A stretch of DNA of 64,000 bases. Origin: a virus. Both the position numbers and the translations under genes were made by a program. The stretch is taken from positions 1 through 64,000 of IMG/VR virus record IMGVR_UViG_3300008266_000037; one strand, given 5' to 3'. Of the stretch, positions 1 to 64,000 are shown one piece after another. The notes under the pieces are model-generated. The model was given only the letters and a program-made list of their open reading frames with translations, had not been told where the DNA came from and made no database searches. Numbering within the stretch: the stretch's first letter is position 1; every line of letters begins with the position of its first letter.

Positions 1-441
1 ATGAGTCACCTCAAAGAGGGTGACTTCATCGTCTGCCAGCTTCCTCTGGAAGCCGTGGATGAGGATGCCGAACCGACGCCGATTGAAAAGCTGGACCTTA
101 TAGGTCCAAAGGTCAAGCGGTCTGCTGGTTGGGCCAGAGCCAAAGGCGGCAAGGTCGCCGAGGTCATCAGCTTTGCTGATCGGACGCCTCTCTCTGAGAG
201 GCAGCGCATGGCGACCCATGACCAGCGTGTCATGAGACACTCTCTCGCTGAAAAGACCCCTTCGGGTCTTTGGGAGAAGCTGGAAGCCGAACGGCGCTCT
301 CTTATAGAGGCCAACAAAACGGCTCTCCGCTGGGAACGGCTCTCTTGCCTTCCCTCCCCTAAAGGGGAAATCACAGCTGCTGATTTCCGCTTCGGCTCCC
401 TTCGGGGTGATCGGGAAGCCTTGCCGGTGAAGGCCGCATAG
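1..441 (+). CDS. hypothetical protein (possibly 5'-truncated at window edge)
   Basis: 146-aa ORF beginning at window position 1. No recognisable motif. Region also contains several short GC hairpins, so coding status is uncertain. Confidence 0.3.
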   Translation: MSHLKEGDFIVCQLPLEAVDEDAEPTPIEKLDLIGPKVKRSAGWARAKGGKVAEVISFADRTPLSERQRMATHDQRVMRHSLAEKTPSGLWEKLEAERRSLIEANKTALRWERLSCLPSPKGEITAADFRFGSLRGDREALPVKAA

Positions 442-525
442 AAAGCCCTGTAGGGGCTGAATGCGAAGAACCCCCAAAGGGGGTCGGGATTGTCCTGACC
501 CCCATTTTTCCGAAGGAAACAGCCC

Positions 526-699
526 GTGGATAACACGTTCAAGGCAAAGCCTCTCCCGAATATCAGGCGTGAGATGGACCTATGGTCCAAGGGATGGGAC
601 GCCAGATTTGCCGGAAAGCCTATCCCCTTCGGGGATTCCTGCGAGGATGCCCGTAAGGGATGGGATGACGCTGACCAGTGGCTTAAAGAATATGGCTAA
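526..699 (+). CDS. small hypothetical protein (57 aa, GTG start)
   Basis: Short ORF (VDNTFKAKPLPNIRREMDLWSKGWDARFAGKPIPFGDSCEDARKGWDDADQWLKEYG) preceded by AAGGA. Followed directly by an intrinsic terminator. Composition looks more protein-like than the overlapping 81-aa ORF 461..706. Confidence 0.25.
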   Translation: MDNTFKAKPLPNIRREMDLWSKGWDARFAGKPIPFGDSCEDARKGWDDADQWLKEYG

Positions 700-727
700 C
701 CCCTAAAGGGGTCCACCCCGTCAACCT

Positions 728-767
728 AAAAAGCCCGTGCGGTCCTCTGGACTGTGCGGGTTTTTTT
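728..767 (+). terminator. rho-independent terminator
   Basis: A-tract, then a GC hairpin (gcccgtgcggtcc tct ggactgtgcggg), then a TTTTTTT run at 761-767. Confidence 0.7.
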
Positions 768-951
768 ATGCCTGTCACGCGGACGGGCTGTCACGCCCCT
801 GAAGGTGACGCAGGTGTGACCTCGATAGCGGTTCTTTGAACGGCGCGGAGAGGTTAGGTGCCGGTAGGGAGCCCCTGTCGGGCCGTTCGCCTTTGTGGGC
901 GACCGACCCTGTGTAACGGGTCTGTGGAACCGATATACCATATCGGAGGGC

Positions 952-1036
952 TTGACAGAAATCGGGGCGGAATCTTGCCGTGATGGGGCATGATAGGGGT
1001 AGAATCTTGCGCCGTTTCCCCTAATCGAGCAATAAT
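952..1036 (+). promoter_or_regulatory. two tandem sigma70-like promoter candidates, each carrying a GAATCTTGC box
   Basis: TTGCCG(975-980), 19 bp, TAGAAT(1000-1005). Then TTGCGC(1007-1012), 18 bp, AATAAT(1031-1036). The GAATCTTG motif recurs a third time at 1789-1798. Confidence 0.35.
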
Positions 1037-1151
1037 CTACCCCTGACCGGCGGAACAGACCGGAAACAGACCGAGAACAAGCGCAGCACAAAAGGGGTCC
1101 ATAGAGGGAACAACCCACCCTCCTGCTGGCTCTTGCTCACCCCTCCTTACG

Positions 1152-1209
1152 TGCGGACACTCAGGTGTCGGCGTTACCCGCGTTACCCGGACACTCAGGT
1201 GTCCACGCG
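1152..1209. promoter_or_regulatory. pair of 14-bp perfect palindromes GACACTCAGGTGTC (operator-like sites)
   Basis: Copies at 1156-1169 and 1190-1203, 34 bp centre to centre. They are separated by the direct repeat GCGTTACCC x2. Confidence 0.45.
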
Positions 1210-1239
1210 CGCCTGTCACGCAGAGAATCTTCTCTCTCT

Positions 1240-1500
1240 TTAACCTTAAAGCCTAGAGGGCGAAGGGTTTATAACTGTTCTCTTTTTCCTGCGGGCGCGG
1301 GCGCATCTTTCCTTTCTCCTTGAGGCGAAGGGTCTAAGACTTACTCTCTCCGCCTAGAAGGGAACGAAACCGGAACAAAACCGGAACAAAACAGGGCCTC
1401 TCTTTTCTTCCCCTCTTTAGAGGGGAAAATAAGTCAACCCATTTTGTTCTGGAAAATCTTCCCTTCCTTCTTAGGAAGGGAAAGAAAGTCAACCCCCTCG
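1240..1500. repeat. iteron-like direct repeats and short hairpins in non-coding DNA
   Basis: CCTNGAGGGCGAAGGGT repeated ~65 bp apart. AAGTCAACCC repeated ~58 bp apart. CCGGAACAAAA x2. Palindromes cctctttagagg and ccttccttcttaggaagg. No credible ORF on either strand. Confidence 0.4.
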
Positions 1501-1511
1501 GTTTTTCGGTT

Positions 1512-1537
1512 AAACCCCTTCGGGGTTTATTTTTTTG
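1512..1537 (+). terminator. rho-independent terminator
   Basis: aaacccc ttcg gggttt hairpin followed by a TATTTTTTT run. An AT-rich tract with GATTTT repeats lies downstream (1538-1560). Confidence 0.6.
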
Positions 1538-2071
1538 TTGATTTCAGATTTTCGATTTTGACGTGTTGAGGAGGTCGAAACGGCGGCGACGGCTTCAAAC
1601 AGAGCCTTTACCCCTTCGGGGGGCGACACGTTAGACCGGCGTTTTCCACTAGCGCCGTCATCTTGCCCTATCAGCACGGTTGACCGCCGTATTTGGGCCG
1701 TCCCCTTTGGGGATGAATGAGTGGGACCGTGGCTTGGGCTAACTCTCCCGCCTCATAAGGGCATCCTCGACGTGCTGACCTCTGGTCAGAATCTTGGGTG
1801 GCTCCCTTCTAGGGACCGTGAATCCACCTGTTGCGGTTGTGTATCTGACACATGCACAATCGCTGGGCGACAGCCACGAACGCACCTCGCATTACGCGAC
1901 CAGCACGACGGCTGGCGGGGGATTTGCAAAGCAAGGTCAAGGATACTGGGCTTCCCGGTTTCCGCTTCCCGTCATCGCATGAGCGAGCGGTCGAGGCGAG
2001 GCTGGGAAGCCGTGTCCTTTCGCTTGAACCGCTGGGATTGTCCCGGCGGCTCCACTGAAGGGATATTTGTT

Positions 2072-2284
2072 ATGGGTTCCGTCACCAGAGCGATCATCGT
2101 TACTGGCGCGAAGCGCGCTCCCGCTATGGCGAGGCGCGAGACCGTGGGCATGAGGGCGCGTCGCCTGTTTCGTGACCACGCCGCGACGCTGAACCGCGTC
2201 CATACTCCCCATTGGGAGGATGCTAGCCCTGCCGTCCGTAACTTCTGGATGGAAACCGCCACGCACATGACGGACATGGGCTGA
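2072..2284 (+). CDS. hypothetical small protein
   Basis: In-frame ATG within the longer ORF 1721..2284. The upstream part of that ORF is Arg/Trp/Cys-rich and looks like off-frame noise. Confidence 0.3.
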   Translation: MGSVTRAIIVTGAKRAPAMARRETVGMRARRLFRDHAATLNRVHTPHWEDASPAVRNFWMETATHMTDMG

Positions 2285-2285
2285 C

Positions 2286-2516
2286 ATGAGCGTCGCACCA
2301 TACGGATGGGCGACAGTGTGTGCAGGCGGCAAGGCCCGCAACGCTACGCACAAGGCGATCATGCGAGGGGCTGACCCGCGCTCTCGCCCGAATGACGCGC
2401 CGCCCAAGATGGGGTGGGAGTACAGGTTCATGGGCCTGCCCGGCACGCGTGGGCGGGCTCGCATGGAAAAATCCATGAAGCGGCTGCAAGACAAGGGCGG
2501 GCTGATTTCCAGCTAA
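2286..2516 (+). CDS. hypothetical small basic protein
   Basis: 76-aa ORF with an ATGA-type junction to the upstream ORF. Followed by a conserved CGCAATCGCACAAC box and a GC hairpin. Confidence 0.35.
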   Translation: MSVAPYGWATVCAGGKARNATHKAIMRGADPRSRPNDAPPKMGWEYRFMGLPGTRGRARMEKSMKRLQDKGGLISS

Positions 2517-2569
2517 CCCCTCGCAATCGCACAACAATCCCCCTCGGGGGTATATGTGGGTGGCTATCC

Positions 2570-2608
2570 GCGCCACAATCATGCGGGTATAATACAGGAG
2601 GTCATCAC
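2570..2608 (+). promoter_or_regulatory. early promoter candidate with strong RBS
   Basis: Perfect TATAAT at 2587-2592. AGGAGG lies 7 nt upstream of the ATG at 2609. Confidence 0.4.
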
Positions 2609-3001
2609 ATGACCAACACTTCGCGCTCCATCGGTCTCACCAACGCTCTGGTTTCCAGCCCGCGCTTCGAGATCGAGGCTGTCGGTCTCAAGACGGTCAG
2701 GTTCACCGTCGCGGACGGCACCGGCAACGAGATCACCCTGCTGATCCCGCGCTCCGAGGCCAAGAAGATCGGCTCCAACACGAACGGCGTCGTCGGCCAG
2801 CAGGAGTTCACCGAGCTGGAGAACCTCGAAGCCGCTGGCACGATCACCCTCGCTCAGGCCAACAGCCTGAAGCGTCGGCGTGACACCCGCGACCGCACCG
2901 CCACGCTCAACGCCGAGCGTTCGGCTGCTGCGGCCGCCCGTCGGGAGGCTGCCGACAAGGCCGCCAAGCCCGGCAAGGCCAGCCTGAAGGCCGTGGCCTA
3001 A
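2609..3001 (+). CDS. hypothetical early protein with basic Arg/Ala-rich C-terminal tail
   Basis: 130-aa ORF with strong RBS. Start chosen at the internal ATG of ORF 2414..3001. C-terminus reads KRRRDTRDRTATLNAERSAAAAARREAADKAAKPGK. Confidence 0.6.
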   Translation: MTNTSRSIGLTNALVSSPRFEIEAVGLKTVRFTVADGTGNEITLLIPRSEAKKIGSNTNGVVGQQEFTELENLEAAGTITLAQANSLKRRRDTRDRTATLNAERSAAAAARREAADKAAKPGKASLKAVA

Positions 3002-3051
3002 CCCTCACGGGCAGGCTGCAATCCGGCCAAGAGTAAGGCCTGAGTAGAAAC

Positions 3052-3082
3052 AGGAGGGGAGGGGCTGTAGTGGTCCCTCCTT
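3052..3082 (+). terminator. GC hairpin (AGGAGGG...CCCTCCT), possible attenuator/terminator
   Basis: 7-bp stem with a U-rich trailing sequence. Member of the recurrent G-rich hairpin family. Confidence 0.35.
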
Positions 3083-3137
3083 TCCTGTGTTCTCCTCACT
3101 CCCTTGCGAGGGGGTTAGGTGAGCACAGGAGGATTAC

Positions 3138-3398
3138 ATGACCACGCTAGAGCGTGTTGCCCGCGCAATCCACGAGGAGCAGCGCGAGGCTGGTGAAGAG
3201 ATGTTCGATAGGCTCTCGCCCGTAGAGCAAGCGCGGTATCTGCGTATAGCAGGCGCGGGATTGTGGGCGGCAAGAAGCCCCGGCGAGGCGATCATCAGCG
3301 ACAACATGGATTATTTCGCTGACCCGTGTTACGCAAAGGACGCGAACGCTGGCTTCAACGCAATCATCCAAAGCATCATCAATGAGGCTGACGCATGA
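3138..3398 (+). CDS. hypothetical protein
   Basis: 86-aa ORF with GGAGGA RBS. Confidence 0.55.
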   Translation: MTTLERVARAIHEEQREAGEEMFDRLSPVEQARYLRIAGAGLWAARSPGEAIISDNMDYFADPCYAKDANAGFNAIIQSIINEADA

Positions 3399-3562
3399 CC
3401 GAGCCCGCGATCAAGAAGCTGCAATCAGAGATCGCCCGGCTGCGTAAGTGCATCGCCGAGTACGAAAAGGCGGTGCCTATCGGCGGTATCGTGTGGGCGC
3501 TGAGCATCAACCCGGACGATGAGTACCCGATGATTCCTTACATCAAGCGTGAAGGGGACTGA
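3395..3562 (+). CDS. small hypothetical protein (55 aa)
   Basis: ATGA overlap with the upstream stop. Sequence is coiled-coil-like: MTEPAIKKLQSEIARLRKCIAEYEKAV... Below the ORF-track length cutoff. Confidence 0.4.
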   Translation: MTEPAIKKLQSEIARLRKCIAEYEKAVPIGGIVWALSINPDDEYPMIPYIKREGD

Positions 3563-3563
3563 C

Positions 3564-3884
3564 ATGAACGGCCAGTACATTCTCGTCAATGATGTGCCGA
3601 CGCCCGAACCAGACCTCAAGAAATGGGGGATGTGGTTTGAGACCGCTGATCGGCGCGTGGCTCTCACTCAGGTGGGCGACAGCACCGTCTCGACTGTGTT
3701 CTTGGCGCTCGACCACAACTTCGGCGGCGGCACACCCATTCTCTACGAGACCATGGTTTTCGGGGCAGACGATCGTGACGAACTTATGCGGCGCTATGCG
3801 ACTGTCGAGGAAGCGCAGGAAGGCCACGAGAGCGTTGTGAAGGCGCTCATCGCATCGCAAGGAGAGGTTGATGCTGCCCTTTAA
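3564..3884 (+). CDS. hypothetical protein
   Basis: 106 aa from the internal ATG of ORF 3549..3884, with an AAGGGGA RBS. Confidence 0.5.
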   Translation: MNGQYILVNDVPTPEPDLKKWGMWFETADRRVALTQVGDSTVSTVFLALDHNFGGGTPILYETMVFGADDRDELMRRYATVEEAQEGHESVVKALIASQGEVDAAL

Positions 3885-4188
3885 GTATCTGGTTGCTGGA
3901 GTCACGCCCGACCACCTCGGGTTCATCCCGCACTTCATGGACGCAAACGACCCGCGCCCTGCTGTGGTGCAGTTGAACGAGGGCTACAATCGCCTGTCCG
4001 GGTGCAGCTGGAGCCCGCAGCCTGAGTTCACAATCAGACCGGACGGCGGACTGAAATACCCCGGCGACCCGGTGATGAAGCCCATCGCTGAGGCTCACCT
4101 GCGTGATGAGGTCATCCGCATGTATGAATACGGGTACGTGAGTGTGCAACAGCCGGACGGTTCGTTTGAGGCTGCAAGGATGGACTGA
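3868..4188 (+). CDS. hypothetical protein
   Basis: 106-aa ORF overlapping the upstream gene end (operon-like). Confidence 0.5.
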   Translation: MMLPFKYLVAGVTPDHLGFIPHFMDANDPRPAVVQLNEGYNRLSGCSWSPQPEFTIRPDGGLKYPGDPVMKPIAEAHLRDEVIRMYEYGYVSVQQPDGSFEAARMD

Positions 4189-4198
4189 GGAGAATGGT

Positions 4199-4591
4199 GT
4201 GCCTATCGTAATGGTGCAAAGCAATGAACTTGGCGCAGGCCGGGTTCCCCGATACGGGCAATGCCCCATCCCGTACTACCCCACGCACTGCTCTCTTGAG
4301 ATGACTGAGGCCGGACTGGCCGCGCTTAAGAAACTGCGCGCCGAACAGGCCACGCTTCAGCAAGATTTTATTGCGCTGCAAAAAGAGTGCGGTCGTGACA
4401 ACCCGGAAGGGGCACGACTCATGAAGGGGTACGCAAAGGACGCCCTTCGCATGGTGACCGCGTGTAATCTGTGGATCAAGCGGTACGAACAGGGACCGGG
4501 CAAGCCCGGTATATCGACCGCCACGTTCCCTGTCGAACTGGCATTTGAGTTGGACCTCGCGGCCTCAATCGCTTCGCTTGCTGAGATATGA
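4199..4591 (+). CDS. hypothetical protein
   Basis: In-frame GTG (4199) after GAGGAG, or ATG at 4211, within ORF 4142..4591. Confidence 0.45.
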   Translation: MPIVMVQSNELGAGRVPRYGQCPIPYYPTHCSLEMTEAGLAALKKLRAEQATLQQDFIALQKECGRDNPEGARLMKGYAKDALRMVTACNLWIKRYEQGPGKPGISTATFPVELAFELDLAASIASLAEI

Positions 4592-4830
4592 CCGAGACCA
4601 CAGAGGAGGCGACAATGAACACGCGGGGTAATGCCCGCATCAGGGTACACAATCATCAACCACCAAAGGGAGCCATTGACATGGCCGACACGAAACCGAC
4701 CACCACCCCGGCCAAAGCGCCGGACCTGCATCCCATCACCGGCGAAACGCCCGAAATCCGGGACCGCTTCCCGACCGGCTGTGCTCCGGGCGAGACGGAG
4801 GCGCAGCGCAATCAGCGGCTGGGCCGCTAA
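4588..4830 (+). CDS. hypothetical protein
   Basis: 80-aa ORF with ATGA overlap. Followed by the CGCAATCACACAAC box and a GAGGGGGAG hairpin. Confidence 0.45.
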   Translation: MTETTEEATMNTRGNARIRVHNHQPPKGAIDMADTKPTTTPAKAPDLHPITGETPEIRDRFPTGCAPGETEAQRNQRLGR

Positions 4831-4878
4831 CCGCAATCACACAACGAGTGCGAGGGGGAGGGTAACGCCTTCCCCCTC
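4829..4878 (+). terminator. conserved box + GAGGGGGAG...CTCCCCCTC hairpin
   Basis: 9-bp G/C stem at 4852-4878. The same box+hairpin architecture occurs at 2514-2550. Confidence 0.4.
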
Positions 4879-4990
4879 TGTGCTCACCTGAATCCCTGCC
4901 CTCCTTGACGAGAAGGTAATGTGGCACTGGGTCTCGCTCACCTATCAGGGTCGAACCTGACGGGGGTTCTGGTGAACACAGGAGAGTGAA

Positions 4991-5287
4991 GTGAAAACGC
5001 CCCGTGATTTGATTGTCCCCTTCGAGGATGAGCCTAGCCAAGGGCTCATGGATATTGCGTGCAACGCGGGCACTATCAGGGTGTCGGCCAGAACGGGCGG
5101 TAAGGTTAGACTGCTGGTCGCGGATGACCATTGTGAGGCCGGTGGCCGATGGATTGATGGAAACGGCAAATGGTTGGGGGCGTCTCTGTCCAAAAATCAG
5201 GCCCTCGCCCTAATCCTCGCCCTGTCTGCTGCCACGCGTGAAGAGCCCATCATCAACAAGGCTGAAGAATGTCCCCTCGAAAGCTAA
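4991..5287 (+). CDS. small protein, member of multi-copy paralog family (C-terminal WxGxxLSKNQAxxLxxxL helix)
   Basis: 98 aa with GTG start after GGAGAG. Paralogous to the next gene. Confidence 0.5.
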   Translation: MKTPRDLIVPFEDEPSQGLMDIACNAGTIRVSARTGGKVRLLVADDHCEAGGRWIDGNGKWLGASLSKNQALALILALSAATREEPIINKAEECPLES

Positions 5288-5556
5288 TCGTTCCTTACGA
5301 AAGTCGTTCCGACTACCCGTCACTAGGCACGGTCGCTGGCAGAGACGGAATGGTCAGGGTCTATACCGCTAAATCGCTCCTCGGCGGAGGGCTTAAGCTG
5401 ACCATAACACGAAACCTCGACAACAAGGCAGCTCACGGGTGGAGCGGAGAGACCCCGGTCACCCTGAGCCGAGAGCAAGGACTGGCCTTTGTCCTCGCTA
5501 TTGTCAACGCGATTGCCCTCATGGACGAGAACGGAAATCAGAAAGAACCGGCATGA
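5269..5556 (+). CDS. small protein, paralog of 4991..5287
   Basis: 95 aa. Shares the LIVP(F/Y)E, G.VRV and C-terminal GW.G....LS(K/R)(N/E)Q(A/G)LA motifs. Confidence 0.5.
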   Translation: MSPRKLIVPYESRSDYPSLGTVAGRDGMVRVYTAKSLLGGGLKLTITRNLDNKAAHGWSGETPVTLSREQGLAFVLAIVNAIALMDENGNQKEPA

Positions 5557-6014
5557 ACCACTCCATCTACGACCTGATTGAAGAAAACATCGCCAGTCAT
5601 GGCCGCCATTTGATGGCTGTGTTTGGTGATGAGACAGCCATGGTACATCCCTTTGTGTACACAATCGGCAACCACACCAAGGGGCTTCCCGAACTGCTGA
5701 TGATCGGCAGCTGCGACAACGCAATCGGGCACATCCTCAACAACCTGTCCGAACAGATGATCAGTCAGGGCGGGGCGTTCAGCAACGGCGAGATCGTGCA
5801 TCCCTTTCCCGGCAACGAGAAGGTGTTCGGCTTGAAGATCATCAAGGCCAACCCCGAGGTGAAGGAAATCTACACCGTGCAGGCAGGGCAAGCCCTCCAA
5901 ACCGAGGACTACGCTGTCTTGCAGGTGGTGGCTCCCGGCACCAACGGTAAGTTTCCCGGCGAGGAAGGGGCTGACGATTCTTGGGGCGCTGTCCCCCTGT
6001 ATCCGGTTCAGTAA
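5553..6014 (+). CDS. DUF4262-like protein
   Basis: 153 aa from the ATGA-coupled internal ATG. Motif FVYTIGNHTKGLPELLMIG resembles the DUF4262 core (recalled from memory). Confidence 0.5.
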   Translation: MNHSIYDLIEENIASHGRHLMAVFGDETAMVHPFVYTIGNHTKGLPELLMIGSCDNAIGHILNNLSEQMISQGGAFSNGEIVHPFPGNEKVFGLKIIKANPEVKEIYTVQAGQALQTEDYAVLQVVAPGTNGKFPGEEGADDSWGAVPLYPVQ

Positions 6015-6026
6015 GGACCAAAACCA

Positions 6027-6473
6027 ATGACCACCCCTGACATAGCCGGTCTGTGCGAGAGGCTGCGGGCTGCGCGGGAAGGCGTCACGCCGGGCGTCGG
6101 GTATGCGCCTCATCCAGACGACAACCCTTCGGCCATTAAAGCCGATCAAGGGTGTCGCGCCGTCTATATCGCGGACATAATGCAACAGGAAGACCGAGCC
6201 TTCATCGCCCTGTCCCGCGAGGCCGTCCCCGCGCTTCTCGACACCATTGAACGCCAAACCGCTGAGATCAAACGACTGAACGCCACCTGCTATCTCGACA
6301 GCTTCATGGCGTCAGAGCGCAAGGTTGAACGCCAAGCCGCTGAGATAGAGAGGCTGCGGGGGGCTTTGAAACGGTCACGGCGCTATGTCGCAGACCTTCC
6401 CATCGTCGGGGACGCGGACCTAGCAGTAATCGACGCCGCCCTTACAGGAGAAGACGCTGGGGGGAAGGGATAA
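6027..6473 (+). CDS. hypothetical protein (possibly Ead/Ea22-like)
   Basis: 148 aa with a central coiled-coil. Confidence 0.5.
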   Translation: MTTPDIAGLCERLRAAREGVTPGVGYAPHPDDNPSAIKADQGCRAVYIADIMQQEDRAFIALSREAVPALLDTIERQTAEIKRLNATCYLDSFMASERKVERQAAEIERLRGALKRSRRYVADLPIVGDADLAVIDAALTGEDAGGKG

Positions 6474-6679
6474 TGGTTCACTCCGCGCAAGGGCGCTCCG
6501 TACCCACCGAGGAGCAACATCCGCCGGTTCTCGCGCGGATGGATATGATCGTGGCGCAACTCCAGGGACTGCCGCACGTCGTCGCCACCTGTCGGGAAGC
6601 GGCCAACCTCATTCGGGAAATGGACGCGCACCTTCACGCCATCCTTTCTCTCATTCAGTCAGAAGGAAAATCAAAATGA
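6473..6679 (+). CDS. hypothetical protein
   Basis: 68-aa ORF, translationally coupled. Confidence 0.4.
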   Translation: MVHSAQGRSVPTEEQHPPVLARMDMIVAQLQGLPHVVATCREAANLIREMDAHLHAILSLIQSEGKSK

Positions 6680-7257
6680 CCGACACCACCGACGACCGGG
6701 AGTATGGCCCGGACGAGAACTATGCCGACAAGATGCTGGAACGCAGAGAAGCCAGCATGAATGTGTGCAAGGCGCTCGCTGAGAACAGCCCGCTCGAAAA
6801 GTTCACGCCCGCCCAGATGCACGAGGTCAACAACAAGGGCCGCATCCTTCAGGACGGTCTGCGTGGCGCGCTGATGGTGTCAATGTCTAAGGGCGGCGAT
6901 CCGATCCTGTGTTTCTATGCGGCGCTGGAGGCGCTGATCACGGTGTTCAGCACCATGGAGCAGACGACCGAGAATCAGGAGGCCGTCGCCTACCTCATGG
7001 CTATCGCCAATGGGGTGCGGATTTCCCCTGAGGGCCCGCTCTCCATCCTCAACGGCGAACTGTATCTGGCCGCTGTCGTTGACACCAAGGTCGATGTTCC
7101 CAAGGATGTCCGCGCTCGCTTTGGCCTGCCCGAGGAGGGCGAGATCAAGCCGGGCGGGGTCATCAAGCCCTTCTTCCCCGGACAGAAGGACGGCGGCAAT
7201 GTGATCGACGCCTCCGAACTGTTCCGCTCGGCGGGCAAACCCACCACCGTTCACTGA
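6676..7257 (+). CDS. hypothetical protein
   Basis: 193-aa ORF. Confidence 0.55.
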   Translation: MTDTTDDREYGPDENYADKMLERREASMNVCKALAENSPLEKFTPAQMHEVNNKGRILQDGLRGALMVSMSKGGDPILCFYAALEALITVFSTMEQTTENQEAVAYLMAIANGVRISPEGPLSILNGELYLAAVVDTKVDVPKDVRARFGLPEEGEIKPGGVIKPFFPGQKDGGNVIDASELFRSAGKPTTVH

Positions 7258-7281
7258 TCACAACCCAACAGGGAGGCCAGC

Positions 7282-7614
7282 ATGGCCAAGAAGAAACTGA
7301 CTGCGCTCCAGTATTGGCGCAGGGAATACGCCGAGATGTCGTTCGCCAATCGGTGCGCCAAGAAGGCCGCTCGCATGAGTCCGTTCGCCAAACAGGTGAT
7401 CAACGGCCACGTCTGGGGCAGCTTCAAGCAACCAGCCGCTCAGCGCATGGCTGCAACCATGAAGCGGGTGTGTCGTGAGTGGATGGAGGCTCGACCCATC
7501 GCTGCCGAGAACACCGCCAAGCAATGGGCAGCCGACGCTGCCAAGCGGGCGGCTAAGCTGGGCCATCCCATCCCGAACACTACCGCCCCCGAGAACAAGG
7601 TGAAGGAAGACTGA
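7282..7614 (+). CDS. hypothetical basic helical protein
   Basis: 110-aa ORF with GGGAGG RBS. Confidence 0.5.
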   Translation: MAKKKLTALQYWRREYAEMSFANRCAKKAARMSPFAKQVINGHVWGSFKQPAAQRMAATMKRVCREWMEARPIAAENTAKQWAADAAKRAAKLGHPIPNTTAPENKVKED

Positions 7615-7615
7615 C

Positions 7616-7858
7616 ATGAACCAACAGCCAATGAGCAAGGCAATGAAGGTTTACCTTGGCATTGCTGGGTGGGTTCTCAGCATTATCGCCCTGACGCAGT
7701 CGGCGCTGATGATGCTGAGCATCAAGGGGTCTTGGGGAGACATCGCCGTTCTGGCTGGCGTCCTCCTCATCATCATGGCCGGAGCGCTCACGCTCTTCGG
7801 CATCAACAAGGGGGCTGAACTCCTCATGCCTCCGCAATCGAAGGACGACGAAGAATGA
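7616..7858 (+). CDS. small membrane protein (2 TM) coupled to SPFH gene
   Basis: Two hydrophobic helices and an acidic C-terminus. Its stop overlaps the start of the next gene. Confidence 0.55.
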   Translation: MNQQPMSKAMKVYLGIAGWVLSIIALTQSALMMLSIKGSWGDIAVLAGVLLIIMAGALTLFGINKGAELLMPPQSKDDEE

Positions 7859-8718
7859 AGAAGACTCTCCTGAGGCTCGGCCTCATTGCTGCCCTGTCTC
7901 TGTCAGCTATCGGCCTTGTCGGCTGTGGTCAGCCCGTCAAGCAGGGTGAAGTCGGCGTGAAGGTGGTCGAAGTCGGCGGCAACGCTGGTGTTCGCAACAC
8001 CGAACTGGGCACCGGTCGCTACTGGAACGCCATCGGCGAACGAATCATCGTGTTCCCCACCACCACGCAGACCTACAACTGGACCGGCGGCGCTTCCATC
8101 CGGTTCCTCAACAAGGACGGTGTTCAGACCACCGCCCCCGTGTCCGTGACGTTCCGCGTTTCGCCGTCCAAGGCCAGCGATCTGGTCCAGACCTACAAGC
8201 TGGGCATGGAAGACATCGTCAACGGTCCGCTGCAACGCTACCTCCAGAACGCCTTCGTCGTGCGGGGTGTGGGGTACACCAGCGAACAGCTCTACGGCGC
8301 TGGCGCTCAGCAACTCTCAGCAGACGTGACCGAGATGCTCCGGCGTGGTTCACGAGATGCCTCTGGCCGGGTGGTTCAGCCCGGTCTGGAATCTCAGGGC
8401 ATCATCATCGAGTCGGTCAACTGGGCCGGAAGCCCGGTGCTTCCTGACTCCATCGTGGCCCGCATCAACGAGGCGACGGCGGAACGGCAGCTGGCATCCC
8501 GTGCCCGTGAACGTCTGGCGACCGCTCAGGCCAACGAGGCCGTGACCATCACCAACTCCAGAGCAAGGGCCGGTGCTCTTGATCTGGAAGGTGCCGCCAT
8601 CCGCCGCAATCCCGAGGTGCTTCGCCTTCGTGAAGTCGAGCGCAGCAAGGGCCTGTGTCCGTTGTCGGCCACCACCTGTGTGCTGGGCGGCGACGTGGCG
8701 GCGATGATCGGCAACTAA
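7855..8718 (+). CDS. SPFH/band-7 (HflK/C-stomatin-like) lipoprotein
   Basis: Lipoprotein signal MKKTLLRLGLIAALSLSAIGLVGC. SPFH-like beta-rich core followed by a long Ala/Arg/Glu coiled-coil. Confidence 0.65.
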   Translation: MKKTLLRLGLIAALSLSAIGLVGCGQPVKQGEVGVKVVEVGGNAGVRNTELGTGRYWNAIGERIIVFPTTTQTYNWTGGASIRFLNKDGVQTTAPVSVTFRVSPSKASDLVQTYKLGMEDIVNGPLQRYLQNAFVVRGVGYTSEQLYGAGAQQLSADVTEMLRRGSRDASGRVVQPGLESQGIIIESVNWAGSPVLPDSIVARINEATAERQLASRARERLATAQANEAVTITNSRARAGALDLEGAAIRRNPEVLRLREVERSKGLCPLSATTCVLGGDVAAMIGN

Positions 8719-8723
8719 CCCGG

Positions 8724-8752
8724 TGAGGGGGAGGCTTCGGTCTCCCCCGTCA
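8724..8752 (+). terminator. GAGGGGGAG...CTCCCCC hairpin after SPFH gene
   Basis: G/C stem with a gcttcgg loop and no U-tract. Part of the recurrent motif family. Confidence 0.3.
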
Positions 8753-8809
8753 TCCCAATGGAAGACGCATCTGATGGGTGCGCCTTCTCTTTGGATGAAG
8801 GAAAACGAG

Positions 8810-9292
8810 ATGTCTAACATCAACGTCAATGACCCCAATGCCCTGACAATCCTGCATGACAAGCTGATCGCAGCGCACCGGGCTTTCTATACCGCTGACC
8901 CGAAAGAACAGCTCAGCCCGATGATCATCTTCTACACCCCGGACGGGACGGGCACCGCTGTGTCGTTTCATATGGACGGGGGCGAAGATAACAAGGCCTA
9001 CATAGCGCAGAAGATGAAGGCCATGTTCGCTGAGCAGAACGTGCAGATGTACGCCTTCTTCGCTGAAGCGTGGGCCGCTGCCTATGACAAGGGCAAGGTG
9101 GATGTGATGCCCTCCAAGCGAGAGGACAGGAAGGAGATCGTGTGCACGTTGGTGGTCCACCGAGACGGGCGCAAGATGTGCTCTGCCACTGAGATCAACA
9201 GGGACTGGGAGTCGGGCGGCGCTGTTCTTGGCAAGGTCGAGAACAGCGGAGACTCATTCGGCGGCAGGTTTGCGGAGTTGTTTGATGAGTAA
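8810..9292 (+). CDS. hypothetical protein
   Basis: 160 aa from the internal ATG, with AAGGAAAACGAG RBS. Confidence 0.5.
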   Translation: MSNINVNDPNALTILHDKLIAAHRAFYTADPKEQLSPMIIFYTPDGTGTAVSFHMDGGEDNKAYIAQKMKAMFAEQNVQMYAFFAEAWAAAYDKGKVDVMPSKREDRKEIVCTLVVHRDGRKMCSATEINRDWESGGAVLGKVENSGDSFGGRFAELFDE

Positions 9293-9557
9293 GTTTGAAG
9301 AAGCCAAGATGTCCGTCCATAGTTTTAACGGAAGCCCCGGACGGATTCTACTGTTTGTGTTGAGCAACGGAACAGGAATAAGGCTAGGGTGTTGGGACGC
9401 TGACTCCGCAGGCCTTGATGGAGAGCTTGCTTCTCGTGAAGACGGCATGGGATACACGGCCCTTAACCTTTCGTTTGATGACGCAAAGCAGCTGGCCATG
9501 CACCTTATGCGGATGGTCAGGGACGAAAAACTTTCTGGCGACCAAGATGATTCCTGA
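9285..9557 (+). CDS. small protein, member of multi-copy paralog family
   Basis: 90 aa. C-terminal YTALNLSFDDAKQLAMHLMRMV matches the family helix motif. Confidence 0.45.
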   Translation: MSKFEEAKMSVHSFNGSPGRILLFVLSNGTGIRLGCWDADSAGLDGELASREDGMGYTALNLSFDDAKQLAMHLMRMVRDEKLSGDQDDS

Positions 9558-9750
9558 GTGGTGGCAGACTGGAGCGCAGCACCAGCTACGCAGCCATGAT
9601 GGCAAGGTCACATGGGCCACCATAGAAAGGATCGCTCCCTACTACAGGGTCAGGCTTCTCCGTGGTCCCTGCTCTCAGCTTAAGAAGGCCGGTTCACTAA
9701 GAGTGGCAAAGCAGATTGCCACTGACTGGTTCACCCAGAGGACAACATGA
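9547..9750 (+). CDS. hypothetical small protein
   Basis: 67 aa from the internal ATG, overlapping the upstream stop. Confidence 0.35.
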   Translation: MIPEWWQTGAQHQLRSHDGKVTWATIERIAPYYRVRLLRGPCSQLKKAGSLRVAKQIATDWFTQRTT

Positions 9751-10439
9751 GCAACATCCCGTATTGGTATGACGGCGAACAAGGCCGACACAGAAACGAC
9801 ATCTACCCGTTTCAGGTCCCCAGCAAAAGGGAAGTGAGGGCAGAGAGCAAGAGGCGCCTTACCCTTAACGTCTTGAATGCAATGAGGGCGGTGCCGAAGG
9901 GTTGGTCTATCAAATGGAAGGCATCTCGCCGTCGCACCTTCCGGGTCAACCACACCACCAAAACCATCAGCGTTCCCATGCCCGCTCAATACGCTGGTCT
10001 TCCAGCCCTTGGTAGCGCCATTCATTTGGCCGTCCAGATTAGTAAGGCCATGAATAATGCCGAACAAACCGGCATGGTGCCAGCATTGATGGTCAAGGCG
10101 TGGCCGTTTCTGTTCGGCAAATACTTCAGCCTCCATTACAGGAACGTCATTCCATGTGGGGGGTATGTAGCCAACAGGCACGCCCTAAAGACGGCTGGTA
10201 TTCAGGCTGTGAGAGAAGTTCTCCGGTTTTACCAGTCGCCTGATGCGTGGCGCATTCCCCGGCGCAAGGCTGGCAGCCCCATTCAATGGCAGCGGCATAA
10301 TGTTAACACCAACACCCTGTCCGCTATCGCTCATCGCAAGGTCATGATGGACTACCTTAAGGTCAATGACCCTGCCTACCCCCTTCCAGCTATCGCCAAG
10401 GCGAGGCTGAAGAAGATCAACCAACCCCAACAGCCATAA
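9747..10439 (+). CDS. hypothetical protein upstream of MoxR-VWA pair
   Basis: 230-aa ORF with ATGA coupling. Confidence 0.55.
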   Translation: MSNIPYWYDGEQGRHRNDIYPFQVPSKREVRAESKRRLTLNVLNAMRAVPKGWSIKWKASRRRTFRVNHTTKTISVPMPAQYAGLPALGSAIHLAVQISKAMNNAEQTGMVPALMVKAWPFLFGKYFSLHYRNVIPCGGYVANRHALKTAGIQAVREVLRFYQSPDAWRIPRRKAGSPIQWQRHNVNTNTLSAIAHRKVMMDYLKVNDPAYPLPAIAKARLKKINQPQQP

Positions 10440-10450
10440 AGGAGACCAAC

Positions 10451-11506
10451 ATGGCTCAACAAAAGACTTCGGACATCCCCGTTGTTTCGCCGATGGTGGC
10501 CAAGCAATGCGTCCGCGAGATGCTCAATGCTGGCTCCGCTGCGGTGCCGCCGTTCCTCTGGGGACCGCCCGGTGTCGGCAAGTCCGCCATCGTGAAGGGA
10601 GTGGCTGAAGAAGAAGGTGTCGGCTTCATCGACCTGCGTCTGGTTCAGCTCGATCAGGTGGACCTGCGCGGCCTGCCCTATCTGCTCGACGACAAGGTCA
10701 ACGAGGGCCTGCGCGAGATGCACTTCGCTGCCCCCGGCGGCCTGCCGCGCGAGGGTCGGGGCATCCTGTTCCTCGACGAGTTCCCGCAAGCCACCTCGCT
10801 TGTCCAGAACGCTGCCTCTGAGCTGGTCCTCGACCGTCGCTGCGGCGAGTACCGTCTGCCCGACGGCTGGATCGTCGTTGCTGCCGGCAACCGTCGTCAA
10901 GACCGTGCAGCCACGCAGGAACTGCCCAGCCACCTGAAGAATCGCTTCACCCATCTGGAAATCGACGCCAAGTTCGCCGACTGGGAAGCGTGGGCTCAGC
11001 TGCCGAACGCCACCAAGTGCGGCCCCATCGAGCCCCGGCTGCTCGCCTTCCTCCAGAGCAACCAGTCCCGCCTCAACAACTTCAACCCCGACACCGTGGC
11101 GTCGCCGACCTCCCGCAGCTGGGAGTTCGTCAGCCGTATCCTGCACACCGTCAAGGACAAGCGCGCTCGCAACGCCTTGATCGGCGGCGCAGTCGGCAAG
11201 GGGATGCAGGCCGAGGTCATGGCCTTCCTCTCCGACTCCGAGGACATGCCGACGATGGCGCAGATCATCGCCGACCCGATGACGGCACCCATCCCGGAGA
11301 CCCTGTCCGGCTGCAACGCCGCGCTGGACAATCTGGCCCTGACCGGCCGCCCTGAAAATGCTGAGCCCATTGCTCAGTACATCAGCCGCCACGTCGCCGA
11401 CAGCCAGATGGTCGCTCTGGTCCAGATCATGGCCCGCAAGGACATCACCTCGTGGATGTCTTCGCCCACTCTGGACAAGCTGATGAAGGCCAACGGCCTC
11501 TCCTAA
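10451..11506 (+). CDS. MoxR-family AAA+ ATPase
   Basis: Walker A GPPGVGKS. Walker B ILFLDEF. Sensor-1-like VVAAGNRR. AAA_5/CbbQ-NorQ-like layout. Confidence 0.8.
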   Translation: MAQQKTSDIPVVSPMVAKQCVREMLNAGSAAVPPFLWGPPGVGKSAIVKGVAEEEGVGFIDLRLVQLDQVDLRGLPYLLDDKVNEGLREMHFAAPGGLPREGRGILFLDEFPQATSLVQNAASELVLDRRCGEYRLPDGWIVVAAGNRRQDRAATQELPSHLKNRFTHLEIDAKFADWEAWAQLPNATKCGPIEPRLLAFLQSNQSRLNNFNPDTVASPTSRSWEFVSRILHTVKDKRARNALIGGAVGKGMQAEVMAFLSDSEDMPTMAQIIADPMTAPIPETLSGCNAALDNLALTGRPENAEPIAQYISRHVADSQMVALVQIMARKDITSWMSSPTLDKLMKANGLS

Positions 11507-11528
11507 TCGGGCGGCACATCCAACCAGC

Positions 11529-11565
11529 GGGGGAGGGGAGCAATCCTCTCCCCCATTTCTTTTCG
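11529..11565 (+). terminator. GGGGGAG...CTCCCCC hairpin + U-rich tract between MoxR and VWA genes
   Basis: 7-bp G/C stem followed by ATTTCTTTTCG. Possible attenuator setting the ATPase:VWA ratio. Confidence 0.4.
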
Positions 11566-11573
11566 AGGGACCG

Positions 11574-12800
11574 ATGAGCAAACAAGAACAGCAGTACAAG
11601 GCCACGCAGTATGTGCGTGAAGCGATCGAGTCCATGATCGAGCGAGACCCCTTCTTCGGTCACATCACCGACCAGATGCGTCTGTGCCCCGACGCCAAGA
11701 AGGAGATCAAGACCATCGGCACCAACGGTCGTCTCCTCGTGTACGACAGCGAATGGGTGGTTCGTTATCGTGAGGTTTATGGCCCCGCCAAGTTCGCCAC
11801 CATCCTCGCTCACGAGGCGGCACACGTTGCGTTCGGCCACCCCTACCGCATGGGCGACAAGCGCCCCGAGATCTACGACAAGGCGTGTGACGCCGTCATC
11901 AACGGCAACCTTCGTCGCAAGGGCTATGACATGCCCAACGAAAGCTTCTTCTTTCCCGGCGCTGAGGACATGACGGTCGAGGAGTGCTACCGCAAGCTGG
12001 TGGAAACCAGCGGCGAGGGGCAGGACAAGAACAACCAGCGCACCCGACAGGCTCAGAGTAGCGGCAAGTGTTTCTCCCCTGATGTCGGCACGGATGCTGA
12101 AGAAGAAGCCAAGGCCAAGGGCGAAAGCGAAGGTCAGGGCCAAGGTCAGGGCGACGAGGACGAGGACGCCGAGGACAAGATCCGCGAGGGCGTTGCCCGT
12201 GCTGCTCAGCGTGCCCGCAAGGCTGGCAAGATGCCCGGCGAGTGGGAGCAGATGATCACCGACTCATTCCTCAGCAAGAAAAGCTGGAAGGATGAGCTGC
12301 GTCAGTTCCTCGGTGGCGGCGAGCAGAAGGAACCTTCTTGGTCCAAACCCAACCGTCGCTATGTCCATCAGGGCGAGTACCTCCCCGGTCCCTCGAAGTT
12401 CGGCCCCGGTCGTATCGTGCTGGCCGTTGACGTTTCCGGCTCTGTCTCCGGCTCTCTGGTCGAGAAGTTCTGCGCTGAGGTGCGCAAGATCAACATCGAC
12501 CTTCAGCCCGAAGCCATCGACGTTATGACCTGCGACACCCGTGTTGCATGGCAGGAGGAGTTCGGACCTTATGATGATGTCCAGATCCCTGCTAGGGCCA
12601 TCACCGGTGGCGGCACCAACTTCTCTCCTGTGTTCAGGAAGGTCAAGGAGATGGGCGTCCAGCCCAAGGCTCTGGTGTACTTCACCGATCTGCAATGCCA
12701 CGACTTCGGCGAGAGGCCTGACTACCCTGTTCTCTGGGTTGTCTGGCCCGGCGGCTGGAACAAGGCACCGTTCGGCAACATCGTTCACATGGATGACTAA
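11574..12800 (+). CDS. VWA-domain protein with N-terminal zincin-like metallopeptidase domain (DUF2201-type MoxR partner)
   Basis: HEAAHVAFGH HExxH motif. Acidic GQGQGDEDEDAED linker. MIDAS-like DVSGSVSGS in the C-terminal VWA domain. Confidence 0.8.
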   Translation: MSKQEQQYKATQYVREAIESMIERDPFFGHITDQMRLCPDAKKEIKTIGTNGRLLVYDSEWVVRYREVYGPAKFATILAHEAAHVAFGHPYRMGDKRPEIYDKACDAVINGNLRRKGYDMPNESFFFPGAEDMTVEECYRKLVETSGEGQDKNNQRTRQAQSSGKCFSPDVGTDAEEEAKAKGESEGQGQGQGDEDEDAEDKIREGVARAAQRARKAGKMPGEWEQMITDSFLSKKSWKDELRQFLGGGEQKEPSWSKPNRRYVHQGEYLPGPSKFGPGRIVLAVDVSGSVSGSLVEKFCAEVRKINIDLQPEAIDVMTCDTRVAWQEEFGPYDDVQIPARAITGGGTNFSPVFRKVKEMGVQPKALVYFTDLQCHDFGERPDYPVLWVVWPGGWNKAPFGNIVHMDD

Positions 12801-12802
12801 CC

Positions 12803-13057
12803 ATGAAGACCATCTACATAGACGACCTCAACTCCGGATACGGTAACGGGTTTGTCTTTGCCACTCCCTCACCCAATCAATCATTTGAAGACGGAGACGC
12901 GATGATCATCCGCACGCCGTACTACGTCGAGCGGGACCACATCATTCTCTCCACCCTCGACGATGGCGAGGAAGCCCGCTTCCGCAGGCTGAACAAGAGA
13001 GACGCTCTTGAGCTTGCCAAGTGGCTCATGATCGCAGCAAGGGACATGGCAGAATGA
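12803..13057 (+). CDS. small protein, multi-copy paralog family
   Basis: 84 aa. C-terminus RRLNKRDALELAKWLMIAA. Confidence 0.5.
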   Translation: MKTIYIDDLNSGYGNGFVFATPSPNQSFEDGDAMIIRTPYYVERDHIILSTLDDGEEARFRRLNKRDALELAKWLMIAARDMAE

Positions 13058-13329
13058 ACGAGATGGACAAGGACAAAATCCACGAAACCGAAACCATCTT
13101 CACGGTGGAAGTTGGACCGACCAAACACGACGACAGTTACTTTACTGTCGGTGTTGGTCGCGGAAATCTTCCTTGGGCAGGGAAGCAAGGAAGCTTTGGG
13201 TGTGTCGGAACTGATTTGGCCATCTTCCAGACGGGGTCACATGACTACGTTTACCTGTCGAAACGTGAGTGCCTAGAGATGGCGGTTGCTTTTGCCAAGG
13301 CGGCGGCAAGGATGAAGGACAGGAAATGA
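13054..13329 (+). CDS. small protein, multi-copy paralog family
   Basis: 91 aa from the ATGA-coupled ATG. C-terminus YLSKRECLEMAVAFAKAA. Confidence 0.5.
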   Translation: MNEMDKDKIHETETIFTVEVGPTKHDDSYFTVGVGRGNLPWAGKQGSFGCVGTDLAIFQTGSHDYVYLSKRECLEMAVAFAKAAARMKDRK

Positions 13330-13628
13330 ACGAACACCACGCAGGTTATTACGGCTGGGCTGAAGCCAAACACGACGGCGTGCCCACCTCTTATGGCTGG
13401 TCCATCCAGACCATGAACCTGAACACAGTATTCCTTCCTCCATGTCCGGGCAAGAAACACGCTATGGATTTGCGAGGCCGTCCGGGTGACGGCGAAGACG
13501 TTCTTTCCCTACAGTACATCGCTGACGGCAGGTCCAGCTGGATGCCGATCACAGAGGAGCAGGCTATGGCCTTCGCTCGTCACTTGATCTTTGCTGTTCG
13601 TGCCAACCGGGAAGCGCGCGGGTCATAG
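13326..13628 (+). CDS. small protein, multi-copy paralog family
   Basis: 100 aa from the ATGA-coupled ATG. C-terminus WMPITEEQAMAFARHLIFAV. Confidence 0.5.
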   Translation: MNEHHAGYYGWAEAKHDGVPTSYGWSIQTMNLNTVFLPPCPGKKHAMDLRGRPGDGEDVLSLQYIADGRSSWMPITEEQAMAFARHLIFAVRANREARGS

Positions 13629-14095
13629 AAGTCGGCGAGAACATCGGCCGCATACTTCATGAGCCCCTCGTTTTTAGGGCTCACCTTCCGGTCATCAGTC
13701 AGCGCGCTCATCACAATCATCCTAGCCGCATCGTTCATACCGCCAGCCAAGATCTCCATCTGACGGCTGACTCTTTTGACCCGGCGGAAAGCATGGTCTG
13801 CGATGAACTGAGCGTGACCGGAGGTGCCTGACTGAACAAGGCCAGCCTTAGGGCAGAACACAAGACCCGCTTCATACAGGTCTTGGGTGAACTCCTGAAG
13901 GGTAGTGTGCTGGTCCTGCGTTAGGGAGCCTCTCATGTACAGCCTGTCGATTTCCGATGCGTCCAGCCTGCGCATACGGGTCTTAGCCCCCGCCGCTGCG
14001 GACACAGGCTCTTCTCGATAACCTTCGTAGTGCTGCATCGCCTCATCAGTGGGGCGGTCCGGCTTCTCATTGTTCTGGTCCATAGGGAATATCAT
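13580..14095 (-). CDS. hypothetical protein on opposite strand (start may be the internal Met at ~14038)
   Basis: 171-aa ORF filling a gap that has no plus-strand ORF. The annotated start abuts the next plus-strand gene. The internal ATG with GAGG RBS is more plausible. Confidence 0.4.
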   Translation of the reverse strand: MIFPMDQNNEKPDRPTDEAMQHYEGYREEPVSAAAGAKTRMRRLDASEIDRLYMRGSLTQDQHTTLQEFTQDLYEAGLVFCPKAGLVQSGTSGHAQFIADHAFRRVKRVSRQMEILAGGMNDAARMIVMSALTDDRKVSPKNEGLMKYAADVLADFYDPRASRLARTAKIK

Positions 14096-14096
14096 A

Positions 14097-14312
14097 ATGC
14101 CTAAACTGTCCGACCTGAAGGCGCTCCTTGAGTCTCAAATCAAGCAGCCAGCCACCCTAATCCTTGAGGTGGTGTTTGACAACAAGAGCGCCAACGCCTT
14201 CGACGCCATTCAGGAAACCGAAGACCTGATCGACGACCTCAAGAAGGCCTGCCCCGGCGCAGCTGTTCGCGGCAAGCTGGTCTACAACGGCAAGGACTAT
14301 GAGGTGAAGTGA
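14097..14312 (+). CDS. hypothetical small protein
   Basis: 71 aa from the internal ATG (MPKLSDLK...). Confidence 0.4.
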   Translation: MPKLSDLKALLESQIKQPATLILEVVFDNKSANAFDAIQETEDLIDDLKKACPGAAVRGKLVYNGKDYEVK

Positions 14313-14500
14313 TGATCAGCGGCCTTATTATCTGGACCCTAGTCCTCCTCACTGGGGGGCTGTTCGGCTTCTGTTCCTTCAGCGCCTTCTGGTATTGGAG
14401 GGCAATCAAGGCAACCAAGACGGTGGGGGAGTGGGGGTTTCTTTGCGCGACCACCTTCTCGCTGTTCCTGGTCACCCTCCTCCTGTTCCGTTTCAACTAA
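14309..14500 (+). CDS. small 2-TM membrane protein
   Basis: 63 aa with two hydrophobic helices. Confidence 0.5.
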   Translation: MMISGLIIWTLVLLTGGLFGFCSFSAFWYWRAIKATKTVGEWGFLCATTFSLFLVTLLLFRFN

Positions 14501-14510
14501 GGAGAACGTC

Positions 14511-14774
14511 ATGAAACCCATGACCATCGCCTTCTTCATCACACTGGGGACTGGCGCGTACATCATCATGACATCGCCGCATCTGTGGTTCTTCGCCATG
14601 CTCACCACCCTGTACTCAGGCGTGGCAATGGTTCAGGCCGACCTTATCTCTCTCCTTGTCAACAAGATCAGGCACAAGGATATGCTGCTGATGGCCGCAA
14701 AGAGTATTCTTGAGCTGTCGAATAAGGCGATTGAAGCTCAGGCAAAACAGCACAACGAGAAAGAGAGCGCCTAA
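14511..14774 (+). CDS. small 2-TM membrane protein
   Basis: 87 aa with two hydrophobic helices and a charged C-terminal helix. Confidence 0.5.
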   Translation: MKPMTIAFFITLGTGAYIIMTSPHLWFFAMLTTLYSGVAMVQADLISLLVNKIRHKDMLLMAAKSILELSNKAIEAQAKQHNEKESA

Positions 14775-14778
14775 TCCA

Positions 14779-15009
14779 ATGATCCTTGAATACTTCATCA
14801 ACTTCATGGTTGTGGCGGCGTGGGCCTACGTGGCCTGCGGCATCATCGCCGCCTCTGGGTACGCCATTCTTCGCGCTCACTTTCTGAAGCAATCCCTGTT
14901 TCAAGGAAAGATGGCTGTGATGATGATCATCCTGACGGGACTGATCTGGCCTTTGGTTGTGTTGTTCCTGATCAACAGGTTCTTTCCGCCACGCAATCCG
15001 GAGGAATAG
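14779..15009 (+). CDS. small 2-TM membrane protein
   Basis: 76 aa from the internal ATG (MILEYFINFMVVAAWAYVACGIIA...). Confidence 0.5.
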   Translation: MILEYFINFMVVAAWAYVACGIIAASGYAILRAHFLKQSLFQGKMAVMMIILTGLIWPLVVLFLINRFFPPRNPEE

Positions 15010-15010
15010 C

Positions 15011-15253
15011 ATGGACGCGAGTACCGACAGGAGTGTCGTGCTGAGGCATCTATCCCTCCTAACCAAGGAGTATGTCGCCACACTACGCCACACCCAGAAC
15101 GGGCACACTTCTTACACAGCCCAGTCAGTTAGGGGTGGAAGGGTTGGAGACGCCATCTGTCGAGACCGTCTCCACAGGATAAAGAAGACCCTCAACCTAG
15201 ATCCCACGGGTCCGCCATTTTATTCCCCCCCTGATCAAGAACAGAGAAAATAA
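15011..15253 (+). CDS. hypothetical protein (overlaps primase 3' end)
   Basis: 80-aa ORF overlapping the convergent primase gene by ~60 nt. Confidence 0.3.
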   Translation: MDASTDRSVVLRHLSLLTKEYVATLRHTQNGHTSYTAQSVRGGRVGDAICRDRLHRIKKTLNLDPTGPPFYSPPDQEQRK

Positions 15254-17018
15254 CCTTCCGTCCCTGATGGGCGAATGGCTGGTCTGAGTACCGCCCCGTC
15301 TCTCTGTCATGGTGAAGGTCAGCCTTTCCCTCTGAGCCCGTCCATGCAAAGCGGGTCTTCCAGTTGTGGACTTCCGTTATGCGTCGGTCTTCCACTGGGC
15401 GGTGGATAGTCAGGCCAAAGTCCGGCCGGTTGTACCAGCTAGCTGAGCCGCTGATCTCGTACCCCTTCGGAACCACAGTGCTCCCATCGACGTTTGGTCT
15501 GAGCTTGTAGGGGTGGGCAATCAACCAGAGAGCCACGTCATGAGACACAGCGAACCCCTTGAACGCCTCCAGCATGTGGCCAACAGGGTCGGACGAACCA
15601 TCGCCGTCAGCCTTAGGTCTGGCAAGGTAGGATGCAGGGTCAACAACAGCGCCCCTCACGCCATACCTGAGGACAGAAGTCTTAAGCCTGTCGATCACGC
15701 TGTCCGGGCTGGTGCTCCCCCCGTCTCCGGTCAGGAACACGAAGTGATCATTGACCCACTCAAGCGCCGCATCCAGTTCCGTATCCGTGATGCGTGGGAG
15801 ATCTCCTCCACCGAAGAAGGGTTTCTCCACATAGAGCGCCGCAAGGCATGAGATCTGCACCTCTGGTGTGGTTTCCGTTGACCAGATAGCGAAACGCCAG
15901 TCGTGTTCACGGGCCATGTTGACCATCACGGCGTTGAGGAATGTCGTTTTGCCCGAGCCGGGCGCTCCGGTGATCACACACAGATGCCCCGGAACCACCG
16001 TGTAAAGGTCATCAAGGGCGGTGAACCCCGTTGTCATGCCTTTGCCAAGGCCGCCCGTGTAAAGGGCCCTGACGCCCTGTTCGTAATGGGATGCGCCATA
16101 CACACCAGCGATGGGCCACGGCTCAGGGTTAGCAAGGCAATGCTTCAGCTTCTCGACGCCCTCTTTCACGAGAACATCGTTGGCGTCCTTGCATCCCTCA
16201 GGCCAGACAATCCGCCACGCTCTAGCCTTACCAATGCGGCGAGCAAGCTCCTCCCCTAGGGCCTTACCAGGCTCATCGTTATCAACGGCGATGATGATGC
16301 GGCTGGCGTTGGCGAGGATGTCCTTACCAGACCAGACGTACTTGAAGCGCTTGTCCTCCTCCGGCGTGATCTTACCATCACTCACCTTAAGAGGCGCCCC
16401 GTTCGGAACGGACACCACGTTACCTTCACCAACCTCTACCAGAGAGAGGGCATCCATCTCTCCCTCAACGATGTAGAGATCCTTCTCTGGCTCAATCTTC
16501 TCCGACCTCCAGAAAGTTCCTGCACCACCAGCCTGCACAAACAGCTTGCTGTCCCCTGTGCGGATCTTGTGTGCGTAGGGTTTGCCCTTCTCGTCGATGT
16601 AGGGGAACCACACGCCCTCATGCCTGCCGTTGCCGGGAAAGCCATAGACAGAACTGAACACGCCCTCTGCCTCTGCGGTGCTGGCTGAGATCGCCCTTCT
16701 CGCTAGCCACCCAAGGGCTGCGTCGGACAGGGTCTTGGGACCAACCACATCGACAGCGTCCTCAACGGCTGACAGAAACACTTCAGTGGTTGGGAAGGGG
16801 GTAGGGGTCATTCTGTAGGGTTCCGTTTTGTTTGAGTGGACGCCAGCCCAGTTGCAGTTGTGGCAAAACCATCGCCACTCACCACGGTCAACCGTGACCG
16901 AGAGGCACCTCTCAGTCCTTTTCTTCCTGCCCTCTGAGCACTCAGGACAGGTGATGCGATGGGAGCCGGCGCCAAGGGACGTGATCTGGAAAGGCGCTTC
17001 CGCAGCTAGCTGTCTCAA
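15192..17018 (-). CDS. bifunctional DNA primase/helicase (zinc finger-TOPRIM-DnaB-like SF4 helicase)
   Basis: CPEC...CHNC zinc ribbon. TOPRIM IVEGEMDALSL. C-terminal RecA-fold with Walker A GAPGSGKTT. TTG start. Confidence 0.85.
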   Translation of the reverse strand: MRQLAAEAPFQITSLGAGSHRITCPECSEGRKKRTERCLSVTVDRGEWRWFCHNCNWAGVHSNKTEPYRMTPTPFPTTEVFLSAVEDAVDVVGPKTLSDAALGWLARRAISASTAEAEGVFSSVYGFPGNGRHEGVWFPYIDEKGKPYAHKIRTGDSKLFVQAGGAGTFWRSEKIEPEKDLYIVEGEMDALSLVEVGEGNVVSVPNGAPLKVSDGKITPEEDKRFKYVWSGKDILANASRIIIAVDNDEPGKALGEELARRIGKARAWRIVWPEGCKDANDVLVKEGVEKLKHCLANPEPWPIAGVYGASHYEQGVRALYTGGLGKGMTTGFTALDDLYTVVPGHLCVITGAPGSGKTTFLNAVMVNMAREHDWRFAIWSTETTPEVQISCLAALYVEKPFFGGGDLPRITDTELDAALEWVNDHFVFLTGDGGSTSPDSVIDRLKTSVLRYGVRGAVVDPASYLARPKADGDGSSDPVGHMLEAFKGFAVSHDVALWLIAHPYKLRPNVDGSTVVPKGYEISGSASWYNRPDFGLTIHRPVEDRRITEVHNWKTRFAWTGSEGKADLHHDRETGRYSDQPFAHQGRKVIFSVLDQGGNKMADPWDLG

Positions 17019-17081
17019 CCCACCTCTCCATGCTTCTCACTTCAAAAAACACAGGGCTAAAACCCTGTCAAGGAGATCTTC
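17019..17081 (-). terminator. hairpin CAGGG-TTTTAG-CCCTG + T-run on minus strand directly upstream of primase start
   Basis: Read on the minus strand: cagggttttagccctg tgtttttt. The region also contains a TTGACA. Confidence 0.35.
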
Positions 17082-17354
17082 ATGCCCATCGTTGAAGCGA
17101 TCAAAACCAAAACCAATCTGGGTGACTCTGTCGTCGTTCAATCGAATAACCCGTTCGACGAACACGGCATCGGCGGTTCGATAACGCTGAGGCTGGAAAA
17201 AGAAGAGGGGAAAATCCTCGTCAGGTCAACCGCTGATTACCGCCCTGAAGCAGATCCATCTGGATTCAGAAGGGGGTGGCAATGCGGCCTAACCAAAGAT
17301 CAGGTTATCTGCCTGGCCCGTGAACTCATCAAGATGTCCAGAGACCTGCCATGA
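17082..17354 (+). CDS. small protein, multi-copy paralog family
   Basis: 90 aa. C-terminus RRGWQCGLTKDQVICLARELIKM. Confidence 0.5.
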   Translation: MPIVEAIKTKTNLGDSVVVQSNNPFDEHGIGGSITLRLEKEEGKILVRSTADYRPEADPSGFRRGWQCGLTKDQVICLARELIKMSRDLP

Positions 17355-17572
17355 CGAAGAAGAAAATGCCTGATTTGCTGATTGAGACCAAGACTATGTG
17401 CGGAGGTCAAATCACATTTGACCAAAGACACACGGAGGAGGGTGACGACATTGCGGCCGTCAACACGATGGACGGTGCCGGTGGTCGCGGCTGGTACGTT
17501 GGGCTGAACAAGGAACAATGCCGTGAGGTTATTATTTACCTTGCTAAATGTATGGCTGGAAGAACTGAATAA
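17351..17572 (+). CDS. small protein, paralog of 17082..17354
   Basis: 73 aa. C-terminus GRGWYVGLNKEQCREVIIYLAKCM. Shares the GG.IT.....EEGD core. Confidence 0.5.
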   Translation: MTKKKMPDLLIETKTMCGGQITFDQRHTEEGDDIAAVNTMDGAGGRGWYVGLNKEQCREVIIYLAKCMAGRTE

Positions 17573-17589
17573 TCAATACCCATAGCCCT

Positions 17590-17625
17590 CCATTACCTTA
17601 AGGAACCTGTAACCTTAAGGAACCC
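17590..17625. repeat. direct repeat of palindromic CCTTAAGGAACC in non-coding region
   Basis: Sequence ccttaaggaacctgtaaccttaaggaaccc. Confidence 0.4.
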
Positions 17626-18001
17626 TAATAGGGTTGTAACGATGGTGAAGGAGGTATGAAGTGGACCCGGACGAATAGAAGAACTACCCGGTCCAGAAGC
17701 ATAGCCTCTGGGTGACGGGCGTTCCCATTCCGGGGCCACTTGCGCCGTAACGACGGAGCCAGTCGGCACTTGCGGACAGCGGGCCTCAGGAAGAGAGACA
17801 CGCCTTGACAGCTACAGTCAGGTGAACCTCCCACCTGCCGAACGGGCTTCTGTCTTTGGACTGCCCTTGGGTTATGTTCGGTCCCACGCTACCCTACAAC
17901 CATCGCCGCGCCGGTTTCCGAAAGCGATGGAGGAACCGGCCTGTTGCCACGAACCGTTGGCCAACAGCCAATCACATTTTCGTGATCGAGGAGATTAACC
18001 A

Positions 18002-18412
18002 ATGCCGAAGAAGCCGCAGGTCGTTGTGCCAGAAGGCGATGGAACTGCCCGCCGCCTTATGGTCAAGGCCAAGAAGGGCTCTAAGTGGGGCAAGCACCGC
18101 CGTACAGTTCTGGTCATCGAGCACGGCAAGTATGTCCGTGATGAGAAGGGAAACCACAAGACCACGGTGCAGCTTGGCGAGCCCGTCAACGGCTGCTATC
18201 GGGGAACGAAGAAGGTGCCTTCGGCTAACGCCGTGAAGCATCCTGAAACCGATGCACCCCAACTATCTGAGGTGCTGGTCCAGATAGGGCAAGAGCTTGC
18301 CAGCTTGCCCTTGAGTGAAGCTGAGTTCTACTGGGAGAAGGGAGAACTCAGGCCGGGCAACCGCTTTGTTCCCTACAAGGCCGTGGCCAAGAAAGATCAG
18401 GCTGGTTCTTGA
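18002..18412 (+). CDS. hypothetical basic protein
   Basis: 136-aa ORF after a ~430-bp non-coding region. Confidence 0.55.
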   Translation: MPKKPQVVVPEGDGTARRLMVKAKKGSKWGKHRRTVLVIEHGKYVRDEKGNHKTTVQLGEPVNGCYRGTKKVPSANAVKHPETDAPQLSEVLVQIGQELASLPLSEAEFYWEKGELRPGNRFVPYKAVAKKDQAGS

Positions 18413-18741
18413 TCCTGACTGGCCGGTCCATCCCAAGAGGTAATCATGTCTGACAGCTGGCAGGTCAGAACCTTTCGGTAGATGGGGTTGTCTGATTCCA
18501 TTGCCTCTCGAATGGCGGTGCTGAGCGATACCGGCTCTAGCAAAGCCAGCTCACAGACCTGACGGTAGTCGTTGGTGTCCAGCCATACAGCGGCCTCAAG
18601 AGCCACAGCTGCATCCACGCTTGCCATGTCGCGTATGCTCTGTGAGATGACCGCTCTCCACATCATAACATACTTCTTGTCTTCGTGGTCCAGCCTGTCC
18701 CACGCCCCGTCCAGATCTTCTGGGTCCATCCAGTCGGTCAT
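18397..18741 (-). CDS. hypothetical protein
   Basis: 114-aa ORF, coupled downstream of rusA. Confidence 0.5.
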   Translation of the reverse strand: MTDWMDPEDLDGAWDRLDHEDKKYVMMWRAVISQSIRDMASVDAAVALEAAVWLDTNDYRQVCELALLEPVSLSTAIREAMESDNPIYRKVLTCQLSDMITSWDGPASQDQEPA

Positions 18742-19148
18742 TCTGTCCCTCCTGCGTAGTCTGCCGATGTCATCAGGCGAACCGTAACCAGAATCCCCGG
18801 CTTGATGGCGCTAAGCCCCCACCTGACCCGCCTTGATTTGACCTGCCTGTCGTTGGCGTAGATGGTCCCTTGCATCAGATCTAGGACAAGGCTTTCGTCT
18901 AGGTCCCTTCGCCGGTCTGGGTAGTAGATGTCCATATCAAGGTGAACGTCCTCGGTGAACAGGAGCGGAAGCACCGGGCACTGAGCGAGAAAGGCATTTG
19001 AGAATGCCAGAGCGTTTTCACTTTTGATTGATCGAAGCCGACTTCCGCTTGGCGTTTTCACGTTGACAAGTCGGCGGCTGTTCGCCTTACTATAGGGAGC
19101 GCCGTCGATCCAGAAGGTGAACGGTTCCGTTCGTCCGACAGGAGACAT
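18738..19148 (-). CDS. rusA: RusA-family Holliday junction resolvase
   Basis: PDRRRDLDESLVLDLMQGTIYANDRQV matches E. coli RusA PDRRRRDLDNL...DDAQV. Start chosen at the internal ATG with AAAGGA RBS. The ORF extends to 19208. Confidence 0.7.
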   Translation of the reverse strand: MSPVGRTEPFTFWIDGAPYSKANSRRLVNVKTPSGSRLRSIKSENALAFSNAFLAQCPVLPLLFTEDVHLDMDIYYPDRRRDLDESLVLDLMQGTIYANDRQVKSRRVRWGLSAIKPGILVTVRLMTSADYAGGTE

Positions 19149-19250
19149 GGCCAGTCCTTTCGTGAGTAGGCTGGACACAACCCATAGACCACGATCTACC
19201 ACGGTCAACTATATGTTGATTTCGTTCTCTCTTTGTCCACAGGAGTTACT

Positions 19251-19532
19251 GTGCATACCGATTGGCAACCGCCACATTCCTACCCAGTCGCCCTTCTGGA
19301 TGGGGTGATTTACGTTCCAGACTTTCAGCACTCCATGAAAGATGTGTCTGTGTCTGATGTTGCGGCCTACATTCATGCAGACCTGAGGCATCGTAAGCTC
19401 AAAAAGATGGCTCAGCCGTTTGCGTCCTCACCCGCTTCTGTTCTTAAGATGCATCCGGGTGCAGACATCATCATCATCCCCACTCTTGGGTGGGAAAACC
19501 CCGGCCCGTTGGCCGTCGAACCTGAGGAGTAA
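19251..19532 (+). CDS. hypothetical protein
   Basis: GTG after AGGAG within ORF 19233..19532. Confidence 0.4.
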   Translation: MHTDWQPPHSYPVALLDGVIYVPDFQHSMKDVSVSDVAAYIHADLRHRKLKKMAQPFASSPASVLKMHPGADIIIIPTLGWENPGPLAVEPEE

Positions 19533-19536
19533 AGCA

Positions 19537-19974
19537 ATGCCGTGGAAAAACAAAGGACTGCCCCCCGGTGTGACCGCGAACCCGGTCGAAGCTGGCCTTC
19601 TGCGGAGGCTTCAGCAGGCCGCCCGCATGGCCCGGTACAACGCTGACGAAGCGGAAGACATCTCTCGGGCTGGAGTTGAGGCCGCTTCTCGCCACATCGA
19701 GACGACTTGCCCGGACATGGACTTCATTGTCATCGGGTCGGTTCCCTTCGGCGCCGACGCTCGGGCTGGCAAAGGCCCCGGCAACGCCATCTCCCAACGC
19801 ATCACGGGAGGCCCTCTGCTGGGCGCCAGCATGAGGGAGGACGTGATCCCCCAACAAGCCCGCTATTTCACGGAGTCTGGCAGCGCATGGACGACCTTCA
19901 CATCCCGGCTGTTGATCTGCTGGAAGATCCTCTTCGGAGCGAACCCGGAGGGGTACAGCCGAAAGGACCTGTGA
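19537..19974 (+). CDS. hypothetical protein
   Basis: 145 aa from the internal ATG with GGAGTAAAGCA RBS. Confidence 0.5.
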   Translation: MPWKNKGLPPGVTANPVEAGLLRRLQQAARMARYNADEAEDISRAGVEAASRHIETTCPDMDFIVIGSVPFGADARAGKGPGNAISQRITGGPLLGASMREDVIPQQARYFTESGSAWTTFTSRLLICWKILFGANPEGYSRKDL

Positions 19975-20576
19975 TCAAAACAGAATGGACGGAGGAGGAG
20001 GACCAGTACCTTATTGACATGATCAATATGGGCTGGACCTACCGACAGGTTGCTAGCGGCCTTAATGTTACAAGGCCGATAGGGGGTAAGCTAACCCGAA
20101 ACGCAATCGCCGGAAGAAAGTCCCGCCTCATACTCAAGGGCAGGGACATCAAAAAACCCAACCACAAGATACTCACCGCCCACGCAAACAGGCAGAAGCC
20201 TAAGCCCAAACCAAGAAAGGAGAGGGTCGTGACCAGTAAGATCAAGACTGTGGCCCCCGCTCCGGAACCAGTTCGGGTGAGGAGCGCAGCGACCGGGCAA
20301 CTTAAGCCCGTCCGTCCCGGCGTCCTGCCGATGGTGGAGGGTGCCAAGACCATAACTGAACTGGGCTATCGGCAATGCAGGGCAGCTGTGGGTGAAGCTC
20401 CTCGTATGCATGACGGGGTAAACAACCCGTTTATGTTCTGTGCTGCGCCCACCAGAGAGGGTGAGACCTACTGCGATGAGCACGCCGGTCTCATGTACGC
20501 TGCGCCAAAGCCAAAAGCTGAAGGAGACAGGGGCTTTATCCTGTCTCGCATTGGAACCAACAAGGGAGCCGCATGA
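19971..20576 (+). CDS. gcrA: GcrA-family cell-cycle regulator homolog
   Basis: N-terminus WTEEEDQYLIDMINMGWTYRQVA...LTRNAIAGRKSRL. C-terminus FMFCAAPTREGETYCDEHAGLMYAAPKPK. Both GcrA-signature regions present. GTG start after AAGGA. Confidence 0.7.
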   Translation: MIKTEWTEEEDQYLIDMINMGWTYRQVASGLNVTRPIGGKLTRNAIAGRKSRLILKGRDIKKPNHKILTAHANRQKPKPKPRKERVVTSKIKTVAPAPEPVRVRSAATGQLKPVRPGVLPMVEGAKTITELGYRQCRAAVGEAPRMHDGVNNPFMFCAAPTREGETYCDEHAGLMYAAPKPKAEGDRGFILSRIGTNKGAA

Positions 20577-20800
20577 TGGCCGACAACACAGACTACAAGC
20601 GGGAGATCTTTGAGAAGGCGGTCGTTCTGGCCAACCTCATTGAGGACAACGCCGACAACGAAATCATCGGCCTGACCGTGAAGCTGCTGGCGATTGACTA
20701 TCTCCAGTTCTGCAAGCAGGTTGGGATGAACCCGGTCAATCCGATGAGTGCCGAAAAGGTCGGCCTCGACGCCACCACCGCAGAAGGCCCGCTTAACTGA
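20573..20800 (+). CDS. hypothetical protein
   Basis: 75-aa ORF with ATGA coupling. Confidence 0.45.
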   Translation: MMADNTDYKREIFEKAVVLANLIEDNADNEIIGLTVKLLAIDYLQFCKQVGMNPVNPMSAEKVGLDATTAEGPLN

Positions 20801-21027
20801 TGCCGTGGAACTACAGGCGCATGAGACACAAGGACGGGGAAGATTATGTTTTCTCTGTCCATGAGGTCTATTACGATAACGAGGGCAAAGTTAACAACTG
20901 GTCTGCCATGCCCTCTGGCATTATCTCAGACACTGAAGACTTCACACAGGTGATGGTTCAGATGACGAGATGTTTCATGGAGCCCATCCTAGACGGCGAG
21001 ACGGGCGAGGAGCTTGCGGAAGCGTGA
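20800..21027 (+). CDS. hypothetical protein
   Basis: 75-aa ORF. Confidence 0.45.
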   Translation: MPWNYRRMRHKDGEDYVFSVHEVYYDNEGKVNNWSAMPSGIISDTEDFTQVMVQMTRCFMEPILDGETGEELAEA

Positions 21028-21275
21028 AGTACATCCACATCAATAGACAGGTCATCGACAACAACCGCAAGCGCGGTAGGAGCGACCCTGCCTTGACGGC
21101 GCGTGTGGGAAAGCGAGGCAAGGGGGTGTACAGCAATGACATTCAGGTGGTGAAGGACGGTATTGTTGTTGCCCGGTTCCGGGCTGACTTTGCCAACCCC
21201 ATCCTGCCCTGCGGCGCCCGCGTGGTGGTGGAGACTGACTGTGAAGTGTGGGCTGACGGGAAGGAAGTGAAGTGA
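21024..21275 (+). CDS. hypothetical protein
   Basis: GTG overlapping the upstream stop. 83 aa. Confidence 0.35.
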   Translation: MKYIHINRQVIDNNRKRGRSDPALTARVGKRGKGVYSNDIQVVKDGIVVARFRADFANPILPCGARVVVETDCEVWADGKEVK

Positions 21276-21466
21276 TGGACAGGATTGATTTGGATGACGA
21301 TGGCCAGCTTGACGATCTGGTTCTCAACGATGTGTCCATGGTTCGGGTTGAGAGGATGGACGATGCCGCTCTCTGGATGAAGTTCTATGGCGCAGACGGG
21401 AGGGAACACGCGGTCAGGGTTGGTATTGTCGAAAAGAAGCTGAGGATTTTGTACGAGGAAGAGTAG
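21272..21466 (+). CDS. hypothetical protein
   Basis: 64-aa ORF. Confidence 0.4.
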   Translation: MMDRIDLDDDGQLDDLVLNDVSMVRVERMDDAALWMKFYGADGREHAVRVGIVEKKLRILYEEE

Positions 21467-22353
21467 TGAAGTTCACCAACAAGCACCGTCTGCCTGAGCC
21501 CCTTGTCCGCGCCCTGTCGGCTGACAAGTACTCGAAGGGGGATGCGCGCATCTCGATCACGGGACTGATGGGGTCTCCGCGCGTTAACGTCCTGCGCTCG
21601 AAACACCATGCCGACATTGAGACCGACGTGATGGACCGGCTCTGGTCTGTGTTCGGCACCACCGTTCACAACATGCTGGAGGAGGGCAGCGCGGGTCTGG
21701 ATGACTACATTGCCGAGGAGCGCATCGACACCGTTCTTGACGGCTGGAAGATCTCTGGCGGCATCGACGTTCAGCACTTCACCGATGGTCAGGTCGGTAT
21801 CCGAGACTGGAAGGTCACGGGCGCATGGGCGGTTATGAACAACAAGCCCGACTGGGAACGGCAGCTCAACTCCTATGCCTATCTGGTCGAGAAGGAGAAC
21901 GGTCACACCGTCAAGGACATTCAGATCGGTGCCATCATCAGGGACTGGAAACGGTTTGAGGCCGACAGAAATCCTGACTACCCAAGAACCCCAGTGGTCA
22001 TGGTGGACATTCCCTTGTGGGGCTTCAAGGCAAGGGAGCAGTACCTGCTGAGCAGGATAGCCCTGCACAAGGAGGCTTACCGGAAGGCTGAATGGGGTGA
22101 ACCGCTACCGCCCTGCACTCCAGATGAAATGTGGGAGAAGCCCACTGTGTACGCTGTGAAGAAGCCGGGAAGTTCGAGGGCAATCTCCCTGCACTCCAGC
22201 AAGGATGAGGCGCTAGACAAGGCGATCAAGACCAAGAACAGCATGGAAACAAGGCTGGGCGAAAGAACGAAGTGCGAGGGCGGGTATTGCGAAGTGTCGG
22301 CCTTCTGTGATCAGTTCGCGGAGTACAAGAGGCTGAAGGCGGAGAGACAATGA
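21466..22353 (+). CDS. PD-(D/E)XK nuclease, Cas4/RecB-exonuclease-like with C-terminal Cys cluster
   Basis: Motifs GGIDVQHF, IRDWKVT and QLNSYAYL. Cys cluster C(PPC)...CEGGYCEVSAFC, four Cys in all. Confidence 0.65.
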   Translation: MKFTNKHRLPEPLVRALSADKYSKGDARISITGLMGSPRVNVLRSKHHADIETDVMDRLWSVFGTTVHNMLEEGSAGLDDYIAEERIDTVLDGWKISGGIDVQHFTDGQVGIRDWKVTGAWAVMNNKPDWERQLNSYAYLVEKENGHTVKDIQIGAIIRDWKRFEADRNPDYPRTPVVMVDIPLWGFKAREQYLLSRIALHKEAYRKAEWGEPLPPCTPDEMWEKPTVYAVKKPGSSRAISLHSSKDEALDKAIKTKNSMETRLGERTKCEGGYCEVSAFCDQFAEYKRLKAERQ

Positions 22354-22865
22354 GTGAGGTTTGGCTTCCGGTTCCGGGTTTCTACCTTGAGGCCAGCAGC
22401 GAGGGGCGGGTTCGTTCCACGCCGAGAACGATTGTCCGAAAGAACGGCGCGCCGCAGTTCTGTCCCGGCAAGGTGTTGACGCCCAATCCCGGCAACAAGT
22501 ACGGCCACCTTTATGTGACGGCAAGGGCCATCGGTTCCGAGAAGCAGAACTACCACGCAGTCCACGCCCTTGTGGCTCTGGCCTTCCATGGCCCTAGGCC
22601 AGACGGTCAGATCACCAGACATGAGGATGGGGACCTGACGAACAACCGGCCTTCCAATCTCAAGTACGGGACCTACACCGACAACAAGGCGGACGAGGCC
22701 ATTCACGGAAGGGGAAGGGCGAGATTGCTCCGGCATGAAGTAGACACTATGCGTGTGCTGAAGCTATACGGCGTGAAGAACAAAGACCTGAGCAGGATGT
22801 TTTCCATCGACCCCGGACAGGTCAGCAAGATCTGTTCTGGCAAGTCGTGGGTATTTGAAGAGTAG
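22350..22865 (+). CDS. HNH homing endonuclease (HNH_3/NUMOD4-type)
   Basis: Motif VHALVALAFHG...RHEDGDLTNNRPSNL. Confidence 0.7.
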   Translation: MSEVWLPVPGFYLEASSEGRVRSTPRTIVRKNGAPQFCPGKVLTPNPGNKYGHLYVTARAIGSEKQNYHAVHALVALAFHGPRPDGQITRHEDGDLTNNRPSNLKYGTYTDNKADEAIHGRGRARLLRHEVDTMRVLKLYGVKNKDLSRMFSIDPGQVSKICSGKSWVFEE

Positions 22866-22875
22866 GGAATGAGTA

Positions 22876-23193
22876 ATGTTTACACCCATCCGTATCGGAG
22901 GGCAGGATGTTGACCCCGTTCATGGCGGGGTTCTGCTGGATGTTGTCGCCGACTATGGGCTGCCAGATCCAGACGTAATGTATGGCGCCGGTCGAAAGAC
23001 CGCGAACCTTTCATCCGCCCGTATAGATGCGTGGCGGAGGCTAGACGCTATGGGCGTTAAGCGATCTCACATTGCTAGGATGTTTGGTGTGAACAAGGCC
23101 GCCATCACGGTCGGCATTCAACGGGCTGAAGCTAAGGACATTGGCCTGTGCCCATGCTGCGGTCGCCCATTGGGTGACAGACGGGGAGGATAG
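22876..23193 (+). CDS. hypothetical protein with HTH-like segment
   Basis: KRSHIARMFGVNKAAITVGIQRAE resembles a sigma-region-4-type HTH. Confidence 0.45.
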   Translation: MFTPIRIGGQDVDPVHGGVLLDVVADYGLPDPDVMYGAGRKTANLSSARIDAWRRLDAMGVKRSHIARMFGVNKAAITVGIQRAEAKDIGLCPCCGRPLGDRRGG

Positions 23194-23194
23194 G

Positions 23195-23413
23195 ATGCAC
23201 AACCCGAAGGGCTGCTGGTGCCTGACCTGCGTTGACGAGTGGGTCAAGGAAGAACTGTTCGTTCCGTCGGTCGAGGAGATTTTCGATCCTCGTGTGGTGC
23301 GCTTTAATGTTTGCGCCACCTGCGGGAACAAGCGGTGCCCCCATGCCACCGACCATCGCCACGCCTGCACCAACTCCAACGAACCCGGACAGAGGGGAAG
23401 TATCTATGAGTGA
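23195..23413 (+). CDS. Cys-rich zinc-ribbon protein
   Basis: 72 aa from the internal ATG after GGAGG. Cys/His ligands CWCLTC...CATCGNKRCPH. Confidence 0.45.
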   Translation: MHNPKGCWCLTCVDEWVKEELFVPSVEEIFDPRVVRFNVCATCGNKRCPHATDHRHACTNSNEPGQRGSIYE

Positions 23414-23606
23414 TGAAAAGGTCGACTACGCCATTGAGTGGAACGATTTGGTTGCCTTCATCAGGGCTATTGCAGATGTTGACGGAACTTTGTCTTCGAC
23501 CGATCCGCTTAACGCCCCCATGTTGAGGCTTATCCGAAGAATGCGCGCGGCCATAGATGAATACGACGCGCAAGAGCTGATCGCAAAAGGAGATAGCGAT
23601 GAATGA
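23406..23606 (+). CDS. hypothetical protein
   Basis: 66 aa from the internal ATG. Confidence 0.4.
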   Translation: MSDEKVDYAIEWNDLVAFIRAIADVDGTLSSTDPLNAPMLRLIRRMRAAIDEYDAQELIAKGDSDE

Positions 23607-23928
23607 AGAAGACAAACCTATCCCTGAGGGCATGAAGAGATACACCATGCTGGGCCTCAGCATTGTGGCTCCCGACGGTATCCCTGAAGAACTGATTGGT
23701 GCCATCATCGAGGGCATGGTTCAGTCTGGTCATGCCGTGTTTGACCCTGTAACCAACACGCTCAAGAGCAATCCGGATATCATTGACGGGGAAATCCAAG
23801 GCCTGTCCATGCAGGTCGATGGTCTGGGCAACGTGGTCAACTCTCGGGCGCTCAGCCGCAATGAGATCAAGGACGATCTCGGCATCGACGAAATCAACTT
23901 CAACAAACCGCCTCGCCGCAAACTGTGA
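23599..23928 (+). CDS. hypothetical protein
   Basis: 109-aa ORF. Confidence 0.45.
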   Translation: MNEEDKPIPEGMKRYTMLGLSIVAPDGIPEELIGAIIEGMVQSGHAVFDPVTNTLKSNPDIIDGEIQGLSMQVDGLGNVVNSRALSRNEIKDDLGIDEINFNKPPRRKL

Positions 23929-24308
23929 AGCCGACCGGCTGGAAAATCGAGGAAGTCCAGCCGGAAAAGCGGCGTTCGCTTTCAGCGAAAGAAAAGCTTG
24001 ACGTTCTAAAATCCCACCCCCATTGTCCGATCTGCCGATCAGAGGTCAGTGTCAGCGATGCCGAATGGGATCACTGGATACCGCTCGAACTGGGAGGCTC
24101 CAATGAGGTGGACAACTTTCGAGGACTGCATCCGCCCTGTCATAAGGAAAAGACCCGACAGGACGTGAAGGCAATCGCCAAGGCTAGACGGCTTCGCAAG
24201 AAACGTCTCGGCCTGACGAAACCCAAGAAGGCCATTCCTTCTCGTCCATTCGCAAAGAGGAAGAACAGCTTTGAGACCCGCAATAGAAAGGCTCCTCGAA
24301 AGGATTGA
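23925..24308 (+). CDS. HNH endonuclease
   Basis: Motif CPICRS...EWDHWIPLELGGSNEVDNFRGLHPPCHKEKT. Confidence 0.7.
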   Translation: MKPTGWKIEEVQPEKRRSLSAKEKLDVLKSHPHCPICRSEVSVSDAEWDHWIPLELGGSNEVDNFRGLHPPCHKEKTRQDVKAIAKARRLRKKRLGLTKPKKAIPSRPFAKRKNSFETRNRKAPRKD

Positions 24309-24738
24309 GCCTGACACGAACGGGGGGTGCTGGCTTTGGTCGGGCTCTCCCGGCCAGAACGGCTATTCCCAGATACAGGTTGGTACAACAAGAGGAAACC
24401 AGCGACCGCACCCAGGCCACCGTATTTCGTACGAACACTTCAAGGGGGAGATCCCCGAAGGGTTGGTTGTCCGTCATAAATGCGACGTAAGATTGTGTGT
24501 GAACCCAGACCATCTTGTGGTTGGAACCCGCCGGGAGAATGTTCAGGACGCAAAAGACCGAGATCGTCATGCTCGCGGCGAGCGATTTAACCGAGCCAAG
24601 CTGACCGACGCCGGGGTTATGGAAATCCGTCGTCGATACGCTGACGGAGAAACACAGCCCTCCTTGGCCAAGGAGTATGGCGTATCACAGACTACAATCA
24701 ACTCGGTGTGTCAGAGAAAGTCCTGGTCTCATGTCTAA
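24271..24738 (+). CDS. HNH homing endonuclease (HNH_3-type) with C-terminal HTH
   Basis: Motif GCWLWSG...HRISYE...VRHKCDVRLCVNPDHLVVGTRRENVQD. TTG start after AAGAGG. Confidence 0.65.
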   Translation: MRPAIERLLERIEPDTNGGCWLWSGSPGQNGYSQIQVGTTRGNQRPHPGHRISYEHFKGEIPEGLVVRHKCDVRLCVNPDHLVVGTRRENVQDAKDRDRHARGERFNRAKLTDAGVMEIRRRYADGETQPSLAKEYGVSQTTINSVCQRKSWSHV

Positions 24739-25507
24739 AAAAATCCATACAGCTCTGGTGGCCGCCGCCAAAGAGATCCCCCATCTTCGCAAGGGAGAGC
24801 AAAACGCCCACGGCAACTATGCGTACGTCCCGATTGATGGGTTTTACGAACAGGTTGCTCCGATCGTTCTGAAGCACGGGCTCACATGGAGAGTGAGGGA
24901 GGTGTCGTGCGAGACCTTTGAGGTGCAAGGGCGCTCCCGAATGGAGACCGCCGTCAGGACCACCTACGAGGTAGATGTAATGCACGAGGAGGGAGATATC
25001 ATCTCCTCCTTCTTCAGGGCCACGATCACCCACCCCCTGCAAGGGGCACAGACCGCTGGTTCCAGTATGTCCTATCTGGACAAGCTGTTTCTTCGCACCA
25101 CCTTCCACGTCGTCACGGGAGAGAAGGATGCCGACGCAACCGACAATGCCGTTTTCGACGCTGGACCAGCTAATGCTGGAGGTGGGCAGGGACGGGGCAA
25201 GGGTGCGGCAAAGCCGAAAGGCCAAGGCGCTGAACCGGATGCGTTCGACCTTGGGGGAACAGCACACCCATCCCCAGCTTCAGTACGCCCTGCTGACACA
25301 GGAGCCTTTGCGGCAGACGCCAAGGCCTTCACGGAACTGTCCGTTGCCTTCATCGGCTCCGCCTCCACCGAGGAAGAGCTGACCAAATACTGGACGGACA
25401 ACGAGAGCACGTTCAACCAGCTTAAGACAGCAGACCCAGAGGGTTACAAATCCCTGATCGCTGGCTTTAAGACCCGCAAGACCCAGCTGAAAGGAGCTGA
25501 TGCGTGA
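24731..25507 (+). CDS. erf: ERF-family single-strand annealing protein
   Basis: NAHGNYAYVPIDGFYEQVAPIVLKHGL and MSYLDKLFLRTTFHVVTGEKDADATDN resemble P22 Erf core blocks. Confidence 0.65.
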   Translation: MSKKIHTALVAAAKEIPHLRKGEQNAHGNYAYVPIDGFYEQVAPIVLKHGLTWRVREVSCETFEVQGRSRMETAVRTTYEVDVMHEEGDIISSFFRATITHPLQGAQTAGSSMSYLDKLFLRTTFHVVTGEKDADATDNAVFDAGPANAGGGQGRGKGAAKPKGQGAEPDAFDLGGTAHPSPASVRPADTGAFAADAKAFTELSVAFIGSASTEEELTKYWTDNESTFNQLKTADPEGYKSLIAGFKTRKTQLKGADA

Positions 25508-25824
25508 CGACCTTCGACAATACCAACAAGGGTGTTCTGTTCACCAACGACAGGAAGACAGCGCCCAACCAACCGGACTTCACCGGCAACGTGGTGCTCA
25601 GCAGGGAACTGATCCTGTACGTCACCAAGGAAATCGCTGAAGGACGTGAGCCCAAGATTGCGGTCAAGGGCTGGCGTAAGACCTCCGGCGCTGGGAAGAC
25701 CTTTGTCAGCCTGTCTGTCGAGGAGCCTTGGGACCCCAACAAGGCACAGACCCCGAGACCGAGAGCCCAAGTCCAAGCCGCACCACCACCGGCCTACGAC
25801 GTTAACGACGATATTCCATTTTAA
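25504..25824 (+). CDS. putative short ssDNA-binding protein with SSB-like C-terminal DDIPF tip
   Basis: 106 aa ending ...PPPAYDVNDDIPF. Sits immediately after erf. GTG start. Confidence 0.5.
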   Translation: MTTFDNTNKGVLFTNDRKTAPNQPDFTGNVVLSRELILYVTKEIAEGREPKIAVKGWRKTSGAGKTFVSLSVEEPWDPNKAQTPRPRAQVQAAPPPAYDVNDDIPF

Positions 25825-25844
25825 GGAAATCCGAGGAGAGAGAC

Positions 25845-26720
25845 ATGAGCGTGCAACGTGTGAGAGACAACACCGCCTACCGGCCGCAGCGTGAAAAGCG
25901 GCGTGGTAAGTCCGGCAACTACCACCGGGTCCACGAAGAAATCCTGAAGCGCGCCAACAAGGACGGCGTGTTTCAGACTACCGAAACCATGAAGGCTATC
26001 CGTGAGGATCTGGGTCTTCCGCATTCCTCTGTGTCGTCAACCACCTTCCAGTGGTCCGACCCCACTGGGCTGCGCGGTTTCCGCCGGGTTCGACTTCTGT
26101 CGCCCCGGTTCTCCAAAAGCGACCCTGCCGAAATGGTGGACAGCCCCGCCGAAAGCCCTCAGGTCAAGGTGAAGCCTGTCGGCAGCTTCCCACCCCCCAT
26201 CCACCCGAACAAGAATGGGCCGTTCTATATGGCTGTCGGACAAAAGCCGAGAGGCCTCAGCCGCTCTGAACAGATCGTTGAGCAAGTCATTCTTATGGCG
26301 CCCAAGATCTCTGACAGTCGTGGTCGCTGGCCTCTTCGCACTATGGTCGAGAAGCTCGCCGACCTTGGCTTCAGTGCTGTCAGCATCTACCGGGCGGTGA
26401 AGAGCGAAGTCATTGCCGGTCGCATCAAGCGTCACGGCCTGACCCGCTGGCTCGTGGAGCAAGCACCGGCTCCTGTGCGGATCGACCCCCTTGTTACGCC
26501 CAACAGCTTCAAGGGTCCGAAGACGCAGACCATGATCGACGAAGAGCGCGCGGTCATTAAGCCTGAAGGTATTCCGACCGGTGAGAAGGCGGCGGCTCTG
26601 GATGGGCTGATCACTCAGCTGATCCAGAAGAAGCTGGAGCAACCCGAAACCCTTTCTCTGATCGACGGCTTCGTTAAAGCCCGGATGGAGGAAGTTATTC
26701 GTCGGCAGCTGGGCCTGTAA
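25845..26720 (+). CDS. hypothetical protein with two wHTH-like segments (possible replication/regulatory protein)
   Basis: 291-aa ORF with GAGGAG RBS. Confidence 0.5.
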   Translation: MSVQRVRDNTAYRPQREKRRGKSGNYHRVHEEILKRANKDGVFQTTETMKAIREDLGLPHSSVSSTTFQWSDPTGLRGFRRVRLLSPRFSKSDPAEMVDSPAESPQVKVKPVGSFPPPIHPNKNGPFYMAVGQKPRGLSRSEQIVEQVILMAPKISDSRGRWPLRTMVEKLADLGFSAVSIYRAVKSEVIAGRIKRHGLTRWLVEQAPAPVRIDPLVTPNSFKGPKTQTMIDEERAVIKPEGIPTGEKAAALDGLITQLIQKKLEQPETLSLIDGFVKARMEEVIRRQLGL

Positions 26721-26724
26721 CCTG

Positions 26725-27150
26725 ATGGCGGATTTGCCTAGCAAACACGCCGTTCACTTCGAGGCGGTGAAGATCGCCATGAACCAGACCAAGGATGGGT
26801 GGAAGCTCATCCTTGCGGTTCACCCTAACGATGCACCCGAGGAAGTTCTTCGGGCGCTCGTTGGGGCGAGGTACATGATCGCCGCCGTTGAGTTGGATGA
26901 GCATGAGCAGCCGAAGCCCCTGTTGAGCGATGCCGAGAAGGATGTTCGGTATGCTGGTCAGCTGTGCCGCACACCCGCCTTTGCCACTTGGATGTGGAGC
27001 AGGGGCTGGGCTCAGGAGATGACAGAGGCGTCTGCTGCCGATGGCCTTAGGCTAGTGCTGGGGATCGCTTCTCGATCAGAGATCGCCACCAATGAAGATG
27101 TAAGAAGGAGATTCCGTGAGCTTGCCCAATCCTACTTGGACGATAGCTGA
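26725..27150 (+). CDS. hypothetical protein overlapping integrase start
   Basis: 141 aa. 35-nt overlap with int, in the position an xis-like gene would occupy. No clear HTH. Confidence 0.45.
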   Translation: MADLPSKHAVHFEAVKIAMNQTKDGWKLILAVHPNDAPEEVLRALVGARYMIAAVELDEHEQPKPLLSDAEKDVRYAGQLCRTPAFATWMWSRGWAQEMTEASAADGLRLVLGIASRSEIATNEDVRRRFRELAQSYLDDS

Positions 27151-27952
27151 CCTGATCAGCTCATACCGGGGCAGTCGGCACAACCGGCTTCTTGCTCCGG
27201 CCACCCGAAGAAATACCGAGAAGACCTACCGATGGCTGGAACCGTTCAAGGACCGGCTTCTGGACACCATCACCAAGGCTGAGATAAGCACGGTTATCGA
27301 CGGCCTGCCTGCTGGCAACGCTCACATCTTTCTGTCCCGCGTTCGCGCTTTGTTCAGCTACGCTCGCTCGCTGGAAGAGATGACCAAGGACCCCTGTGTA
27401 GGCCTCACCACGCCTGCTACTGGTGAGTACCGACCTTGGACCCAGAAGGAAGTAGACGCCTTCCTGAAGGGCTCCAGCGACACTGTGGGCATGGCTGTGA
27501 AGCTGGCCTATTACACCGGCCAGCGGATGAGTGATGTCCTGACCATGAAGTGGAACGACATCCGGGACGGCGGTCTGGATGTTGTGCAGATGAAGACGAA
27601 GCAGCCGCTTCACATTCCCCTGCACCCTAAGCTGAAGGCCGCCCTGAAGAAGCACTCTCAGGGCAGCAAGTCCGATTACATCATTGCCATGAAAGACGGC
27701 AGGCCCTACACCCCGCATGAGTTTCGTGGTCGTTTTCGGGACACCCGCATCGCTCTTGGTTTGCCCGACGATATGGTGTTCCATGGGCTTCGCAAACTGA
27801 CGGCGGTCAACCTCGCCGAGAAGGGCGCCTCTACGCAGGAGATCATGGCTGTTGGTGGGTGGAAGTCCTCTCGCCAAGTGGACCACTACTGCAAGGGGTC
27901 TAATCAACGTAAGCTGGCCAAGCAGGCCATTGGAAGACTGGGAGCCCTGTGA
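27116..27952 (+). CDS. int: tyrosine integrase/recombinase
   Basis: R in YYTGQRMSDV. HxxR in FHGLRK. Catalytic Y in VDHYCK. GTG start after AAGGAG. Confidence 0.8.
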   Translation: MSLPNPTWTIADLISSYRGSRHNRLLAPATRRNTEKTYRWLEPFKDRLLDTITKAEISTVIDGLPAGNAHIFLSRVRALFSYARSLEEMTKDPCVGLTTPATGEYRPWTQKEVDAFLKGSSDTVGMAVKLAYYTGQRMSDVLTMKWNDIRDGGLDVVQMKTKQPLHIPLHPKLKAALKKHSQGSKSDYIIAMKDGRPYTPHEFRGRFRDTRIALGLPDDMVFHGLRKLTAVNLAEKGASTQEIMAVGGWKSSRQVDHYCKGSNQRKLAKQAIGRLGAL

Positions 27953-28140
27953 CTGATACCAGATACAACAAGGAGCTGGCAGAACGCCTGTGCGCCGCCG
28001 TGTTGGCGTTTGAGGGTGTGCTGCCCTTCATCAAATCAACTCTTGGTGAACACCATCCAAGGGTATTGACGGCCACCGAAGCTATGGCTACGCTCCGTCA
28101 AGAACTTGAGGCGCAGGGCTACTTCCCTCGCCTCCAATAA
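27949..28140 (+). CDS. hypothetical protein
   Basis: 63-aa ORF coupled to int. Confidence 0.4.
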   Translation: MTDTRYNKELAERLCAAVLAFEGVLPFIKSTLGEHHPRVLTATEAMATLRQELEAQGYFPRLQ

Positions 28141-28526
28141 ATGCGGCCCGTGTGACCTTTAAGGGCGGCCCAGACGGACGGGGCCCTACATCAAGACCCA
28201 CCTGCGCTCGCGTATGTATGAGCGTCAACACCAGTACACGGTTCCCGCTACATTGACGGGCTGGTGAAGGGGGTAAGTCCAGACTATTTAACTTCCTGCC
28301 CGCGAGAGAAAGGAAGGGGTAGGTGAAAGCCTATTCCGTCGAGGCACCACGATTGCGTGTTGCAGCCAAGACAACCCACTTGTCGGGTATATCAACCAGA
28401 CCCAGCCTCTTTGGGATGCACCCTGTGGCGGTCGAACCTATATGTCCAAACAGCAAAGCACAGTCGCGGCGCTCTATGGAATATCAGAAGTAGGCCCATA
28501 CCAGGCGCATCTTTCCGCCAGCACCA

Positions 28527-28549
28527 GATCTGAGAAATCTGGTGTGCGT
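28527..28549. repeat. inverted repeat caccagat-ctgagaa-atctggtg
   Basis: 8-bp perfect arms in the 485-bp int-distal non-coding region. Confidence 0.35.
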
Positions 28550-28626
28550 GTGAACCCCTATCAGTAGGATCAGTGACCTGAAAGCTGGAGAACGTGGACA
28601 AGGGGCAGGAACCTTAGGAGAGAGAA

Positions 28627-28824
28627 ATGATCTTCCGCGCCCGCGTGGTGCTTCAGCACCAAGACTACCCCGACAACAGATACATCACGACTGAGGATGA
28701 GATTGTGGAGGCAGACAGCGAAGATGAGGCGGAAGCCAAGATCATCAAGGCCCTCACTGTTGACGACCCTTATGGCCACGACGTTTACGTGGCGAGCGTG
28801 ACGCTGAAGAAGATGATTGTTTAA
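28627..28824 (+). CDS. hypothetical acidic small protein
   Basis: 65-aa ORF with GGAGAGAGAAATG RBS. Confidence 0.45.
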   Translation: MIFRARVVLQHQDYPDNRYITTEDEIVEADSEDEAEAKIIKALTVDDPYGHDVYVASVTLKKMIV

Positions 28825-29135
28825 TGCCTGTGATTGACGACGATCTCGCCAAGATCATCCGCCCTATCGTGGAAGGGCAGATCAGGTCTTTCATTCATTC
28901 ACACCCCAACATCGTAAAGGGGGTTGACTGGCGCTTCAGTCAGGATACACGAGAAGAAGCATTGGTCGCGTCCATCGCCAAGCGCGTGAACCGTGACCTT
29001 TTGTCGGAGCAAACAAGGCTCCGGCTGGCGGCTGTTCTGGGAACCAACGCACCCAGCAGCCAAACTGGGGTGGATCCTGAACTTGCCCCAGAGACTGTTG
29101 ATCTGCAACCCGGCGGTGGGTCTTCAGCTGAGTAG
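28824..29135 (+). CDS. hypothetical protein
   Basis: 103-aa ORF. Confidence 0.45.
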   Translation: MPVIDDDLAKIIRPIVEGQIRSFIHSHPNIVKGVDWRFSQDTREEALVASIAKRVNRDLLSEQTRLRLAAVLGTNAPSSQTGVDPELAPETVDLQPGGGSSAE

Positions 29136-29200
29136 GAATGTCTGGATGAAGACTGGACAGACCATGGACCGGGGTGGAACGCTTACTGCCCCGGTCTTCT

Positions 29201-29277
29201 GCGCCCTTAGCTCAACTGGATAGAGCACCAGCCTTCTAAGCTGGGGGTTTCAGGTTCAAACCCTGAAGGGCGCGCCA
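29201..29277 (+). tRNA. tRNA-Arg (anticodon TCT), CCA encoded
   Basis: Manual cloverleaf. Acceptor GCGCCCT/AGGGCGC. D-arm GCTC-AACTGGATA-GAGC. Anticodon arm CCAGC-CTTCTAA-GCTGG. T-arm TCAGG-TTCAAAC-CCTGA. Discriminator G + CCA. Confidence 0.85.
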
Positions 29278-29279
29278 AT

Positions 29280-29355
29280 GTGCCGGGTGGTCCAACTGGT
29301 AGGGGCGCCCCGTACGCGGAGGAGGTGGGGGTTCAAGTCCCTCTCCGGCACACCA
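29280..29355 (+). other. tRNA-like element (canonical acceptor, D-loop, T-arm and CCA; anticodon arm does not fold canonically)
   Basis: Acceptor GTGCCGG pairs with CCGGCAC, then A + CCA. D-loop AACTGGTA. T-loop GGTTCAAGTCC. Possible pseudo-tRNA or attP core, 2 nt after the tRNA-Arg. Confidence 0.45.
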
Positions 29356-29368
29356 ATCCACGGAAGCT

Positions 29369-29584
29369 ATGCGAAAGAACTCTGCCCTCCCTAGGCTGAT
29401 TGCCCGCCTCCAAGAAGGCCCTCTAAAGGGAACCGACTGGAGACAATGCTCTCACAGTCAGCACACCCTGTATGAGAACATCCGCAGGCTTCGGTCTATG
29501 GGGTGGGACATACGGACGATAGGGGATTCCGGTAGGCCCGGAGAGTATATCCTTATAGCCCCGCCTGACGTTCCAGTTCCCTGA
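29369..29584 (+). CDS. hypothetical small protein (possible DNA-binding)
   Basis: 71-aa ORF ending convergently against the giant gene. Confidence 0.35.
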   Translation: MRKNSALPRLIARLQEGPLKGTDWRQCSHSQHTLYENIRRLRSMGWDIRTIGDSGRPGEYILIAPPDVPVP

Positions 29585-32500
29585 TTTGCTGGATGGTGAG
29601 GTTCATGAGAACCTGCTCTTCGTCACGCAGCTGCTTAACGATGGCCACCTTAGAGGCGTCGTCCATCTGAGGGTCCGTTTGGACCTCTCTAATCTCTCGC
29701 CTCGTCTTGATGCGTTCGCGCTCCATGTCAGCCGCGAAGTCGTAGATCATCATCCGCTCGGGACTGCGGGCCAGCAGACTGTTCACCGCCTCGTAGTTGC
29801 CTTCACTCTCGAACTGATCGACAGACCTACCGAACTGAAGGTAGGGCGTGATCAGCTTGTCGTAAGAGGTGCGGATAGATGCGCCACTGACATTGCCGCC
29901 AAACGACCTGTAGAGCGGCCAGTCTCTTGCGGCCAGCTCTCTTCCCTCAACGGCCTTGCTTTGCGGATCAATGGCAAAACCCATCAGGTTCCCGACCCTT
30001 CCAACAAACCGGCCCATGCCGCCAAGGTATGCCCCGGCCATGTGGTCAATGTCGTCGGGGTGAACCTCAATAGCGCCGGGGGTGTAGGCACTATCCCCGC
30101 CAGTGAGGCGAGAAGCCACGTCAGCAATGCCTTGGCTGGTCTGAGATGTTGACGGGAAGAACGACTGAGAGGCTGGCTGCTCAAGGCCCGGCATACCGGT
30201 CGGGTGAATGGGCTTGCCAGTGAAGTCAGTATTTACAGCTGTTTCGACCATAGGTCTGAACACAGACGGGAAGATGGCAGACACCCAACTTCCGTTGGTG
30301 CCGAAGGGGTTGAACGCCGACAGGACGGAGGAGCCCGTTTTCATAGCAGCATCCAACGGACCGCTCTTGCCCATCGCTACGCGCGCCATGTTCCGGCCAG
30401 CGGTATGGAAGACATTGTACCCAAGCGGCATGGGGATCTTCAGATAGTTCCCGCCTCCCAGCATGATGACCATGTTCTTCTCAAGGATGTAATCCTCGAT
30501 CTTATCGTACTCGCTGGTGCCGTATTCATCCTCTGGCGAGAGAGCCGACATAAGCACCTCTTGCAGAACGCCAGCGACCATGATTCCCATGATCACCTTT
30601 TGTACGCGAGGACTGGTCGCCGCCTGCATGAGAGTGGCGGTGCCTTGGGTGGCAGCGTTGAAGAACATATAGGCCGCGTTCATGTACGGCCCCCACTCCC
30701 CCTTGCGGTTGAAGTTGACAGTCATGTCCTTAGCCGCCTGAGCCGCGCGCTCCTCGCTCCAGCCCTGCTCCCTGAAAGCCTCAAACACGGCTAGACGGGT
30801 AGCCCCCTCAACGGAATCGTTGAGGTCTTCCAGATACTTAAAGCCCTTGCCTATTGCCTTCATGGATAGCCGGAGAGCCTTGGCCCCGGCGTTCTTGTCC
30901 TGCGGGTCAATGTCGTTCAGCTCTCTGGTGATCTGCTGCATCTGGTCCTCAATGGAGGTGAGACCATACACACCAGTCAGGCCACCAAGCTCAGACAGCC
31001 TGTCCATTTTTGCCTCAAGGACCGGGTCTTTCTTGCCCAGCCTCTCGCCTACCGCTTGACCGGCATAGACCATAGCCTTCTTGCTGATCTTCTGCCACGC
31101 ATCCGGGCTGTACTGACCAGACTGGATCATGGCCGCCTGCACGTCACGCAGGAAGTTGGCGACAAGGAACTCAGGGTTATATGATGTCTGCAACTGAGAC
31201 ATCAGGCGGGTCAGCCTCGCCATGCGGGACAAGATCAGGTCAGGGAGTGAACCCCCAAAGGACTGAATCTTCGACAGGCTGTCGCCCAGCCTCTTGTTCT
31301 TGACCTCAAAGATAACGTCCTTGCCGTTTTCTTTTGTGACGAAGTAGTTGGGGTCTCCCTTTACGTCCTTCGGACTCATCCGGGTCTTACCGTTCACGAC
31401 CACGCGCTGCATGGGGTGAGCGGGAAGTTCAACCAGATAGTCTTTGGTGAGTTCAGGGTTGTCACGGACGAACCGCGCGAGAGACTGACCGACCCTGACC
31501 TTCTCGCTTCTAACGATAGCCTCTTGGTTCTGCATGATCACGTTGGCCAGCATGTCGCCAGCGTAGGTTTGGCGACCCTTCATCGCCCGGTCTTCTTTTC
31601 CTCCGACCTTGTATGCCTTGCCGGTTCTGGCGTGCTCATCTCCAGTGAACCAGTCCTCTGCCGTGTTGCCGACAGCAAACCCTCTCAGTGGCACATAGTG
31701 TTTGAAGCGGGGCACAAGGGGAGACACGATGTCATCCCACTTAGGCGACAGGCCGGAGGTCTCTCTGGTCTTCCTTGTGTAATCCAGAATAGCATCGACC
31801 TTACTGGCAGCTGCCTCGACCTTGCTTTGCTTAGAGTAGCCGTCGAACCAGTCCATGATGGCTGCGGCTTCCTCGTTGGTCATGCCAGAGCCTGCGTCCA
31901 GCATCTCGTCGGTGATCTCTCCTGTGTCAGGGTCAATCTCCTTGGCCTTCCGCACTTCCTCAATGAACTTATTTCTCTCGGGCGCATGGCGGGCGTAGAG
32001 GTACAGGTTTAGAACGGCCTCCGACGGGTGGACGTGGGAGCTTTCCAGCTCTAGTCTGGCGGCGTTTGAAACACTGGACAGCTTTGCAAGGTCAGCCTCG
32101 GTCGCGCCAATCTGGTGGATAGCAAGGTAAGCCGGGCGCCACAGGTTCTCGTGTGCCTTGTCCATCTTATGCTGAGAGCGGCGGGTATAGAGGGTGTCGG
32201 CCAGAACGGGGTCGTTGGTGTCAGTCACCCGACCGCCAAACTTCGCCACCTCGGAAACCATCCTACGAACCGGGAACATCCGGTCTTGCGCCAGCGTCGT
32301 GGCCCTGTCGATAGCATCCCTAGCGTCAGCCTCAGCAACCTTGATCGGGCTGACCCTTGTTCCTTTGGCAAGATAGTCCTGCACAATGGTGTAGCGCGCT
32401 GCCATTTCCGCAGCACCAGACCCACCCATAGCCGCTACCTCAGGGCTTGGGCCTCCGATGGTCTTGCCTGTGGTGGACATTGCCGCATCGAGGGCGTCAA

Positions 32501-35500
32501 GGTCAGCCTCAGTCATCCCGCGAGGAAGGGTCGCTCCCTTGGAGTACAGGCGGAAGCCCTCTCCGTTAACGACCTCCCGCATCTTGGGAGTGATGTGGAA
32601 GGTAGGGGCGTCAAGGGTTCTGGCAGGCATTACCCCGCCTGTAATCGGGTGGTCGCCTTCTGGAATGTCAAACTGTCGATTGTTAATCTGCGCCCCGTAA
32701 GGCTTGATCTCCTTGCCGATTATGGATGTAATCACATCGTCGTAGAACTTGCCGACACCCTTTACAGACTGGTCATTACTGTACCGTTCCACTTGAATGT
32801 GTCCCGGCGTCCAGCTGATCTGGGTAATGCCGTTGTCAATAGCATCCAGAATGATGCGTCTGGTGGCCAGCTTAACCCATGCGTTATTCTTGAAGGGAGC
32901 TTCCGGAGGGGTGTCATACACTTCAAGAAGCTGAATCTTGTCGTATTCCTCTTGGGCTTTACGAAGAGAGAAGCGAATCGCCTCAGCAGCCTCGTGCGTC
33001 TGTCTATCTGGCCAGTACTTATAGTTTGAGGCGCGCGTGAATCTGGACAAGACATTGTGTTCGCCGGTCCGACTAAAGTCTGGGGGCTCGGCCATGTTAT
33101 TTTCGTAGAACTCAATGGCCTTTTCCTTTTCAGCCTGCAAGATCCTTTTAGCCTCAGCGACTTTTACCTCAACAATGTGCGAGCGGCGCAGGCGCTGGTG
33201 CCAGTCAGACTGGATTTCTTCAATGAACAGGGTTGGAACGCCGTTAACGTCATCCCTGATCTTGTAGCGAACGTGAGCCAGCACGTTGTACTCTCTGAAG
33301 TGCTCAGTGGCCCTGAAAGCCACTGGACTCAGCTTCGGGTTTATTGAACCCGGAATAGTGATCAGTAGTTCTGTCTCGGTGTGTCCTCCACGAAGTGTGT
33401 AGTTGCTGTGGTTGGCAACCAACCCGTCGTCTACCGTGTAATCGTTATACGTGTCCCACTCAGCAGCCGATGTCATCTTTTTGGCGACGTAACCTTCAGC
33501 CTGCTCTCGGTCCATTTGGCGACCGTCCATGTCCAGCTCATCCATAAGCTCTTGAACCATGGCGTCGAACATCTCCTTGTCGACAGGGTCTTCGATAGAC
33601 CCCGGACCCCTCTTGATGTCCTCCAAAACAATGTTGTTTTCCTCAAAGAACTCCTTCAACTCCTCAAGGGTCATGACCTTGTCAGGGTTTTCCTTAAGCA
33701 GGTCAGTAAACCCAACCCAATCCATCTCGTCCTTGGTCACGCCCGGCTGTGACTCAAGGGTCTTCAGCCATTGCTGAGCGGTGGCCTTCTTGGTGGTCTG
33801 GGCGTTGATGACCTGACCAAGGCGGGAATGAATACGGGCTCCAGCGTAAGAGAAGCGTCGGTCAGAAATGCGGGGGATGTTGTCCGGACGAATGCCAAAC
33901 GGGTCCACAAAAGACGCCATCTCCAGCATCTCATCGGCCATGTCATTGAGACCAGCCGCCCTGTTCTTCTCGGCCAGAGCCTGAAGGTTTTCGATGGTCT
34001 CCAACGGGGTAAAGCCGTTGCGGGAGTTGTAGTGAGACACGCCAGAAGCGGCAGCCTTCTTGGCAGCGATCTGAGCAAGAAGAGCGTTCTTCTCGTCCAA
34101 AGTCATCGAGATACCAAGGTTCTCGTTCACATCTACCGTGCGCCAAGGGGCATTACGTAGGCGCTCGGCTGGCGTCATGTTAATGCGCGACTCTGTGTTA
34201 CGCGCCTCCATCTCTCCATAGAGAGATTTGTAGACCGCAAAGTTTGTCGCCCGCTTGTATATGTCCGACATGTTGGAGGGGGGAACACCCATGACACTCA
34301 AGGCGCCCATAAGGTGCTCAACACTCTTGATCTGCGATGGGGTGTAGGTGGACCGTTCAGAGCCTACAGCCTTAAAGAAGCCGTCAATGTCCTGATTTTT
34401 TGATAGGGTTACCAGCTCCTTATTGACGGACTCAAACCGACGCCTGACCGCCTCACTCACCGTGGCAAGAGAAGGCATCCTGTTGGGGTTTCCGCCCCCG
34501 GCCATTCCCTCAAATGTCTGGATAGCGTGCTGGATTTCATGCAGCAGGACGGCTCTTATGGTTTCAGCCTCTTGAATGAGAGGCACGCCCCCCTTCCCGA
34601 CGGCAATCAAAATCCTATCAGGCGGCTCTCCGGTGCGAACTGGCGTCATGGCCGCGTTGCCCACAGTGAAGGAGCTGCCATCGTTTGTCTCGTCGGCAAA
34701 CTCAACCGTAACGTTTCTTAGGAAGGGGTAGGCCTCAAACAGCTCAGGATGATCCAGCACCTCTTCAATGGTGGAGTATATGGACGGACTCAGAACGCCT
34801 TGTTTCTGGCGGATGACAGCAAGGTCGCCGCGCAGATCAGAAGCGTTTGCAACAGGCTTAAGTCTGGAGTCATTGTCGCTGATCTCATAGCGAGGTTTCC
34901 CGTCAGGACCACGGAACCAACCGGTGTGCAGATAGATGGTGCCGCGAGAGTCGCCAGCCTTCTCCATCTTGAGGAACTTGGCGTAGTTGTCCCGTGGTGG
35001 GCGCTGGGATTTGGTGCTGGCAAAACTGAAGCGGCGGTCGGAAGGAACGGGAGGTTCCGCAAAGGGAAGCATGACCTCTTCACGGGCGGCAATCTTAAGG
35101 TTAGAGCCGGGAACGTTGTAAGGCTCCCTTCTTCTCACATTCCTGCTATCGAGAGTTCTTCTCCCTTCAGTGCTAAGCGCCTCCGCTTCGGCTTGCTGAG
35201 CATCAGCGGGCCAACCCTCCATCTGTCTGACGGCAAGCTGCGTCTGCCTGAGAATGGCCGAAACAACCATCTCTTCTTCCGGTCGGCTGTCGGCTCTTTT
35301 GGAAACGCCAATAACAATCCTGTCTGGGAGGGTTTGTCCGTCCCCGGAAACCATAAGAGAGCCGTCAGGCTTTTTAAGCGTGAACTCTACGGGAAGTGGA
35401 GCTAGTCCCGGATAGGCCTCAAACAACTCCTTGTGCTTGAGGACATCTTCAAGAACTTCATAAGTAGAGGTGGCGTTGGGACCGGCCTTGGCAATCCTTT

Positions 35501-38500
35501 CCCGGATTTCTTTTGGCCAGTAAGCATGGCGAAGCCGGGACTTAGCATCGCTGATCGAATGGCGAGGCTGACCGTCACCACCTCTATACCACGCCGTCTC
35601 CTGATAAATCTTGCTTGGCCGCTCTCCAGCCTTCTCCATCTTAAGGAACTTGTCGTAGTCCTCTTTCTGGGAGGACATAGATCTTGCCCCAGTAAGCATG
35701 AAGCGACGGTCAGATTTTCGACCGGCCATGTCTTCTTCGCCACTAAGGTAATCCAGGTACGCGCGAGTGGTGCTGTGATCAGCTGCGTCGTAACCGCCCT
35801 CAGAGAACATCTTGTCCGTTTGAGTAAGAACCTCCTTTAGCAGCGTGTTAGCGCTAGGCTTAAGCCCCATCAGTTTCCGGACCCAGTCCACAAACTTATC
35901 CCACATAGACACAGGAGGGGCTCCCCTCTCTGCTCGGCCAAGAGGCTTGCCCTTAGCGTCTATGGTCTTCATGAATGCCTGAGCGTCAGGGTCCGTAAGG
36001 GCCCAAGACACAAACTCATCGGGGTGCCCAAACATTTCAGACGCCCAGATCTGGCCTCTTGGGTCAGCCGCAGGGTGGCTGAGAAGGTGCTTGTGGTCCT
36101 TGTTAATAGCCCCCCCAAAGACATCCCAGAGCCTTTTGATCTCGTCTATGGATTCTTGCGCATTGGACGGAGAAAGGCCAGCCAGCTCTCTGTTTCTCTC
36201 GGTCGCCATCGAGAGCGTGTGATATCTTGACCCGACAAACGCGTGGATCAGCTCATGGAGAATAATATCCTGAGAGTCCTTAGCGGCGGGGTCTAGAGCG
36301 ATCTCAGCGGAAGCCATGCGGTACGAACCAAGAAGCCCGCGCAAAGGTCTGACGCCTATTGTCGTTCGGCTGCCGACACCGCCGTTGTCCAGCATCTTCC
36401 CTGCAAGGGCCTTGAACTCGGGGCTCTCCCCATTAACGGCAATCCAGTTCAGGACTTTGTTGGCTTCTCCGGTTTGGACCGCATCAGAAAGAGACCCCCA
36501 CACCGAGGCCCTCGATTTGGTCGGCAGACCCGCCGCAACGATTGAGGCCCCAAGGCCAACAAGGAACTGCCTGCGAGAGGGGTCGGCGTACATCCTCTGG
36601 TCAGCGCCGCTCTGGTCTTGACGAGTGCGGGCTCCAACTTCTCCGCTCATAACCTTGGTGAGCACGCTGTCAGCTCGCTGCATCTTCAGCAGCTTCTTGA
36701 AGAACTGGACAATCCGGTTCATCAGGCCGGTGTAGCGGGCGCCAATCTTACCGCCGGACTTATACCAGTCCTTGGTCATCTCAGCGACAGCCTCCTCAAC
36801 GATAGCATCCATGTCTGGATTGCCGTCATCGTTAAGGTAGGTGTCTCTATACTTCTCGTTGGCCCACTGGAGGTAGGTGTATTCCTTGCCGTCCATCTTG
36901 CGTGAACGGACTTCCTTGCCAAGGACGTTCCACTCCTGAGAGGTGAACTTACCCAGTCTGCGCAAGGCATGGATAGCCTCGTGATGGAGGGTCTCCATCA
37001 TCTTGGCGAGGTTCTCAGCGTCAGAAAGGTTGGGGTCGTAAGCGTCCCTAGAAAGGGCAATCAGTACCTGTATGGACCGACCTTCGCTGTCCCGATCAGA
37101 GGTCTCAGCGTAGCCAGCCGCGCCTTCGTCAAGCTGCCCTTCCACCTTGAGGATGGTTTCATCACTCAGGCCCAGCTCTTTCAGGGCAGACTTCAGCGCC
37201 TTCTCTTGGCGGGCATCGCGGCCAGCAGTCTTGTTCTCTGGCGTGGTCTGAATATCAGGAGCGGGGGCGGCGGCTGTGCCTTGCTTTGCATCCAGCCATT
37301 CCTGAGCCTTCTGCCGGGTCGGGAACGTGTGAACAACATTCTCTCTCGGGGCACCATCAGTGTCCGCTGTCGTGTCCATGACGGTGCCGTCAACAGGAGA
37401 CAGGCCGGTCCTTACCGGAGCAGCCACCTTTTCCACCACGGCAAACGCAGCGCGGCCAGTCTGGGCCCTAGCGACTTCAAAATCTGCTTGCTGAAGCTGT
37501 GACTCAAGAGCGGCCCTAGCGCTGTCCATCGCCTCCACACGAGAGGCGGGCCAGTCTTCTCCTACTTGAGGGAGGGCAGCCAGCTTTCTCCTGATATCGT
37601 CAGCCCGTACTCTGGCGGCGTCGAATCTGGCTTTGATGGCTTGAGGTGAAGGGCCTTTCGATGCTCCTTCTGCGGTCGGTTCTTGAACCGGGATGGGCTT
37701 GATGTACAGCTCTGTGCCTTCGCCGGGGCCTGCGACCTCTGGCGGTTTGGCGGCTGTACTTTCATAGACCGGTTCCTTGTTTGTTCTGGTCTTGCCGTTC
37801 TTGAGTTTGGTGGTGGTCTCGTTAACGCCAACCTTCTTGATGAAGCCACGGCGCTCAAGGATTTTCAGCGTGTCTGCCGGACGGGGGATGCCCTTGTCCT
37901 TCAGCATCGAAGGAGTCACAGGACCAGCCTCAGCGGACCGAATAAGCTCAGCGCCCATCTCGGGGGTGAACGGATCAGCGGTCAGCTGGCTTTCGGGACG
38001 GGGGCGAACAGGATCGGGAAGCGGCTTCGGCATACGCTTCTTGCCAGCCCTTGCTTTCTCTATCGCTTGAACGCGATCCTGCTGTTCGGCAAGCAATGCC
38101 TCATAGTTGCCCTGAGCCATCTGGTCCAGAACTGGGGCAACCTGTTCCCGCCAAGAAACCTGATCCACCGCAGAACGGGTGGACGCTGGCATGGGGGGAA
38201 TGTTTTGTGGGGGAACTCTGTCGTAACCAATGTACCCGGCTGGCCCGCTATCAACGGGAGAGGGCTGAGGTTGCGCTGCTTGACGCTGACGGCCCCATCT
38301 TCTTTCGTTGATGGCGTCCCGAATCATGTCGTCCCGGAGCTGGGCCTCACCAGCACGAGGAGCATTCAGGCCACCGGCAACACCGCCGATGCCACCGCCC
38401 ATGATGCCGCCAAGGACACCGCCCTGAAGGGCTGCCGTTCCCACACCCTCCATAAGGTTCTGGTTGGAGTCTAGGGTTCTCTCTGCCACGTTAGAGAAGA

Positions 38501-39359
38501 ACTGCTCTCCACCGGATTGGATAGCTTCTTCAACACCCTCAGAGAACACGCCCTTCGCCGCGCCGCCAAGAGCCCCTCGGCTAAAGATGTCTCCAGCAGC
38601 ACCAGACAGAAGGGATCTTTCAAACCCACCCATCAATCCGCCAGTAACCCCAGTAAGGGCGCCAGATGCCATTGATGGCAGAACGGCAGCTCGCTCCGCC
38701 TCTGCTCTGGTATAGCCTTCAGCCATCAGCCTTTCGACTGTGGACTGCTGAGACATAAGGGAGCCTTGAATGCCTTCTGCCGCAGCCATGCTCAAAGCGG
38801 CAGCCTTAGGGGTCAGTCCCATTCCTCTGGCAGCAAGGCCTGCGCCACCGGGGACAATCATGGACGGAAGGGACTCAAGCCCCATACCGATCAGGTTATC
38901 AGCGTCATACCAAGGGGCGTTCTCCCGGTTGTATTGACGGGCTTCTGATTGCTCATTACGGGCCGCGTCTCCAGCGACATCGCCGAGCAGGCCGAGCGCG
39001 TTGAGCTGACCGCTAAGGGTGAGAGGATTGTAGTCGGTTCTGACACCCGACGTGTCCACCCCAAACAGGCCAACAATACCCCTTGCCATAGAAGCTGGGT
39101 CGTTCAGCAGGCCGGGCAAGGCAGCGAGGCCGGACCCAAAGTCCAGCGCTCTGTCGCCAATCAGGTCTCCGATACCACGGTCTGGTCTAGAGCCCGGTCC
39201 TTGAGGGGTGGAGGTTAGATACCCAAGAATCTCGGTATCTGAATAGCCCTGTTCTCGGGCTTGGACAACTTGCGGCCTACCGTTGGCGGCAAGGTACTCT
39301 ACGATCTCTGCGTCGGAATACCCTGCGGCTCTTGCCTGGGCAATCTTAGGATCGGCCAT
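29553..39359 (-). CDS. giant virion-associated polyvalent-type protein (3268 aa) with three zincin-like HExxH motifs
   Basis: Uninterrupted 9.8-kb ORF closing the late operon. N-terminal GYSD(A/T)EI(V/L)(E/G)YL repeat x2, then a Gly/Ala-rich glycine-zipper region. HExxH motifs HHEAIH, HELIH and HEIQH. Internal ~224-aa duplicated module starting SDRRF. Confidence 0.85.
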   Translation of the reverse strand: MADPKIAQARAAGYSDAEIVEYLAANGRPQVVQAREQGYSDTEILGYLTSTPQGPGSRPDRGIGDLIGDRALDFGSGLAALPGLLNDPASMARGIVGLFGVDTSGVRTDYNPLTLSGQLNALGLLGDVAGDAARNEQSEARQYNRENAPWYDADNLIGMGLESLPSMIVPGGAGLAARGMGLTPKAAALSMAAAEGIQGSLMSQQSTVERLMAEGYTRAEAERAAVLPSMASGALTGVTGGLMGGFERSLLSGAAGDIFSRGALGGAAKGVFSEGVEEAIQSGGEQFFSNVAERTLDSNQNLMEGVGTAALQGGVLGGIMGGGIGGVAGGLNAPRAGEAQLRDDMIRDAINERRWGRQRQAAQPQPSPVDSGPAGYIGYDRVPPQNIPPMPASTRSAVDQVSWREQVAPVLDQMAQGNYEALLAEQQDRVQAIEKARAGKKRMPKPLPDPVRPRPESQLTADPFTPEMGAELIRSAEAGPVTPSMLKDKGIPRPADTLKILERRGFIKKVGVNETTTKLKNGKTRTNKEPVYESTAAKPPEVAGPGEGTELYIKPIPVQEPTAEGASKGPSPQAIKARFDAARVRADDIRRKLAALPQVGEDWPASRVEAMDSARAALESQLQQADFEVARAQTGRAAFAVVEKVAAPVRTGLSPVDGTVMDTTADTDGAPRENVVHTFPTRQKAQEWLDAKQGTAAAPAPDIQTTPENKTAGRDARQEKALKSALKELGLSDETILKVEGQLDEGAAGYAETSDRDSEGRSIQVLIALSRDAYDPNLSDAENLAKMMETLHHEAIHALRRLGKFTSQEWNVLGKEVRSRKMDGKEYTYLQWANEKYRDTYLNDDGNPDMDAIVEEAVAEMTKDWYKSGGKIGARYTGLMNRIVQFFKKLLKMQRADSVLTKVMSGEVGARTRQDQSGADQRMYADPSRRQFLVGLGASIVAAGLPTKSRASVWGSLSDAVQTGEANKVLNWIAVNGESPEFKALAGKMLDNGGVGSRTTIGVRPLRGLLGSYRMASAEIALDPAAKDSQDIILHELIHAFVGSRYHTLSMATERNRELAGLSPSNAQESIDEIKRLWDVFGGAINKDHKHLLSHPAADPRGQIWASEMFGHPDEFVSWALTDPDAQAFMKTIDAKGKPLGRAERGAPPVSMWDKFVDWVRKLMGLKPSANTLLKEVLTQTDKMFSEGGYDAADHSTTRAYLDYLSGEEDMAGRKSDRRFMLTGARSMSSQKEDYDKFLKMEKAGERPSKIYQETAWYRGGDGQPRHSISDAKSRLRHAYWPKEIRERIAKAGPNATSTYEVLEDVLKHKELFEAYPGLAPLPVEFTLKKPDGSLMVSGDGQTLPDRIVIGVSKRADSRPEEEMVVSAILRQTQLAVRQMEGWPADAQQAEAEALSTEGRRTLDSRNVRRREPYNVPGSNLKIAAREEVMLPFAEPPVPSDRRFSFASTKSQRPPRDNYAKFLKMEKAGDSRGTIYLHTGWFRGPDGKPRYEISDNDSRLKPVANASDLRGDLAVIRQKQGVLSPSIYSTIEEVLDHPELFEAYPFLRNVTVEFADETNDGSSFTVGNAAMTPVRTGEPPDRILIAVGKGGVPLIQEAETIRAVLLHEIQHAIQTFEGMAGGGNPNRMPSLATVSEAVRRRFESVNKELVTLSKNQDIDGFFKAVGSERSTYTPSQIKSVEHLMGALSVMGVPPSNMSDIYKRATNFAVYKSLYGEMEARNTESRINMTPAERLRNAPWRTVDVNENLGISMTLDEKNALLAQIAAKKAAASGVSHYNSRNGFTPLETIENLQALAEKNRAAGLNDMADEMLEMASFVDPFGIRPDNIPRISDRRFSYAGARIHSRLGQVINAQTTKKATAQQWLKTLESQPGVTKDEMDWVGFTDLLKENPDKVMTLEELKEFFEENNIVLEDIKRGPGSIEDPVDKEMFDAMVQELMDELDMDGRQMDREQAEGYVAKKMTSAAEWDTYNDYTVDDGLVANHSNYTLRGGHTETELLITIPGSINPKLSPVAFRATEHFREYNVLAHVRYKIRDDVNGVPTLFIEEIQSDWHQRLRRSHIVEVKVAEAKRILQAEKEKAIEFYENNMAEPPDFSRTGEHNVLSRFTRASNYKYWPDRQTHEAAEAIRFSLRKAQEEYDKIQLLEVYDTPPEAPFKNNAWVKLATRRIILDAIDNGITQISWTPGHIQVERYSNDQSVKGVGKFYDDVITSIIGKEIKPYGAQINNRQFDIPEGDHPITGGVMPARTLDAPTFHITPKMREVVNGEGFRLYSKGATLPRGMTEADLDALDAAMSTTGKTIGGPSPEVAAMGGSGAAEMAARYTIVQDYLAKGTRVSPIKVAEADARDAIDRATTLAQDRMFPVRRMVSEVAKFGGRVTDTNDPVLADTLYTRRSQHKMDKAHENLWRPAYLAIHQIGATEADLAKLSSVSNAARLELESSHVHPSEAVLNLYLYARHAPERNKFIEEVRKAKEIDPDTGEITDEMLDAGSGMTNEEAAAIMDWFDGYSKQSKVEAAASKVDAILDYTRKTRETSGLSPKWDDIVSPLVPRFKHYVPLRGFAVGNTAEDWFTGDEHARTGKAYKVGGKEDRAMKGRQTYAGDMLANVIMQNQEAIVRSEKVRVGQSLARFVRDNPELTKDYLVELPAHPMQRVVVNGKTRMSPKDVKGDPNYFVTKENGKDVIFEVKNKRLGDSLSKIQSFGGSLPDLILSRMARLTRLMSQLQTSYNPEFLVANFLRDVQAAMIQSGQYSPDAWQKISKKAMVYAGQAVGERLGKKDPVLEAKMDRLSELGGLTGVYGLTSIEDQMQQITRELNDIDPQDKNAGAKALRLSMKAIGKGFKYLEDLNDSVEGATRLAVFEAFREQGWSEERAAQAAKDMTVNFNRKGEWGPYMNAAYMFFNAATQGTATLMQAATSPRVQKVIMGIMVAGVLQEVLMSALSPEDEYGTSEYDKIEDYILEKNMVIMLGGGNYLKIPMPLGYNVFHTAGRNMARVAMGKSGPLDAAMKTGSSVLSAFNPFGTNGSWVSAIFPSVFRPMVETAVNTDFTGKPIHPTGMPGLEQPASQSFFPSTSQTSQGIADVASRLTGGDSAYTPGAIEVHPDDIDHMAGAYLGGMGRFVGRVGNLMGFAIDPQSKAVEGRELAARDWPLYRSFGGNVSGASIRTSYDKLITPYLQFGRSVDQFESEGNYEAVNSLLARSPERMMIYDFAADMERERIKTRREIREVQTDPQMDDASKVAIVKQLRDEEQVLMNLTIQQIRELERQAGL

Positions 39360-39377
39360 GTTGTCCGTTAGTTAGGG

Positions 39378-40820
39378 TTAGTCGCCGAGTATCGAAGAAA
39401 GCGGCGGACGGTTCTCCGTAGATCCTACACGAGCTGGCGCTTGACCTGAAGTCGTGGTGGGCCGAACAGGACCGGCGAGACCAGCCGTTGCAGCTCTTTG
39501 AGCTTGAGCAATGATCTCTTCTTCTGTGGCTGGCCGGTATTCCGTGCCGGGAGACCCGTCCAGCTTAGGACGCTGAGCCCGTTCTTGACCAGCTCTTGAA
39601 GCTGCCGCGTAAGCGCCCTGATACAGGGTTGCGTATCGCTCTTCTTCTGATTTGCTTTCCCAGCGACCAGCGGCGATTTCCTTGTCTCTAAGAGCAGCAG
39701 CTGCTGCCCTTGCCAAAGCAGCTTCGCTTGAGGTGTGTTCTCTGTTGAGCCTGTTCTGCTCAATGTTAACGTTAGCCGCTGCGGCAGCATCCCGAGATCT
39801 GGCACCGCCGAGGGTAAGTTCAGAGGCGTTGCTGAAGGCTCCCGCTCTAGCCGCAAGATCACCCCTGTAGATACCAGAGGCTGCCTCAAGAGAGGCTCGG
39901 GCCTGCTGCTGCTCAGCCTGACTGCGGGCCAGCTGAGCCTGAATGACGCTCTGCATCAAGCCGCGCTCTTCCTCTTGAATGCGGTCACGAGAGCTAAGAC
40001 CCGCAGCCCCACCAGCCGCAAGGGCAGACATGAAGTTCGGGGTTCGGGCAGACATCATTGCAAGGCCAGCATCCATTAGGGCCCGGCCCCTGTTAGAGCC
40101 CCGCTCTCTATCTTCTTCGACCTGAAGGCGAGACAGAATCTTAGCGTAAGGCTCTGTCGCGTCAGGCATCATGTTGGCGATGTTCGCGTAATGGTCCTGA
40201 ATGTTTCCGGCCTCAGCAGGAAGCCCGAGCGCCCCAATGATTCTGTCGCCCAGACCCATAGCGTCGTTAGCAATGTTTTCCGGGTTGGAGAATCCGTTGG
40301 GAAGATCTGGAGCGGGCGGCGGTGCGGGAGTTTCAGGGGGGGCAACCCCGTCAATAGACGCCCCTTCCGGGGAGTAGTGAAAATGCATTCCAGACCCAAC
40401 ATTGTGTCTGAGCAACTCACCGGCAGGGAGCCCTGCTCTGGCAATGCTCGCAGCTGCACTGGCTAGAGTAAGGCCGGGGTCGACAAAGTCCCATGCGTCA
40501 CCGCCATTGCGGGTGTGCCATGAGTTAGGAACCCCGCCGACCTGAGCGTTTCTTTCAGGCGTTCTGTAACCAGAGGTGAACCGGGCTTGCGGAAAGATGC
40601 CGCCAAGTGTTTCCCTAAGCTGCCTTGAGCGCTCGCTTTCCCCCCGAACAGGACCGCCATCAGCAAAGCCTCTAGGCTTACCGCCCCTCAGGGCCGCTCT
40701 CCGCTGAAGTTCATTCATGACAACCTGCAAGGGCGCCATACCGGAGGGACGCTGAAGTTCTTGCACAAGCTGGTCGTCGGTAAGCCTCTCAACCAGAGAG
40801 GAAATCTGCATCATTTCCAT
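39378..40820 (-). CDS. virion protein with peptidase M15 (murein endopeptidase/VanY-like) domain
   Basis: Motif SGYRTPERNAQVGG...SWHTRNGGDAWDF. C-terminal Ala/Arg-rich coiled coil. Confidence 0.7.
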   Translation of the reverse strand: MEMMQISSLVERLTDDQLVQELQRPSGMAPLQVVMNELQRRAALRGGKPRGFADGGPVRGESERSRQLRETLGGIFPQARFTSGYRTPERNAQVGGVPNSWHTRNGGDAWDFVDPGLTLASAAASIARAGLPAGELLRHNVGSGMHFHYSPEGASIDGVAPPETPAPPPAPDLPNGFSNPENIANDAMGLGDRIIGALGLPAEAGNIQDHYANIANMMPDATEPYAKILSRLQVEEDRERGSNRGRALMDAGLAMMSARTPNFMSALAAGGAAGLSSRDRIQEEERGLMQSVIQAQLARSQAEQQQARASLEAASGIYRGDLAARAGAFSNASELTLGGARSRDAAAAANVNIEQNRLNREHTSSEAALARAAAAALRDKEIAAGRWESKSEEERYATLYQGAYAAASRAGQERAQRPKLDGSPGTEYRPATEEEIIAQAQRAATAGLAGPVRPTTTSGQAPARVGSTENRPPLSSILGD

Positions 40821-41806
40821 TAGGTCGTTCTCCCGCCAAGATTTTGAGAACCGCCAAACAGGCCAAGACCAAGGCCGACAGCCTGAGCATAAGGATTCTG
40901 GAACTGAGTGCTGGTAACTTCAGAAGACACCGGCATCGGGGTGCCTCTCAGGACACCCGACAGCATGGCCAGATTTTGGCGTTCGTAGTCACGCTGGTTA
41001 GTGAAGTCGGTGTAGCCAAGGTCCAGCCCGGCTTGCGTCAGTTGTTCTTGGCTCAGCCCCATATTCCGCATAGCCTCAGCATCTGAGTAGCCCATCTGAG
41101 AGCGAAGCTGACCCATGCGAGCGGCTTGCTCAGAGAGCTGCCCCATCTGGTTGGAGCCCGACAACATACGGTCCAGACCAGAGATGTCAGCGGCCTGATT
41201 AGAGCGGTCAGCGTCCAGCATTCTGCCCTGATCGCTAGCCCAGATACCTTGACCTTGCCGGTAGGCATCAGACATAGCGCTGCCTTCGGCCTCCATCATG
41301 CGGCGCTGGAAGTCGTTGCCAGCCAGCTGAGCCATGACGCCGTGGCGAGAGCCGCCAAACGCGCCAGACATTGCAGCTCTCTGGTCCAAGGAGTTCATCT
41401 CCTGACCAAAGGCGTCCATCTGACGAGAGCGCTGTTGGTCAAGGACGGTGTTCAGGTATGGATCCATGTACCGCTGAGCAGCAGCAGTATCCCACTGACC
41501 AGTGCCCACATCTCTGGCAGCGCCGTTAACAGCACCAGCCGTGCCAGCCATGGCGCTGTCCAGACCGCTAGCAGCGGTGTCCATGTAGGGAGACCAAGAC
41601 CCTTGGTTCGCCGTGACCTGACCAAAGGCGGATTGAGTTGGAGCAGAGAAGTCTGCCAGCCTTGCCCCGGTGTAGGCCTCATAAGGTCGGTTAGAAATAC
41701 CTTCAGCCCGTTGAAGGGTGCGTTCAAGGTATGGGTAAAACTCCTCAGGGAGGGAGCTTTGAGTGACCGTCTGGTCCGTTGGTTGGCTGCCGCCGCCCTT
41801 GCTCAT
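40820..41806 (-). CDS. internal virion/ejection protein (Q/G/M-rich)
   Basis: 328-aa low-complexity ORF inside the ejection-protein cluster. Confidence 0.55.
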   Translation of the reverse strand: MSKGGGSQPTDQTVTQSSLPEEFYPYLERTLQRAEGISNRPYEAYTGARLADFSAPTQSAFGQVTANQGSWSPYMDTAASGLDSAMAGTAGAVNGAARDVGTGQWDTAAAQRYMDPYLNTVLDQQRSRQMDAFGQEMNSLDQRAAMSGAFGGSRHGVMAQLAGNDFQRRMMEAEGSAMSDAYRQGQGIWASDQGRMLDADRSNQAADISGLDRMLSGSNQMGQLSEQAARMGQLRSQMGYSDAEAMRNMGLSQEQLTQAGLDLGYTDFTNQRDYERQNLAMLSGVLRGTPMPVSSEVTSTQFQNPYAQAVGLGLGLFGGSQNLGGRTT

Positions 41807-42219
41807 GTGAACCTCTTCTCAACCGTTATGAACGCTTCTCGCCATCCGAACCGTTCCAGCTTTCTGACCCAGCCCCTTCTGCCGATAAGCTCAAGCCCAT
41901 CGCAGTTGTTTTCATGGGCAAACTTCTCAAGGAGAGAATGCATATCCTCAATCCATTCAGAGAAGAAATCCCCAGCCAGCATTCTGACCTGTAGCAACTT
42001 CACTTCGTCGTACTCAACAAAGGCGCTTGAGCAGAAGCCAATAACCTTGCCGTCATCTCCAGCAACAACCCAAAGCATTTCTTGGTTGTTCATCAGATCA
42101 AAGAGAAACCTTGTCGCGCATCTGCGCTTACGGGTAAGGGGCAGAACCCTTTCCGCATACTCTTTGAACATCGGCCAGCAAGCCCCGATGTTGCTAGGGC
42201 TGACGTACATTATCTTCAT
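41803..42219 (-). CDS. GNAT-family N-acetyltransferase
   Basis: 138 aa. VVAGDDGKVIGFCSS...LLQVRMLAGDFFSEW resembles the acetyl-CoA binding core. Confidence 0.55.
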   Translation of the reverse strand: MKIMYVSPSNIGACWPMFKEYAERVLPLTRKRRCATRFLFDLMNNQEMLWVVAGDDGKVIGFCSSAFVEYDEVKLLQVRMLAGDFFSEWIEDMHSLLEKFAHENNCDGLELIGRRGWVRKLERFGWREAFITVEKRFT

Positions 42220-43613
42220 TGAGCCGCCAGAAGACTATCGACCATCTGCTGAAGTTTCTCAGCTCCAGCCTTGGAAGAACCATTGCCCAGCTTAGCAACG
42301 GCCATGGCAGGAATCACGAACTCCCCATCCGACAGAGCCGCAGGTTCTGCTCCATTGATCATTGCCGGAACACTGTCTGAAACGCCGTCACCCGGGCCCA
42401 TCACCATACCCCCTTCAGCAAACTGCTGGACTCCAGAATCTCTTCTGAAGATGAGGGGGGCGCTACCGACGCCGCCAAGGTTAGACATCTGAGAGAACCC
42501 AAGACCGCTCATGGGATTGTAGCCGCCAGTATATTCCGACCCAGCCCCGTCGCCAAGCGTTCCGCCCCCACCACTAAGTCTGCGACCCCCGGCGTTGGCC
42601 ATAGGATCATAAGGCGTTGGCGTTTGCCTAGGGGGCAGCTGCAACCCACCCCATACACCAAGGTTCTGATTGGCGGGGGCCATAGGCATCCTGCCGCCGA
42701 TAGGGCGCGGGACCGGCATCATTGGGTTCGGTCGCTGCATTCCAGTGGGCAGGGGCATTACTTGAGGCCCAACCATACCGCCTGCGGCATAACCCCTTGT
42801 GGTGGTAACCGGGGTCAGCGTTCCGCCGGGGCCGAAGAAGTTGAACTCTCTATCCATGCCGTGCCTGTAACCACCGGGAGCAGCATTAAGGGTGCGGGCT
42901 CCCATGAAGTTCTCATGCTGGGCTCTTTCGATGGCGGCCTTGCGGCGAAGATCCCTATCCGACTCACCCACATCCATCTGATCTTCTGCGGTCAGGTAAG
43001 CACCGGGAGCCCCAACAATCATGGGAGCAATGGTGTTGCCAAGGCCAGCCATCATGCCGCCGAGACCTTTACCAGCAGCCTGATTAACAGCCTGACTACC
43101 CATGTTCTGGGCACCCTTTGCCACAGTGTTGGCTATCGCAGCTTTAGCGGCTTCTCCACCAGCCTGACCTGCGGCCTGACCAACCGCACTACCGATTGCG
43201 GGTTTAGCAGCCTGACCTAGGGCACCAGCAGCGGCACCGCCGAGAAGCTTACCCCCAAGACCACCAAGAGCCGCACCACCCAGCCCGGCCAGCACGCCCT
43301 TGCCGAGGTCTCCAGTTTCTGCCCATGTACCAAGACCGGACCCAAGAGCGCCCAGCATGAGCGGGCTTGCCATCGCGCCAGACAGACCAAGAGAAGCCCC
43401 AAGGGTTGGGAACAGGGTCGGGAGCATAGACAGAAGAAACGGAAGAAACGCCTCCCTCTCTCCCGTCTGGGGATTGATGGTGAGACCATGACCACCAGTC
43501 ATGTTCTCCAGCATCTTCACCTCTACGGGATTGAGGTGAACCAGCTCGCTATCACCCAGTCGGCCAGCTTTTCTGGCTTCACCAAGGGTGGTGGAGGCGG
43601 GGAGTTTCTTCAT
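42216..43613 (-). CDS. internal virion/ejection protein, Gly/Ala-rich membrane-active
   Basis: 465 aa with long GxxxG/Ala hydrophobic stretches. Confidence 0.55.
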   Translation of the reverse strand: MKKLPASTTLGEARKAGRLGDSELVHLNPVEVKMLENMTGGHGLTINPQTGEREAFLPFLLSMLPTLFPTLGASLGLSGAMASPLMLGALGSGLGTWAETGDLGKGVLAGLGGAALGGLGGKLLGGAAAGALGQAAKPAIGSAVGQAAGQAGGEAAKAAIANTVAKGAQNMGSQAVNQAAGKGLGGMMAGLGNTIAPMIVGAPGAYLTAEDQMDVGESDRDLRRKAAIERAQHENFMGARTLNAAPGGYRHGMDREFNFFGPGGTLTPVTTTRGYAAGGMVGPQVMPLPTGMQRPNPMMPVPRPIGGRMPMAPANQNLGVWGGLQLPPRQTPTPYDPMANAGGRRLSGGGGTLGDGAGSEYTGGYNPMSGLGFSQMSNLGGVGSAPLIFRRDSGVQQFAEGGMVMGPGDGVSDSVPAMINGAEPAALSDGEFVIPAMAVAKLGNGSSKAGAEKLQQMVDSLLAAQ

Positions 43614-44071
43614 CGCGTTGATTCCAAGTACGAGATTGCTTTCCGAAGCATCTCTGGATCGTCCTTCAGTTTTCCGATGGCGGTATTGCAGGGGCTACAC
43701 AGTATACCGCGTATCTTGCCGGTGGAATGACAGTGGTCAACCGCAAGTCGTCTTCCAGACGCACACTTCATAGTTCCGCAGATATTGCAACCGTTCTTCG
43801 CCATTTCTTCGTATTGCTCTACTGTCAGCCCATAGTCTCTGCGAAGGTTTCTAGCCCTGATTGCTTCGGGATTCCTTTTCTTGGGGGCTGTCTTTGCCTT
43901 ATACCGAACCGGCCTTCCGTCTTCAGTCCTTTTCTTTCGCCATCGCCGGGCGTACTCAGCCCTGCCCTCAAGCCACTCCTTCAGCTGGTCTGGAGAGAGG
44001 CTGGCCTTTCTGGCCGCCTTCCAGTTTCGCTGATATTCTGCTTCGTGTTCTTTGTTCGCCAAACCCATCAA
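43610..44071 (-). CDS. recombination endonuclease VII-family (HNH-like) homing nuclease
   Basis: Motif CNICG...LAVDHCHSTGKIRGILCSPCNTAIG. Confidence 0.7.
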   Translation of the reverse strand: MMGLANKEHEAEYQRNWKAARKASLSPDQLKEWLEGRAEYARRWRKKRTEDGRPVRYKAKTAPKKRNPEAIRARNLRRDYGLTVEQYEEMAKNGCNICGTMKCASGRRLAVDHCHSTGKIRGILCSPCNTAIGKLKDDPEMLRKAISYLESTR

Positions 44072-44301
44072 GAGATCACTTTCAGCGTACCCGCATCATT
44101 CCAAACGTCGCCTGCGCGAAGTCCGGTAGCGGAAGTGGGGAGCATTGAGAGGTTCATCGTTGTTCCGAGGATCTTGTGTCTTGCGTTGGTCTGACTTACA
44201 TACTGGTCAATCAGGCCGATAAACCGCGCCATGAACTCAGGGTCGTATTCAGCTGGTGCCGATGGTAGTCGGCTAGGCCCTTGGATTCTTGGTTCGGTCA
44301 T
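44068..44301 (-). CDS. hypothetical protein
   Basis: 77-aa ORF, coupled. Confidence 0.4.
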   Translation of the reverse strand: MTEPRIQGPSRLPSAPAEYDPEFMARFIGLIDQYVSQTNARHKILGTTMNLSMLPTSATGLRAGDVWNDAGTLKVIS

Positions 44302-46409
44302 CTTCTTCCGTCAGGTCTTACGTCAAAGCGCTGCTTACCAAGGCGCCATTTAACGCCAGTCTTTGTGTCAGACAGGACCTTGAGGGAGAACTGTCTCCCC
44401 CTCATCCTGACATCCATCTTCTCGGTCCACTCCTCCACCGGCAGAGCGGCGGTCCTTGTGGTGGTTCCTTCGTCTTCGGCCCCCCTAGGTCCACCCGGCC
44501 AGTTGCTTGGCGTGATGGAATAGGTAACCGAAGGGGACGATGCCGTGGACTCACCGAAGGTAATGTCCGGGATAATCCTCCTGACGAAACTAAAGTGTTC
44601 ACCATCTTCCAGTTCAATGGGAGAGCTTTCCACATAAGCCTCTAGGGCGGAGGTTGGGTTTGTTGAGCCGTCGTCCCAGCCAAACTCATGATAGTAGATG
44701 TAGCCATCAGGAGACGCGGCGATTGGGTAGTTGGTGATGCCAGCGTCAGACCAAGCGGTCCTTTCCATCGTTCCAAAATACCACACATTCTCGGCGTAGT
44801 TAAAGACGACGTATCTGTCGTTCTCAACACTTCCTGAGCTGGGGTAATCCCACCTCACTTCTCTAAACAACCTGTTGGAAGAGGCCGTAACCTTGAAGGC
44901 CTGATCGAGGTTGATATCGCCAAACACGTACTGGCGCACAGCGCAGGGCATAACCTGAACCCGCCCGTTGTAGATGAAGAAGTTTTCACGACCCATCCAG
45001 AAGACAGAGTCGTCAACAGACATGACCGTGTTGGGGCCGAGGATGTCGATGTTGGGGGATAGCAGCGTCAGGCTGAAGATCAGGTCTTCAACAAATCGCA
45101 GGGCACTCAAGGTCCCCTCTGTCCAGACCAGAATCTCTTGCCTTGATTTTGCTGCGCAGACAATCTCAGAACCAGACGAAAGCCGGATGAACCCAGCAGT
45201 TGCCGAGATGTCGGCGGGGTCCCAGTTCCCAAGATCTTCGTTGTCGCACCAGCGGATAAGCAGCGGGTCGAACAGCCCAGTGTTGGGGTCCGTGCAGCCG
45301 AAGGCAACAACCCTGCGGTCTTCCGGCGTCACGACAATGTAGTTGGCCGCAGTTGGCGCTTCAGCCGCTGTAGAAAGCAAACGGATGTTGTAGGCCCTGT
45401 CGGCCTCTGACGTGTCGTAAAAGTAGATGGCCCCGCCACGCGGGTTAATAACCAGATCCTCCCCGAAGGAGGCCACAGACCAAAGCCTGATCTGGTTTCC
45501 GAAGCCCGAGCTGGTGCTTTCGCCCCAGCCGCCAACGCCCCAGCCACCAGAGCCCCAACCGATAGAAGTGGTAAAGTTCGCTAGACCAATAGAGAGATAG
45601 TACTCAGCCGTGACGGCTGCGCCGCCACCCGTGGTGGTGGAGGTAGCCGCTGAAGAATGTGTAACCACGTATTCGTCAACCGACGTAACGCTGGTGACGG
45701 AGTACTCTCCGTCGATGGTGATTCCGCCAACAGCCGATGCACCGTCAAAGGTGACAAAGTCCCCAGCCTTACAGCCGTGGTTGACGTGGTTCACCACAAC
45801 ATCAGCGGACAGGTCTGTAGTCTCAAACGGGTTGTTGCCCATTGGAGAAGTGAACGGGCTGCTGTACAGGGCGGTGACAAGGGCGCCGCCACCAGTAACG
45901 GTGGACGAGGCTGCGGCAGGAAGGGTTACCGTGTAAGTGTCAACAGTGGGTGTTGACGCAATAACGAAGGTGTCGTTCAGTTGAGCAGCGGTCAGGCCGC
46001 CGGTGTCTTCGGCTCCAGCAAGAATAACCCTGTCGCCAACAGCCTGCCCATGAGCCCTGTGGGCCACAGTCATGGTTGTGCTGGCGTTGGTCACCGAAAG
46101 CGGGTTGGACCCCAGCGGGGCTGCCCTGAGAGGTGTCTTGTCTGCTAGTACCGCACCTGAGCTTTCGATGTAGTATTTGCTGTTGGTCCCGACCCCGATG
46201 TGCCTGACCCCCGAGAGGTCAACCCATTGGATCAGAGACCGGCAAACGCCATCGAACACCGATGTGGTTAGCTTAGTCCAGCCGCCGATCTTTTCCGGAA
46301 ACCCACCCCTGAACCTGACCTTGTCGGCAGCAAACCACACACCCTTGGTGGAGTAAGCAGTTCCGTCGTTGAACAGGCCCGGAGGTGGGCTAAAGGTGAA
46401 GAGGCTCAT
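44298..46409 (-). CDS. large tail/structural protein
   Basis: 703 aa with beta-rich, Thr/Ser/Gly-rich segments. Lies between the lysis cassette and the ejection proteins. Confidence 0.55.
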   Translation of the reverse strand: MSLFTFSPPPGLFNDGTAYSTKGVWFAADKVRFRGGFPEKIGGWTKLTTSVFDGVCRSLIQWVDLSGVRHIGVGTNSKYYIESSGAVLADKTPLRAAPLGSNPLSVTNASTTMTVAHRAHGQAVGDRVILAGAEDTGGLTAAQLNDTFVIASTPTVDTYTVTLPAAASSTVTGGGALVTALYSSPFTSPMGNNPFETTDLSADVVVNHVNHGCKAGDFVTFDGASAVGGITIDGEYSVTSVTSVDEYVVTHSSAATSTTTGGGAAVTAEYYLSIGLANFTTSIGWGSGGWGVGGWGESTSSGFGNQIRLWSVASFGEDLVINPRGGAIYFYDTSEADRAYNIRLLSTAAEAPTAANYIVVTPEDRRVVAFGCTDPNTGLFDPLLIRWCDNEDLGNWDPADISATAGFIRLSSGSEIVCAAKSRQEILVWTEGTLSALRFVEDLIFSLTLLSPNIDILGPNTVMSVDDSVFWMGRENFFIYNGRVQVMPCAVRQYVFGDINLDQAFKVTASSNRLFREVRWDYPSSGSVENDRYVVFNYAENVWYFGTMERTAWSDAGITNYPIAASPDGYIYYHEFGWDDGSTNPTSALEAYVESSPIELEDGEHFSFVRRIIPDITFGESTASSPSVTYSITPSNWPGGPRGAEDEGTTTRTAALPVEEWTEKMDVRMRGRQFSLKVLSDTKTGVKWRLGKQRFDVRPDGRR

Positions 46410-46702
46410 TCCAACTCAATGCAGGTCATCTTCGCTTTGATGGCATCAACCATGAAGTTGATGTCAGCGAGTCGACTCAGGGAGCTGCAAAGGACCATCC
46501 CACCCTCGTAGCTTTCCCCAATCAAAACAACGTTACGCAGCTTGCCGATCTGGTTCTCAAGAACCTCATCGGGCGGACAGAGTTGGGACTCATCCCTCGT
46601 GTCAACTCTAGTGATCTCAACCCAGCTATCTCCCGGTTGCTCACCAAAGAGGTGGACCACCTTGTCTTCAGGTTCTTCGCTCAAAACAATCTCCTGTACC
46701 AA
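46406..46702 (-). CDS. hypothetical protein
   Basis: 98-aa ORF. Confidence 0.4.
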   Translation of the reverse strand: MVQEIVLSEEPEDKVVHLFGEQPGDSWVEITRVDTRDESQLCPPDEVLENQIGKLRNVVLIGESYEGGMVLCSSLSRLADINFMVDAIKAKMTCIELE

Positions 46703-47031
46703 GGGAGGTCTAGCGCCCTTGCCCGCCTGTTATGATCTTCAATCAGATTGACCAAGACCCGATTCTTTCCTTCGCAGTCCAGCCTCGCCATGCTCTCTCT
46801 AAGAGAGTGGACCTGAGCATCAGTAAGAAGCTCAAGGATGTCTGCCATCTCGTCCTTAGGGGGGAGCTTAGTTCCCGGGCAGCCCTTCAGCTCTTCCGCT
46901 ACCGGGATCTCCCACGTCGTCAGGCGCACACTCTGGGCACAACCCGACAATCCCGCGACGCCAAGCATCATCACTCCTATGAGCACGAACAAGAGCCCCG
47001 TCGCTCCCAGAATCGTCCGGAGCAGCTGCAT
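46681..47031 (-). CDS. putative o-spanin (lipoprotein), overlapping i-spanin frame
   Basis: From the internal Met: MQLLRTILGATGLLFVLIGVMMLGVAGLSGC lipobox signal. Periplasmic domain carries further Cys. The ORF extends to 47088. Confidence 0.4.
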   Translation of the reverse strand: MQLLRTILGATGLLFVLIGVMMLGVAGLSGCAQSVRLTTWEIPVAEELKGCPGTKLPPKDEMADILELLTDAQVHSLRESMARLDCEGKNRVLVNLIEDHNRRARALDLPWYRRLF

Positions 47032-47281
47032 CGAGGACTTCAGAAACTGCTCTATCCACGCGCGTGCGTCGGCTAGAAACTTCTTCATGGTACTCTCCTA
47101 GGTCTTCCACCAACCCCTCCGAGAGCCCCTTCTCTTGGGTTGTTTCCGTGTGCTCTACACGTTCGTTGTTGAACCGGACCTCGAACCATTTCGCTCTCCA
47201 TCCAATACCACCAACAATCAGGATGAGCACAAGGAGCGCCCCCAGTCCGATCAGAAGGCGGTACTCCTTCAATGTTGACAC
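46868..47281 (-). CDS. putative i-spanin (N-terminal TM)
   Basis: GTG start. TM helix LLIGLGALLVLILIVGGIGW followed by a charged helical region. 3' part overlaps the o-spanin ORF in another frame. Confidence 0.35.
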   Translation of the reverse strand: MSTLKEYRLLIGLGALLVLILIVGGIGWRAKWFEVRFNNERVEHTETTQEKGLSEGLVEDLGEYHEEVSSRRTRVDRAVSEVLDAAAPDDSGSDGALVRAHRSDDAWRRGIVGLCPECAPDDVGDPGSGRAEGLPGN

Positions 47282-47425
47282 GCTCCATAAGGGGCGGCCT
47301 CCGCTGGCTGAGCCGTGTGAGAAAGGAAGGCGTAGATGATCTGCACGCGGCCCATGAAGTCCGACATTTCCTCACCCTCAGGAGAGGTCGCTGTAGCGGA
47401 CTGAACAGCCTCCATACGCAGAACA

Positions 47426-47815
47426 CTATCGGGGATCATCTGATGGTCCATCTGGTTCTTTCCGCTCATCTTCTTGGTTGTGGGTTTCTAGTTCGACTTC
47501 AGCCGCCCCCATTTGAAGGCTAACCTTCTTGATTACATTGGCGACAAGAAAGAAGGTGGCAAGAACGCCACCAATAACAATCCATGAGCCAACGCCTACA
47601 TACTTAAGCTGCTCACCCCTAAGCTCTTCCGGCCAATGAAGTGATAGAAGAGCCGCAAGTTGAGCGCCGTAAAGAACCAGCAAGACAGGTCCAGCAGCCC
47701 AAAGGGCCCAGACCTGAAACTTCGCATGGATGAAAATCCCCCGGACATTACGGTAAACAGACATCCATGTCTTGCTGATTAGTCCGGCCATATCTTGCTT
47801 GCCCTGAGAAGCCAT
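47426..47815 (-). CDS. holin candidate (2 TM)
   Basis: 129 aa. Two TM helices and a charged C-terminus. Immediately downstream of the endolysin. Confidence 0.5.
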   Translation of the reverse strand: MASQGKQDMAGLISKTWMSVYRNVRGIFIHAKFQVWALWAAGPVLLVLYGAQLAALLSLHWPEELRGEQLKYVGVGSWIVIGGVLATFFLVANVIKKVSLQMGAAEVELETHNQEDERKEPDGPSDDPR

Positions 47816-48405
47816 TGCTTCCTGTCCTCAAAGTTTGCCAAGGCCGGTCCGTTAACCAGTCTTGTCACGCCAGCAAGGTCTCCTTCATCAGCCTCGCTAT
47901 TGATGTTTCTGTAGTTCCAGTATTTGGCCGCAATGATGCCGGACTCTTTTGCTCGACCAGCTAGACCGGGCTCCTTAACCAGAGGAAGCCCAGACCACTT
48001 CTCAGCCGCCTCGTAGTTGTCCTTGCCTGTAAGCATAATCAGGCCGCGACCTCTATACTTATAACCATCTCCAGAGGCTTCGTCACCGTTTCCCAGACGA
48101 TTTGCGTACACCCGGTTTCCAATAGCGACCGGCCCCTTGCGGATAAGTTCTGCCGCGTCTGCCCGACCCCTGACCGAACGGAACATGTCGTCCAGCCTAG
48201 CCGGGTCCTTGTAGTTCAGGTTCTCAATGAGTCTGGTGAACCCTGAGCTTTCATGACCCAGCTGAGCAATGAAGTGCCTAAGGCGGCGAGGACTGTTGAT
48301 GTTAGCAATCGTTGTCGCGTTGGTCAGGCTTTCCGCCATCTCTTGAGCGCGATCTGGCCGAAGCCAGCGATTGAGTTTGATTAGCTGATCGGCGGTAACT
48401 CTCAC
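47779..48405 (-). CDS. endolysin, glycoside hydrolase family 19
   Basis: Motif FIAQLGHESSGF...GRGLIMLTGKDNY. Confidence 0.75.
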   Translation of the reverse strand: MRVTADQLIKLNRWLRPDRAQEMAESLTNATTIANINSPRRLRHFIAQLGHESSGFTRLIENLNYKDPARLDDMFRSVRGRADAAELIRKGPVAIGNRVYANRLGNGDEASGDGYKYRGRGLIMLTGKDNYEAAEKWSGLPLVKEPGLAGRAKESGIIAAKYWNYRNINSEADEGDLAGVTRLVNGPALANFEDRKQWLLRASKIWPD

Positions 48406-49511
48406 GCCGCTCTCCTTACATCTGCCCCGTCATCTGAATATTCAGAGCGAAGGGTTTTCATCGACACCGCATTCCAGTCTGTGATTTCCGAACCGCGAAG
48501 CGTCAGCTCCACTACTCCCCACCACCAGCCAGTCATGCTGTGCTTTGCGTAGTCCTCAACCTCCCCCCATGGAAGGGCGCACCCAGCCTCTACAACCATA
48601 ACAGAATCTCTAGGCCCAATCTTGGGGACCCTTGTTGTTGAGAACCTGTGTGTGTGACCGTGTACTAGGTCCGTAGTCAGTTCGTTGGCAGTTCTAGGGC
48701 CAGCCGTTTTACCGCTAATCGGCTTGCCCATCATCCCAATAGGCGCATGGGAAAAGGCCACTCCGTTGATGTAGAGAATCTCCCCAAACGGGGAAGTTCT
48801 CCAGCCGCCCTGCCTCCACAGCTGCTTCATCTGATCTGTCATCACCCCCCATGTTTCCGGGTTGGCGTTTTCGAAATCACACAGCCGCTGTTCGTGGTTG
48901 CCAAGGGTAACCCAGAGCTTCGGTTTCCAAGAGGGGTCTCTCCCGTCTTCCCAAGCCGCAAGGCTTTCCCTCAAGACATCCATGTCATCAGAGATCAGGG
49001 GCTTACTTCTTCCCCTGTATGTGTCGTTGCGTTCATGGCGTGAGCAGCTGTCCATAGACAGCCAGTCGCCCAACTGTACCACCCGAGGGAACTTGTGTTG
49101 AGAACCGTGACGGGCAATCCACCTCATCACTTCCAGTCTGTGGAGATTTCTTGGGCATTGATGAAGGTCCGGAATAACCAGAACCTTCTCTTCCTCGTCG
49201 TGGGTAAACTCAGCGGGCAGCGTTGGTCTAACGATTGCGCCGGGGTATCTGGCGGGTGATTGCTGGTATCTGGCCGGTCTCCACAGATCCCAGTCAGGCT
49301 TCAGGCCGTGGTGCTTCTCCGCTGCTTCAAGGCGGTGCCTGACGGCTCGGCTATCCTTGATGACTCCTTCAGAGATCATCTCCTCAGCCACAATCTCAAT
49401 GGCCGACTTACCGGGGCCGTAAGTGTCGGGCGGCTTTCCTCCTGATTGAAGGGAGGCCTCAATGCGCGCGATAAGTTTGCGTGCAACGCTTTCTGGTATG
49501 CTGGCCGCCAT
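48402..49511 (-). CDS. calcineurin-like metallophosphoesterase
   Basis: Motifs VIPDLHQ, QLGDW, LGNHE and VHGHTHR. ~110-aa N-terminal extension. Confidence 0.65.
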   Translation of the reverse strand: MAASIPESVARKLIARIEASLQSGGKPPDTYGPGKSAIEIVAEEMISEGVIKDSRAVRHRLEAAEKHHGLKPDWDLWRPARYQQSPARYPGAIVRPTLPAEFTHDEEEKVLVIPDLHQCPRNLHRLEVMRWIARHGSQHKFPRVVQLGDWLSMDSCSRHERNDTYRGRSKPLISDDMDVLRESLAAWEDGRDPSWKPKLWVTLGNHEQRLCDFENANPETWGVMTDQMKQLWRQGGWRTSPFGEILYINGVAFSHAPIGMMGKPISGKTAGPRTANELTTDLVHGHTHRFSTTRVPKIGPRDSVMVVEAGCALPWGEVEDYAKHSMTGWWWGVVELTLRGSEITDWNAVSMKTLRSEYSDDGADVRRAA

Positions 49512-49525
49512 TGGCCCTCCAGTGG

Positions 49526-49969
49526 TTAAGATATGTTCTCTAGGGTCGTAGAAACGTTGTTGGTTGTTTCTGAGATGCCCGTAGTTGTGTCTGTCACAAC
49601 ACAGCTAAACACGGCTGACCTGATCTCTCCGACAGCCATTCCGGTCGCACGAAAGACTGTGGTTGACGATGTCGGGGACACAATGGAGATTGTTGCGTCT
49701 CCAGACACATATGCCCACGCATAGGTGAAAGGCCCAACTCCACCAGTCGGTGTTGCTGTACAAAAAACGCTGTCTACTGTGGAGCTAAGAGCGGTTCCGT
49801 CTGCTGGGTTTGGGGCGGCTGACGCGGTAAAGCCTGTAAAGGCAAGAGACCAGCTCCCCCCGTTCCGTACCCAAATGTTTAGCACCGGAACCCAAGAGCC
49901 GGAGCTTTTGATGTATGGCTGAAGGACTGGAGAAAACGAACCACCGGTCTTGACATAAGTAGCAGGCAT
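49526..49969 (-). CDS. hypothetical tail-associated protein
   Basis: 147-aa beta-rich ORF. Confidence 0.45.
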   Translation of the reverse strand: MPATYVKTGGSFSPVLQPYIKSSGSWVPVLNIWVRNGGSWSLAFTGFTASAAPNPADGTALSSTVDSVFCTATPTGGVGPFTYAWAYVSGDATISIVSPTSSTTVFRATGMAVGEIRSAVFSCVVTDTTTGISETTNNVSTTLENIS

Positions 49970-51210
49970 CAGATCTGAAACCAGATGTCCCCGTTCGATC
50001 CCCCCGATGGGGACGATGCGGAAACCGTGATCACTCCCGAAGTATGCGCTGAAGACCCATGGCTTATGAAGGACCCTGCCCCACTTTTTGTAAGGGTCGT
50101 TGAAGCGCCAACGGTCGTGTTGCCAGTCACCGTGATTGCATCTCCTGTAGCGTTGCCAAGAGTGACCGCGCCATTGAAGGCGGCGGCGCCGTTAAAGGTG
50201 GCGGTTCCGGAGAAGGTAGAGGTCGTCGTGGTGAAGCCAGCGCTGAAGGTGGCAGCCCCGCCGAACGTGTTGGTTCCGTTGAAGGTGGCGTTGCCGGTAA
50301 AGGTGGAGGTCGAAACAACGCTGAGCGTGTCAGCCCCGGAATCGCCAATCACCACATTCCCAGTAAAGGTTGGGACGCCAGCGAAGGTGACCGGTCCATT
50401 GAAGGTGGATGTGGCGTTAACCGTTAGGGTGTCAGTCGCGTCGCTGCCAACGGTGGTGTTGCCGGAAAATGTGACCGCTCCGGAGACCGAAAGGGTGTTG
50501 TTGACCACAACGGGACTTGCTGCGGTTAGCGGACCGTTCGCTACAATATCCCCGGTAAAAGTCGAGACGCCGGTGAAGGCGCTGGTTCCGGTAACGGAAA
50601 AGTTACCGCCAACAGCTGTTGAGGTGGAGCTAACGGTGAGCCTGTCCGCCCCTCCGGTAACAACCGTAATGGTGTCCGTGGTAGATCTGCGGATGCCCGT
50701 GTTGGTGTCGGCGGAGAAGTTTATGGCCGGGGTTCCGACCGTTCCGTCGGTTAGGGACAGGGCACCCGTCATGGTCCCGCCAGCCAGCGGGAGAAGGGTA
50801 GAGATGTGGTTGACGGCCTCGGTCACATTTGTGGCGTCGCAGTACACCGCCATCTTTCTGCCGTTCGGAACCGACACGCCCGTGCCTGCGGCGGTAATGA
50901 CCGTGTGGGCAAATCCGCCAGAGGTGTTGTTCCAAACGATGTAGTGCTTTTCAGCGTTGGGAACGATGACGTTTCTAGACCCAGTGGAGGTCCCGGTCAG
51001 CTCAATGACTGCGTGCCTAGACTGATCGTCTGCGCCATTGTTAGCCGTCAACGTCACGTTAGAAGCGGTGACAGCAACCTGAGCCTTGCCAGCAATAGCG
51101 CTCTCGATGAGAACGCAGATGTTGGTGTCGGTGATTGCGCCCCACGTACCGGCTTGCTCGCCGTCACCAATGTCTGAAAGCCTGAGGCTGGGGGAATAGG
51201 TAGTAGGCAT
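49969..51210 (-). CDS. tail fibre-like protein with beta-helical TFTG/TFSG repeats
   Basis: 413 aa. C-terminal periodic repeats T(F/L)(T/S)G(N)xxF.G. Confidence 0.55.
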   Translation of the reverse strand: MPTTYSPSLRLSDIGDGEQAGTWGAITDTNICVLIESAIAGKAQVAVTASNVTLTANNGADDQSRHAVIELTGTSTGSRNVIVPNAEKHYIVWNNTSGGFAHTVITAAGTGVSVPNGRKMAVYCDATNVTEAVNHISTLLPLAGGTMTGALSLTDGTVGTPAINFSADTNTGIRRSTTDTITVVTGGADRLTVSSTSTAVGGNFSVTGTSAFTGVSTFTGDIVANGPLTAASPVVVNNTLSVSGAVTFSGNTTVGSDATDTLTVNATSTFNGPVTFAGVPTFTGNVVIGDSGADTLSVVSTSTFTGNATFNGTNTFGGAATFSAGFTTTTSTFSGTATFNGAAAFNGAVTLGNATGDAITVTGNTTVGASTTLTKSGAGSFISHGSSAHTSGVITVSASSPSGGSNGDIWFQI

Positions 51211-51218
51211 GATCTATC

Positions 51219-51842
51219 TCACAGCGCCAGAGGCGGCGCATTTCTCCATTCATCCGTGCGAACCTTGCCGTCACCAAGGCGCTTAGCCTGACCAATCGCT
51301 TCCATAAAGCGCTGTTCGTAAAGGCCCAGAAGGTCTGCCTCGCCTTTCATGTACGTGTAGGCTTCAACCAGAGTGCCATACAGAAGGGCTTCCTCGGCAT
51401 TGTCGCCAACCCATGTAGTACCGGCGTCAACGATGCTCTCCGGCTTCTTGGTGTACGTCAGTCTGGTTGTGTAGGCGGTTCCGGGGGTGGGGGCCACAAT
51501 GATGGTGGCGTTGTCGTATTGAGCGTAATAGCCGGGCTCGCCCTGAGCGGAGGTCGGATAAGCCTGACTCAGGAAGTCAAAATCCTTTGGCATCAAATGA
51601 ACCCAAGACCCACTGACCAAGATCTCCAGAGAGTCTGCCGAAACGAAATCGCTAGGCAGCGTCAGATCCCTGCTTGCCACAGTCATGGTGGGGGCGGCAG
51701 AATCCCGCAGGCCGGGGACCTTGACGTAACGGTAGATGCGCTCTTCAGCCAACTTCACAAAGTTAGGGATGTTGTCAACGAAGGACGTTTCCTCGTTCTC
51801 GGCATACTGCTGGGTCAAGGAAAGGAGAGTTGCGTAGTTCAT
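51219..51842 (-). CDS. tail structural protein
   Basis: 207-aa ORF. Confidence 0.5.
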   Translation of the reverse strand: MNYATLLSLTQQYAENEETSFVDNIPNFVKLAEERIYRYVKVPGLRDSAAPTMTVASRDLTLPSDFVSADSLEILVSGSWVHLMPKDFDFLSQAYPTSAQGEPGYYAQYDNATIIVAPTPGTAYTTRLTYTKKPESIVDAGTTWVGDNAEEALLYGTLVEAYTYMKGEADLLGLYEQRFMEAIGQAKRLGDGKVRTDEWRNAPPLAL

Positions 51843-52231
51843 GTGAGGATTGCTGACCCATCTTCTTGGGTTATTAGTTCGTCGTTTTCCGTCACAAGGA
51901 AATCCGTACTGATCGTGACAAGAAGCCTGTCTTCAAGGTCGTGGTCGTAAGAAAGGCTGTTGGTCATGAAGACCCCCATTCCGCCTACAGGCCCCCACCC
52001 AAACCCACTAGCCAGTTCCGCTTCAGACGGGTCTGGTCTCGCATTCGGAATGGGCGTTGGGTCTCCTCCCACAATCCTAGCAGGAAACCATTGGGGCTGA
52101 TCTTCATCCAGACACACTGAACACACCAGAGTGTTTGTGACCTTTCTAGCAACGACCTGCTTAACAAGAGAGTTGAGTTTGTATTCAAACCCACACCTGT
52201 CGCATAGGCCGATTGTGCGGAAGTTCTTCAT
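51839..52231 (-). CDS. hypothetical structural protein
   Basis: 130-aa ORF. Confidence 0.45.
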   Translation of the reverse strand: MKNFRTIGLCDRCGFEYKLNSLVKQVVARKVTNTLVCSVCLDEDQPQWFPARIVGGDPTPIPNARPDPSEAELASGFGWGPVGGMGVFMTNSLSYDHDLEDRLLVTISTDFLVTENDELITQEDGSAILT

Positions 52232-52896
52232 GACACATCCGGCAAGAAGAACACGGAAGAGCGGTCTCTGTCTTCGTCTGCCGCCAGCCTGAACTGCTCT
52301 TCATACTCCTGCTTCAGGAAGGGAACCCTCTGCATAGCGGCGGGCTTTTTGGTGGCGATGTGGTAAGCAAGCCCCGATACCAGCGCCGGGATAAACCGGT
52401 AGGGCATGTCGGCGGTGTTTGTCGCTGCTCCCGCATCATCCATGCGGGACAGGGCCCAGTACACCAGCGTGTAGTCCTGAGACGGAACAGGCCACACCTT
52501 GATTCTGGTAGTGTCTGTCAGGCGCTCAACATAGATCTGAACAGGCCTGCCGGTCATGTTCTTGTTAGTGATAGCGGCCCATTGGGACACACCGACACGC
52601 TCAATGCGGTAGTCAGTTTGGTTTGACCCGCTTCCAGTTCTGATGGCGTAGTCGATAAGGTCAACAATGTTGTTGATGTCGGCGGTGTTGTCTCCCGACG
52701 CCAGAGACACAGTGCCTTCGGTTATGGTCCAAAGATTAAGGCCCCTGTTCGCCCATTCAGCCATCAGGAAGTTAAAGGACCGAATGCCTGTTTTCAGGTC
52801 GTAACCAGACCTAAGCTCAAGGCCAGCTCTCTCATAAGCCTCCTCAAGAAGCTCAATGATGTTTGGGTTGAAGGTCGTCGTTCCGCTGGTGGTCAT
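52228..52896 (-). CDS. tail structural protein
   Basis: 222-aa ORF. Confidence 0.5.
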   Translation of the reverse strand: MTTSGTTTFNPNIIELLEEAYERAGLELRSGYDLKTGIRSFNFLMAEWANRGLNLWTITEGTVSLASGDNTADINNIVDLIDYAIRTGSGSNQTDYRIERVGVSQWAAITNKNMTGRPVQIYVERLTDTTRIKVWPVPSQDYTLVYWALSRMDDAGAATNTADMPYRFIPALVSGLAYHIATKKPAAMQRVPFLKQEYEEQFRLAADEDRDRSSVFFLPDVS

Positions 52897-55400
52897 TCCG
52901 GAAGATCCCCAAAGACGGTCAAGTAAGCCACCGAAGTGGTCAGCACTGACGTTGAGAGGTCCAGTTTTGTGGACACATCAGAGTACCACGGATCATACCC
53001 CTTATTGCCCCACGTTTCGCACTTGTAGAACATGGGTGCTGTCCGGGCGACGCGGTTTGCGTCAATGACTGCGCCGACCCAGTGAGTGTATCCGGCTCCC
53101 GCGTTGTTAACGTATCTAGACCGCGCGACCTGACCGCCAATGACCTGCCTATGATCCCACATCTCAAGGCCATTCCAGTTTTCATCGGCCCACGTAGGGG
53201 TGGTAATGTTGTACTGAGCGTTGTCCTGAAGGTTGATGTTTGCAATGGCTCCGTACTCTGTTACAGCGCCTGTGGCTGGGTCGACCTTAATAGGTCTAAG
53301 GCGGGTGGCATTTCGGATCGGGAACATGCCTGCATACCCGCCGTCTCGCACACCCCATGGCGCATCTAGGCCGCCAACCGTTGGGTCAAAAACATTGGTC
53401 ACCTTGCAGGTGTGCGTGGCGGCACTCTCAAAGGTGTGGACCATAGTCCTCTGGGTTAGTCTTTCACCGGTCGGGCTTTCGTCGTAGTAAACCCCGGTGG
53501 AAACTATCTTCTTGCCATAGAAGGTTGTGTTAATCGGGTAGTTCTTCAGGTCGGCAGATTGCACCGGAAGGTTGCCCGTAGAGGCGTCTTCCGTTGTTCC
53601 GTAAAGGGTCCACGACACGCTTTCGAGGTGGCCGTGGCCGATGCCTGAGAGCTGATAGTTGGTCGTGTTTCCTGTGTCGTTAAAGTCGCCCGACATGGCG
53701 ACCGCCTCATAGGTTGAGGGAACGTGGCCAACGTCGGTAATGATGCCAGAGATCAGATCAAAAAAGCGGTGGTGAGCAAAGCGGTACTCATGATCCAGGC
53801 GACGGCACCCATGTGAGTTCAGTGCTGGGGCGTAGGTGTCTCCCTGAAACGCCCCCATGTCGAACAAGAAGTAGAAGTCGTAGTCTGTTTGACATCTGTC
53901 TGTGATGCCGTTTTCGTAGTGGTCAACAGGCTTATAGACCCTGATCTCCCACGTATAGGGCCCGACCTTAGTCATCTGCACGGGACGGAGAATGGAGGGA
54001 AGAAACCCTTGGGGCGCGTTGGAGGAGGTTGCCTTCGACGCCACTAGCGTGATTTTATCCGGCGGCTCAATCAGGTGCCATACGTTTACCGCTCCGGGAA
54101 AATCAGACCCGCTTGATGGGTTTCTCTGCATCCACAAGATGCTGTACTGAGACACCTCTCCGGGGCCAATCTGAGACACCCCGTCTGCCGCCCTGACATT
54201 AACCTGCGAAGAAAAGATGGCTCCCGTGTACTGTAGAATCTCTACGTTGTAAGACCCAGTAATGTTGGCAAGCGGTGCTGCCCACCTAAAGCGATACTGA
54301 GTGGCACCACCAGTTAGGGTTACATCCGACCTGATTGGTCTCAAGAAGTAGTTGTTTGCAGTGGTCGCAATCAGGCTTGTGGAAAGGGTGCATCCAGCAC
54401 CAGTCAGGCCAGCTGAAGCGGCAAACGACAGGGTGGGGGCGACGGGAGAGGCCCCAACATAACGGCCACGGGTGGCCAGAGTAACGGTGGTGAGGACGCC
54501 GCCAGAAACCACAAATGTCCCGGTCGGGTTGGAGGCAAAGTTGCCGCCAGAAAACGCCAAGGCAAAGGTACCGTCAGTTCCACCCGAACCGGCGGTTACT
54601 GAGCCAGCAGTACACCCGTACGGCGTTACAACCTCCAGCCAAATATCCGTGAAGGTGGAAAGCTGTGTCTTAGGGAGGGTGATGTCTGTAGAGATTGTGG
54701 CTACGTTTGCCACATTTCTAAAGTGCTGGATTTTGGTGGTGTCTGACGCGTGATCCGTCCAGTAGCCGTTTCCAGACGTGACAACAAACCCCGGAACAAG
54801 GGTGACGGATGCGCCAGTAAGACCGGTAGAGTTAGTGAAGGTCGCTGTTGGAGCCGTAGGAGATGCCCCTACATACAGCCCCGGACCAGTAATGGATACG
54901 GAGGTCAGCGCTCCACCGGATACGGTGAAAGTGCCTGTTGGATTTACCGAGAAGTTTCCGCCTGAAAAGGTCAGGTCGAAAGTGCCGTCGGTTCCGCCAG
55001 ATCCAGCGGTAAGCCCAGACGTGGAGGTAATCCCTCTGGGAACATTGGATGTTGCGGCGGGATAATAGTCTGAAGCAAGAACAGAGAACGCGGCTTCTGT
55101 TGCAGAGGCCTCAGCCTCGGCAGCAAGGTCCTCAACGACAGACCTGTCTGCTGCTGTCGCCACCGCGTCAATGGCGGACTGACCGCTGATTTCAGATACC
55201 TCAACCTCAAGAGCTGCAATCTCGTCAAGCGCTTGTTGGGCAAGTTCGGTTGGGGCTGTGGCGATGTAATCTTTAATCTGGCCAAGCAGAACCTTAACGG
55301 TGGTGTCGGTTCCAACCAGATTTACGCCAGCAATGGGGAGGCTGTCGCTCAGATCAACATCTGAAATGGTGGGCAACTCAGTGATTTTTCTTCGGGCCAT
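52893..55400 (-). CDS. tail fibre/receptor-binding protein with internal ~80-aa tandem duplication
   Basis: 835 aa. TAGSGGTDGTF(D/A)L(T/A)FSGGNF(S/A)(V/S)NPTGTF(T/V)VSGG module occurs twice. Confidence 0.6.
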   Translation of the reverse strand: MARRKITELPTISDVDLSDSLPIAGVNLVGTDTTVKVLLGQIKDYIATAPTELAQQALDEIAALEVEVSEISGQSAIDAVATAADRSVVEDLAAEAEASATEAAFSVLASDYYPAATSNVPRGITSTSGLTAGSGGTDGTFDLTFSGGNFSVNPTGTFTVSGGALTSVSITGPGLYVGASPTAPTATFTNSTGLTGASVTLVPGFVVTSGNGYWTDHASDTTKIQHFRNVANVATISTDITLPKTQLSTFTDIWLEVVTPYGCTAGSVTAGSGGTDGTFALAFSGGNFASNPTGTFVVSGGVLTTVTLATRGRYVGASPVAPTLSFAASAGLTGAGCTLSTSLIATTANNYFLRPIRSDVTLTGGATQYRFRWAAPLANITGSYNVEILQYTGAIFSSQVNVRAADGVSQIGPGEVSQYSILWMQRNPSSGSDFPGAVNVWHLIEPPDKITLVASKATSSNAPQGFLPSILRPVQMTKVGPYTWEIRVYKPVDHYENGITDRCQTDYDFYFLFDMGAFQGDTYAPALNSHGCRRLDHEYRFAHHRFFDLISGIITDVGHVPSTYEAVAMSGDFNDTGNTTNYQLSGIGHGHLESVSWTLYGTTEDASTGNLPVQSADLKNYPINTTFYGKKIVSTGVYYDESPTGERLTQRTMVHTFESAATHTCKVTNVFDPTVGGLDAPWGVRDGGYAGMFPIRNATRLRPIKVDPATGAVTEYGAIANINLQDNAQYNITTPTWADENWNGLEMWDHRQVIGGQVARSRYVNNAGAGYTHWVGAVIDANRVARTAPMFYKCETWGNKGYDPWYSDVSTKLDLSTSVLTTSVAYLTVFGDLPE

Positions 55401-55819
55401 TAGGTCAGCCTCATGAGTGCGTTGTACGCGTCACCGATAGGAAACTGAACGGTGTTTCCGGTTGGGGTAAACAAGCGGCTGCTGCCAAAGTTAAGAATCA
55501 TTATTGCCTTGTTGCCAGCTGACGCATTGTACAGCATGGCGCCGGAGGCGTAGAAACTGGCGCCGGGCCAAGACGGGTTATCCCAGTCAATCCATGCAGA
55601 GCCGTTAGAGTTTTGAAGGGTTTGGCCAGTAAGCAGCTTTCCTCCAGCCGTGTATCCAGTCCCGGTTACTTCACCGGCGGTAGTGTACACGGTTGTGTCT
55701 GGGCCTAGGTTTGCTGAGTTTGAGTATAGCGCAATGTAGATTGCGTCAAACTCAAGGTCATGAGCGCCCTGAAGAAGCTCCACCTTGCAGCTGGTTGGGA
55801 TGCATTGAATGATAGCCAT
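55400..55819 (-). CDS. hypothetical structural protein
   Basis: 139-aa ORF. Confidence 0.45.
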   Translation of the reverse strand: MAIIQCIPTSCKVELLQGAHDLEFDAIYIALYSNSANLGPDTTVYTTAGEVTGTGYTAGGKLLTGQTLQNSNGSAWIDWDNPSWPGASFYASGAMLYNASAGNKAIMILNFGSSRLFTPTGNTVQFPIGDAYNALMRLT

Positions 55820-55825
55820 TTAACC

Positions 55826-56182
55826 TCACGCGGCAACCGCCCTTGCCCTCACTGGCCTAGGGGGGACAATGTGCCCGTTCTTGACCAGTTCTTCTTCAAG
55901 GCGGCCCATGTGTTGAGAGAGGATCTGGATCTCTTGCTTCATCTCCTCCATCTCTTTTTTGGTCTCTGCCCTGTCGTCATGAAGGGCCTGAATCAGGATT
56001 TGGAAAGACTCATTAACAACCCTTTGGCTTTCCTCTGTCGCTCTCTTGGCAGCGTCTTTCGCCGCTATGTCAGCGGCGCGCTTTCCAACCCTATCAGTAA
56101 CCAACCATGTTAGAGTGCTGGAGAATAGAATGCCGACGAGGCCGATGACAGCAATGATGATTTCAGCTGGCACAGCATTCAC
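55826..56182 (-). CDS. membrane-anchored coiled-coil protein
   Basis: N-terminal TM helix followed by a coiled coil. Confidence 0.45.
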   Translation of the reverse strand: MNAVPAEIIIAVIGLVGILFSSTLTWLVTDRVGKRAADIAAKDAAKRATEESQRVVNESFQILIQALHDDRAETKKEMEEMKQEIQILSQHMGRLEEELVKNGHIVPPRPVRARAVAA

Positions 56183-56185
56183 AAC

Positions 56186-56965
56186 TCACGCCCCGGTCCA
56201 TTCAATAAGCACACACCCAGACATGCCAGCCCCACCGGCTGCGTTCAAGCCACCTCCGCCTCCGCCTCCGCCATATTGCCCTGCGGCTGCCGCCGTGCCC
56301 GCTACGTTTGCAGCGCCCCCAACGCCACCGCTACCCATGATGGAACATCCGCCACCGCCACCGCTGACGCCAGACTGGCCGCCAATAACGCCGCTTGGCG
56401 AAAAGAACGAGCGGGCTGCGCCGCCAGTGGTGCCCGATGAACCCGCACCGGAACCGCCACCGGTACCAGTTAGGTGAAACCCTACAGCGCCCGGAACGCC
56501 GCCAGCGGCGGCTGTACTGCCGGTGCCTGTGCCGCCAAGGCCCAGCGACGTTAGAGGAAACCCGGTTGACCCGGAAGCGCCCCCGTTACCCCCAGTTCCC
56601 GCGCCGCCAGCTGTCCCCGCCCCACCCGGAAACGCAACAGGGACAGCAACAAGCGCGCCCGTGATGCTGGAAGCTGTGGCCGCGCCGCTGCCGGGCGAAC
56701 CAATGGCACCACCAGCCGAACCCGCGCCAACAGTGATAGTCAGAGTAGAGCCGGGTGTAACGGATACAGGGAAGCGATACACCGCTGCGCCACCTCCACC
56801 GCCGCCACCAGCAGCGCCCGTGGCATGACCTCCGCCTCCGCCAGAGCCGCCGCCAACCAGAGTGGCAATGACCTGAGACACACCATCCGGGACAACAAAC
56901 GACCCGGAGTTGGTGAACAGCTGAGAGCGAGATCTCGATGAGGCAGAAGAGAAGTTGGGAATCAT
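56186..56965 (-). CDS. glycine-rich structural protein
   Basis: 259 aa with poly-Gly/Ala tracts. Confidence 0.5.
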   Translation of the reverse strand: MIPNFSSASSRSRSQLFTNSGSFVVPDGVSQVIATLVGGGSGGGGGHATGAAGGGGGGGAAVYRFPVSVTPGSTLTITVGAGSAGGAIGSPGSGAATASSITGALVAVPVAFPGGAGTAGGAGTGGNGGASGSTGFPLTSLGLGGTGTGSTAAAGGVPGAVGFHLTGTGGGSGAGSSGTTGGAARSFFSPSGVIGGQSGVSGGGGGCSIMGSGGVGGAANVAGTAAAAGQYGGGGGGGGLNAAGGAGMSGCVLIEWTGA

Positions 56966-56966
56966 C

Positions 56967-57389
56967 TTAGTTGCCCATCACATATACAACGTCGTTGAGC
57001 GTGCCGATGATGTGGACGGCGTTGGCGTTTGAGACGCTAATGGATAGGGCCTCTCCCGGAAGGAGAGAGAAGCCGTTTCCAGTGCCGTCATTAGTTGCCG
57101 TAACAGTAGGGCCACCAACAAATACCGCCCCAGCGTTGGTGTTTTTGGCCTTGATGGTCAGGCCATTCTTTAGGGCGCGAGCGGTGAGATTCGCCGCGCT
57201 GGCGGTGACCACCTGCTGGTCGGCATAGATGGAGGACTGAGCCCCGGTGGACTCACCATCTTGGTCAACAATGGTCACGACCTTTGCCACAGCGGTGGTG
57301 GTGGCGCCGGTCTTGGCCTGATACTTTCCGGAAGCTGGAATCTCAACGCCAGCCCAGTAGTTAGGGCCGTAGATCTGGTTAATCGCCAT
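56967..57389 (-). CDS. small structural protein
   Basis: 140-aa beta-rich ORF. Confidence 0.45.
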   Translation of the reverse strand: MAINQIYGPNYWAGVEIPASGKYQAKTGATTTAVAKVVTIVDQDGESTGAQSSIYADQQVVTASAANLTARALKNGLTIKAKNTNAGAVFVGGPTVTATNDGTGNGFSLLPGEALSISVSNANAVHIIGTLNDVVYVMGN

Positions 57390-57413
57390 GAGCTATCTCC
57401 TTTCGATAGCTGC

Positions 57414-57851
57414 TTAAGCGCCCAGCAGCAGGGACCAAACAGCGGCAGTTCCGGTGGTCATGGCGATGTACAGACCAGTCGTGCCAGCGGCTTGCGAAAT
57501 GCCAGTCCCGGTAGCGACGCCGTCAATGGTGTCGGTGCCTTGACCGAAGACCTGACAGGCGTTTGCGCCACGGTTGTCAATGATCAGGATCTGGCCGACC
57601 GCAGTCGGGGCGGGAAGTAGGACCGAATCGGCGGCGGTAGCCACGGTCGTGACGCGGTTAACCACAGCAGTAAGGGCTGTGGCAGAGCCTTTGCCGCCAC
57701 CAGCGCGAGCGGTGATCGCTCCAGAAACGCCAGTAAGGGCAAGGGTGGAGGCAGAGACTGCTCCGGTAACTTCGCCAGTCACATTGCCAGTCACATTGCC
57801 GACAAAGCCGTTGGTCGAGGTAACCGGTCCGGAGAAGGTGGTGTTAGCCAT
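57414..57851 (-). CDS. small structural protein (Thr/Gly/Ala-rich)
   Basis: 145-aa ORF. Confidence 0.45.
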   Translation of the reverse strand: MANTTFSGPVTSTNGFVGNVTGNVTGEVTGAVSASTLALTGVSGAITARAGGGKGSATALTAVVNRVTTVATAADSVLLPAPTAVGQILIIDNRGANACQVFGQGTDTIDGVATGTGISQAAGTTGLYIAMTTGTAAVWSLLLGA

Positions 57852-57980
57852 CGAATATATTCCTAATGCGAAGAAGCCCGTCCGTCTGCATTAGCGTCAG
57901 CGGAGATCACGCGCTGTCTGACGGGCCGAAAGATCCATCTCTACTCTACAGGCTAGGGTTCCTTTGTTGAAGCGGACAAC

Positions 57981-58006
57981 AAAAAAGGCGGGGCCGAAGC
58001 CCCGCC
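57981..58006 (-). terminator. strong rho-independent terminator after capsid gene
   Basis: Minus strand: GGCGGGGC-TTCG-GCCCCGCC hairpin followed by TTTTTT. Confidence 0.8.
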
Positions 58007-58033
58007 CTTCTGTCAAGTCCCAAATGGAACCTG

Positions 58034-58942
58034 TTAGGCGCCTGCCGAACCCCACATGGAGAGCGGATCGGTCCAGCCGAACGAATATCGCTCGCGCGCC
58101 TTGTACTTGAAGTTGCCGGTTTCGAAGTCGCCTTCGTCTGCGGTCTTCAGGGGAGCACGAACGAAGTGCTTCAGGCCGTTCGGCACATCGGTCTTGACGA
58201 ACCACGCATCCGCGTCAGTCAGGCGGTGCAGGACCGCATAACCTTCCGGGAACACGCCCATCGAGTTCATCGCCGAGATGTCGTTGTCAGCGGTGCCGAC
58301 CCGCATTTGCGTCTTCAGCAGACGCTCAGCGGTAAAGCTCAGATCCACAGGGATCATCAGCTTCTTCGGACGGCAGGCAATCAGAAGGCCACGTTCATCA
58401 ACCCACTTCTGGATTTGGATGCTCATGTCTTCAATCGCCGTCTCGTTCAGATCGACCGCAACAGCAGGCTTGTTGGCGTTCTGCATACCCGAAACAGTCG
58501 GGTGGTCAGTGTCCAGCAGGGGCTGGCCGTCACCGCCGAGGTAGGACGTGGAGAAGGCGTTGTTCAGGACCGAAGCGGCCTTGATTTCCTTCGTGTCCGA
58601 CATCGACTTAGCCAGAGCCTTGGTGTAGCGAGCGGCAAGCGCGTCGTACAGGTTGTCTTCAATCGCCTCTTCGGTGATTGCAAAGCCGAGCGCCACAACC
58701 TCGTGGGTGTAGCGGGCCGACCAGACTTCCTGAGCATTGTCGTAAACAATGCCAGCGCCTTCCGCCTTAGTCTGAGCGAGACCGAAGCCCGAGAGCTTCA
58801 GTTCCTCTTCCCAAGCACGGTCAGAGTTCTCGATGTCAAAGACCATCTTATACTCTTCGGGGTACTTGGCGTACTCCAGACCGAACAGCTTGTTCAGGCC
58901 CGGGACCAGCTCTTTTTGAAGCTGGGCGCGTGAAATAGCCAT
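58034..58942 (-). CDS. major capsid protein candidate
   Basis: 302 aa. Followed by the strong terminator. Sits downstream of scaffold-like and portal genes. Confidence 0.5.
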   Translation of the reverse strand: MAISRAQLQKELVPGLNKLFGLEYAKYPEEYKMVFDIENSDRAWEEELKLSGFGLAQTKAEGAGIVYDNAQEVWSARYTHEVVALGFAITEEAIEDNLYDALAARYTKALAKSMSDTKEIKAASVLNNAFSTSYLGGDGQPLLDTDHPTVSGMQNANKPAVAVDLNETAIEDMSIQIQKWVDERGLLIACRPKKLMIPVDLSFTAERLLKTQMRVGTADNDISAMNSMGVFPEGYAVLHRLTDADAWFVKTDVPNGLKHFVRAPLKTADEGDFETGNFKYKARERYSFGWTDPLSMWGSAGA

Positions 58943-58959
58943 CTTCTATTTGCTCCCTA

Positions 58960-59568
58960 TTAGCCGTTGTTAGAGGCGAGGATGTGGAAGGGACGGCTGA
59001 TAGTGACGAGTACGTCAGTGTACTGGCCGGTGGCCGCGTTGATGTTGTCCGGGGGAGTCGGCAGGCCAACCACCTTGAAGGGCAACGTGTTTCCAGCGGC
59101 AGGAGTGCCGTCGGTGTCCAGAGCAATCGAGCTGTTGCCAGTGGCTGCCGAACCGGCGGTGACGCCGTTCAGGGCATAGCACTTGCCGATGTTGGCGAGG
59201 GCATTGTAGGCCGTGGAGTTGGCCTGAATCTGGTAAACAATGTTGGGATCGTCGGCGATGTAGGCTTCAATGTCAGAAGCCGTCACCGAACCGGGGTAGT
59301 ATTGTTTCCAGATCTTATACCCAGTGTTGGGGTCCGTGTAGGAGCAACCCATGAACACGCCGATGAACTCATCGGGCGAGGACGTGGTGCCAAGATCGGC
59401 GGCAGAGCAGTTAACGATGTAGCCAGCAGAATACTGAACAGGCTGACCGAAGTAGAACACATCGGCTTCGCCAGACTCAATACGGTACAGGTTGGTCTGA
59501 CCCGAGCACGGGCTGCCGTTAAGCAGCCGAACCGGACGCAGGCCATAGGGGGCGGCAGTGAGCGCCAT
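58960..59568 (-). CDS. head protein (decoration/second capsid component?)
   Basis: 202-aa ORF. Confidence 0.45.
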   Translation of the reverse strand: MALTAAPYGLRPVRLLNGSPCSGQTNLYRIESGEADVFYFGQPVQYSAGYIVNCSAADLGTTSSPDEFIGVFMGCSYTDPNTGYKIWKQYYPGSVTASDIEAYIADDPNIVYQIQANSTAYNALANIGKCYALNGVTAGSAATGNSSIALDTDGTPAAGNTLPFKVVGLPTPPDNINAATGQYTDVLVTISRPFHILASNNG

Positions 59569-59609
59569 TTATGTCTCCGTGAGTTTAGGGGTTTGGCGCT
59601 GGTGCGCCG

Positions 59610-60044
59610 TCAGTCGGGTGAACGCGTGACTTTCGTCTCGCGGTTCTCAAAGATAGGCATTCGTTGATCCGGCGACGCATCCGAGGAGAACTGACGGTTC
59701 AGTCCGTCCACCTGAGAACGCGCCTTGTCTGCGAAGTACTTGTCCCGCGAACGGGCTCTCTCTTCGGGCATACGACACAGAACGAGACCACCGATCTCAA
59801 TGACGCCCGGCGTGTCGGTGTAGTCTGCGAGGTCGGGCTGCTCTTCAGCAGGAACCGGCTCCCATCCTTCACGTCTCCGCTTGGACATATTCATGATGTC
59901 GGTCTCGCCGAGGGACATCCTGCGAACCCATTTGAATCTCCAGCCGTCCATAGCTGCCGGTTGGGGCAGGGTGGCGGCGGGAGCCCAAGGCGTGGAACGA
60001 AGGGTTTCTTCTCGACTCTCGCTGTCTCTTGAGGCGCGGGTCAT
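59610..60044 (-). CDS. hypothetical head-module protein
   Basis: 144-aa ORF. Confidence 0.45.
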   Translation of the reverse strand: MTRASRDSESREETLRSTPWAPAATLPQPAAMDGWRFKWVRRMSLGETDIMNMSKRRREGWEPVPAEEQPDLADYTDTPGVIEIGGLVLCRMPEERARSRDKYFADKARSQVDGLNRQFSSDASPDQRMPIFENRETKVTRSPD

Positions 60045-60934
60045 TGTTTGTTCTCCATTTCGAGAAGGCTTTCCGCGTATTGTTTAGGCGTCAGCCCCAG
60101 TCTGCTGGCAAGGCGAACCTGACTAGCCGTTAGGGTGACTTGTTTGCGAGCCGGATTGCTCGATGTGCCCCTTGTTACGGGACTGACGGGGGAAGCACCC
60201 CTTCTTGGGGCCTCTCCCTTTGTCGGGAAGGCTTTCTTAACCCTCTCCGAAATACTTCTGTAGTACTCAGGCGTTCCCACGCTTTCCGGGTCATTCATCG
60301 CAGCTTGCTGATGAAGACCAACCGCATACGCCGTCATGTCTGGGTCCGTCCGGAACCAAGGGTTGGCGTCCATAAACGCCATCAGGTTCTGGTCAGACTC
60401 CGGATTATACGACTGACGCTGAGGAACCTGCTGAGGCGGGGGAGCCTCTTGCGGAACCGGCGCTTTGTAGCGGGAGTACTGTTCATGTTGTGGGCCAAGG
60501 CGGGACAGTTTGTCCGACGCTTCTGCCATCGCATCAGCATCACCAGTCTCAAAGGCCGCCTTAAACTCTTGCTTTGCCTGAAGGATCTCAGCCTCAACCC
60601 GGCCCTTTGCCTGATTGACGAACCCGCCTTCATACTGAATCAGCTGAGCCTGATACTGTCTATCGCGCTCAAGAAGGGCCTGAACAACCTTTGCGGCCTC
60701 TGCGGCTTCCCGTTCTGCGGCTTCCCGCTTACGGCGCTGGTCGTTCTTTTCCGCCGTTAGACGGTCGATTCTCTTCTTGGCGCGGGCACCAAGATCAGGA
60801 ATCTCAGCATCATCATCCAGCTTATCCTCATCACCATCCTCGATGGGTGAGAAGCCCCTGTCAGAATCTGGGGTATCGTCCTCGATGACAACCTCAAGGT
60901 CGTCTTCGGTGTTCTTGTCAGGTCTCTCGGTCAT
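60041..60934 (-). CDS. scaffolding-like protein
   Basis: 297 aa. Acidic N-terminus and a long charged coiled-coil (KKRIDRLTAEKNDQRRKREAAEREAAEAAK...). Confidence 0.5.
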   Translation of the reverse strand: MTERPDKNTEDDLEVVIEDDTPDSDRGFSPIEDGDEDKLDDDAEIPDLGARAKKRIDRLTAEKNDQRRKREAAEREAAEAAKVVQALLERDRQYQAQLIQYEGGFVNQAKGRVEAEILQAKQEFKAAFETGDADAMAEASDKLSRLGPQHEQYSRYKAPVPQEAPPPQQVPQRQSYNPESDQNLMAFMDANPWFRTDPDMTAYAVGLHQQAAMNDPESVGTPEYYRSISERVKKAFPTKGEAPRRGASPVSPVTRGTSSNPARKQVTLTASQVRLASRLGLTPKQYAESLLEMENKQ

Positions 60935-61302
60935 GCTCTGCTCACTTCCTCAGGATTGGTAACAACGGCGATAACACTGTCGTCGTTAATGAGGCGGTAT
61001 TCCCGCTCACCGATCTTGATGCGGCGGCCCGTGTAGGCGGCCATCATGATGGTGTCTCCCTCTTGGCAGTAGGATGAACCAGAGAATCTGGTCTCGTCCT
61101 TGTAGCAATCGGGGCCCATGCTAACGACGACGCCAAGAATACTGGCCACGTCTTCATCAGCCTTGCGGGAGTCAGGGATATACAGAGAGCCGACCTTGTC
61201 GGACACTTTTGCGAGGGCGATCAGAAGACGGAATCCTGTCGGCCTAATGGCCGATACTGCCTTCTCTCTTTCCTCGGGTGTGAGGCTTAGTTCGTATTTC
61301 AT
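60931..61302 (-). CDS. GroES/Cpn10-like co-chaperonin
   Basis: Cpn10 pattern: IRPTGFRLLIALAKV...GSLYIPDS...ILGVVVSMGPD...GDTIMMAAYTGRRIKIGEREYRLINDDSVIAVV. Confidence 0.5.
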   Translation of the reverse strand: MKYELSLTPEEREKAVSAIRPTGFRLLIALAKVSDKVGSLYIPDSRKADEDVASILGVVVSMGPDCYKDETRFSGSSYCQEGDTIMMAAYTGRRIKIGEREYRLINDDSVIAVVTNPEEVSRA

Positions 61303-61357
61303 CAGATCTCAGCAGGAGAAGAAACCGTCTCCAGATCGGTCGCCCCTTTATGGGGTA

Positions 61358-61570
61358 TTATGCGTCCTTCTCACTTCTAGCGAGTGAGTCGGCGAGGATC
61401 CGTTCTGCCTTCATCAGACCCTTTATCTCGCCCACCAACTCCCGGTAGGCGGCAAGGTCTTGAGGCGTTCCTTTAACGAGGGAAGCTGAATAGAGAGTGA
61501 TCAGGTCCCTGATGTCTTTAAGAGACCGCTCAAGCACCTTCATTTCCCTTATCTCTGGCGAGGGCCGCAA
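61358..61570 (-). CDS. hypothetical protein
   Basis: 70-aa ORF. Confidence 0.35.
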   Translation of the reverse strand: MRPSPEIREMKVLERSLKDIRDLITLYSASLVKGTPQDLAAYRELVGEIKGLMKAERILADSLARSEKDA

Positions 61571-63953
61571 TGCGCTGCCCCTCCAGTCTCAACTCTTCCG
61601 CAGATCTGGCTGCCTCAAGCAGAGCAGACCTTTCGGTATTGGTCTGTGTGGCGGCGATACGTGCCACCTCCACCATCGCCCGCACCTCGCCTTGCTTTGC
61701 AGAAAGCTCCAGTTTCGCGGCGTCGTTCGCTGCCTTGTTCTCGATCTTGGCTTGTTCGAGGGCCAGCTCTTTGGCCTGAAGCTGCACAAGGGGGTCCTGC
61801 GCAACGGCAGCAGCCTCTTGCTGGGCCTGTTCTTGTTGGTGCTTCTGGAGAAGGGCCTGAGCCGCAGGAACAGCAGCTCTGGCAATCTGAGCCTCCGCCT
61901 CCGGGGGAAGAGGTTCCCCCGGAGGCGGAAGGGCAGAGCCCATCTGTTGTTCGATTTGGGACCTGTAAAGGAACCCAAGGTGTTCGGCGATATGCGCCTG
62001 CATCGCGGAGCCAATCACGGCAGCCTGCGGGCTTTGCCCGATCAGCTGCTGCATCTTCGGATCCTGAGCCGCCGCCATGTGGACCGCGAGGTGTGCTTCG
62101 TGGTCTTGAGAAATGAACGCCTTGACCGGCTTGCCTTGAAGAACCGCCATGTTTTCCGAAACGGGATCGGCTGGCGTCATCTCTTGAGCAGACGGCACAA
62201 GCTCATCGGCGTCCTTGATCCCTAGGATCTCTAGCCCAATGCGGTGCAGTTTAGGCATATCATAGAGTTGCGGCGCCTGTGAAGCCATCTGAATAGCCGC
62301 TTGGTGTTGCACGACCCTTTGAGACATGGTTGTCGCGCCGGGGTCGGACACCGGGACGATTTCAACAGACGCCTGAGAGAAGTCCTTCTGCCTGTCGTAG
62401 CGTTGCTTATCGTTGCCGGGGTTATAGTCATATTCAGGCGGCATATCATCGCGGATGATGCAGGCGATCATCTTCAGTTCTTTGGCGAGCGACGCATGGA
62501 GGCGGGCCTGAACCGCGCTCATTACCTTCTGCGCCCGCTCCAGCAGGGCAAGCGTGGTTCCGACTGGTGCCTCGCCAGACATGTCGCCAACGTCGATCTC
62601 AGCAATCGACCCAACTCTTCGCCCTTCTTCCACCAGCTGCTGCATGAGTTGATACAGGACACCGGACGGTTCCTTATAGGGAAGGAAGGTAATGGCGTCA
62701 GACACCTTACCGGACGGGACATCCACATCCCTGAACTCTCCGGGACGGATAGGGGTGTCATCGCCCTTGATGCGGAGGTCTCTGGACTTCAGGCCGCCCG
62801 GAAGGTTTGACAGGGTGCCTGCGTCGATAAGCTGCCTCTGGATTGAGGTCACGGACTTGGCGATGCCCCCGATCAGGTGGATCAGGCCGAGACCATAGAA
62901 GCCCAGCCCCGGAACATACTCATAGGAAACAAACCAAGAACAGCGCTCCTTGGCCGGGTCTTCCTCTTTCCAGTTACGGCGGATGGACAGAACGGTTTCC
63001 GTCGATTCATCTATGCACACGACATAGGGGAGGCACACCTCTCCCTCGCCGAGGTCAAGATCCATGTGCGCTTCATAGACCGTGTAGCGGTCGCTGCCGG
63101 GGGAGTTCGGCTCCACGCCCGTGATCTGGGCCTTCTTGTCCTCGATCTCGTCAGCAATGAAGGTTGGGTCAGACATCTCCACTTCGCGGTACAGGCCGGA
63201 AGCCTGCATCTTCTTCATCTCGTTTTTGGAGAGGCGAAGGATGTGGGTGAAGCGCTCAGCCCCAGCCAGATCACTCTCCCCGAACGGCACAAGGAAGTCC
63301 TCGGCCGGAACAAACATGCTGCGCGGTCTTTGCTTCAGCGGGTCATAGTAGATCTTGCGGAAGCAGGAGCCAACCAGCGCCAGTCTGAACAGGAGGCGCT
63401 CTGTTTCGCCCCTGTATTCAGGCATTTTCTGGGTCAGCTGGTAGTTGAGTTCATCCTGAACCCGAATGGCCAACGACCTGTTCTGGGCGGTGTCCTTGCC
63501 GAGGATGCGGGTTTTTGCGGGACCTGCGGGAGGATAGATCTCTTGCATGGCCTGAGACTGAAACCTCACCACCGCCTCCATCAGAAGCGGGTGGAACACG
63601 CCGGACGCCCCGTTCCACGGCTTAGTCCGCTTTTCCTCTTTCACGCCGAGGTAATCCAGACCGGAAGTATAGGCGTCCTCCCACTCCCTGCGCCCCGCCT
63701 TATCGCTATCGACCGCCTCAATGACCTCGCGGGCAATCTCGGCCAGCCTGTCTTTGCCCATCTTCACGGCAAGGTTGGCGTCGTGGACCGGGTCCAGTTC
63801 CTCGTCTTCTTCATCTTCCCCGAAGTTGAATGTGATCGACCCATCGGGCGCCTCCTCTCCGTCACCCTCCAAGAGGACGGGCTCTACTTCAACCTCGGTC
63901 TCCTCCTCAAGGAGGCCGAAGGGGTCGTCGCCGGGAATGGAGCGTTCAATCAT
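61530..63953 (-). CDS. portal protein
   Basis: 807 aa. First gene of the late operon in the window. Acidic N-terminus and a long C-terminal Q/A-rich helical region. Confidence 0.7.
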   Translation of the reverse strand: MIERSIPGDDPFGLLEEETEVEVEPVLLEGDGEEAPDGSITFNFGEDEEDEELDPVHDANLAVKMGKDRLAEIAREVIEAVDSDKAGRREWEDAYTSGLDYLGVKEEKRTKPWNGASGVFHPLLMEAVVRFQSQAMQEIYPPAGPAKTRILGKDTAQNRSLAIRVQDELNYQLTQKMPEYRGETERLLFRLALVGSCFRKIYYDPLKQRPRSMFVPAEDFLVPFGESDLAGAERFTHILRLSKNEMKKMQASGLYREVEMSDPTFIADEIEDKKAQITGVEPNSPGSDRYTVYEAHMDLDLGEGEVCLPYVVCIDESTETVLSIRRNWKEEDPAKERCSWFVSYEYVPGLGFYGLGLIHLIGGIAKSVTSIQRQLIDAGTLSNLPGGLKSRDLRIKGDDTPIRPGEFRDVDVPSGKVSDAITFLPYKEPSGVLYQLMQQLVEEGRRVGSIAEIDVGDMSGEAPVGTTLALLERAQKVMSAVQARLHASLAKELKMIACIIRDDMPPEYDYNPGNDKQRYDRQKDFSQASVEIVPVSDPGATTMSQRVVQHQAAIQMASQAPQLYDMPKLHRIGLEILGIKDADELVPSAQEMTPADPVSENMAVLQGKPVKAFISQDHEAHLAVHMAAAQDPKMQQLIGQSPQAAVIGSAMQAHIAEHLGFLYRSQIEQQMGSALPPPGEPLPPEAEAQIARAAVPAAQALLQKHQQEQAQQEAAAVAQDPLVQLQAKELALEQAKIENKAANDAAKLELSAKQGEVRAMVEVARIAATQTNTERSALLEAARSAEELRLEGQRIAALARDKGNEGA

Positions 63954-63961
63954 CAGGGCTC

Positions 63962-64000
63962 TCAGTAATAGTCGGCGGTCAGGCCGGAGTCGAAGTCGCT
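63962..64000 (-). CDS. 3' end of upstream late gene (possibly terminase large subunit), partial
   Basis: In-frame minus-strand codons ...SDFDSGLTADYY, then TGA, 8 nt before the portal start. The rest lies outside the window. Confidence 0.3.
   Translation of the reverse strand, partial: SDFDSGLTADYY

Follow-up and report, generated by a model that had tools for sequence, protein, structure and literature searches.

The window analysed here is a 64-kb stretch of a phage genome for which a circular map of ~69.7 kb has been reconstructed. Positions 700-2071 of the window form a non-coding gap, and the stretch 728-1720, which a preliminary description had taken as the full extent of the region, is the middle part of it. 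The gap lies downstream of a cassette of three small genes encoding proteins of 74, 191, and 57 aa, and it probably separates this cassette from the main rightward early operon, the first ORF of which starts with an ATG at 2072. Size and position of the gap are kept in the four diverged relatives L023-L026. In L023, L024, and L025, it measures ~1.35 kb and is found at the same position next to a flanking protein with 65-79% identity. Aligned parts of the region are also present in L027-L030, and the identical contigs L006-L008 show zero variation. We regard the region as a conserved 1.37-kb non-coding control region that would combine protein-binding DNA sites with a long folded leader RNA, a reading that is fairly probable on the evidence described below.

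The portal protein of the phage is ~35-44% identical to portals of Caulobacter, Roseobacter, and Pelagibacter phages, and a GcrA-family protein as well as an integrase-family protein are encoded in the genome. Judged from the sequence, the host likely belongs to the Alphaproteobacteria, and the phage is probably temperate. No prophage relative was found with the portal protein in GTDB representative genomes, a DNA similarity search with positions 1-4000 against deposited phages gave no match, and the small flanking proteins had no relatives in IMG/VR. Phages related to the HTVC023P, CRP-901, and Caulobacter RW group are abundant in waters. Promoters, intergenic regions, and replication origins are unmentioned in two genomic papers on this group (PMC9599517, PMC10149686).

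The view that the region is non-coding and regulatory and contains no credible ORF is supported by frame-breaking indels relative to three diverged relatives and by the lack of any ORF common to all four genomes. ORFs of 52-130 aa do exist in the window, and one gene caller predicted a 67-aa ORF in this region of L023, which could point to a missed protein-coding or small peptide gene. Such a gene is extremely unlikely, as none of these ORFs is kept in 4/4 genomes, indels are not multiples of three, and similar translations occur only where the DNA is nearly identical.

The gap begins with a small plus-strand hairpin, CCCCTAAAGGGG, followed by GTCAACC (698-726), directly after the 57-aa gene's stop codon and immediately ahead of a terminator. 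This is the first copy of a module consisting of a hairpin and GTCAACC; the heptamer is present in L023 and L024, is replaced by GTCAAT in L026, and is missing from L025. The subsequent intrinsic terminator T1 (728-767, plus strand) ends the three-gene cassette and had been recognized before. It is strong (-26.4 kcal/mol, z = -9.0), is followed by U7, and fully co-varies in the relatives; L024 and L025 have a different stem sequence at this place, also with a T-run downstream. The G-U pairs in T1 indicate that it is specific to the plus strand. Two further conserved elements follow. The block CGTCACGCC-N6-AAGGTGACGCAGGTGTGACC (786-830) is nearly invariant among the relatives, and CTGTCACGC has further copies at 772 and 1213. 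At 874-910, there is a conserved hairpin or palindrome with the core (T/G)CGCC-TTTGTG-GGCG(A/C), in which one closing pair is compensatory (pair 233/248, GC in three sequences and UA in two).

A candidate rightward early promoter zone is located at 950-1045 on the plus strand. It contains an invariant TTGACA (951-956), GAATC(T/A)TG boxes at 970 and 1002 in 32-bp steps, and NNGAAT or AATAAT elements 18-19 bp downstream of TTGC(C/G). The promoter role of this zone is deduced from these motifs; a sigma-70 consensus promoter is lacking within 1-3000, which counts against the model proposed below, and neither a search for a conserved -10 element nor pairing of -35 and -10 elements by eye downstream of T2 (see below) and of TTGACA gave a convincing candidate. 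Three GAATCTTG boxes had been proposed as promoter boxes. The first two are partly conserved and their promoter role is unproven. The motif occurs four times in the window versus 2.1 times expected, so that the count alone is not significant. The third box (1789) is located inside the conserved RNA helices H8/H9. The '-10-like' GTGAAT, which forms one side of helix H10, is found at a distance from box 3 that is not constant, with an 11-nt difference between the window, L029, and L030 on the one hand and L023, L024, L025, and L028 on the other. On these sequence grounds, box 3 is not a promoter box.

Downstream of the promoter zone, the palindrome GACACTCAGGTGTC is found in two exact copies at 1156 and 1190, as had been described. 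They correspond to 16-bp sites at 1155-1170 and 1189-1204, which form an operator pair (1155-1204) with a distance of 34 bp from centre to centre and two copies of GCGTTACCC in between. No further copies were found in the whole window with up to two mismatches, and the exact palindrome had five single matches in IMG/VR. The comparison of the relatives yields the consensus GGACRC-N4-GTGTCC with conserved half-sites and a variable centre. Among 28 sites from six genomes, positions 2-4 and 13-15 are invariant and positions 11-12 are kept in 27, while the central four nucleotides are free. Genomes with both modules covered have 4-7 operators, spaced by 31-44 bp inside a cluster. These sites are restricted to two modules, namely the control region and a second cluster that adjoins the small terminase gene (TerS) 1.7 kb upstream. 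Thus, the two clusters bracket the three-gene cassette. RNA hairpins are ruled out as an explanation for the palindromes because the stem is invariant and the loop is variable, the reverse of what is expected for RNA. Repeated and clustered palindromes with conserved half-sites and a free spacer are typical of repressor operators, and the sequence pattern supports the notion that these palindromes behave as protein operators.

A function of the region in immunity, as suggested earlier, is plausible with respect to the integrase-family gene and the two operator clusters bracketing the cassette, but no repressor was found in the cassette. Pfam and PHROGs searches did not recognize a DNA-binding domain in the 74-, 191-, and 57-aa proteins and thus no cognate repressor gene next to the operators, and the AlphaFold model of the 191-aa protein is unusable (pLDDT 51). 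The idea of a lambda-like repressor encoded between the operator clusters therefore lacks its key protein, which weakens the model. A protein with a weak HTH match (114 aa) and a DnaA_C protein (157 aa) are encoded ~1.5-2 kb away in the leftward operon.

The second type of DNA site consists of repeats with a period of 11 bp, which had been described as iteron-like. They are confirmed at 1053-1079 and 1361-1392, and Tandem Repeats Finder detects no other array of this period in the window; their copy number differs between relatives. The arrays are phased [GAAC-N7]n repeats on the plus strand. Array I (1049-1115) comprises ~6 units with an 11-bp period (GAAC/AAAC/GAAC/GCAC/TCCA/GAAC) and is degenerate in the window; in L026 and L025, its counterpart is a perfect chain with 5-7 units. 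Array II (1361-1392) has three exact GAAC-N7 units. From 68 GAAC units collected, the unit consensus GAAC-A-R-A was derived, and 31 of 54 consecutive spacings are exactly 11 bp. The genome contains ten exact copies of GAAC-N7-GAAC where 2.1 are expected, and four of the ten are located inside the two modules (at 1362 and 1373 in plus orientation, and at 68995 and 69063 of the reconstructed genome in minus orientation). When boxes with up to one mismatch are ranked across the genome, the two modules are the top two loci. The combination of operators and GAAC array in the control region is thus repeated 1.7 kb upstream, in a divergent promoter region next to TerS. In every relative, the plus strand carries GAAC in the control region and GTTC at the TerS-side module.

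The LexA box of Alphaproteobacteria is the direct repeat GTTC-N7-GTTC (PMC4951493; PMC9578287; bioRxiv 10.1101/2025.01.26.634973), and the arrays contain this SOS box motif. Their simplest interpretation is a tandem arrangement of host LexA sites, which would then represent a candidate link to the SOS response; a phage-encoded binder is the alternative. Two points weigh against LexA. Only eight bases are specified in GAAC-N7-GAAC, and arrays of 3-7 units are unusual among SOS boxes. In Caulobacter, ~97% of the SOS promoters have a single box (bioRxiv 10.1101/2025.01.26.634973). Other host-related motifs are not prominent, as CtrA boxes (TTAA-N7-TTAA) are completely absent from the genome and enrichment of GANTC is not significant. 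Binding of a P4 alpha-type origin protein to the TGTTCACC-like array units was considered and rejected, as the helicase-primase of the phage is T7 gp4-like and no P4-like match was found.

The GAAC repeats could also be initiator iterons of a replication origin, for which transcription from the upstream promoter zone might aid opening of an AT-rich unwinding element. The GATTTT tract noticed earlier (1525-1564) is indeed the 40-mer with the lowest GC content (25%) of the reconstructed 69.7-kb genome. It is conserved (72-85% identity in relatives), also where the neighbouring T2 hairpin is weak as in two relatives, and might act either as a DNA-unwinding element or, in the RNA, as a U-rich single-stranded linker. 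Copy number usually varies among iterons, and that of the arrays varies between relatives; the only two period-11 arrays of the window are found here, and the AT-rich tract follows array II by 130 bp. Around the helicase gene, no better combination of iterons and AT-rich DNA was found. In the primary origin of T7, promoters precede an AT-rich stretch with primase sites, and the phage resembles this system and iteron origins such as lambda ori and plasmid oriV in having phased repeats by its AT-richest spot downstream of a candidate promoter zone, and in its helicase-primase, which is T7 gp4-like. That domains of DNA or RNA polymerases were not detected among the Pfam-scanned ORFs also counts for an origin. 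The phage differs from these systems in that no phage RNA polymerase was found, that no initiator (Rep-like) gene adjoins the region, and that strict DnaA boxes (TTWTNCACA) are absent genome-wide. Further, there is no GC-skew inflection in the region, the repeat is also present beside TerS and always oriented with local transcription, which fits transcription control better than a single origin, and the plus-strand RNA covariation of 1635-2071 would be left unexplained. Accordingly, we consider it possible but on balance improbable that the region is or includes the origin.

The repeats at the 5' end of the TerS gene raise the further question of a packaging function. Small terminases bind phased repeats, the same GAAC/GTTC repeats are found at TerS, and a GGAAC repeat is present at this gene in Pag-Yong1 as well. 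A genome terminus or a site for packaging (pac, cos, or terminal repeat) might accordingly be located in the region, with the repeats bound by the small terminase. This is very unlikely. For Caulobacter phage RW, a relative, the redundant ends of the record comprise TerS and a portion of the large terminase gene (TerL) and not the early leader, contigs of four independent assemblies continue straight through the region, and neither the operators nor the RNA covariation would be explained.

The second half of the region is characterized by predicted RNA structure. Domain D1 (1245-1510) consists of a near-invariant block, array II, and two hairpins, and is listed on the plus strand with strand ambiguity. 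The near-invariant block (1250-1350) contains two GAGG(G)CGAAGGGT boxes and CU-rich tracts. Hairpins 1 (1408-1427) and 2 (1457-1485) are each followed by AAGTCAACC, which reads AAGUCAACC at the RNA level, and a closing helix of ~1246-1260 with 1493-1507 is possible. In the D1 fold, 91% of the cells are paired, and ten pairs show compensatory changes compared with 4.7 +/- 1.5 in shuffles and 1-4 in slid controls. Both strands of D1 fold equally well, and L025 lacks 74 nt including hairpin 1. The domain is followed by the terminator-like hairpin T2 with a U-run (1511-1537, plus strand), the stem of which co-varies (helix 10). T1 and T2 each combine a GC-rich hairpin with a downstream U-run on the transcribed strand, as is characteristic of intrinsic terminators. 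The terminator formerly assigned to 1512-1537 is thus present as a hairpin of moderate stability (-10.1 kcal/mol), but it is weak in L023 (-4.2 kcal/mol) and L025, where its predicted stem is too weak for termination.

A non-coding transcript of ~500 nt covering 1040-1537 had been proposed from these features. It could be a free, trans-acting RNA of ~300-500 nt ending at T2 (1537), e.g. a sponge, an antisense RNA, or an immunity RNA similar to P4 CI, with ordinary promoter DNA making up the rest of the region. The conserved hairpins in 1245-1537 with their compensatory changes, followed by a hairpin and U-run, agree with this proposal, as do the near-invariance of the 1250-1350 block over 100 nt, which exceeds the conservation of neighbouring genes, and the folding score of 1040-1540 (z = -5.3). 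The minus strand folds as well, however (z = -5.0), T2 is not credible as a terminator in L023 and L025, no promoter was identified, and hairpin 1 is lost in L025 with the missing 74 nt. Moreover, the 5' third (1040-1225) consists of DNA-type sites with invariant half-sites and free spacers. Only the conserved hairpins of the proposal thus stand, and a free RNA of this kind is unlikely. The Rfam scan that had been recommended for 1040-1537 returned no family match; cmscan of 1-3000 on both strands (E <= 10) gave only chance-level hits far below gathering scores.

The most strongly supported RNA is located further downstream. Domain D2 (1635-2071, plus strand) is a leader RNA of ~440 nt with 20 helices and is mostly outside the interval described earlier. 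In the predicted fold, 24 of 132 pairs show compensatory change and 96% of the cells are paired. The observed covariation was reached by none of 500 shuffles, and slid controls gave 2-8 pairs; these values rest on 5-6 distinct sequences, some of which are close to one another. The fold of the minus strand is 26 kcal/mol worse. Its helices include H1 (1637-43 with 1651-57), the long-range helix H2 (1658-66 with 1931-39), H3 (1676-80 with 1686-90), and H10 (1818-30 with 1916-27). No covariation was seen for a kissing interaction that would join the GUCAACC tails to the UUGACC loop of H3, and this pairing was discarded. Nucleotide identity amounts to 72-85% in domains 1 and 2 of D2 and 55-82% in domain 3, compared with 63-82% for the genes on either side. 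The first two domains thus equal or exceed the flanking genes in conservation, and domain 3 is less conserved in L025.

At its 3' end, D2 closes with helices H19/H20, which form a stable hairpin (2012-2066, plus strand; -31.4 kcal/mol, z = -4.0). GAAGGGA (2056-2062), which is the ribosome-binding site for the first early ORF, is part of the 3' strand of this hairpin. H20 has four compensatory pairs, and H19 shows only G-U/A-U changes. A covarying structure that is contiguous with an ORF and contains the ribosome-binding site in a helix characterizes leaders that sequester the Shine-Dalgarno sequence. By these predicted features, D2 is a cis-acting leader and not a free RNA; it could have its own unrecognised promoter. 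This 440-nt leader RNA is undescribed. A covariance model of D2 domain 1 (R1) has hits in this clade only and gave no hit in Pag-Yong1, HTVC027P, RW, and the portal relatives from IMG/VR. An invariant 25-mer of the RNA is absent from IMG/VR, and the 23-mer core of it is absent from JGI metagenome_contigs and from GTDB genomes.

Taken at its full length, the region would appear to exert control at the DNA level (~770-1225 and array II) and at the RNA level (~1245-2071, plus strand). The model for this control starts from direct observations, i.e. conservation, covariation, motif distribution, and hairpin energies; from these, we infer the promoter positions, the binders of operators and arrays, and the agent that opens the final hairpin. 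T1 would end the cassette transcripts, and transcription would restart from the rightward promoter zone with its TTGACA and GAATC boxes. The phased GAAC-N7 array and the two palindromic operators follow downstream of this putative promoter zone. As the same operator and GAAC module is found at the TerS side, one phage regulator could bind both clusters and gate leftward and rightward transcription jointly. Transcripts passing the operators would carry the long leader and, in this phage as well as in L024, may be attenuated at T2 at the end of D1. The strand ambiguity of D1 and the weakness of T2 in L023 and L025 weigh against this part of the model. Finally, the very stable hairpin at the end of D2 is predicted to bury the Shine-Dalgarno sequence of the first early ORF, so that translation would depend on opening or cleavage of the hairpin, for which a factor, a ligand, or RNase III are conceivable. 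Two bolder readings, which are not mutually exclusive, are rather doubtful. D2 might represent a new class of large phage regulatory RNA that senses a host signal or factor and licenses translation of the early operon, and the chains of LexA-type boxes (3-7 units at both outward promoters) might let this temperate phage read the host SOS repressor directly, or titrate it once genome copies are numerous, replacing a self-cleaving CI-type repressor.

In phage lambda, the operators OL and OR bracket cI, and the long early leader contains nutL, an RNase III hairpin, and the N ribosome-binding site. The phage described here is similar in having two operator clusters (3 + 2) ~1.7 kb apart that bracket a short gene cassette with outward transcription units. 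It also has an integrase-family gene, terminators within the early leader, and a stable hairpin that covers the ribosome-binding site ahead of its first early gene. It differs in that the cassette has no recognisable CI-like or HTH protein, the operators have 16 bp and a spacing of ~32 bp, the leftward unit opens with TerS and structural genes, not early ones, and the leader is ~1 kb long with a 440-nt fold and no boxA or boxB. Host LexA is used by the tectivirus GIL01 together with gp7 and by CTXphi, where RstR and LexA act at PrstA. Here, candidate SOS-repressor boxes would likewise be located beside phage operators in the main control region, but as the alphaproteobacterial direct repeat in chains of 3-7 units and not as single boxes. 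Large intergenic regions dense in host CtrA sites have been described for alphaproteobacterial phages and connected with 'lytic deferment' (PMC9437464). The present region resembles them as a large intergenic region with a strongly skewed cluster of sites matching a host factor in a phage of an inferred alphaproteobacterial host, and differs from them by a LexA-box match instead of CtrA boxes and by additionally encoding a structured RNA.

With riboswitches, ribosomal-protein leaders, and phage translational operators, D2 shares a covarying fold upstream of an ORF with the ribosome-binding site masked by a helix, and with the ornate phage RNAs GOLLD and ROOL, it shares its phage origin and large size. 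At 440 nt, it is above the usual riboswitches and below GOLLD/ROOL, without an Rfam match, and it was found only within one small clade. The region provides testable parts, i.e. an operator motif with 4-7 copies per genome, a candidate LexA link, and a covarying leader RNA masking the first early ribosome-binding site. If LexA binding holds true, an alphaproteobacterial phage switch would be wired to the SOS repressor via direct-repeat boxes, comparable to 'lytic deferment' by CtrA; if the findings fail, the region would be an ordinary but unusually elaborate early control region. An N4-like phage with hairpin promoters was rejected, as the 3268-aa ORF encodes a polyvalent protein (LPD38, LPD23, SprT-like) in which no RNA polymerase domain was detected, and the N4-like combination of a giant virion RNA polymerase gene and hairpins with a 5-7-bp stem and a 3-nt loop ahead of early genes was not found. 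Mini-hairpins are enriched in the region, several of them being located within ORFs or forming terminators.

The structured non-coding region flagged in the preliminary description is real and richer than that account. Its components are all of known kinds, namely operators, host-factor boxes, terminators, and a Shine-Dalgarno-masking leader. Its undescribed members are the operator motif, the tandem LexA-type chains in an alphaproteobacterial phage, and a 440-nt leader RNA that shows strong covariation and has no Rfam family.

Contigs encoding an identical neighbouring protein were identical over the whole region as well and uninformative. Three diverged syntenic relatives (L023, L024, and L025) were found through homologs (60-91% identity) of the 191-aa protein encoded upstream, and five partial contigs (L026-L030) came from further searches. 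In L023, L024, and L025 alike, a gap of 1.35-1.46 kb occupies this position, and the alignment has a mean column identity of 74% and many frame-breaking indels. The earlier statement that the stretch holds no credible ORF is borne out, as indels break the reading frames and no ORF in the gap is kept in all four genomes (the window and L023-L025). A missed gene is thus excluded for practical purposes. The limits of 728-1720, however, were drawn too narrowly, since no credible ORF follows until 2072, where one begins that has GAAGGGA (2056-2062) as its ribosome-binding site. Conservation is uneven across the region. Identity to the window is 27-70% in segment 771-1224, 71-77% in 1225-1355, and 81-85% in 1635-1812, and it is 63-82% in the flanking genes, a range that leaves out one mis-set L024 comparison.

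Both GACACTCAGGTGTC palindromes are exact and have no other copy in the window. They belong to the operator motif GGAC(A/G)C-N4-GTGTCC (28 sites in six genomes), which does not vary at positions 2-4 and 13-15, is kept at positions 11-12 in 27 of 28 sites, and is unconstrained at its four central bases. Such a variable centre between invariant arms would be predicted for the site of a dimeric DNA-binding protein; it is the opposite of the pattern of RNA hairpins, and this reading of the operators was rejected. Operators are confined to two places: module B in the control region with two, and module A, located between the diverging TerS and 74-aa genes, with three, 32-33 bp apart. The modules lie ~1.74 kb apart and flank a plus-strand cassette (74, 191, and 57 aa), which is closed by the terminator hairpin T1 and in whose proteins no recognisable domain was found. 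The 191-aa gene truly starts 135 nt upstream of the window, as seen in two contigs covering this boundary (L007 and L011); the window begins at an internal ATG, so that ORF 1..441 is only a truncated version of it. Directly after T1, L023 has two extra operators (10897-10950) and L024 has one (11031-11046), so that operator number varies between genomes. A further operator pair may be formed by two identical 13-bp direct repeats ACCTTAAGGAACC at 17595-17624, each of which includes the palindrome CCTTAAGG. They occupy a short intergenic space past two small plus-strand ORFs, ~0.6 kb from the start (17018) of the T7 gp4-like primase-helicase gene (15192-17018, minus strand), which belongs to a 13.5-19.2-kb stretch with several long minus-strand ORFs amid the otherwise plus-strand early arm.

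The window has a GC content of ~57% and two gene arms, a plus-strand arm from the window start to ~29 kb and a minus-strand arm that takes up the remainder from 29.5 kb onward. The arms converge at a pair of adjacent tRNA-Arg genes (TCT and ACG anticodons; 29201-29355, plus strand). A tyrosine recombinase of the integrase family (278 aa; 27116-27952, plus strand) is encoded ~1.2 kb upstream of these tRNA genes, which suggests that the phage is temperate and has its attP near them. A GcrA-family regulator (19707-20576, plus strand; Pfam E = 6e-16) points to an alphaproteobacterial host, GcrA being a family of alphaproteobacterial cell-cycle regulators. The portal protein shares 35-44% identity with its counterparts in Pag-Yong1, HTVC023P-type pelagiphages, roseophages CRP-901/902, and Caulobacter phage RW, and the phage also encodes ERF, HNH, and PD-(D/E)XK proteins. 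The tail-gene block is closed by a large polyvalent protein (3268 aa; 29553-39359, minus strand), which at first glance could pass for a virion RNA polymerase of the N4 type; this identity was rejected on its LPD38, LPD23 (twice), and SprT-like metalloprotease motifs.

The repeats previously described as iterons are present at 1053-1079 and 1361-1392 as the sole period-11 arrays in the window, and they have the form [GAAC-N7]n with the unit consensus GAAC-A-R-A (68 units). Exactly 11 bp separate the units in 31 of 54 consecutive spacings, and chains run to as many as five units in L026; in L025 they reach seven. In every genome, the plus strand reads GAAC in module B and GTTC in module A. Exact GAAC-N7-GAAC is enriched about five-fold genome-wide, and with up to one mismatch allowed, modules A and B rank as the densest two loci. 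GTTC-N7-GTTC is the LexA-binding motif of Alphaproteobacteria (PMC4951493; PMC9578287; bioRxiv 10.1101/2025.01.26.634973), and from this motif match and the inferred host class, the arrays may be bound by LexA. Phages of this host class offer a precedent, with sites for the host transcription factor CtrA packed into a large intergenic region (PMC9437464). This genome has zero CtrA boxes.

The serious rival is that the region is an origin of replication. The phased repeats adjoin the GATTTT tract (1525-1564), which is confirmed to have the highest AT content of any 40-mer in the reconstructed genome, and the phage has a T7 gp4-like helicase-primase, with no polymerase of its own detected among the ORFs scanned with Pfam. 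Against an origin stand the lack of an adjacent initiator gene and of DnaA boxes, and the fact that the arrays occur twice and are oriented with transcription; it also leaves the downstream RNA domain D2 unaccounted for. Origin and control functions could coexist in one region.

For transcriptional control, cassette transcription would be stopped by T1 (728-767), a confirmed hairpin of -26.4 kcal/mol followed by U7. Since a search of 1-3000 found no consensus promoter, the rightward promoter zone proposed downstream of T1, in which TTGACA (951) is invariant and GAATC boxes recur in 32-bp steps, is counted as putative. The GAATC (GANTC) boxes of the control region show neither enrichment nor strict conservation, and only local hairpins form in 765-1050. 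The former promoter reading needs correcting: GAATCTTG boxes are not over-represented (4 copies vs 2.1 expected), and the third sits in D2 helices H8/H9, its supposed -10 element GTGAAT being one strand of H10. The distance between this box and GTGAAT differs by 11 nt between the window, L029, and L030 and L023, L024, L025, and L028. Beyond the promoter zone, the GAAC array and both operators would block or modulate transcription into the early operon, and their counterpart module near TerS would exert the same control over the leftward unit, an arrangement reminiscent of lambda, where cI is flanked by OL and OR. The earlier suggestion of an immunity/operator region is plausible.

Transcripts passing the operators would carry a leader of ~1 kb. 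Its first domain, D1 (1245-1537), contains array II and a 100-nt stretch that is almost invariant and carries two GAGG(G)CGAAGGGU boxes. It further has two hairpins, with AAGUCAACC after each, and the terminator-like hairpin T2 (1511-1537), which is confirmed at -10.1 kcal/mol and weak in L023 and L025. Covariation in D1 is significant (10 pairs vs 4.7 +/- 1.5; slid controls 1-4); its minus strand folds equally well, and hairpin 1 is absent from L025. The extent formerly given for an ncRNA needs correcting, and a free trans-acting ncRNA ending at 1537 is possible but weakly supported. D1 and T2 would form an attenuation point in this phage and L024. Mini-hairpins of the form CCCC-N3-5-GGGG, some of them inside ORFs, are clustered here, with 10 of 18 distinct genome sites in 3.3 kb (68,973 to window 2,540; coordinates >64,000 are positions in the reconstructed map) and three exact CCCCTTCGGGG copies at 624, 1515, and 1611.

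D2 (1635-2071, plus strand) is predicted to form 132 pairs, compensatory double changes being seen in 24 (RNAalifold, six sequences), and 96% of cells are paired. Shuffled alignments gave 10.8 +/- 2.3 covarying pairs (0/500 reached 24) and partner-slid controls 2-8. Many invariant G-U pairs point to the plus strand, and the minus strand folds 26 kcal/mol worse. The domain is held together by the long-range helices H2 and H10, and helix H3 has four adjacent compensatory pairs with a conserved UUGACC loop between. In the last element, a hairpin at 2012-2066 (-31.4 kcal/mol, z = -4), GUGUCCUUUCG is paired with the ribosome-binding site of ORF 2072. D2 would thereby hold the first early ribosome-binding site shut until helix H19 is opened or cleaved. 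A scan of 1-3000 on both strands gave no Rfam match for D2, and a covariance model of its domain 1 matched this clade only.

A packaging site in the control region is unlikely, as terminal redundancy in Caulobacter phage RW spans TerS and part of TerL. Both ends of its linear record (MK929790.1) repeat several kb (at least ~2.7 kb) with TerS, part of TerL, and seven to eight small genes, consistent with headful packaging starting near the terminase genes. In the phage studied here, L011, a second contig from an almost identical phage, connects the window end with its start into a circular map of ~69.7 kb. The large terminase gene (L011 3510-5822; genome ~64.0-66.3 kb) carries an intein (Intein_splicing/PT-HINT matches), its product having 770 aa vs 480-521 aa in L023-L025. 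Between TerS and TerL, all clade members encode a 157-163-aa protein (L011 2430-2903; L023 7409-7888; L024 7041-7514; L025 4062-4553) that consists almost wholly of a DnaA C-terminal DNA-binding domain; a BCS1-like AAA ATPase adjoins it in L023-L025 and is absent from this phage. The 490-bp gap after the TerS gene (L011; genome ~68,140-68,310) contains three to four GGGACCCTTTG repeats, and the equivalent place in Pag-Yong1 (L022 11,220-11,580) contains nine TGTATGACA repeats, which may be late-promoter or pac elements.

Follow-up and report, generated by a model that had tools for sequence, protein, structure and literature searches.

A small two-helix membrane protein paired with a predicted cage-type SPFH lipoprotein in a tailed phage: a conserved gene module that may act at the host envelope

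Lipoproteins with an SPFH/band-7 domain are annotated in hundreds of phage genomes, and the papers that describe them repeat an analogy with HflKC and lambda CII. A route from HflKC through FtsH to CII has already been proposed for Bruynoghevirus/Pseudomonas phages and for Burkholderia phages (PMC8540360, PMC10269572), with the caveat in PMC8540360 that lytic phages carry the gene too, and, according to a 2026 paper, why phages carry it "remains unclear" (PMC13239085). Our literature searches turned up no functional study of a phage SPFH protein or of N4 gp19/gp20. By tblastn, relatives of the 287-aa protein described here occur in 346 phage records, all at less than 60% identity, under labels that include "lipoprotein," "band 7 protein," "prohibitin family protein," and "HflK family protein," with some records mislabeled "serine protease" or "transposase." Strictly lytic carriers include N4 (gp20) and other Schitoviridae, Felix O1-like Erwinia and Salmonella phages, phiCbK, Vequintavirinae, and Bruynoghevirus; temperate or plasmid-like carriers include phiP27, Stx2a phages, Pseudomonas transposable phages, SSU5, and RCS47. 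Homologues are also found in ordinary chromosomal neighborhoods of Caulobacter, Asticcacaulis, and other bacteria. A pattern scan of viral contigs returned only 2 loci with an alignment of the closest relatives and nothing with the single 287-aa protein. Given its membership of PHROG 200 and the wide annotation of that family, the SPFH lipoprotein is a known kind of protein, and we read the pair studied here as an ordinary, divergent member of the PHROG 200-type phage family.

The pair lies on 64,000 nucleotides of viral DNA (IMG/VR record IMGVR_UViG_3300008266_000037, positions 1 to 64,000), hereafter the window, whose gene content identifies it as that of a tailed phage (Table 1). Besides the portal, the minus strand carries virion proteins and a giant protein of 3268 aa, while Erf, an exonuclease, HNH endonucleases, and a MoxR-like ATPase are encoded on the plus strand. 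The portal shares ∼40% identity with its counterparts in HTVC023P-type pelagiphages, Planktothrix phage Pag-Yong1, and Caulobacter phages, and a megablast search of positions 6000–10500 against phages gave no nucleotide matches. As the closest genomic relatives of the SPFH protein are in Caulobacterales MAGs (42–43%), an alphaproteobacterial host is likely. The sequence-only reading from which this analysis started had taken the phage to be temperate, which is plausible given its tyrosine integrase. Pattern searches for an M15 peptidase motif, a GcrA ORF, and a GroES ORF found nothing.

Table 1. Positions of the SPFH gene pair, its predicted features, and other loci in the window
Feature	Position	Strand	Basis
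Two closely packed genes (193 aa and 110 aa) 5' of the pair	6676..7614	+	ORF spacing
Small integral membrane protein, 80 aa, two predicted TM helices	7616..7858	+	ORF and translation, hydrophobic segments
SPFH/band-7 lipoprotein precursor, 287 aa	7855..8718	+	Pfam Band_7, phrog_200, AF2 model, Foldseek
Lipoprotein signal peptide, lipobox L-V-G-C, Cys24	7855..7926	+	Sequence reading, Cys invariance
SPFH1/SPFH2 core, residues 28–226	7936..8532	+	Pfam envelope, model secondary structure
Long helix 198–251 and second helix 253–263 (model)	8446..8643	+	AF2 model, alignment with full-length cage subunits
C-terminal GLCP-x5-C motif, Cys268 and Cys275	8656..8679	+	Alignments of relatives
Two stable hairpins directly 3' of the 287-aa stop codon, second with U-rich tail	8722..8794	+	Folding, terminator-like site
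Tyrosine integrase	27116..27952	+	Phage-type gene
Lysis cassette: endolysin, 2-TM holin candidate, spanin-like ORFs	46681..48405	-	Gene content
Portal	61530..63953	-	Phage-type gene

Both ORFs of the pair are present on the plus strand in the ORF listing of the window, and their arrangement is as the sequence-only reading had described it: a gene for an 80-aa protein with two hydrophobic segments overlaps the start of the SPFH gene, the TGA of the former (7856–7858) sharing an ATGA with the ATG of the latter (7855–7857). Shine–Dalgarno-like sequences can be read 6 nt upstream of position 7616 (AAGGAAG) and 9 nt upstream of position 7855 (GAAGGA). The upstream neighbor ends at 7614, one base before the 80-aa ORF, and is itself spaced by 24 nt from the end of the gene before it. 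These two upstream genes, which matched no family in Pfam, PHROGs, PADLOC, or NCBIfam and which stand in the same order in L002, a relative at 82% identity, appear to share an operon with the SPFH pair; the tight ORF spacing makes the pair the final two cistrons of this packed unit. The hairpins that follow the SPFH stop codon fold at −43.6 kcal/mol (z −4.63, with 0 of 200 shuffled sequences equally stable), contain a terminator-like site at 8766–8782, and probably end the transcription unit. A scan for sigma-70 promoters between 5000 and 11000 returned no sites. The surrounding block consists of small plus-strand, nonstructural genes set apart from the structural and lysis genes, a position consistent with an early region, as originally suggested, or with a middle one.

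That the 287-aa product is an SPFH/band-7 lipoprotein, as first proposed, is borne out by sequence profiles, by its fold, and by a lipobox that follows the established rule. It scores 69.5 bits with the Pfam profile PF01145 (Band_7; cut-off 23.6, E 5e-19), residues 28–226 aligning to profile positions 3–174 of 176, and it matches PHROG 200 ("lipoprotein") with an E-value of 2.7e-51 over residues 1–272. Bacterial lipoprotein signals under PROSITE rule PS51257 have a K or R within the first 7 residues, an uncharged h-region, and the motif [LVI]-[ASTVI]-[GAS]-C with its Cys at positions 15–35. The N-terminus of the protein, MKKTLLRLGLIAALSLSAIGLVGC, conforms in each respect, with an early K/R, an uncharged hydrophobic stretch, and L-V-G-C ending at Cys24. 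The LVGC lipobox singled out in the sequence-only reading is thus present, and its Cys does not vary across 14 aligned relatives; at least 117 of the 136 family sequences have a lipobox-type Cys. Only ∼6 residues separate the predicted lipidation Cys from the first conserved strand, GEVGV, a tether so short that the SPFH1 domain must sit on the membrane surface. We take the N-terminal membrane anchor to be this predicted lipid modification, where other SPFH proteins have a TM helix or a hairpin.

Modeled with AlphaFold2 from 127 homologues (mean pLDDT 88.3), the protein has an N-terminal helix that corresponds to the signal peptide, followed by a beta-rich SPFH1/SPFH2 core, a helix of 54 residues, a shorter helix, and a tail of lower confidence. 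The absence of an SPFH fold, or of a lipoprotein-type signal, had been named beforehand as grounds for abandoning the original reading; the PF01145 profile and the AF2/Foldseek comparison both show that fold, and the N-terminus conforms to the PS51257 lipoprotein rule. In Foldseek searches of the PDB, full-length chains of HflK/C, stomatin, erlin, and prohibitin were matched at E ∼1e-12 and probability 1.00, with flotillin and vault proteins (also at probability 1.00) and QmcA–YbbJ ranking lower. The long coiled-coil that had been noted from the sequence is seen in the model as the two helices listed in Table 1, the counterpart of the coiled-coil wall in SPFH cages, and on this structural comparison we assign the 287-aa protein as a full cage-type SPFH subunit. 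Near the C-terminus, the GLCP-x5-C motif is present in 26 family sequences, and C268, P269, and C275 are invariant in the alignment of the closest relatives; the two cysteines are consistent with a candidate periplasmic disulfide.

The claimed likeness to HflK, HflC, and stomatin holds for the overall fold but does not extend to orthology with HflK/HflC, since stomatin, erlin, and prohibitin structures are matched equally well and in an NCBIfam scan the sole match at E ≤ 0.01 was of signal-peptide type (LptM), with neither the HflK nor the HflC equivalog model matched. On these sequence comparisons, the 287-aa protein is not an HflK/HflC orthologue. This bears on the idea that the phage SPFH protein enters the host HflK/C cage around FtsH, or takes its place, thereby shifting proteolysis and stabilizing phage regulators (in temperate phages, a CII-like activator) or other substrates, the direction in which the sequence-only reading pointed and one already raised for the Pseudomonas and Burkholderia phages. 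Such mimicry would be in keeping with the shared side of the inner membrane and the overall fold, with the HflK/C structures 7vhq, 7wi3, and 9cz2 among the top fold matches, and with the integrase of the window phage. We nonetheless judge it unlikely: the only match in a PDB sequence search is prohibitin (E 0.085), the predicted anchor is a lipid rather than a TM helix, and the SPFH gene is single, with no Band_7 among the families of the 67 other window ORFs and no SPFH domain in its neighbors. The same 67 ORFs include no CII-type family, and the protein family is abundant in obligately lytic phages, as PMC8540360 notes. The proposed connection to FtsH and CII accordingly finds no specific support at this locus. 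Tuning of the lysis–lysogeny decision, also suggested at the outset, is unlikely as a general function, because strictly lytic phages (such as N4, Felix O1-like phages, phiCbK, and Vequintavirinae) often carry a member of the family.

The 80-aa protein has hydrophobic segments at approximately residues 9–27 and 36–54 and is predicted to adopt an N-in/C-in topology, its helices joined by a short turn in the periplasm (SIKGSWGD) and its C-terminal tail acidic. It matched nothing significantly in Pfam, PHROGs, or PADLOC, and phmmer against 1.84 billion representatives found one relative only. To compare it with its positional counterparts at other loci, a profile was made from 24 of these, excluding the window ORF and its 82% relative. 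Searched against 530 six-frame ORFs of the window, this profile matched the 80-aa ORF as its sole significant hit (E 6.4e-6; runner-up 0.21), a score to be read with the knowledge that TM composition can inflate the HMM scores of such profiles. The 80-aa protein had no match to phrog_1130 at E ≤ 0.01, and hhalign of window-type against phrog_1130-type partners gave a weak probability of 28%, so that homology among the partners, which draws on the custom profile and on gene position, is probable rather than proven. From the profile alignment, a common turn motif can be read at the end of TM1, approximately L-[VIM]-[SN]-x-[KR]-D-x-[IV]-A, and N-termini are basic across the partners. The basic N-termini and the motif imply that the partners are N-in/C-in with the conserved turn towards the periplasm; its location at the end of TM1 would put the conserved residues on the same periplasmic side as the SPFH protein.

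In its small size, pair of TM helices, predicted N-in/C-in topology, and charged C-terminal tail, the 80-aa protein resembles class II holins, and it might accordingly be a class II-type holin or antiholin whose triggering is regulated by the SPFH lipoprotein, making the pair a device for lysis timing. Sub-threshold matches to Phage_holin_3_6 (N4 gp19, E 0.038; L002 partner, E 0.32) and a cell-wall hydrolase gene 1.4 kb downstream in the relative L004 point the same way. These Phage_holin_3_6 scores are far below cut-offs, however, no PHROGs or Pfam holin family was found for the 80-aa protein, and copies of the pair occur in bacterial chromosomes outside prophages. Moreover, the phage already has its own lysis cassette on the other strand, ∼39 kb away, which argues that the SPFH pair is not lysis machinery; on the strength of that cassette, we rejected the 80-aa ORF as the holin and consider a role in lysis timing highly improbable.

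Pairing of an SPFH-lipoprotein gene with a small membrane-protein gene is far above chance. Of 38 SPFH-lipoprotein genes, 30 have a small ORF with at least two TM segments immediately before them, compared with 4 of 313 other ORFs at the same loci; these counts come from one uniform automatic criterion and include some near-duplicate loci (by eye, the figure is ∼33 of 38). All of the close metagenomic relatives examined have a small hydrophobic ORF directly upstream, often overlapping the SPFH start, and an upstream small membrane ORF is likewise found in Alcaligenes phage QDWS595, Vibrio phage CKB-S1, and Pseudomonas phage U2. Upstream partners are also present in N4 (gp19, before gp20), phiCbK (gp181), and Burkholderia phage PR1; in phiP27, the partner is an unannotated ORF of 62 aa, and in Klebsiella phage KNP2 it is gp103, one gene removed from the SPFH gene. 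Several of these partners fall in a single PHROG, phrog_1130, annotated "membrane protein." Among further genomic or viral loci, including alphaproteobacterial genomes, 17 of 18 have the partner, and it is present on the Caulobacter flavus chromosome. The arrangement is looser in six Vequintavirinae-type phages, where the two genes are 300–500 bp apart on the same strand, and in Clew-1, where the adjacent ORF has just a single TM segment and the profile finds its nearest match two genes upstream. An adjacent partner is absent from phiEa21-4 and from two chromosomal loci. The "superinfection exclusion protein" annotated beside the SPFH gene of PhiSH19 was considered as a partner and rejected, being soluble, acidic, and unrelated. 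The conserved small membrane partner is an addition beyond existing annotation of these genes.

The chromosomal copies raise a further possibility, namely that the pair is a host-derived moron, taken from an alphaproteobacterial chromosome, that aids the lysogen, for example through tolerance of envelope stress, and has no part in the lytic cycle. Close relatives are indeed found in Caulobacterales (Caulobacter, Asticcacaulis, and others) beside ABC transporter, TamAB, flagellar, and Kup/two-component genes, and PHROGs places the partner family in its class "moron, auxiliary metabolic gene and host takeover." Yet the pair is translationally coupled within a packed operon and has no promoter-like site of its own, which sets it apart from a free-standing promoter–gene–terminator moron, and it is kept across unrelated, strictly lytic phage families in which there is no lysogen to benefit. 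We regard this origin and role as quite improbable.

Retention of the pair by unrelated lytic and temperate phages, among nonstructural genes, instead favors a role in infection generally, and a benefit specific to lysis–lysogeny is less likely than such a general one. Most likely, in our analysis, the SPFH ring or cage and its partner remodel the host envelope early in infection. In the form that we propose, and to which we give an even chance of being correct, a lipid-anchored periplasmic SPFH ring or cage and an integral-membrane partner would create a phage-made inner-membrane microdomain. The pair would be expressed as the closing two cistrons of an operon of small nonstructural genes, and the 287-aa product would be exported, receive its lipid at Cys24, and undergo signal peptidase II processing, leaving the SPFH1 domain directly on the membrane surface on the periplasmic side; the conserved C-terminal Cys pair fits such an oxidizing compartment. 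From the full-length architecture of the protein, we infer that its long helices would drive self-assembly into a ring or dome enclosing a patch of membrane. The co-translated 80-aa protein, as the integral inner-membrane partner, would reside in or at the enclosed patch, play an NfeD- or FtsH-like part, and contact SPFH1 through its short conserved periplasmic turn. Precedents for an SPFH cage with a membrane partner are among the fold matches of the 287-aa protein, in QmcA–YbbJ (8z5g) and HflK/C–FtsH (7wi3). The benefit to the phage would be that superinfecting phage DNA is kept out, that the membrane stays intact and energized until programmed lysis, or both. Superinfection exclusion, which the sequence-only reading had also put forward, is thus a possible function of the SPFH module.

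The main weakness of an inner-membrane cage is the residue that follows the lipidated Cys. In E. coli, lipoproteins with Gly or Ser at position +2 are sorted to the outer membrane. This residue is Gly in the window protein, which lacks an E. coli-type Asp retention signal. Most family members have G or S there; phiP27 and PR1 have Asp. Were the lipoprotein in the outer membrane, it would be unlikely to touch an inner-membrane partner directly. The rule is that of E. coli, however, and may not be that of the host of this phage. The analysis establishes the gene structure, the fold, the lipobox, and the conserved pairing; oligomerization of the SPFH protein, its place at the inner membrane, its contact with the partner, and the biological role proposed here are inferred.

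A broader interpretation, which we offer tentatively and consider somewhat doubtful, is that the two-helix protein and the SPFH lipoprotein form a new, NfeD-independent, "minimal" SPFH system, a phage periplasmic cage for superinfection exclusion or membrane protection that extends from N4 to phiCbK. If true, the SPFH pair would be a widespread phage device for takeover of the envelope, with N4 gp19–gp20 as its testable model. Recognition of a predicted cage-type SPFH subunit, distinct from HflK/C and accompanied by a near-constant partner, would replace a vague annotation with a defined two-component system, one that is open to direct test in N4 gp19–gp20 or in phiP27.

Among described systems, the PHROG 200 proteins of other phages (N4 gp20, phiP27 L05, phiEa21-4 gp81, phiCbK gp180) are closest, with the same lipoprotein signal, SPFH core, and long helix, and with ∼25–32% identity to the window protein over ∼77–84% of its length. 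A gene for a small membrane protein usually comes before theirs as well. The window protein and its nearest metagenomic relatives differ from N4-type proteins, which lack both features, in a 13-residue insertion (RRGSRDASGRVVQ) and in the C-terminal CP-x5-C. Similarly, phrog_1130 proteins (N4 gp19, KNP2 gp103) share with the 80-aa protein their position, size, two-TM layout, and turn motif, and a joint profile links them to it, whereas the 80-aa protein has an insertion of 3–4 residues in its turn. E. coli HflK/HflC–FtsH resembles the window protein in its periplasm-facing SPFH1/SPFH2 domains, coiled-coil wall, and N-terminal anchor (fold matches at E ∼1e-10 to 1e-12), and the membrane client or partner under its cage can be likened to the 80-aa protein. 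The two systems differ in that HflK/C has a TM-helix anchor, a K/C gene pair, and a protease partner, while the window encodes one SPFH gene with a predicted lipid anchor and an 80-aa two-helix partner. T4 Imm/Sp, T5 Llp, and Cor are early, small inner-membrane and/or periplasmic or lipoprotein components that act at the envelope. With these, the window pair shares a functional analogy only: the 80-aa protein has no Imm_superinfect or other Pfam match and no PADLOC match, and the PADLOC defense models gave no matches to either protein of the pair or to the neighboring genes.

The likeliest functional analogy is with the SPFH–NfeD operons (QmcA–YbbJ, FloT–YuaF/NfeD2, PH1511–PH1510), in which, as in the window, an SPFH gene is combined with a gene for a small membrane protein, and the QmcA–YbbJ structure is itself among our Foldseek matches. 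No NfeD domain (PF01957) was found by Pfam in the 80-aa protein or in 10 of its counterparts, even at E ≤ 1, and a protein of 80 aa is too short to accommodate the NfeD OB-fold domain. QmcA–YbbJ faces the cytoplasm; the window pair, unlike it, is predicted to face the periplasm.

The SPFH lipoprotein of the window carries a 13-residue insertion, RRGSRDASGRVVQ (residues ~163-175), between elements of the SPFH core; the insertion is common only to this protein and P0001, its 82%-identical relative, and is missing in all other aligned homologues. Various phage records label SPFH lipoprotein genes as "serine protease," "transposase," "transposase fusion protein," or "mobile element protein," and these labels look like propagated mis-annotations.

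Elsewhere in the window, about 1 kb poor in ORFs separates the integrase gene from the tRNA-Arg pair, and a possible attP region lies where the gene blocks of the two strands meet. When 67 window ORFs were compared with Pfam, one match was to a GcrA cell-cycle regulator (E 6.4e-16) and another to a GroES/Cpn10 co-chaperonin (E 1.4e-09); a phage-borne GcrA fits an alphaproteobacterial host. Within the giant ORF, family matches (phrog_14770, phrog_616, phrog_10691, and phrog_10089; DarB-like antirestriction) are confined to the C-terminal third, with none found by the same search in the N-terminal ~2300 residues. The genes for the MoxR-like ATPase and the phrog_1314 protein form a pair that is conserved in phages.

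Features of the window and of the phiP27 (L019) and PhiSH19 (L044) loci
Feature	Coordinates	Strand	Remarks
SPFH lipoprotein	7855-8718	+	
MoxR-like AAA ATPase, then 408-aa protein	10451-12800	+	phrog_1297, then phrog_1314, labelled "HNH endonuclease"
Integrase/tRNA-Arg stretch	27116-29355	+	
Tyrosine integrase, 278 aa	27116-27952	+	phrog_1, E 5.8e-42
Two adjoining tRNA-Arg genes	29201-29355		tct, acg
Giant ORF, 3268 aa	29553-39359	-	
Lysis cassette	46681-48405	-	
o-spanin candidate	46681-47088	-	LSGC lipobox; overlaps i-spanin candidate
i-spanin candidate, 137 aa	46868-47281	-	N-terminal TM
Holin candidate, 129 aa	47426-47815	-	2-TM
Endolysin	47779-48405	-	phrog_181
Unannotated two-TM ORF, 62 aa, phiP27 (NC_003356.1)	L019 872-1060		Overlaps start of lipoprotein L05
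Unannotated ORF, 72 aa, Salmonella phage PhiSH19 (JN126049.1)	L044 1332-1550	-	Immediately upstream of SPFH lipoprotein gene

Small ORFs also accompany lipoprotein genes in other phages. The one in PhiSH19, a Vi01-like phage, codes for a product with a pair of hydrophobic helices and a strongly basic loop; because it gives no match to the profile built from 24 such partner ORFs, it may be a partner that is independent or has diverged greatly. The phiP27 ORF is a member of phrog_1130 (E 2.5e-23), the "membrane protein" family that holds several partners, including N4 gp19.

Follow-up and report, generated by a model that had tools for sequence, protein, structure and literature searches.

A predicted AAA+ ATPase and zincin–VWA gene pair in a polyvalent-protein podovirus is homologous to the phage N4 gp24/gp25 module

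The 14 core genes of N4-like phages include gp24 and gp25 of Escherichia phage N4, which are transcribed as middle genes and have no known function (PMC4193335); our survey of the literature turned up no experimentally assigned role for either N4 gp24/gp25 or DUF2201. In N4-like phages the pair adjoins genes for dCTP deaminase, helicase, polymerase and thymidylate synthase. A MoxR–vWA pair with an N-terminal metallopeptidase has also been described in group 2.2 jumbo phages, and a role in virion assembly was proposed for it (Iyer et al. 2021, Viruses 13:63, PMC7824862). As a core pair of N4-like phages that recurs in jumbo phages and belongs to a huge bacterial family, the module is a standing 'known unknown'. 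The cellular pairs NorQ/NorD and CbbQ/CbbO share with the present pair the adjacency of their genes and a partner protein in which a disordered linker connects the N-terminal domain to a C-terminal VWA domain whose MIDAS is essential. A virus-encoded MoxR–VWA chaperone pair, which we liken to the present one by its published description, is formed by p618 (MoxR) and p892 (VWA) of Acidianus two-tailed virus (PMC7159879, PMC7824862); that virus infects archaea, and its two proteins lack a peptidase domain and act in extracellular tail growth.

The gene pair and its described relatives

We analyzed a 64,000-nucleotide stretch of IMG/VR virus record IMGVR_UViG_3300008266_000037 (the window), in which two genes, here named ORF A and ORF B, are separated by a 67-nt spacer and are each preceded by a good Shine–Dalgarno sequence (Table 1). 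BLASTP aligned ORF A with N4 gp24 (31% identity, E 4e-42) and ORF B with N4 gp25 (26% identity, E 2e-31), in both cases over nearly the full length. Gene order and strand are the same as in N4, as are the PHROG families 1297 and 1314 (phrog_1297 for ORF A at 5.5e-80, phrog_1314 for ORF B at 2e-84); NCBIfam returned no match for either protein. N4 gp25 likewise carries an HExxHxxxxH motif (HELWHVGLLH) and a DxSxS motif (DTSGS). The pair of the jumbo phages is identical to ORF A and ORF B in domain architecture and gene pairing, and its carriers differ from the phage studied here, which has a podovirus-type genome of roughly 68 kb with the pair in an early/replication block. The pair is thus the already catalogued N4 gp24/gp25 module and not an unusual phage feature.

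A sequence-only reading of the window had described a MoxR-class AAA+ ATPase followed by a VWA partner that bears a metallopeptidase-like HExxH domain at its N-terminus and a poly-acidic linker, and a hairpin with a U-tract between the two genes. The two ORFs, each of these domains and the hairpin were all recovered by the analyses reported below. With this locus, the known carriers of gp24/gp25-type modules grow by one lineage, represented by a podovirus that encodes a polyvalent protein and is related to HTVC023P, Pag-Yong1 and the Caulobacter RW phages. Three new details could guide experiments, namely an invariant MIDAS set against a repeatedly lost protease site, a conserved hairpin with varied stems, and an optional DUF3150-like gene; the classification of the module is unchanged by them.

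Table 1. Features of the ORF A–ORF B locus in window coordinates
Feature	Position	Strand	Note
Conserved 230-aa ORF	9747..10439	+	stops 12 nt 5′ of ORF A
ORF A	10451..11506	+	351 aa; predicted AAA+ ATPase of the MoxR/midasin/dynein (AAA_5) group; N4 gp24 homolog
Walker A GPPGVGKS, residues 38–45	10562..10585	+	G38, P40, G41 and K44 invariant; S45 in 89/90 homologs
Predicted β-hairpin, residues 75–93	10673..10729	+	strand 2 to Walker B strand; AF2 secondary structure
Walker B D109-E110	10775..10780	+	invariant, 90/90 homologs
Sensor-1 N147 to Arg finger R165	10889..10945	+	both invariant, 90/90 homologs
Hairpin 11529–11554, then ATTTCTTTTC	11529..11564	+	terminator-like or attenuator element between ORF A and ORF B
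ORF B	11574..12800	+	408 aa; predicted zincin, acidic linker and VWA; N4 gp25 homolog
DUF2201_N 'putative metallopeptidase', residues 12–272	11607..12389	+	Pfam 4.6e-40, 138 bits vs 23.2
HEAAHVAFGH, residues 80–89	11811..11840	+	H80, E81, H84 and H89: predicted zinc ligands and catalytic base
Acid-rich low-complexity linker, residues 141–204	11994..12185	+	contains DEDEDAED at 194–201
VWA domain, residues 281–407	12414..12794	+	Pfam DUF2201 VWA-like 1.4e-22
MIDAS D286-x-S288-x-S290	12429..12443	+	
MIDAS T348	12615..12617	+	
MIDAS D372	12687..12689	+	

ATPase motifs and the domains of ORF B

The predicted ORF A protein carries every catalytic motif of a AAA+ ATPase, with the Walker B acidic residues at the end of the motif ILFLDE (residues 105–110), and falls into the group formed by MoxR, midasin and dynein. 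In the AF2 model, strands at residues 75–80 and 88–93 precede a strand at 104–109, and the position of this β-hairpin suggests that it corresponds to the helix-2 insert that characterizes clade 7 of the AAA+ proteins (MoxR, dynein, midasin). The modeled core contains this putative helix-2 insert and a pre-sensor-1 β-hairpin, and its fold is closest to MoxR, dynein and midasin. Queried alone, ORF A matched Pfam AAA (3.5e-7; 31.2 bits, cut-off 21.2) and DUF815, and scored below threshold for AAA_5 (20 bits against 22) and bpMoxR (16 against 27). The single sequence is thus supported by Pfam only as a generic AAA and DUF815 protein, and the 'MoxR' label therefore needed further evidence. Of the Pfam domains named in the sequence-only reading, DUF2201_N and the DUF2201 VWA-like domain were found in ORF B, and AAA_5 fell just short in ORF A.

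Family-level comparisons point to the MoxR group. A PDB search with the ORF A sequence alone gave matches at the level of the Walker A motif only; the profile of its family matched the AAA domains of midasin (Rea1/Mdn1) at 2e-25, the best match to a solved structure, with the next match at 2e-9. At E ≤ 1e-3, 80 of 90 ATPase family members matched AAA_5, 43 matched bpMoxR and 39 matched AAA_3, with a best E of only ~1e-8. The midasin profile match and the recovery of AAA_5 in 80/90 family members support the MoxR-group label for ORF A, whose family is, to judge from these scores, a distinct subfamily poorly captured by current Pfam models. Sequence similarity to NorQ/NorD and CbbQ/CbbO does not suffice for a direct match in the PDB, and midasin tops the profile search instead; ORF A differs further from NorQ and CbbQ by a helical C-terminal extension of roughly 170 aa. 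Midasin has a D/E-rich stretch directly before its MIDAS domain, and ORF B similarly has an acid-rich linker ahead of its VWA/MIDAS domain. However, midasin, a eukaryotic protein, fuses six AAA domains into one giant polypeptide and lacks a peptidase, and the likeness concerns design and not orthology.

In the predicted ORF B protein the zincin motif is intact, the acidic linker is disordered and the MIDAS of the VWA domain is complete. The catalytic core of the DUF2201_N region spans approximately residues 30–145, and the AF2 model places HEAAHVAFGH on a helix (residues 71–86) and the adjoining loop. A PDB search with the single ORF B sequence gave no match and family profiles were required instead: the profile of the N-terminal part matched only zincins of the M48/minigluzincin type, aligned on HExxH, including MJ1213 (1.8e-4), BepA (2.4e-3), an M48 peptidase (2.5e-3), HtpX and Ste24. 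Two fold searches with the whole ORF B model returned VWA matches exclusively, in agreement with a VWA fold; because this domain dominated all matches, the zincin fold is not independently confirmed by fold search. The linker varies from 31 to 112 aa among 104 homologs and is enriched in D/E (22% versus 14% for the whole protein), and model confidence in ORF B, with a pLDDT of 89, falls to its lowest values of 60–67 across residues 171–200. The VWA domain is minimal, at ~128 aa, and together with the zincin-type N-terminal domain it distinguishes ORF B from NorD and CbbO.

Across the same 104 ORF B homologs, the MIDAS is never lost, unlike the peptidase site. Individual zincin residues are retained in 97 (H80), 93 (E81), 98 (H84) and 102 (H89) proteins; the complete HExxH...H set is present in 92, including the window copy, and incomplete in 12. 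Losses include E81K and E81L in two relatives that are 80% identical and total loss in the protein of locus L006. As the peptidase site is lost in 12/104 homologs and the MIDAS is invariant, proteolysis is not the conserved core activity of the family and may be minor here too.

This pattern of an invariant MIDAS and a repeatedly lost HExxH would suit a classical MoxR–VWA metal-cofactor or activation chaperone for a phage or host metalloenzyme, with the zincin-like domain acting as an adaptor and not as a protease, an account to which we give a small chance of being right. Such a role is established for NorQ/NorD and CbbQ/CbbO, the N4-like pair lies near enzymes of nucleotide metabolism, and the few annotated cellular neighborhoods are metal- or redox-flavored (L001–L005), with a Fer2/FNR-like protein encoded directly upstream in L001–L003, FeoAB and a P-type ATPase in L004, and tungsten/molybdenum AFOR enzymes in L005. 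Yet the intact HExxH...H set in 92/104 homologs and in the window copy suggests that catalysis is under selection in the majority of lineages, neighbor clustering over 80 bacterial loci revealed no single conserved metalloenzyme partner, and no candidate client gene adjoins the pair within the window.

Host phage, genomic setting and linkage of the pair

The phage origin of the window is backed by genes for a portal, a DNA-ejection protein, primase/helicase, integrase and Erf. The host phage is of podovirus type, with a genome of roughly 68 kb, a polyvalent protein and an integrase, and is not N4-like. Its portal is closest to those of HTVC023P-type phages, Pag-Yong1 and the Caulobacter RW phages. 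We considered a 3268-aa ORF as a possible N4-like marker and rejected it, as the encoded product is a polyvalent protein (LPD38, LPD23) and not a vRNAP and the portal points to a different lineage. Schitoviridae are defined by a giant virion RNA polymerase and N4-type RNAP1/RNAP2 core genes, and the host genome falls outside them; in contrast to N4 it lacks a virion RNA polymerase and encodes a polyvalent protein, an integrase and Erf. At the nucleotide level the region matched none of 50,697 phage records, and relatives in searches of phage records were detected at the protein level only, all at <60% identity. Single-protein queries found no relatives in viral contigs and, in metagenome contigs, only two fragments of the same phage. 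ORF A is closer to bacterial copies (40–47%) than to any cultured phage copy.

The linkage of ORF A and ORF B in fixed order holds across phages and bacteria. In public genomes and metagenomes the zincin–VWA family forms >17,000 clusters at 50% identity. All 15 independent phage and cellular loci checked have an ATPase homolog upstream on the same strand, and in bacterial loci the VWA gene follows a same-strand ATPase gene in 73/80 cases, or 73/76 where at least 1.4 kb of sequence is available downstream; the two genes often overlap. By tblastn, the pair is also present in PA5oct-like and Asteriusvirus-like jumbo phages.

Additional genes accompany the pair in some lineages. In some relatives (L006, Pag-Yong1) a DUF3150-like third gene lies between the ATPase and VWA genes, and 26 bacterial loci have a ~160-aa gene downstream of the VWA gene; an HMM of the former found nothing in the window, and an HMM of the latter found nothing in the window or the phage loci. 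The 230-aa ORF upstream of ORF A was tried as a counterpart of the intervening gene and rejected for want of similarity. This ORF has no Pfam or PHROG match, occupies an equivalent position in the close relatives L010–L012 (44–61% identity) and is missing from more distant loci. It is a possible clade-specific companion of the pair, and its absence from distant loci makes its membership of the module uncertain.

The pair is located within a plus-strand block of small ORFs beside primase/helicase, which we read as an early/replication block, and the structural genes lie on the minus strand >16 kb away. Synteny of the pair is equal in L006, L010, L101 and Pag-Yong1. This setting bears on the idea that the pair is a virion-assembly chaperone with a maturation protease, folding or trimming large or low-complexity structural proteins such as the 3268-aa polyvalent protein. 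Iyer et al. 2021 proposed such a role (PMC7824862), and p618/p892 of Acidianus two-tailed virus provide a precedent in tail development (PMC7159879). In the jumbo phage fEgEco12 the pair has annotated structural proteins and an Hsp70-like gene as its flanking neighbors. Carrier lineages often package giant proteins: N4 packages a giant vRNAP, and polyvalent proteins are encoded here and in Pag-Yong1. However, in the window and in Pag-Yong1, L006, L010 and L101 the early/replication block containing the pair is on the strand opposite the virion genes, the N4-like pair sits beside replication and nucleotide genes and is classed as middle (PMC4193335), and the family is far commoner in bacteria, which build no virion. 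The peptidase site is also dispensable in close relatives, so proteolysis of virion proteins is not a conserved core function, and we consider this role unlikely. The sequence-only reading had named zincin-rich virion proteins as possible targets, a suggestion that is not substantiated, its only support being one sub-threshold SprT-like match within the 3268-aa polyvalent protein; the other peptidase found has an M15 (non-zincin) domain.

The same reading had brought up the NTP-dependent conflict systems driven by MoxR–vWA cores. On such an account the pair would belong to the 'ternary' systems of this kind, or be an anti-defense derivative of one, and serve as a threshold switch for effector release. 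Weak bpMoxR matches in 43/90 ATPase homologs lean in this direction, as may the early gene block, a region often home to counter-defense genes. However, no VMAP, iSTAND, FtsH, β-propeller or effector array is encoded nearby, which largely refutes the link; the bpMoxR score of ORF A is sub-threshold, PADLOC returned no match, and ternary systems (Kaur et al. 2020), whose origin lies in CoxD/CoxE-like pairs, only rarely carry a metallopeptidase (PMC7159879). We regard a conflict-system function as very improbable.

Proposed mechanism and the intergenic hairpin

The reading that we favor, with moderate confidence, is that the pair is a copy of a widespread AAA+/zincin–VWA module, with N4 gp24/gp25 as its prototype in phages, and would operate, by analogy, as an ATP-driven remodeling machine in the style of NorQ/NorD that is probably also proteolytic. 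As in NorQ/NorD and CbbQ/CbbO, ORF A would form a hexameric ring onto which a single copy of ORF B would dock through its VWA domain. The MIDAS metal of ORF B would capture an acidic residue on a target protein, and ATP hydrolysis would pull or twist the ORF B linker, bringing the N-terminal domain to bear on the target. A conserved WxRPNRR segment (residues ~255–265) or a VWA loop may enter the pore of the ring. Because all four catalytic residues are present in the window copy, this domain probably cleaves the target. Inspection of the N-terminal sequences of ORF A and ORF B revealed no membrane anchor, and both products are predicted to be cytoplasmic; these predictions, together with the early/replication block, make a replication-phase phage or host protein a likelier target than a virion protein.

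A gene for an SPFH/Band_7 lipoprotein lies 1.7 kb upstream of the pair, and N4 likewise has an upstream SPFH lipoprotein homolog, gp20; no such gene occurs within 8.8 kb in L010. FtsH, a AAA+ ATPase fused to an M41 zincin and regulated by the SPFH proteins HflK/C, shares with the pair a AAA+ motor and an HExxH zincin. It differs from the pair in both AAA+ clade and zincin family, and unlike in FtsH the two activities of the pair reside on separate polypeptides that would be joined through the VWA domain. The likeness is one of analogy only, and linkage to the SPFH gene is loose.

A more specific version of the remodeling-machine model, which we judge quite improbable, is that the pair is a host-directed, ATP-gated protease for takeover or counter-defense. 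The acidic linker would occupy the MIDAS as a pseudo-ligand at rest; on activation, the MIDAS would seize a particular host protein by an acidic patch, and the ring would unfold this protein and feed it to the zincin. A ratio of roughly 6:1 between ATPase and adaptor would be set by the hairpin in the spacer, and the upstream SPFH lipoprotein, common to N4, would possibly localize the machine. If true, this would provide a function for two of the 14 N4-like core genes and for a bacterial family of >17,000 clusters.

The spacer between ORF A and ORF B conforms to the intrinsic-terminator consensus of a GC-rich stem-loop followed by a U-run (Table 1). A terminator scan identified an 11-pair stem with 8 G-C pairs and a GCAA loop, among the two strongest sites of the first 20 kb, with a predicted folding energy of −24.1 kcal/mol (z = −3.4 versus shuffles). 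A GC-rich hairpin is present at the equivalent place in 7/7 relatives, with approximately six distinct stem sequences and a U-run in 5/7; the 167-nt gp24–gp25 spacer of N4 has no comparable hairpin. With the U-run missing in two of the seven relatives and no such hairpin in N4, the attenuator reading is clade-specific and uncertain. ORF B starts only 19 nt past the stem and would therefore be transcribed by read-through only, with incomplete termination. Most likely, the hairpin lowers expression of ORF B relative to ORF A or stabilizes the ORF A message, and either predicted role would fit a stoichiometry of many ATPase subunits to one adaptor.

A two-gene ATPase and zincin-VWA module

The sequence-only reading had placed a MoxR ATPase and a zincin-VWA protein side by side in this stretch, and the two adjoining plus-strand genes lie at exactly those positions: ORF A, an AAA+ ATPase, and ORF B, in which a putative zincin is joined through a linker to a VWA domain. 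ORF B matches both Pfam families named in that reading, DUF2201_N ("putative metallopeptidase", residues 12–272, 4.6e-40) and DUF2201 ("VWA-like", residues 281–407, 1.4e-22), as well as phrog_1314 in PHROGs (2e-84). The sequence HEAAHVAFGH at residues 80–89 and a full set of VWA metal-site (MIDAS) residues (D286-x-S288-x-S290, T348 and D372) further support a VWA partner with a predicted N-terminal HExxH domain. Two fold searches with the ORF B model gave matches dominated by the VWA domain and thus no structural confirmation of the zincin fold. When the profile was restricted to the N-terminal 145 residues, its only PDB matches were zincins (minigluzincin MJ1213, 1.8e-4; BepA, 2.4e-3; an M48 peptidase, 2.5e-3; HtpX; and Ste24), all in register with ORF B over the strand and HExxH helix, and residues H80, E81, H84 and H89 are conserved in 93–102 of 104 homologs. 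The poly-acidic linker noted earlier is likewise present: residues 141–204 (31–112 aa across the family) include low-complexity sequence with the acidic run DEDEDAED at 194–201, linker D/E content across the family is 22% compared to 14% for the whole protein, and central linker residues 171–200 form the lowest-confidence stretch of the model.

ORF A contains a Walker A motif (GPPGVGKS), Walker B residues D109-E110, sensor-1 N147 and arginine finger R165, and matches phrog_1297 ("ATPase", 5.5e-80). As a single sequence it matched only generic AAA and DUF815 in Pfam, with AAA_5 and bpMoxR under their cut-offs, and we therefore examined the MoxR label with family-level searches. Searching all PDB sequences with a profile built from 90 homologs retrieved midasin AAA domains at 2e-25 (runner-up 2e-9), and weak Pfam matches among the 90 members were to AAA_5 (80), bpMoxR (43) and AAA_3 (39). 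We conclude from these profiles that ORF A is a predicted member of the MoxR/AAA_5 group within a subfamily poorly captured by current Pfam models.

The domain-level reading is right but not novel, as the pair represents an already described two-gene module of very wide distribution, to which the window adds a different phage lineage as carrier. A tblastn search of 50,697 phage records found relatives of ORF B in 421 and of ORF A in 831, all below 60% identity, mostly in N4-like and jumbo phages and several annotated "N4 gp24-like" or "gp25". N4 gp24 is 31% identical to ORF A (E 4e-42) and N4 gp25 is 26% identical to ORF B (E 2e-31), with zincin motif HELWHVGLLH and MIDAS motif DTSGS. Both belong to the 14 N4-like core genes, where they are listed as middle genes of unknown function (PMC4193335; PMC2784036). 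The zincin-VWA family is very large: among 1.84 billion cluster representatives, its profile matched 35,269 at E ≤ 1e-3 and 17,479 at E ≤ 1e-30. Proteins of the gp25 type (phrog_1314, GenBank N4 gp25 and many homologs) are widely annotated "HNH endonuclease"; Pfam found DUF2201_N and DUF2201 only and no HNH domain, so this label looks like a propagated mis-annotation. ORF A is 40–47% identical to bacterial copies (Desulfovibrionaceae, Acidobacteriota, Campylobacterota), above any cultured phage copy, and Planktothrix phage Pag-Yong1 shares 44% identity with the window in its portal and only 31% in its ATPase, which hints at possible module exchange between cells and phages or fast divergence.

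Coordinates of features in the window and in related loci
Feature	Position	Strand	Details
Second terminator-like hairpin	479-503	+	GGGGGTCGGGATTGTCCTGACCCCC then ATTTTTCC
Band_7/SPFH lipoprotein	7855-8718	+	phrog_200; 1.7 kb upstream of ATPase gene
230-aa ORF	9747-10439	+	ends 12 nt upstream of ORF A
ORF A (ATPase)	10451-11506	+	351 aa; Shine-Dalgarno upstream
Spacer hairpin	11529-11554	+	terminator scan; 11 pairs, GCAA loop, then ATTTCTTTTC
ORF B (zincin-linker-VWA)	11574-12800	+	408 aa; Shine-Dalgarno upstream
Exonuclease	21466-22353	+	
HNH endonuclease gene	22350-22865	+	
HNH endonuclease gene	24271-24738	+	
Erf-like annealing protein	24677-25507	+	
Tyrosine integrase	27116-27952	+	
Giant ORF	29553-39359	-	3268 aa; polyvalent protein
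DUF3150-like gene, phage relative L006	3902-4798		
DUF3150-like gene, Pag-Yong1 (L014)	29704-30576		
gp20, N4 (L013)	257-1093		

Gene linkage and the spacer hairpin

Local tblastn analysis bore out co-occurrence of the two genes, with the ATPase gene upstream of the zincin-VWA gene on the same strand in 15 of 15 independent loci from phages (N4, Presley, a Rhizobium N4-like phage, PA5oct-like and Asteriusvirus-like jumbo phages and Pag-Yong1), four metagenomic phage contigs and five bacterial contigs, at spacings from overlap to five intervening genes. An ATPase alignment scan of one genome per species recovered at least 460 loci, and in 73 of the best 80 the zincin-VWA gene lies downstream on the same strand; in four of the seven exceptions the locus ends no more than 320 nt from the ATPase gene. 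When all ORFs next to the pair in 80 bacterial loci were clustered, clade-specific partners emerged and no universal third partner. These include a conserved unannotated protein of ~160 aa directly 3′ of the VWA gene (26 loci, mostly Desulfovibrionaceae), a ~450-aa leucine-rich-repeat-variant (LRV) protein directly 5′ of the ATPase gene (15 Campylobacterota loci), and a ~290–310-aa protein with sub-threshold similarity to DUF3150 between the two genes (9 of 80). The DUF3150-like gene defines a three-gene variant of the module that also occurs in phage relatives and was not found in the window by HMM search. In Rhodocyclaceae-type loci L001–L003, the gene before the ATPase gene encodes a 490-aa Fer2/FNR-like protein. 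A link to MoxR-vWA ternary conflict systems had also been raised; we rejected membership because no third component lies among the neighbouring genes and PADLOC returned no match.

A terminator scan recovered the hairpin and U-tract described between the genes, which folds more stably than shuffled controls (z = −3.4) and is one of only two terminator-like sites of this strength in the first 20 kb; the other shares identical G5...C5 stem ends. Hairpin position is conserved in seven of seven relatives examined (ORF B identity 46–100%) with about six different stem sequences, each GC-rich and of 8–12 pairs, and a U-run follows in five. The ORF B start codon lies 19 nt past the stem, so transcription of ORF B must cross the hairpin and a full terminator is excluded. 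The hairpin is best read as a putative attenuator or message-stabilising element that would separate expression levels of ORF A and ORF B. A comparable hairpin was not found in the N4 gp24–gp25 spacer and bacterial copies of the two genes often overlap, marking the hairpin as a clade-specific refinement.

Proposed activity and client of the pair

Among relatives by design, NorQ/NorD and CbbQ/CbbO have been studied best: one VWA partner binds each MoxR hexamer, a VWA-domain finger reaches into the pore, the MIDAS contacts an acidic patch on the client, and ATP hydrolysis remodels the disordered linker joining the VWA domain to the N-terminal domain (PMC9976466, PMC13036017). ORF B shares this N-domain/linker/VWA layout, from which we infer the same ATP-driven cycle: an ORF A hexamer would bind one ORF B, the MIDAS would take an acidic patch of the client, and ATP would remodel the linker. 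The working domain at the N-terminus would be the zincin, which is probably proteolytic in the window copy. All five MIDAS residues are kept in 104 of 104 homologs while the complete H-E-H-H set is lost in 12 (P0122, P0123, P0135, P0137, P0139, P0141, P0142, P0146, P0189, P0224, P0231 and P0235); the catalytic glutamate is replaced (E81K, E81L) in two relatives ~80% identical to ORF B, and the L006 phage protein has lost the peptidase motif entirely. This pattern argues that the conserved core activity of the family would be MIDAS-dependent, and presumably also ATPase-dependent, with proteolysis a likely add-on kept by most lineages including the window copy. An invariant MIDAS beside an optional HExxH would also suit a classical cofactor-insertion role, as would metal- and redox-flavoured neighbours at a few annotated bacterial loci, but general conservation of the catalytic residues weighs against this second alternative.

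The main rival to a non-structural client is involvement in virion assembly and processing, which Iyer et al. proposed for jumbo phages, citing ATV p618/p892 as precedent (PMC7824862). The pair instead occupies an early/replication region here and in relatives: both genes lie within a plus-strand block of small ORFs adjoining a divergently oriented primase/helicase, with structural genes on the minus strand more than 16 kb away. This location, together with the middle-gene status of the N4 homologs, points to a non-structural client and leaves virion assembly the main rival and not the best explanation.

Host phage and neighbouring genes

The SPFH lipoprotein is homologous to N4 gp20 (29% identity, E 2e-33), which sits 0.85 kb upstream of gp24, and its gene also occurs in relative L011 and was not found within 8.8 kb upstream in L010, consistent with a loose three-gene association of SPFH, ATPase and VWA genes across unrelated phage lineages. 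SPFH proteins regulate AAA+ proteases, an arrangement that the SPFH gene near this AAA+/zincin pair may recall. The 230-aa ORF has no match in Pfam or PHROG; it occupies the same place in close relatives L010–L012 at 44–61% identity and has diverged more rapidly there than the ATPase (86%) or VWA protein (72–77%).

A 68-kb contig in public collections carries residue-for-residue identical copies of the ORF A and ORF B proteins. Other genes of the window specify an integrase, Erf, exonuclease, primase/helicase, DNA-ejection protein and a portal that shares 35–44% identity with the portals of Pelagibacter phages HTVC023P/027P, Pag-Yong1, Roseobacter CRP-901 and Caulobacter RW. The giant ORF matches Pfam LPD38 (1.8e-41) and LPD23 (4.2e-20), giant-protein PHROGs and a DarB-like antirestriction family, with a sub-threshold SprT-like zincin match at residues 1593–1613; the LPD and giant-protein matches rule out a virion RNA polymerase of the N4 type. 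Pag-Yong1, related through its portal, likewise encodes a "large polyvalent protein". The plus-strand genes from exonuclease to integrase form a recombination and lysogeny-type block, which suggests that the phage is temperate or formerly temperate.
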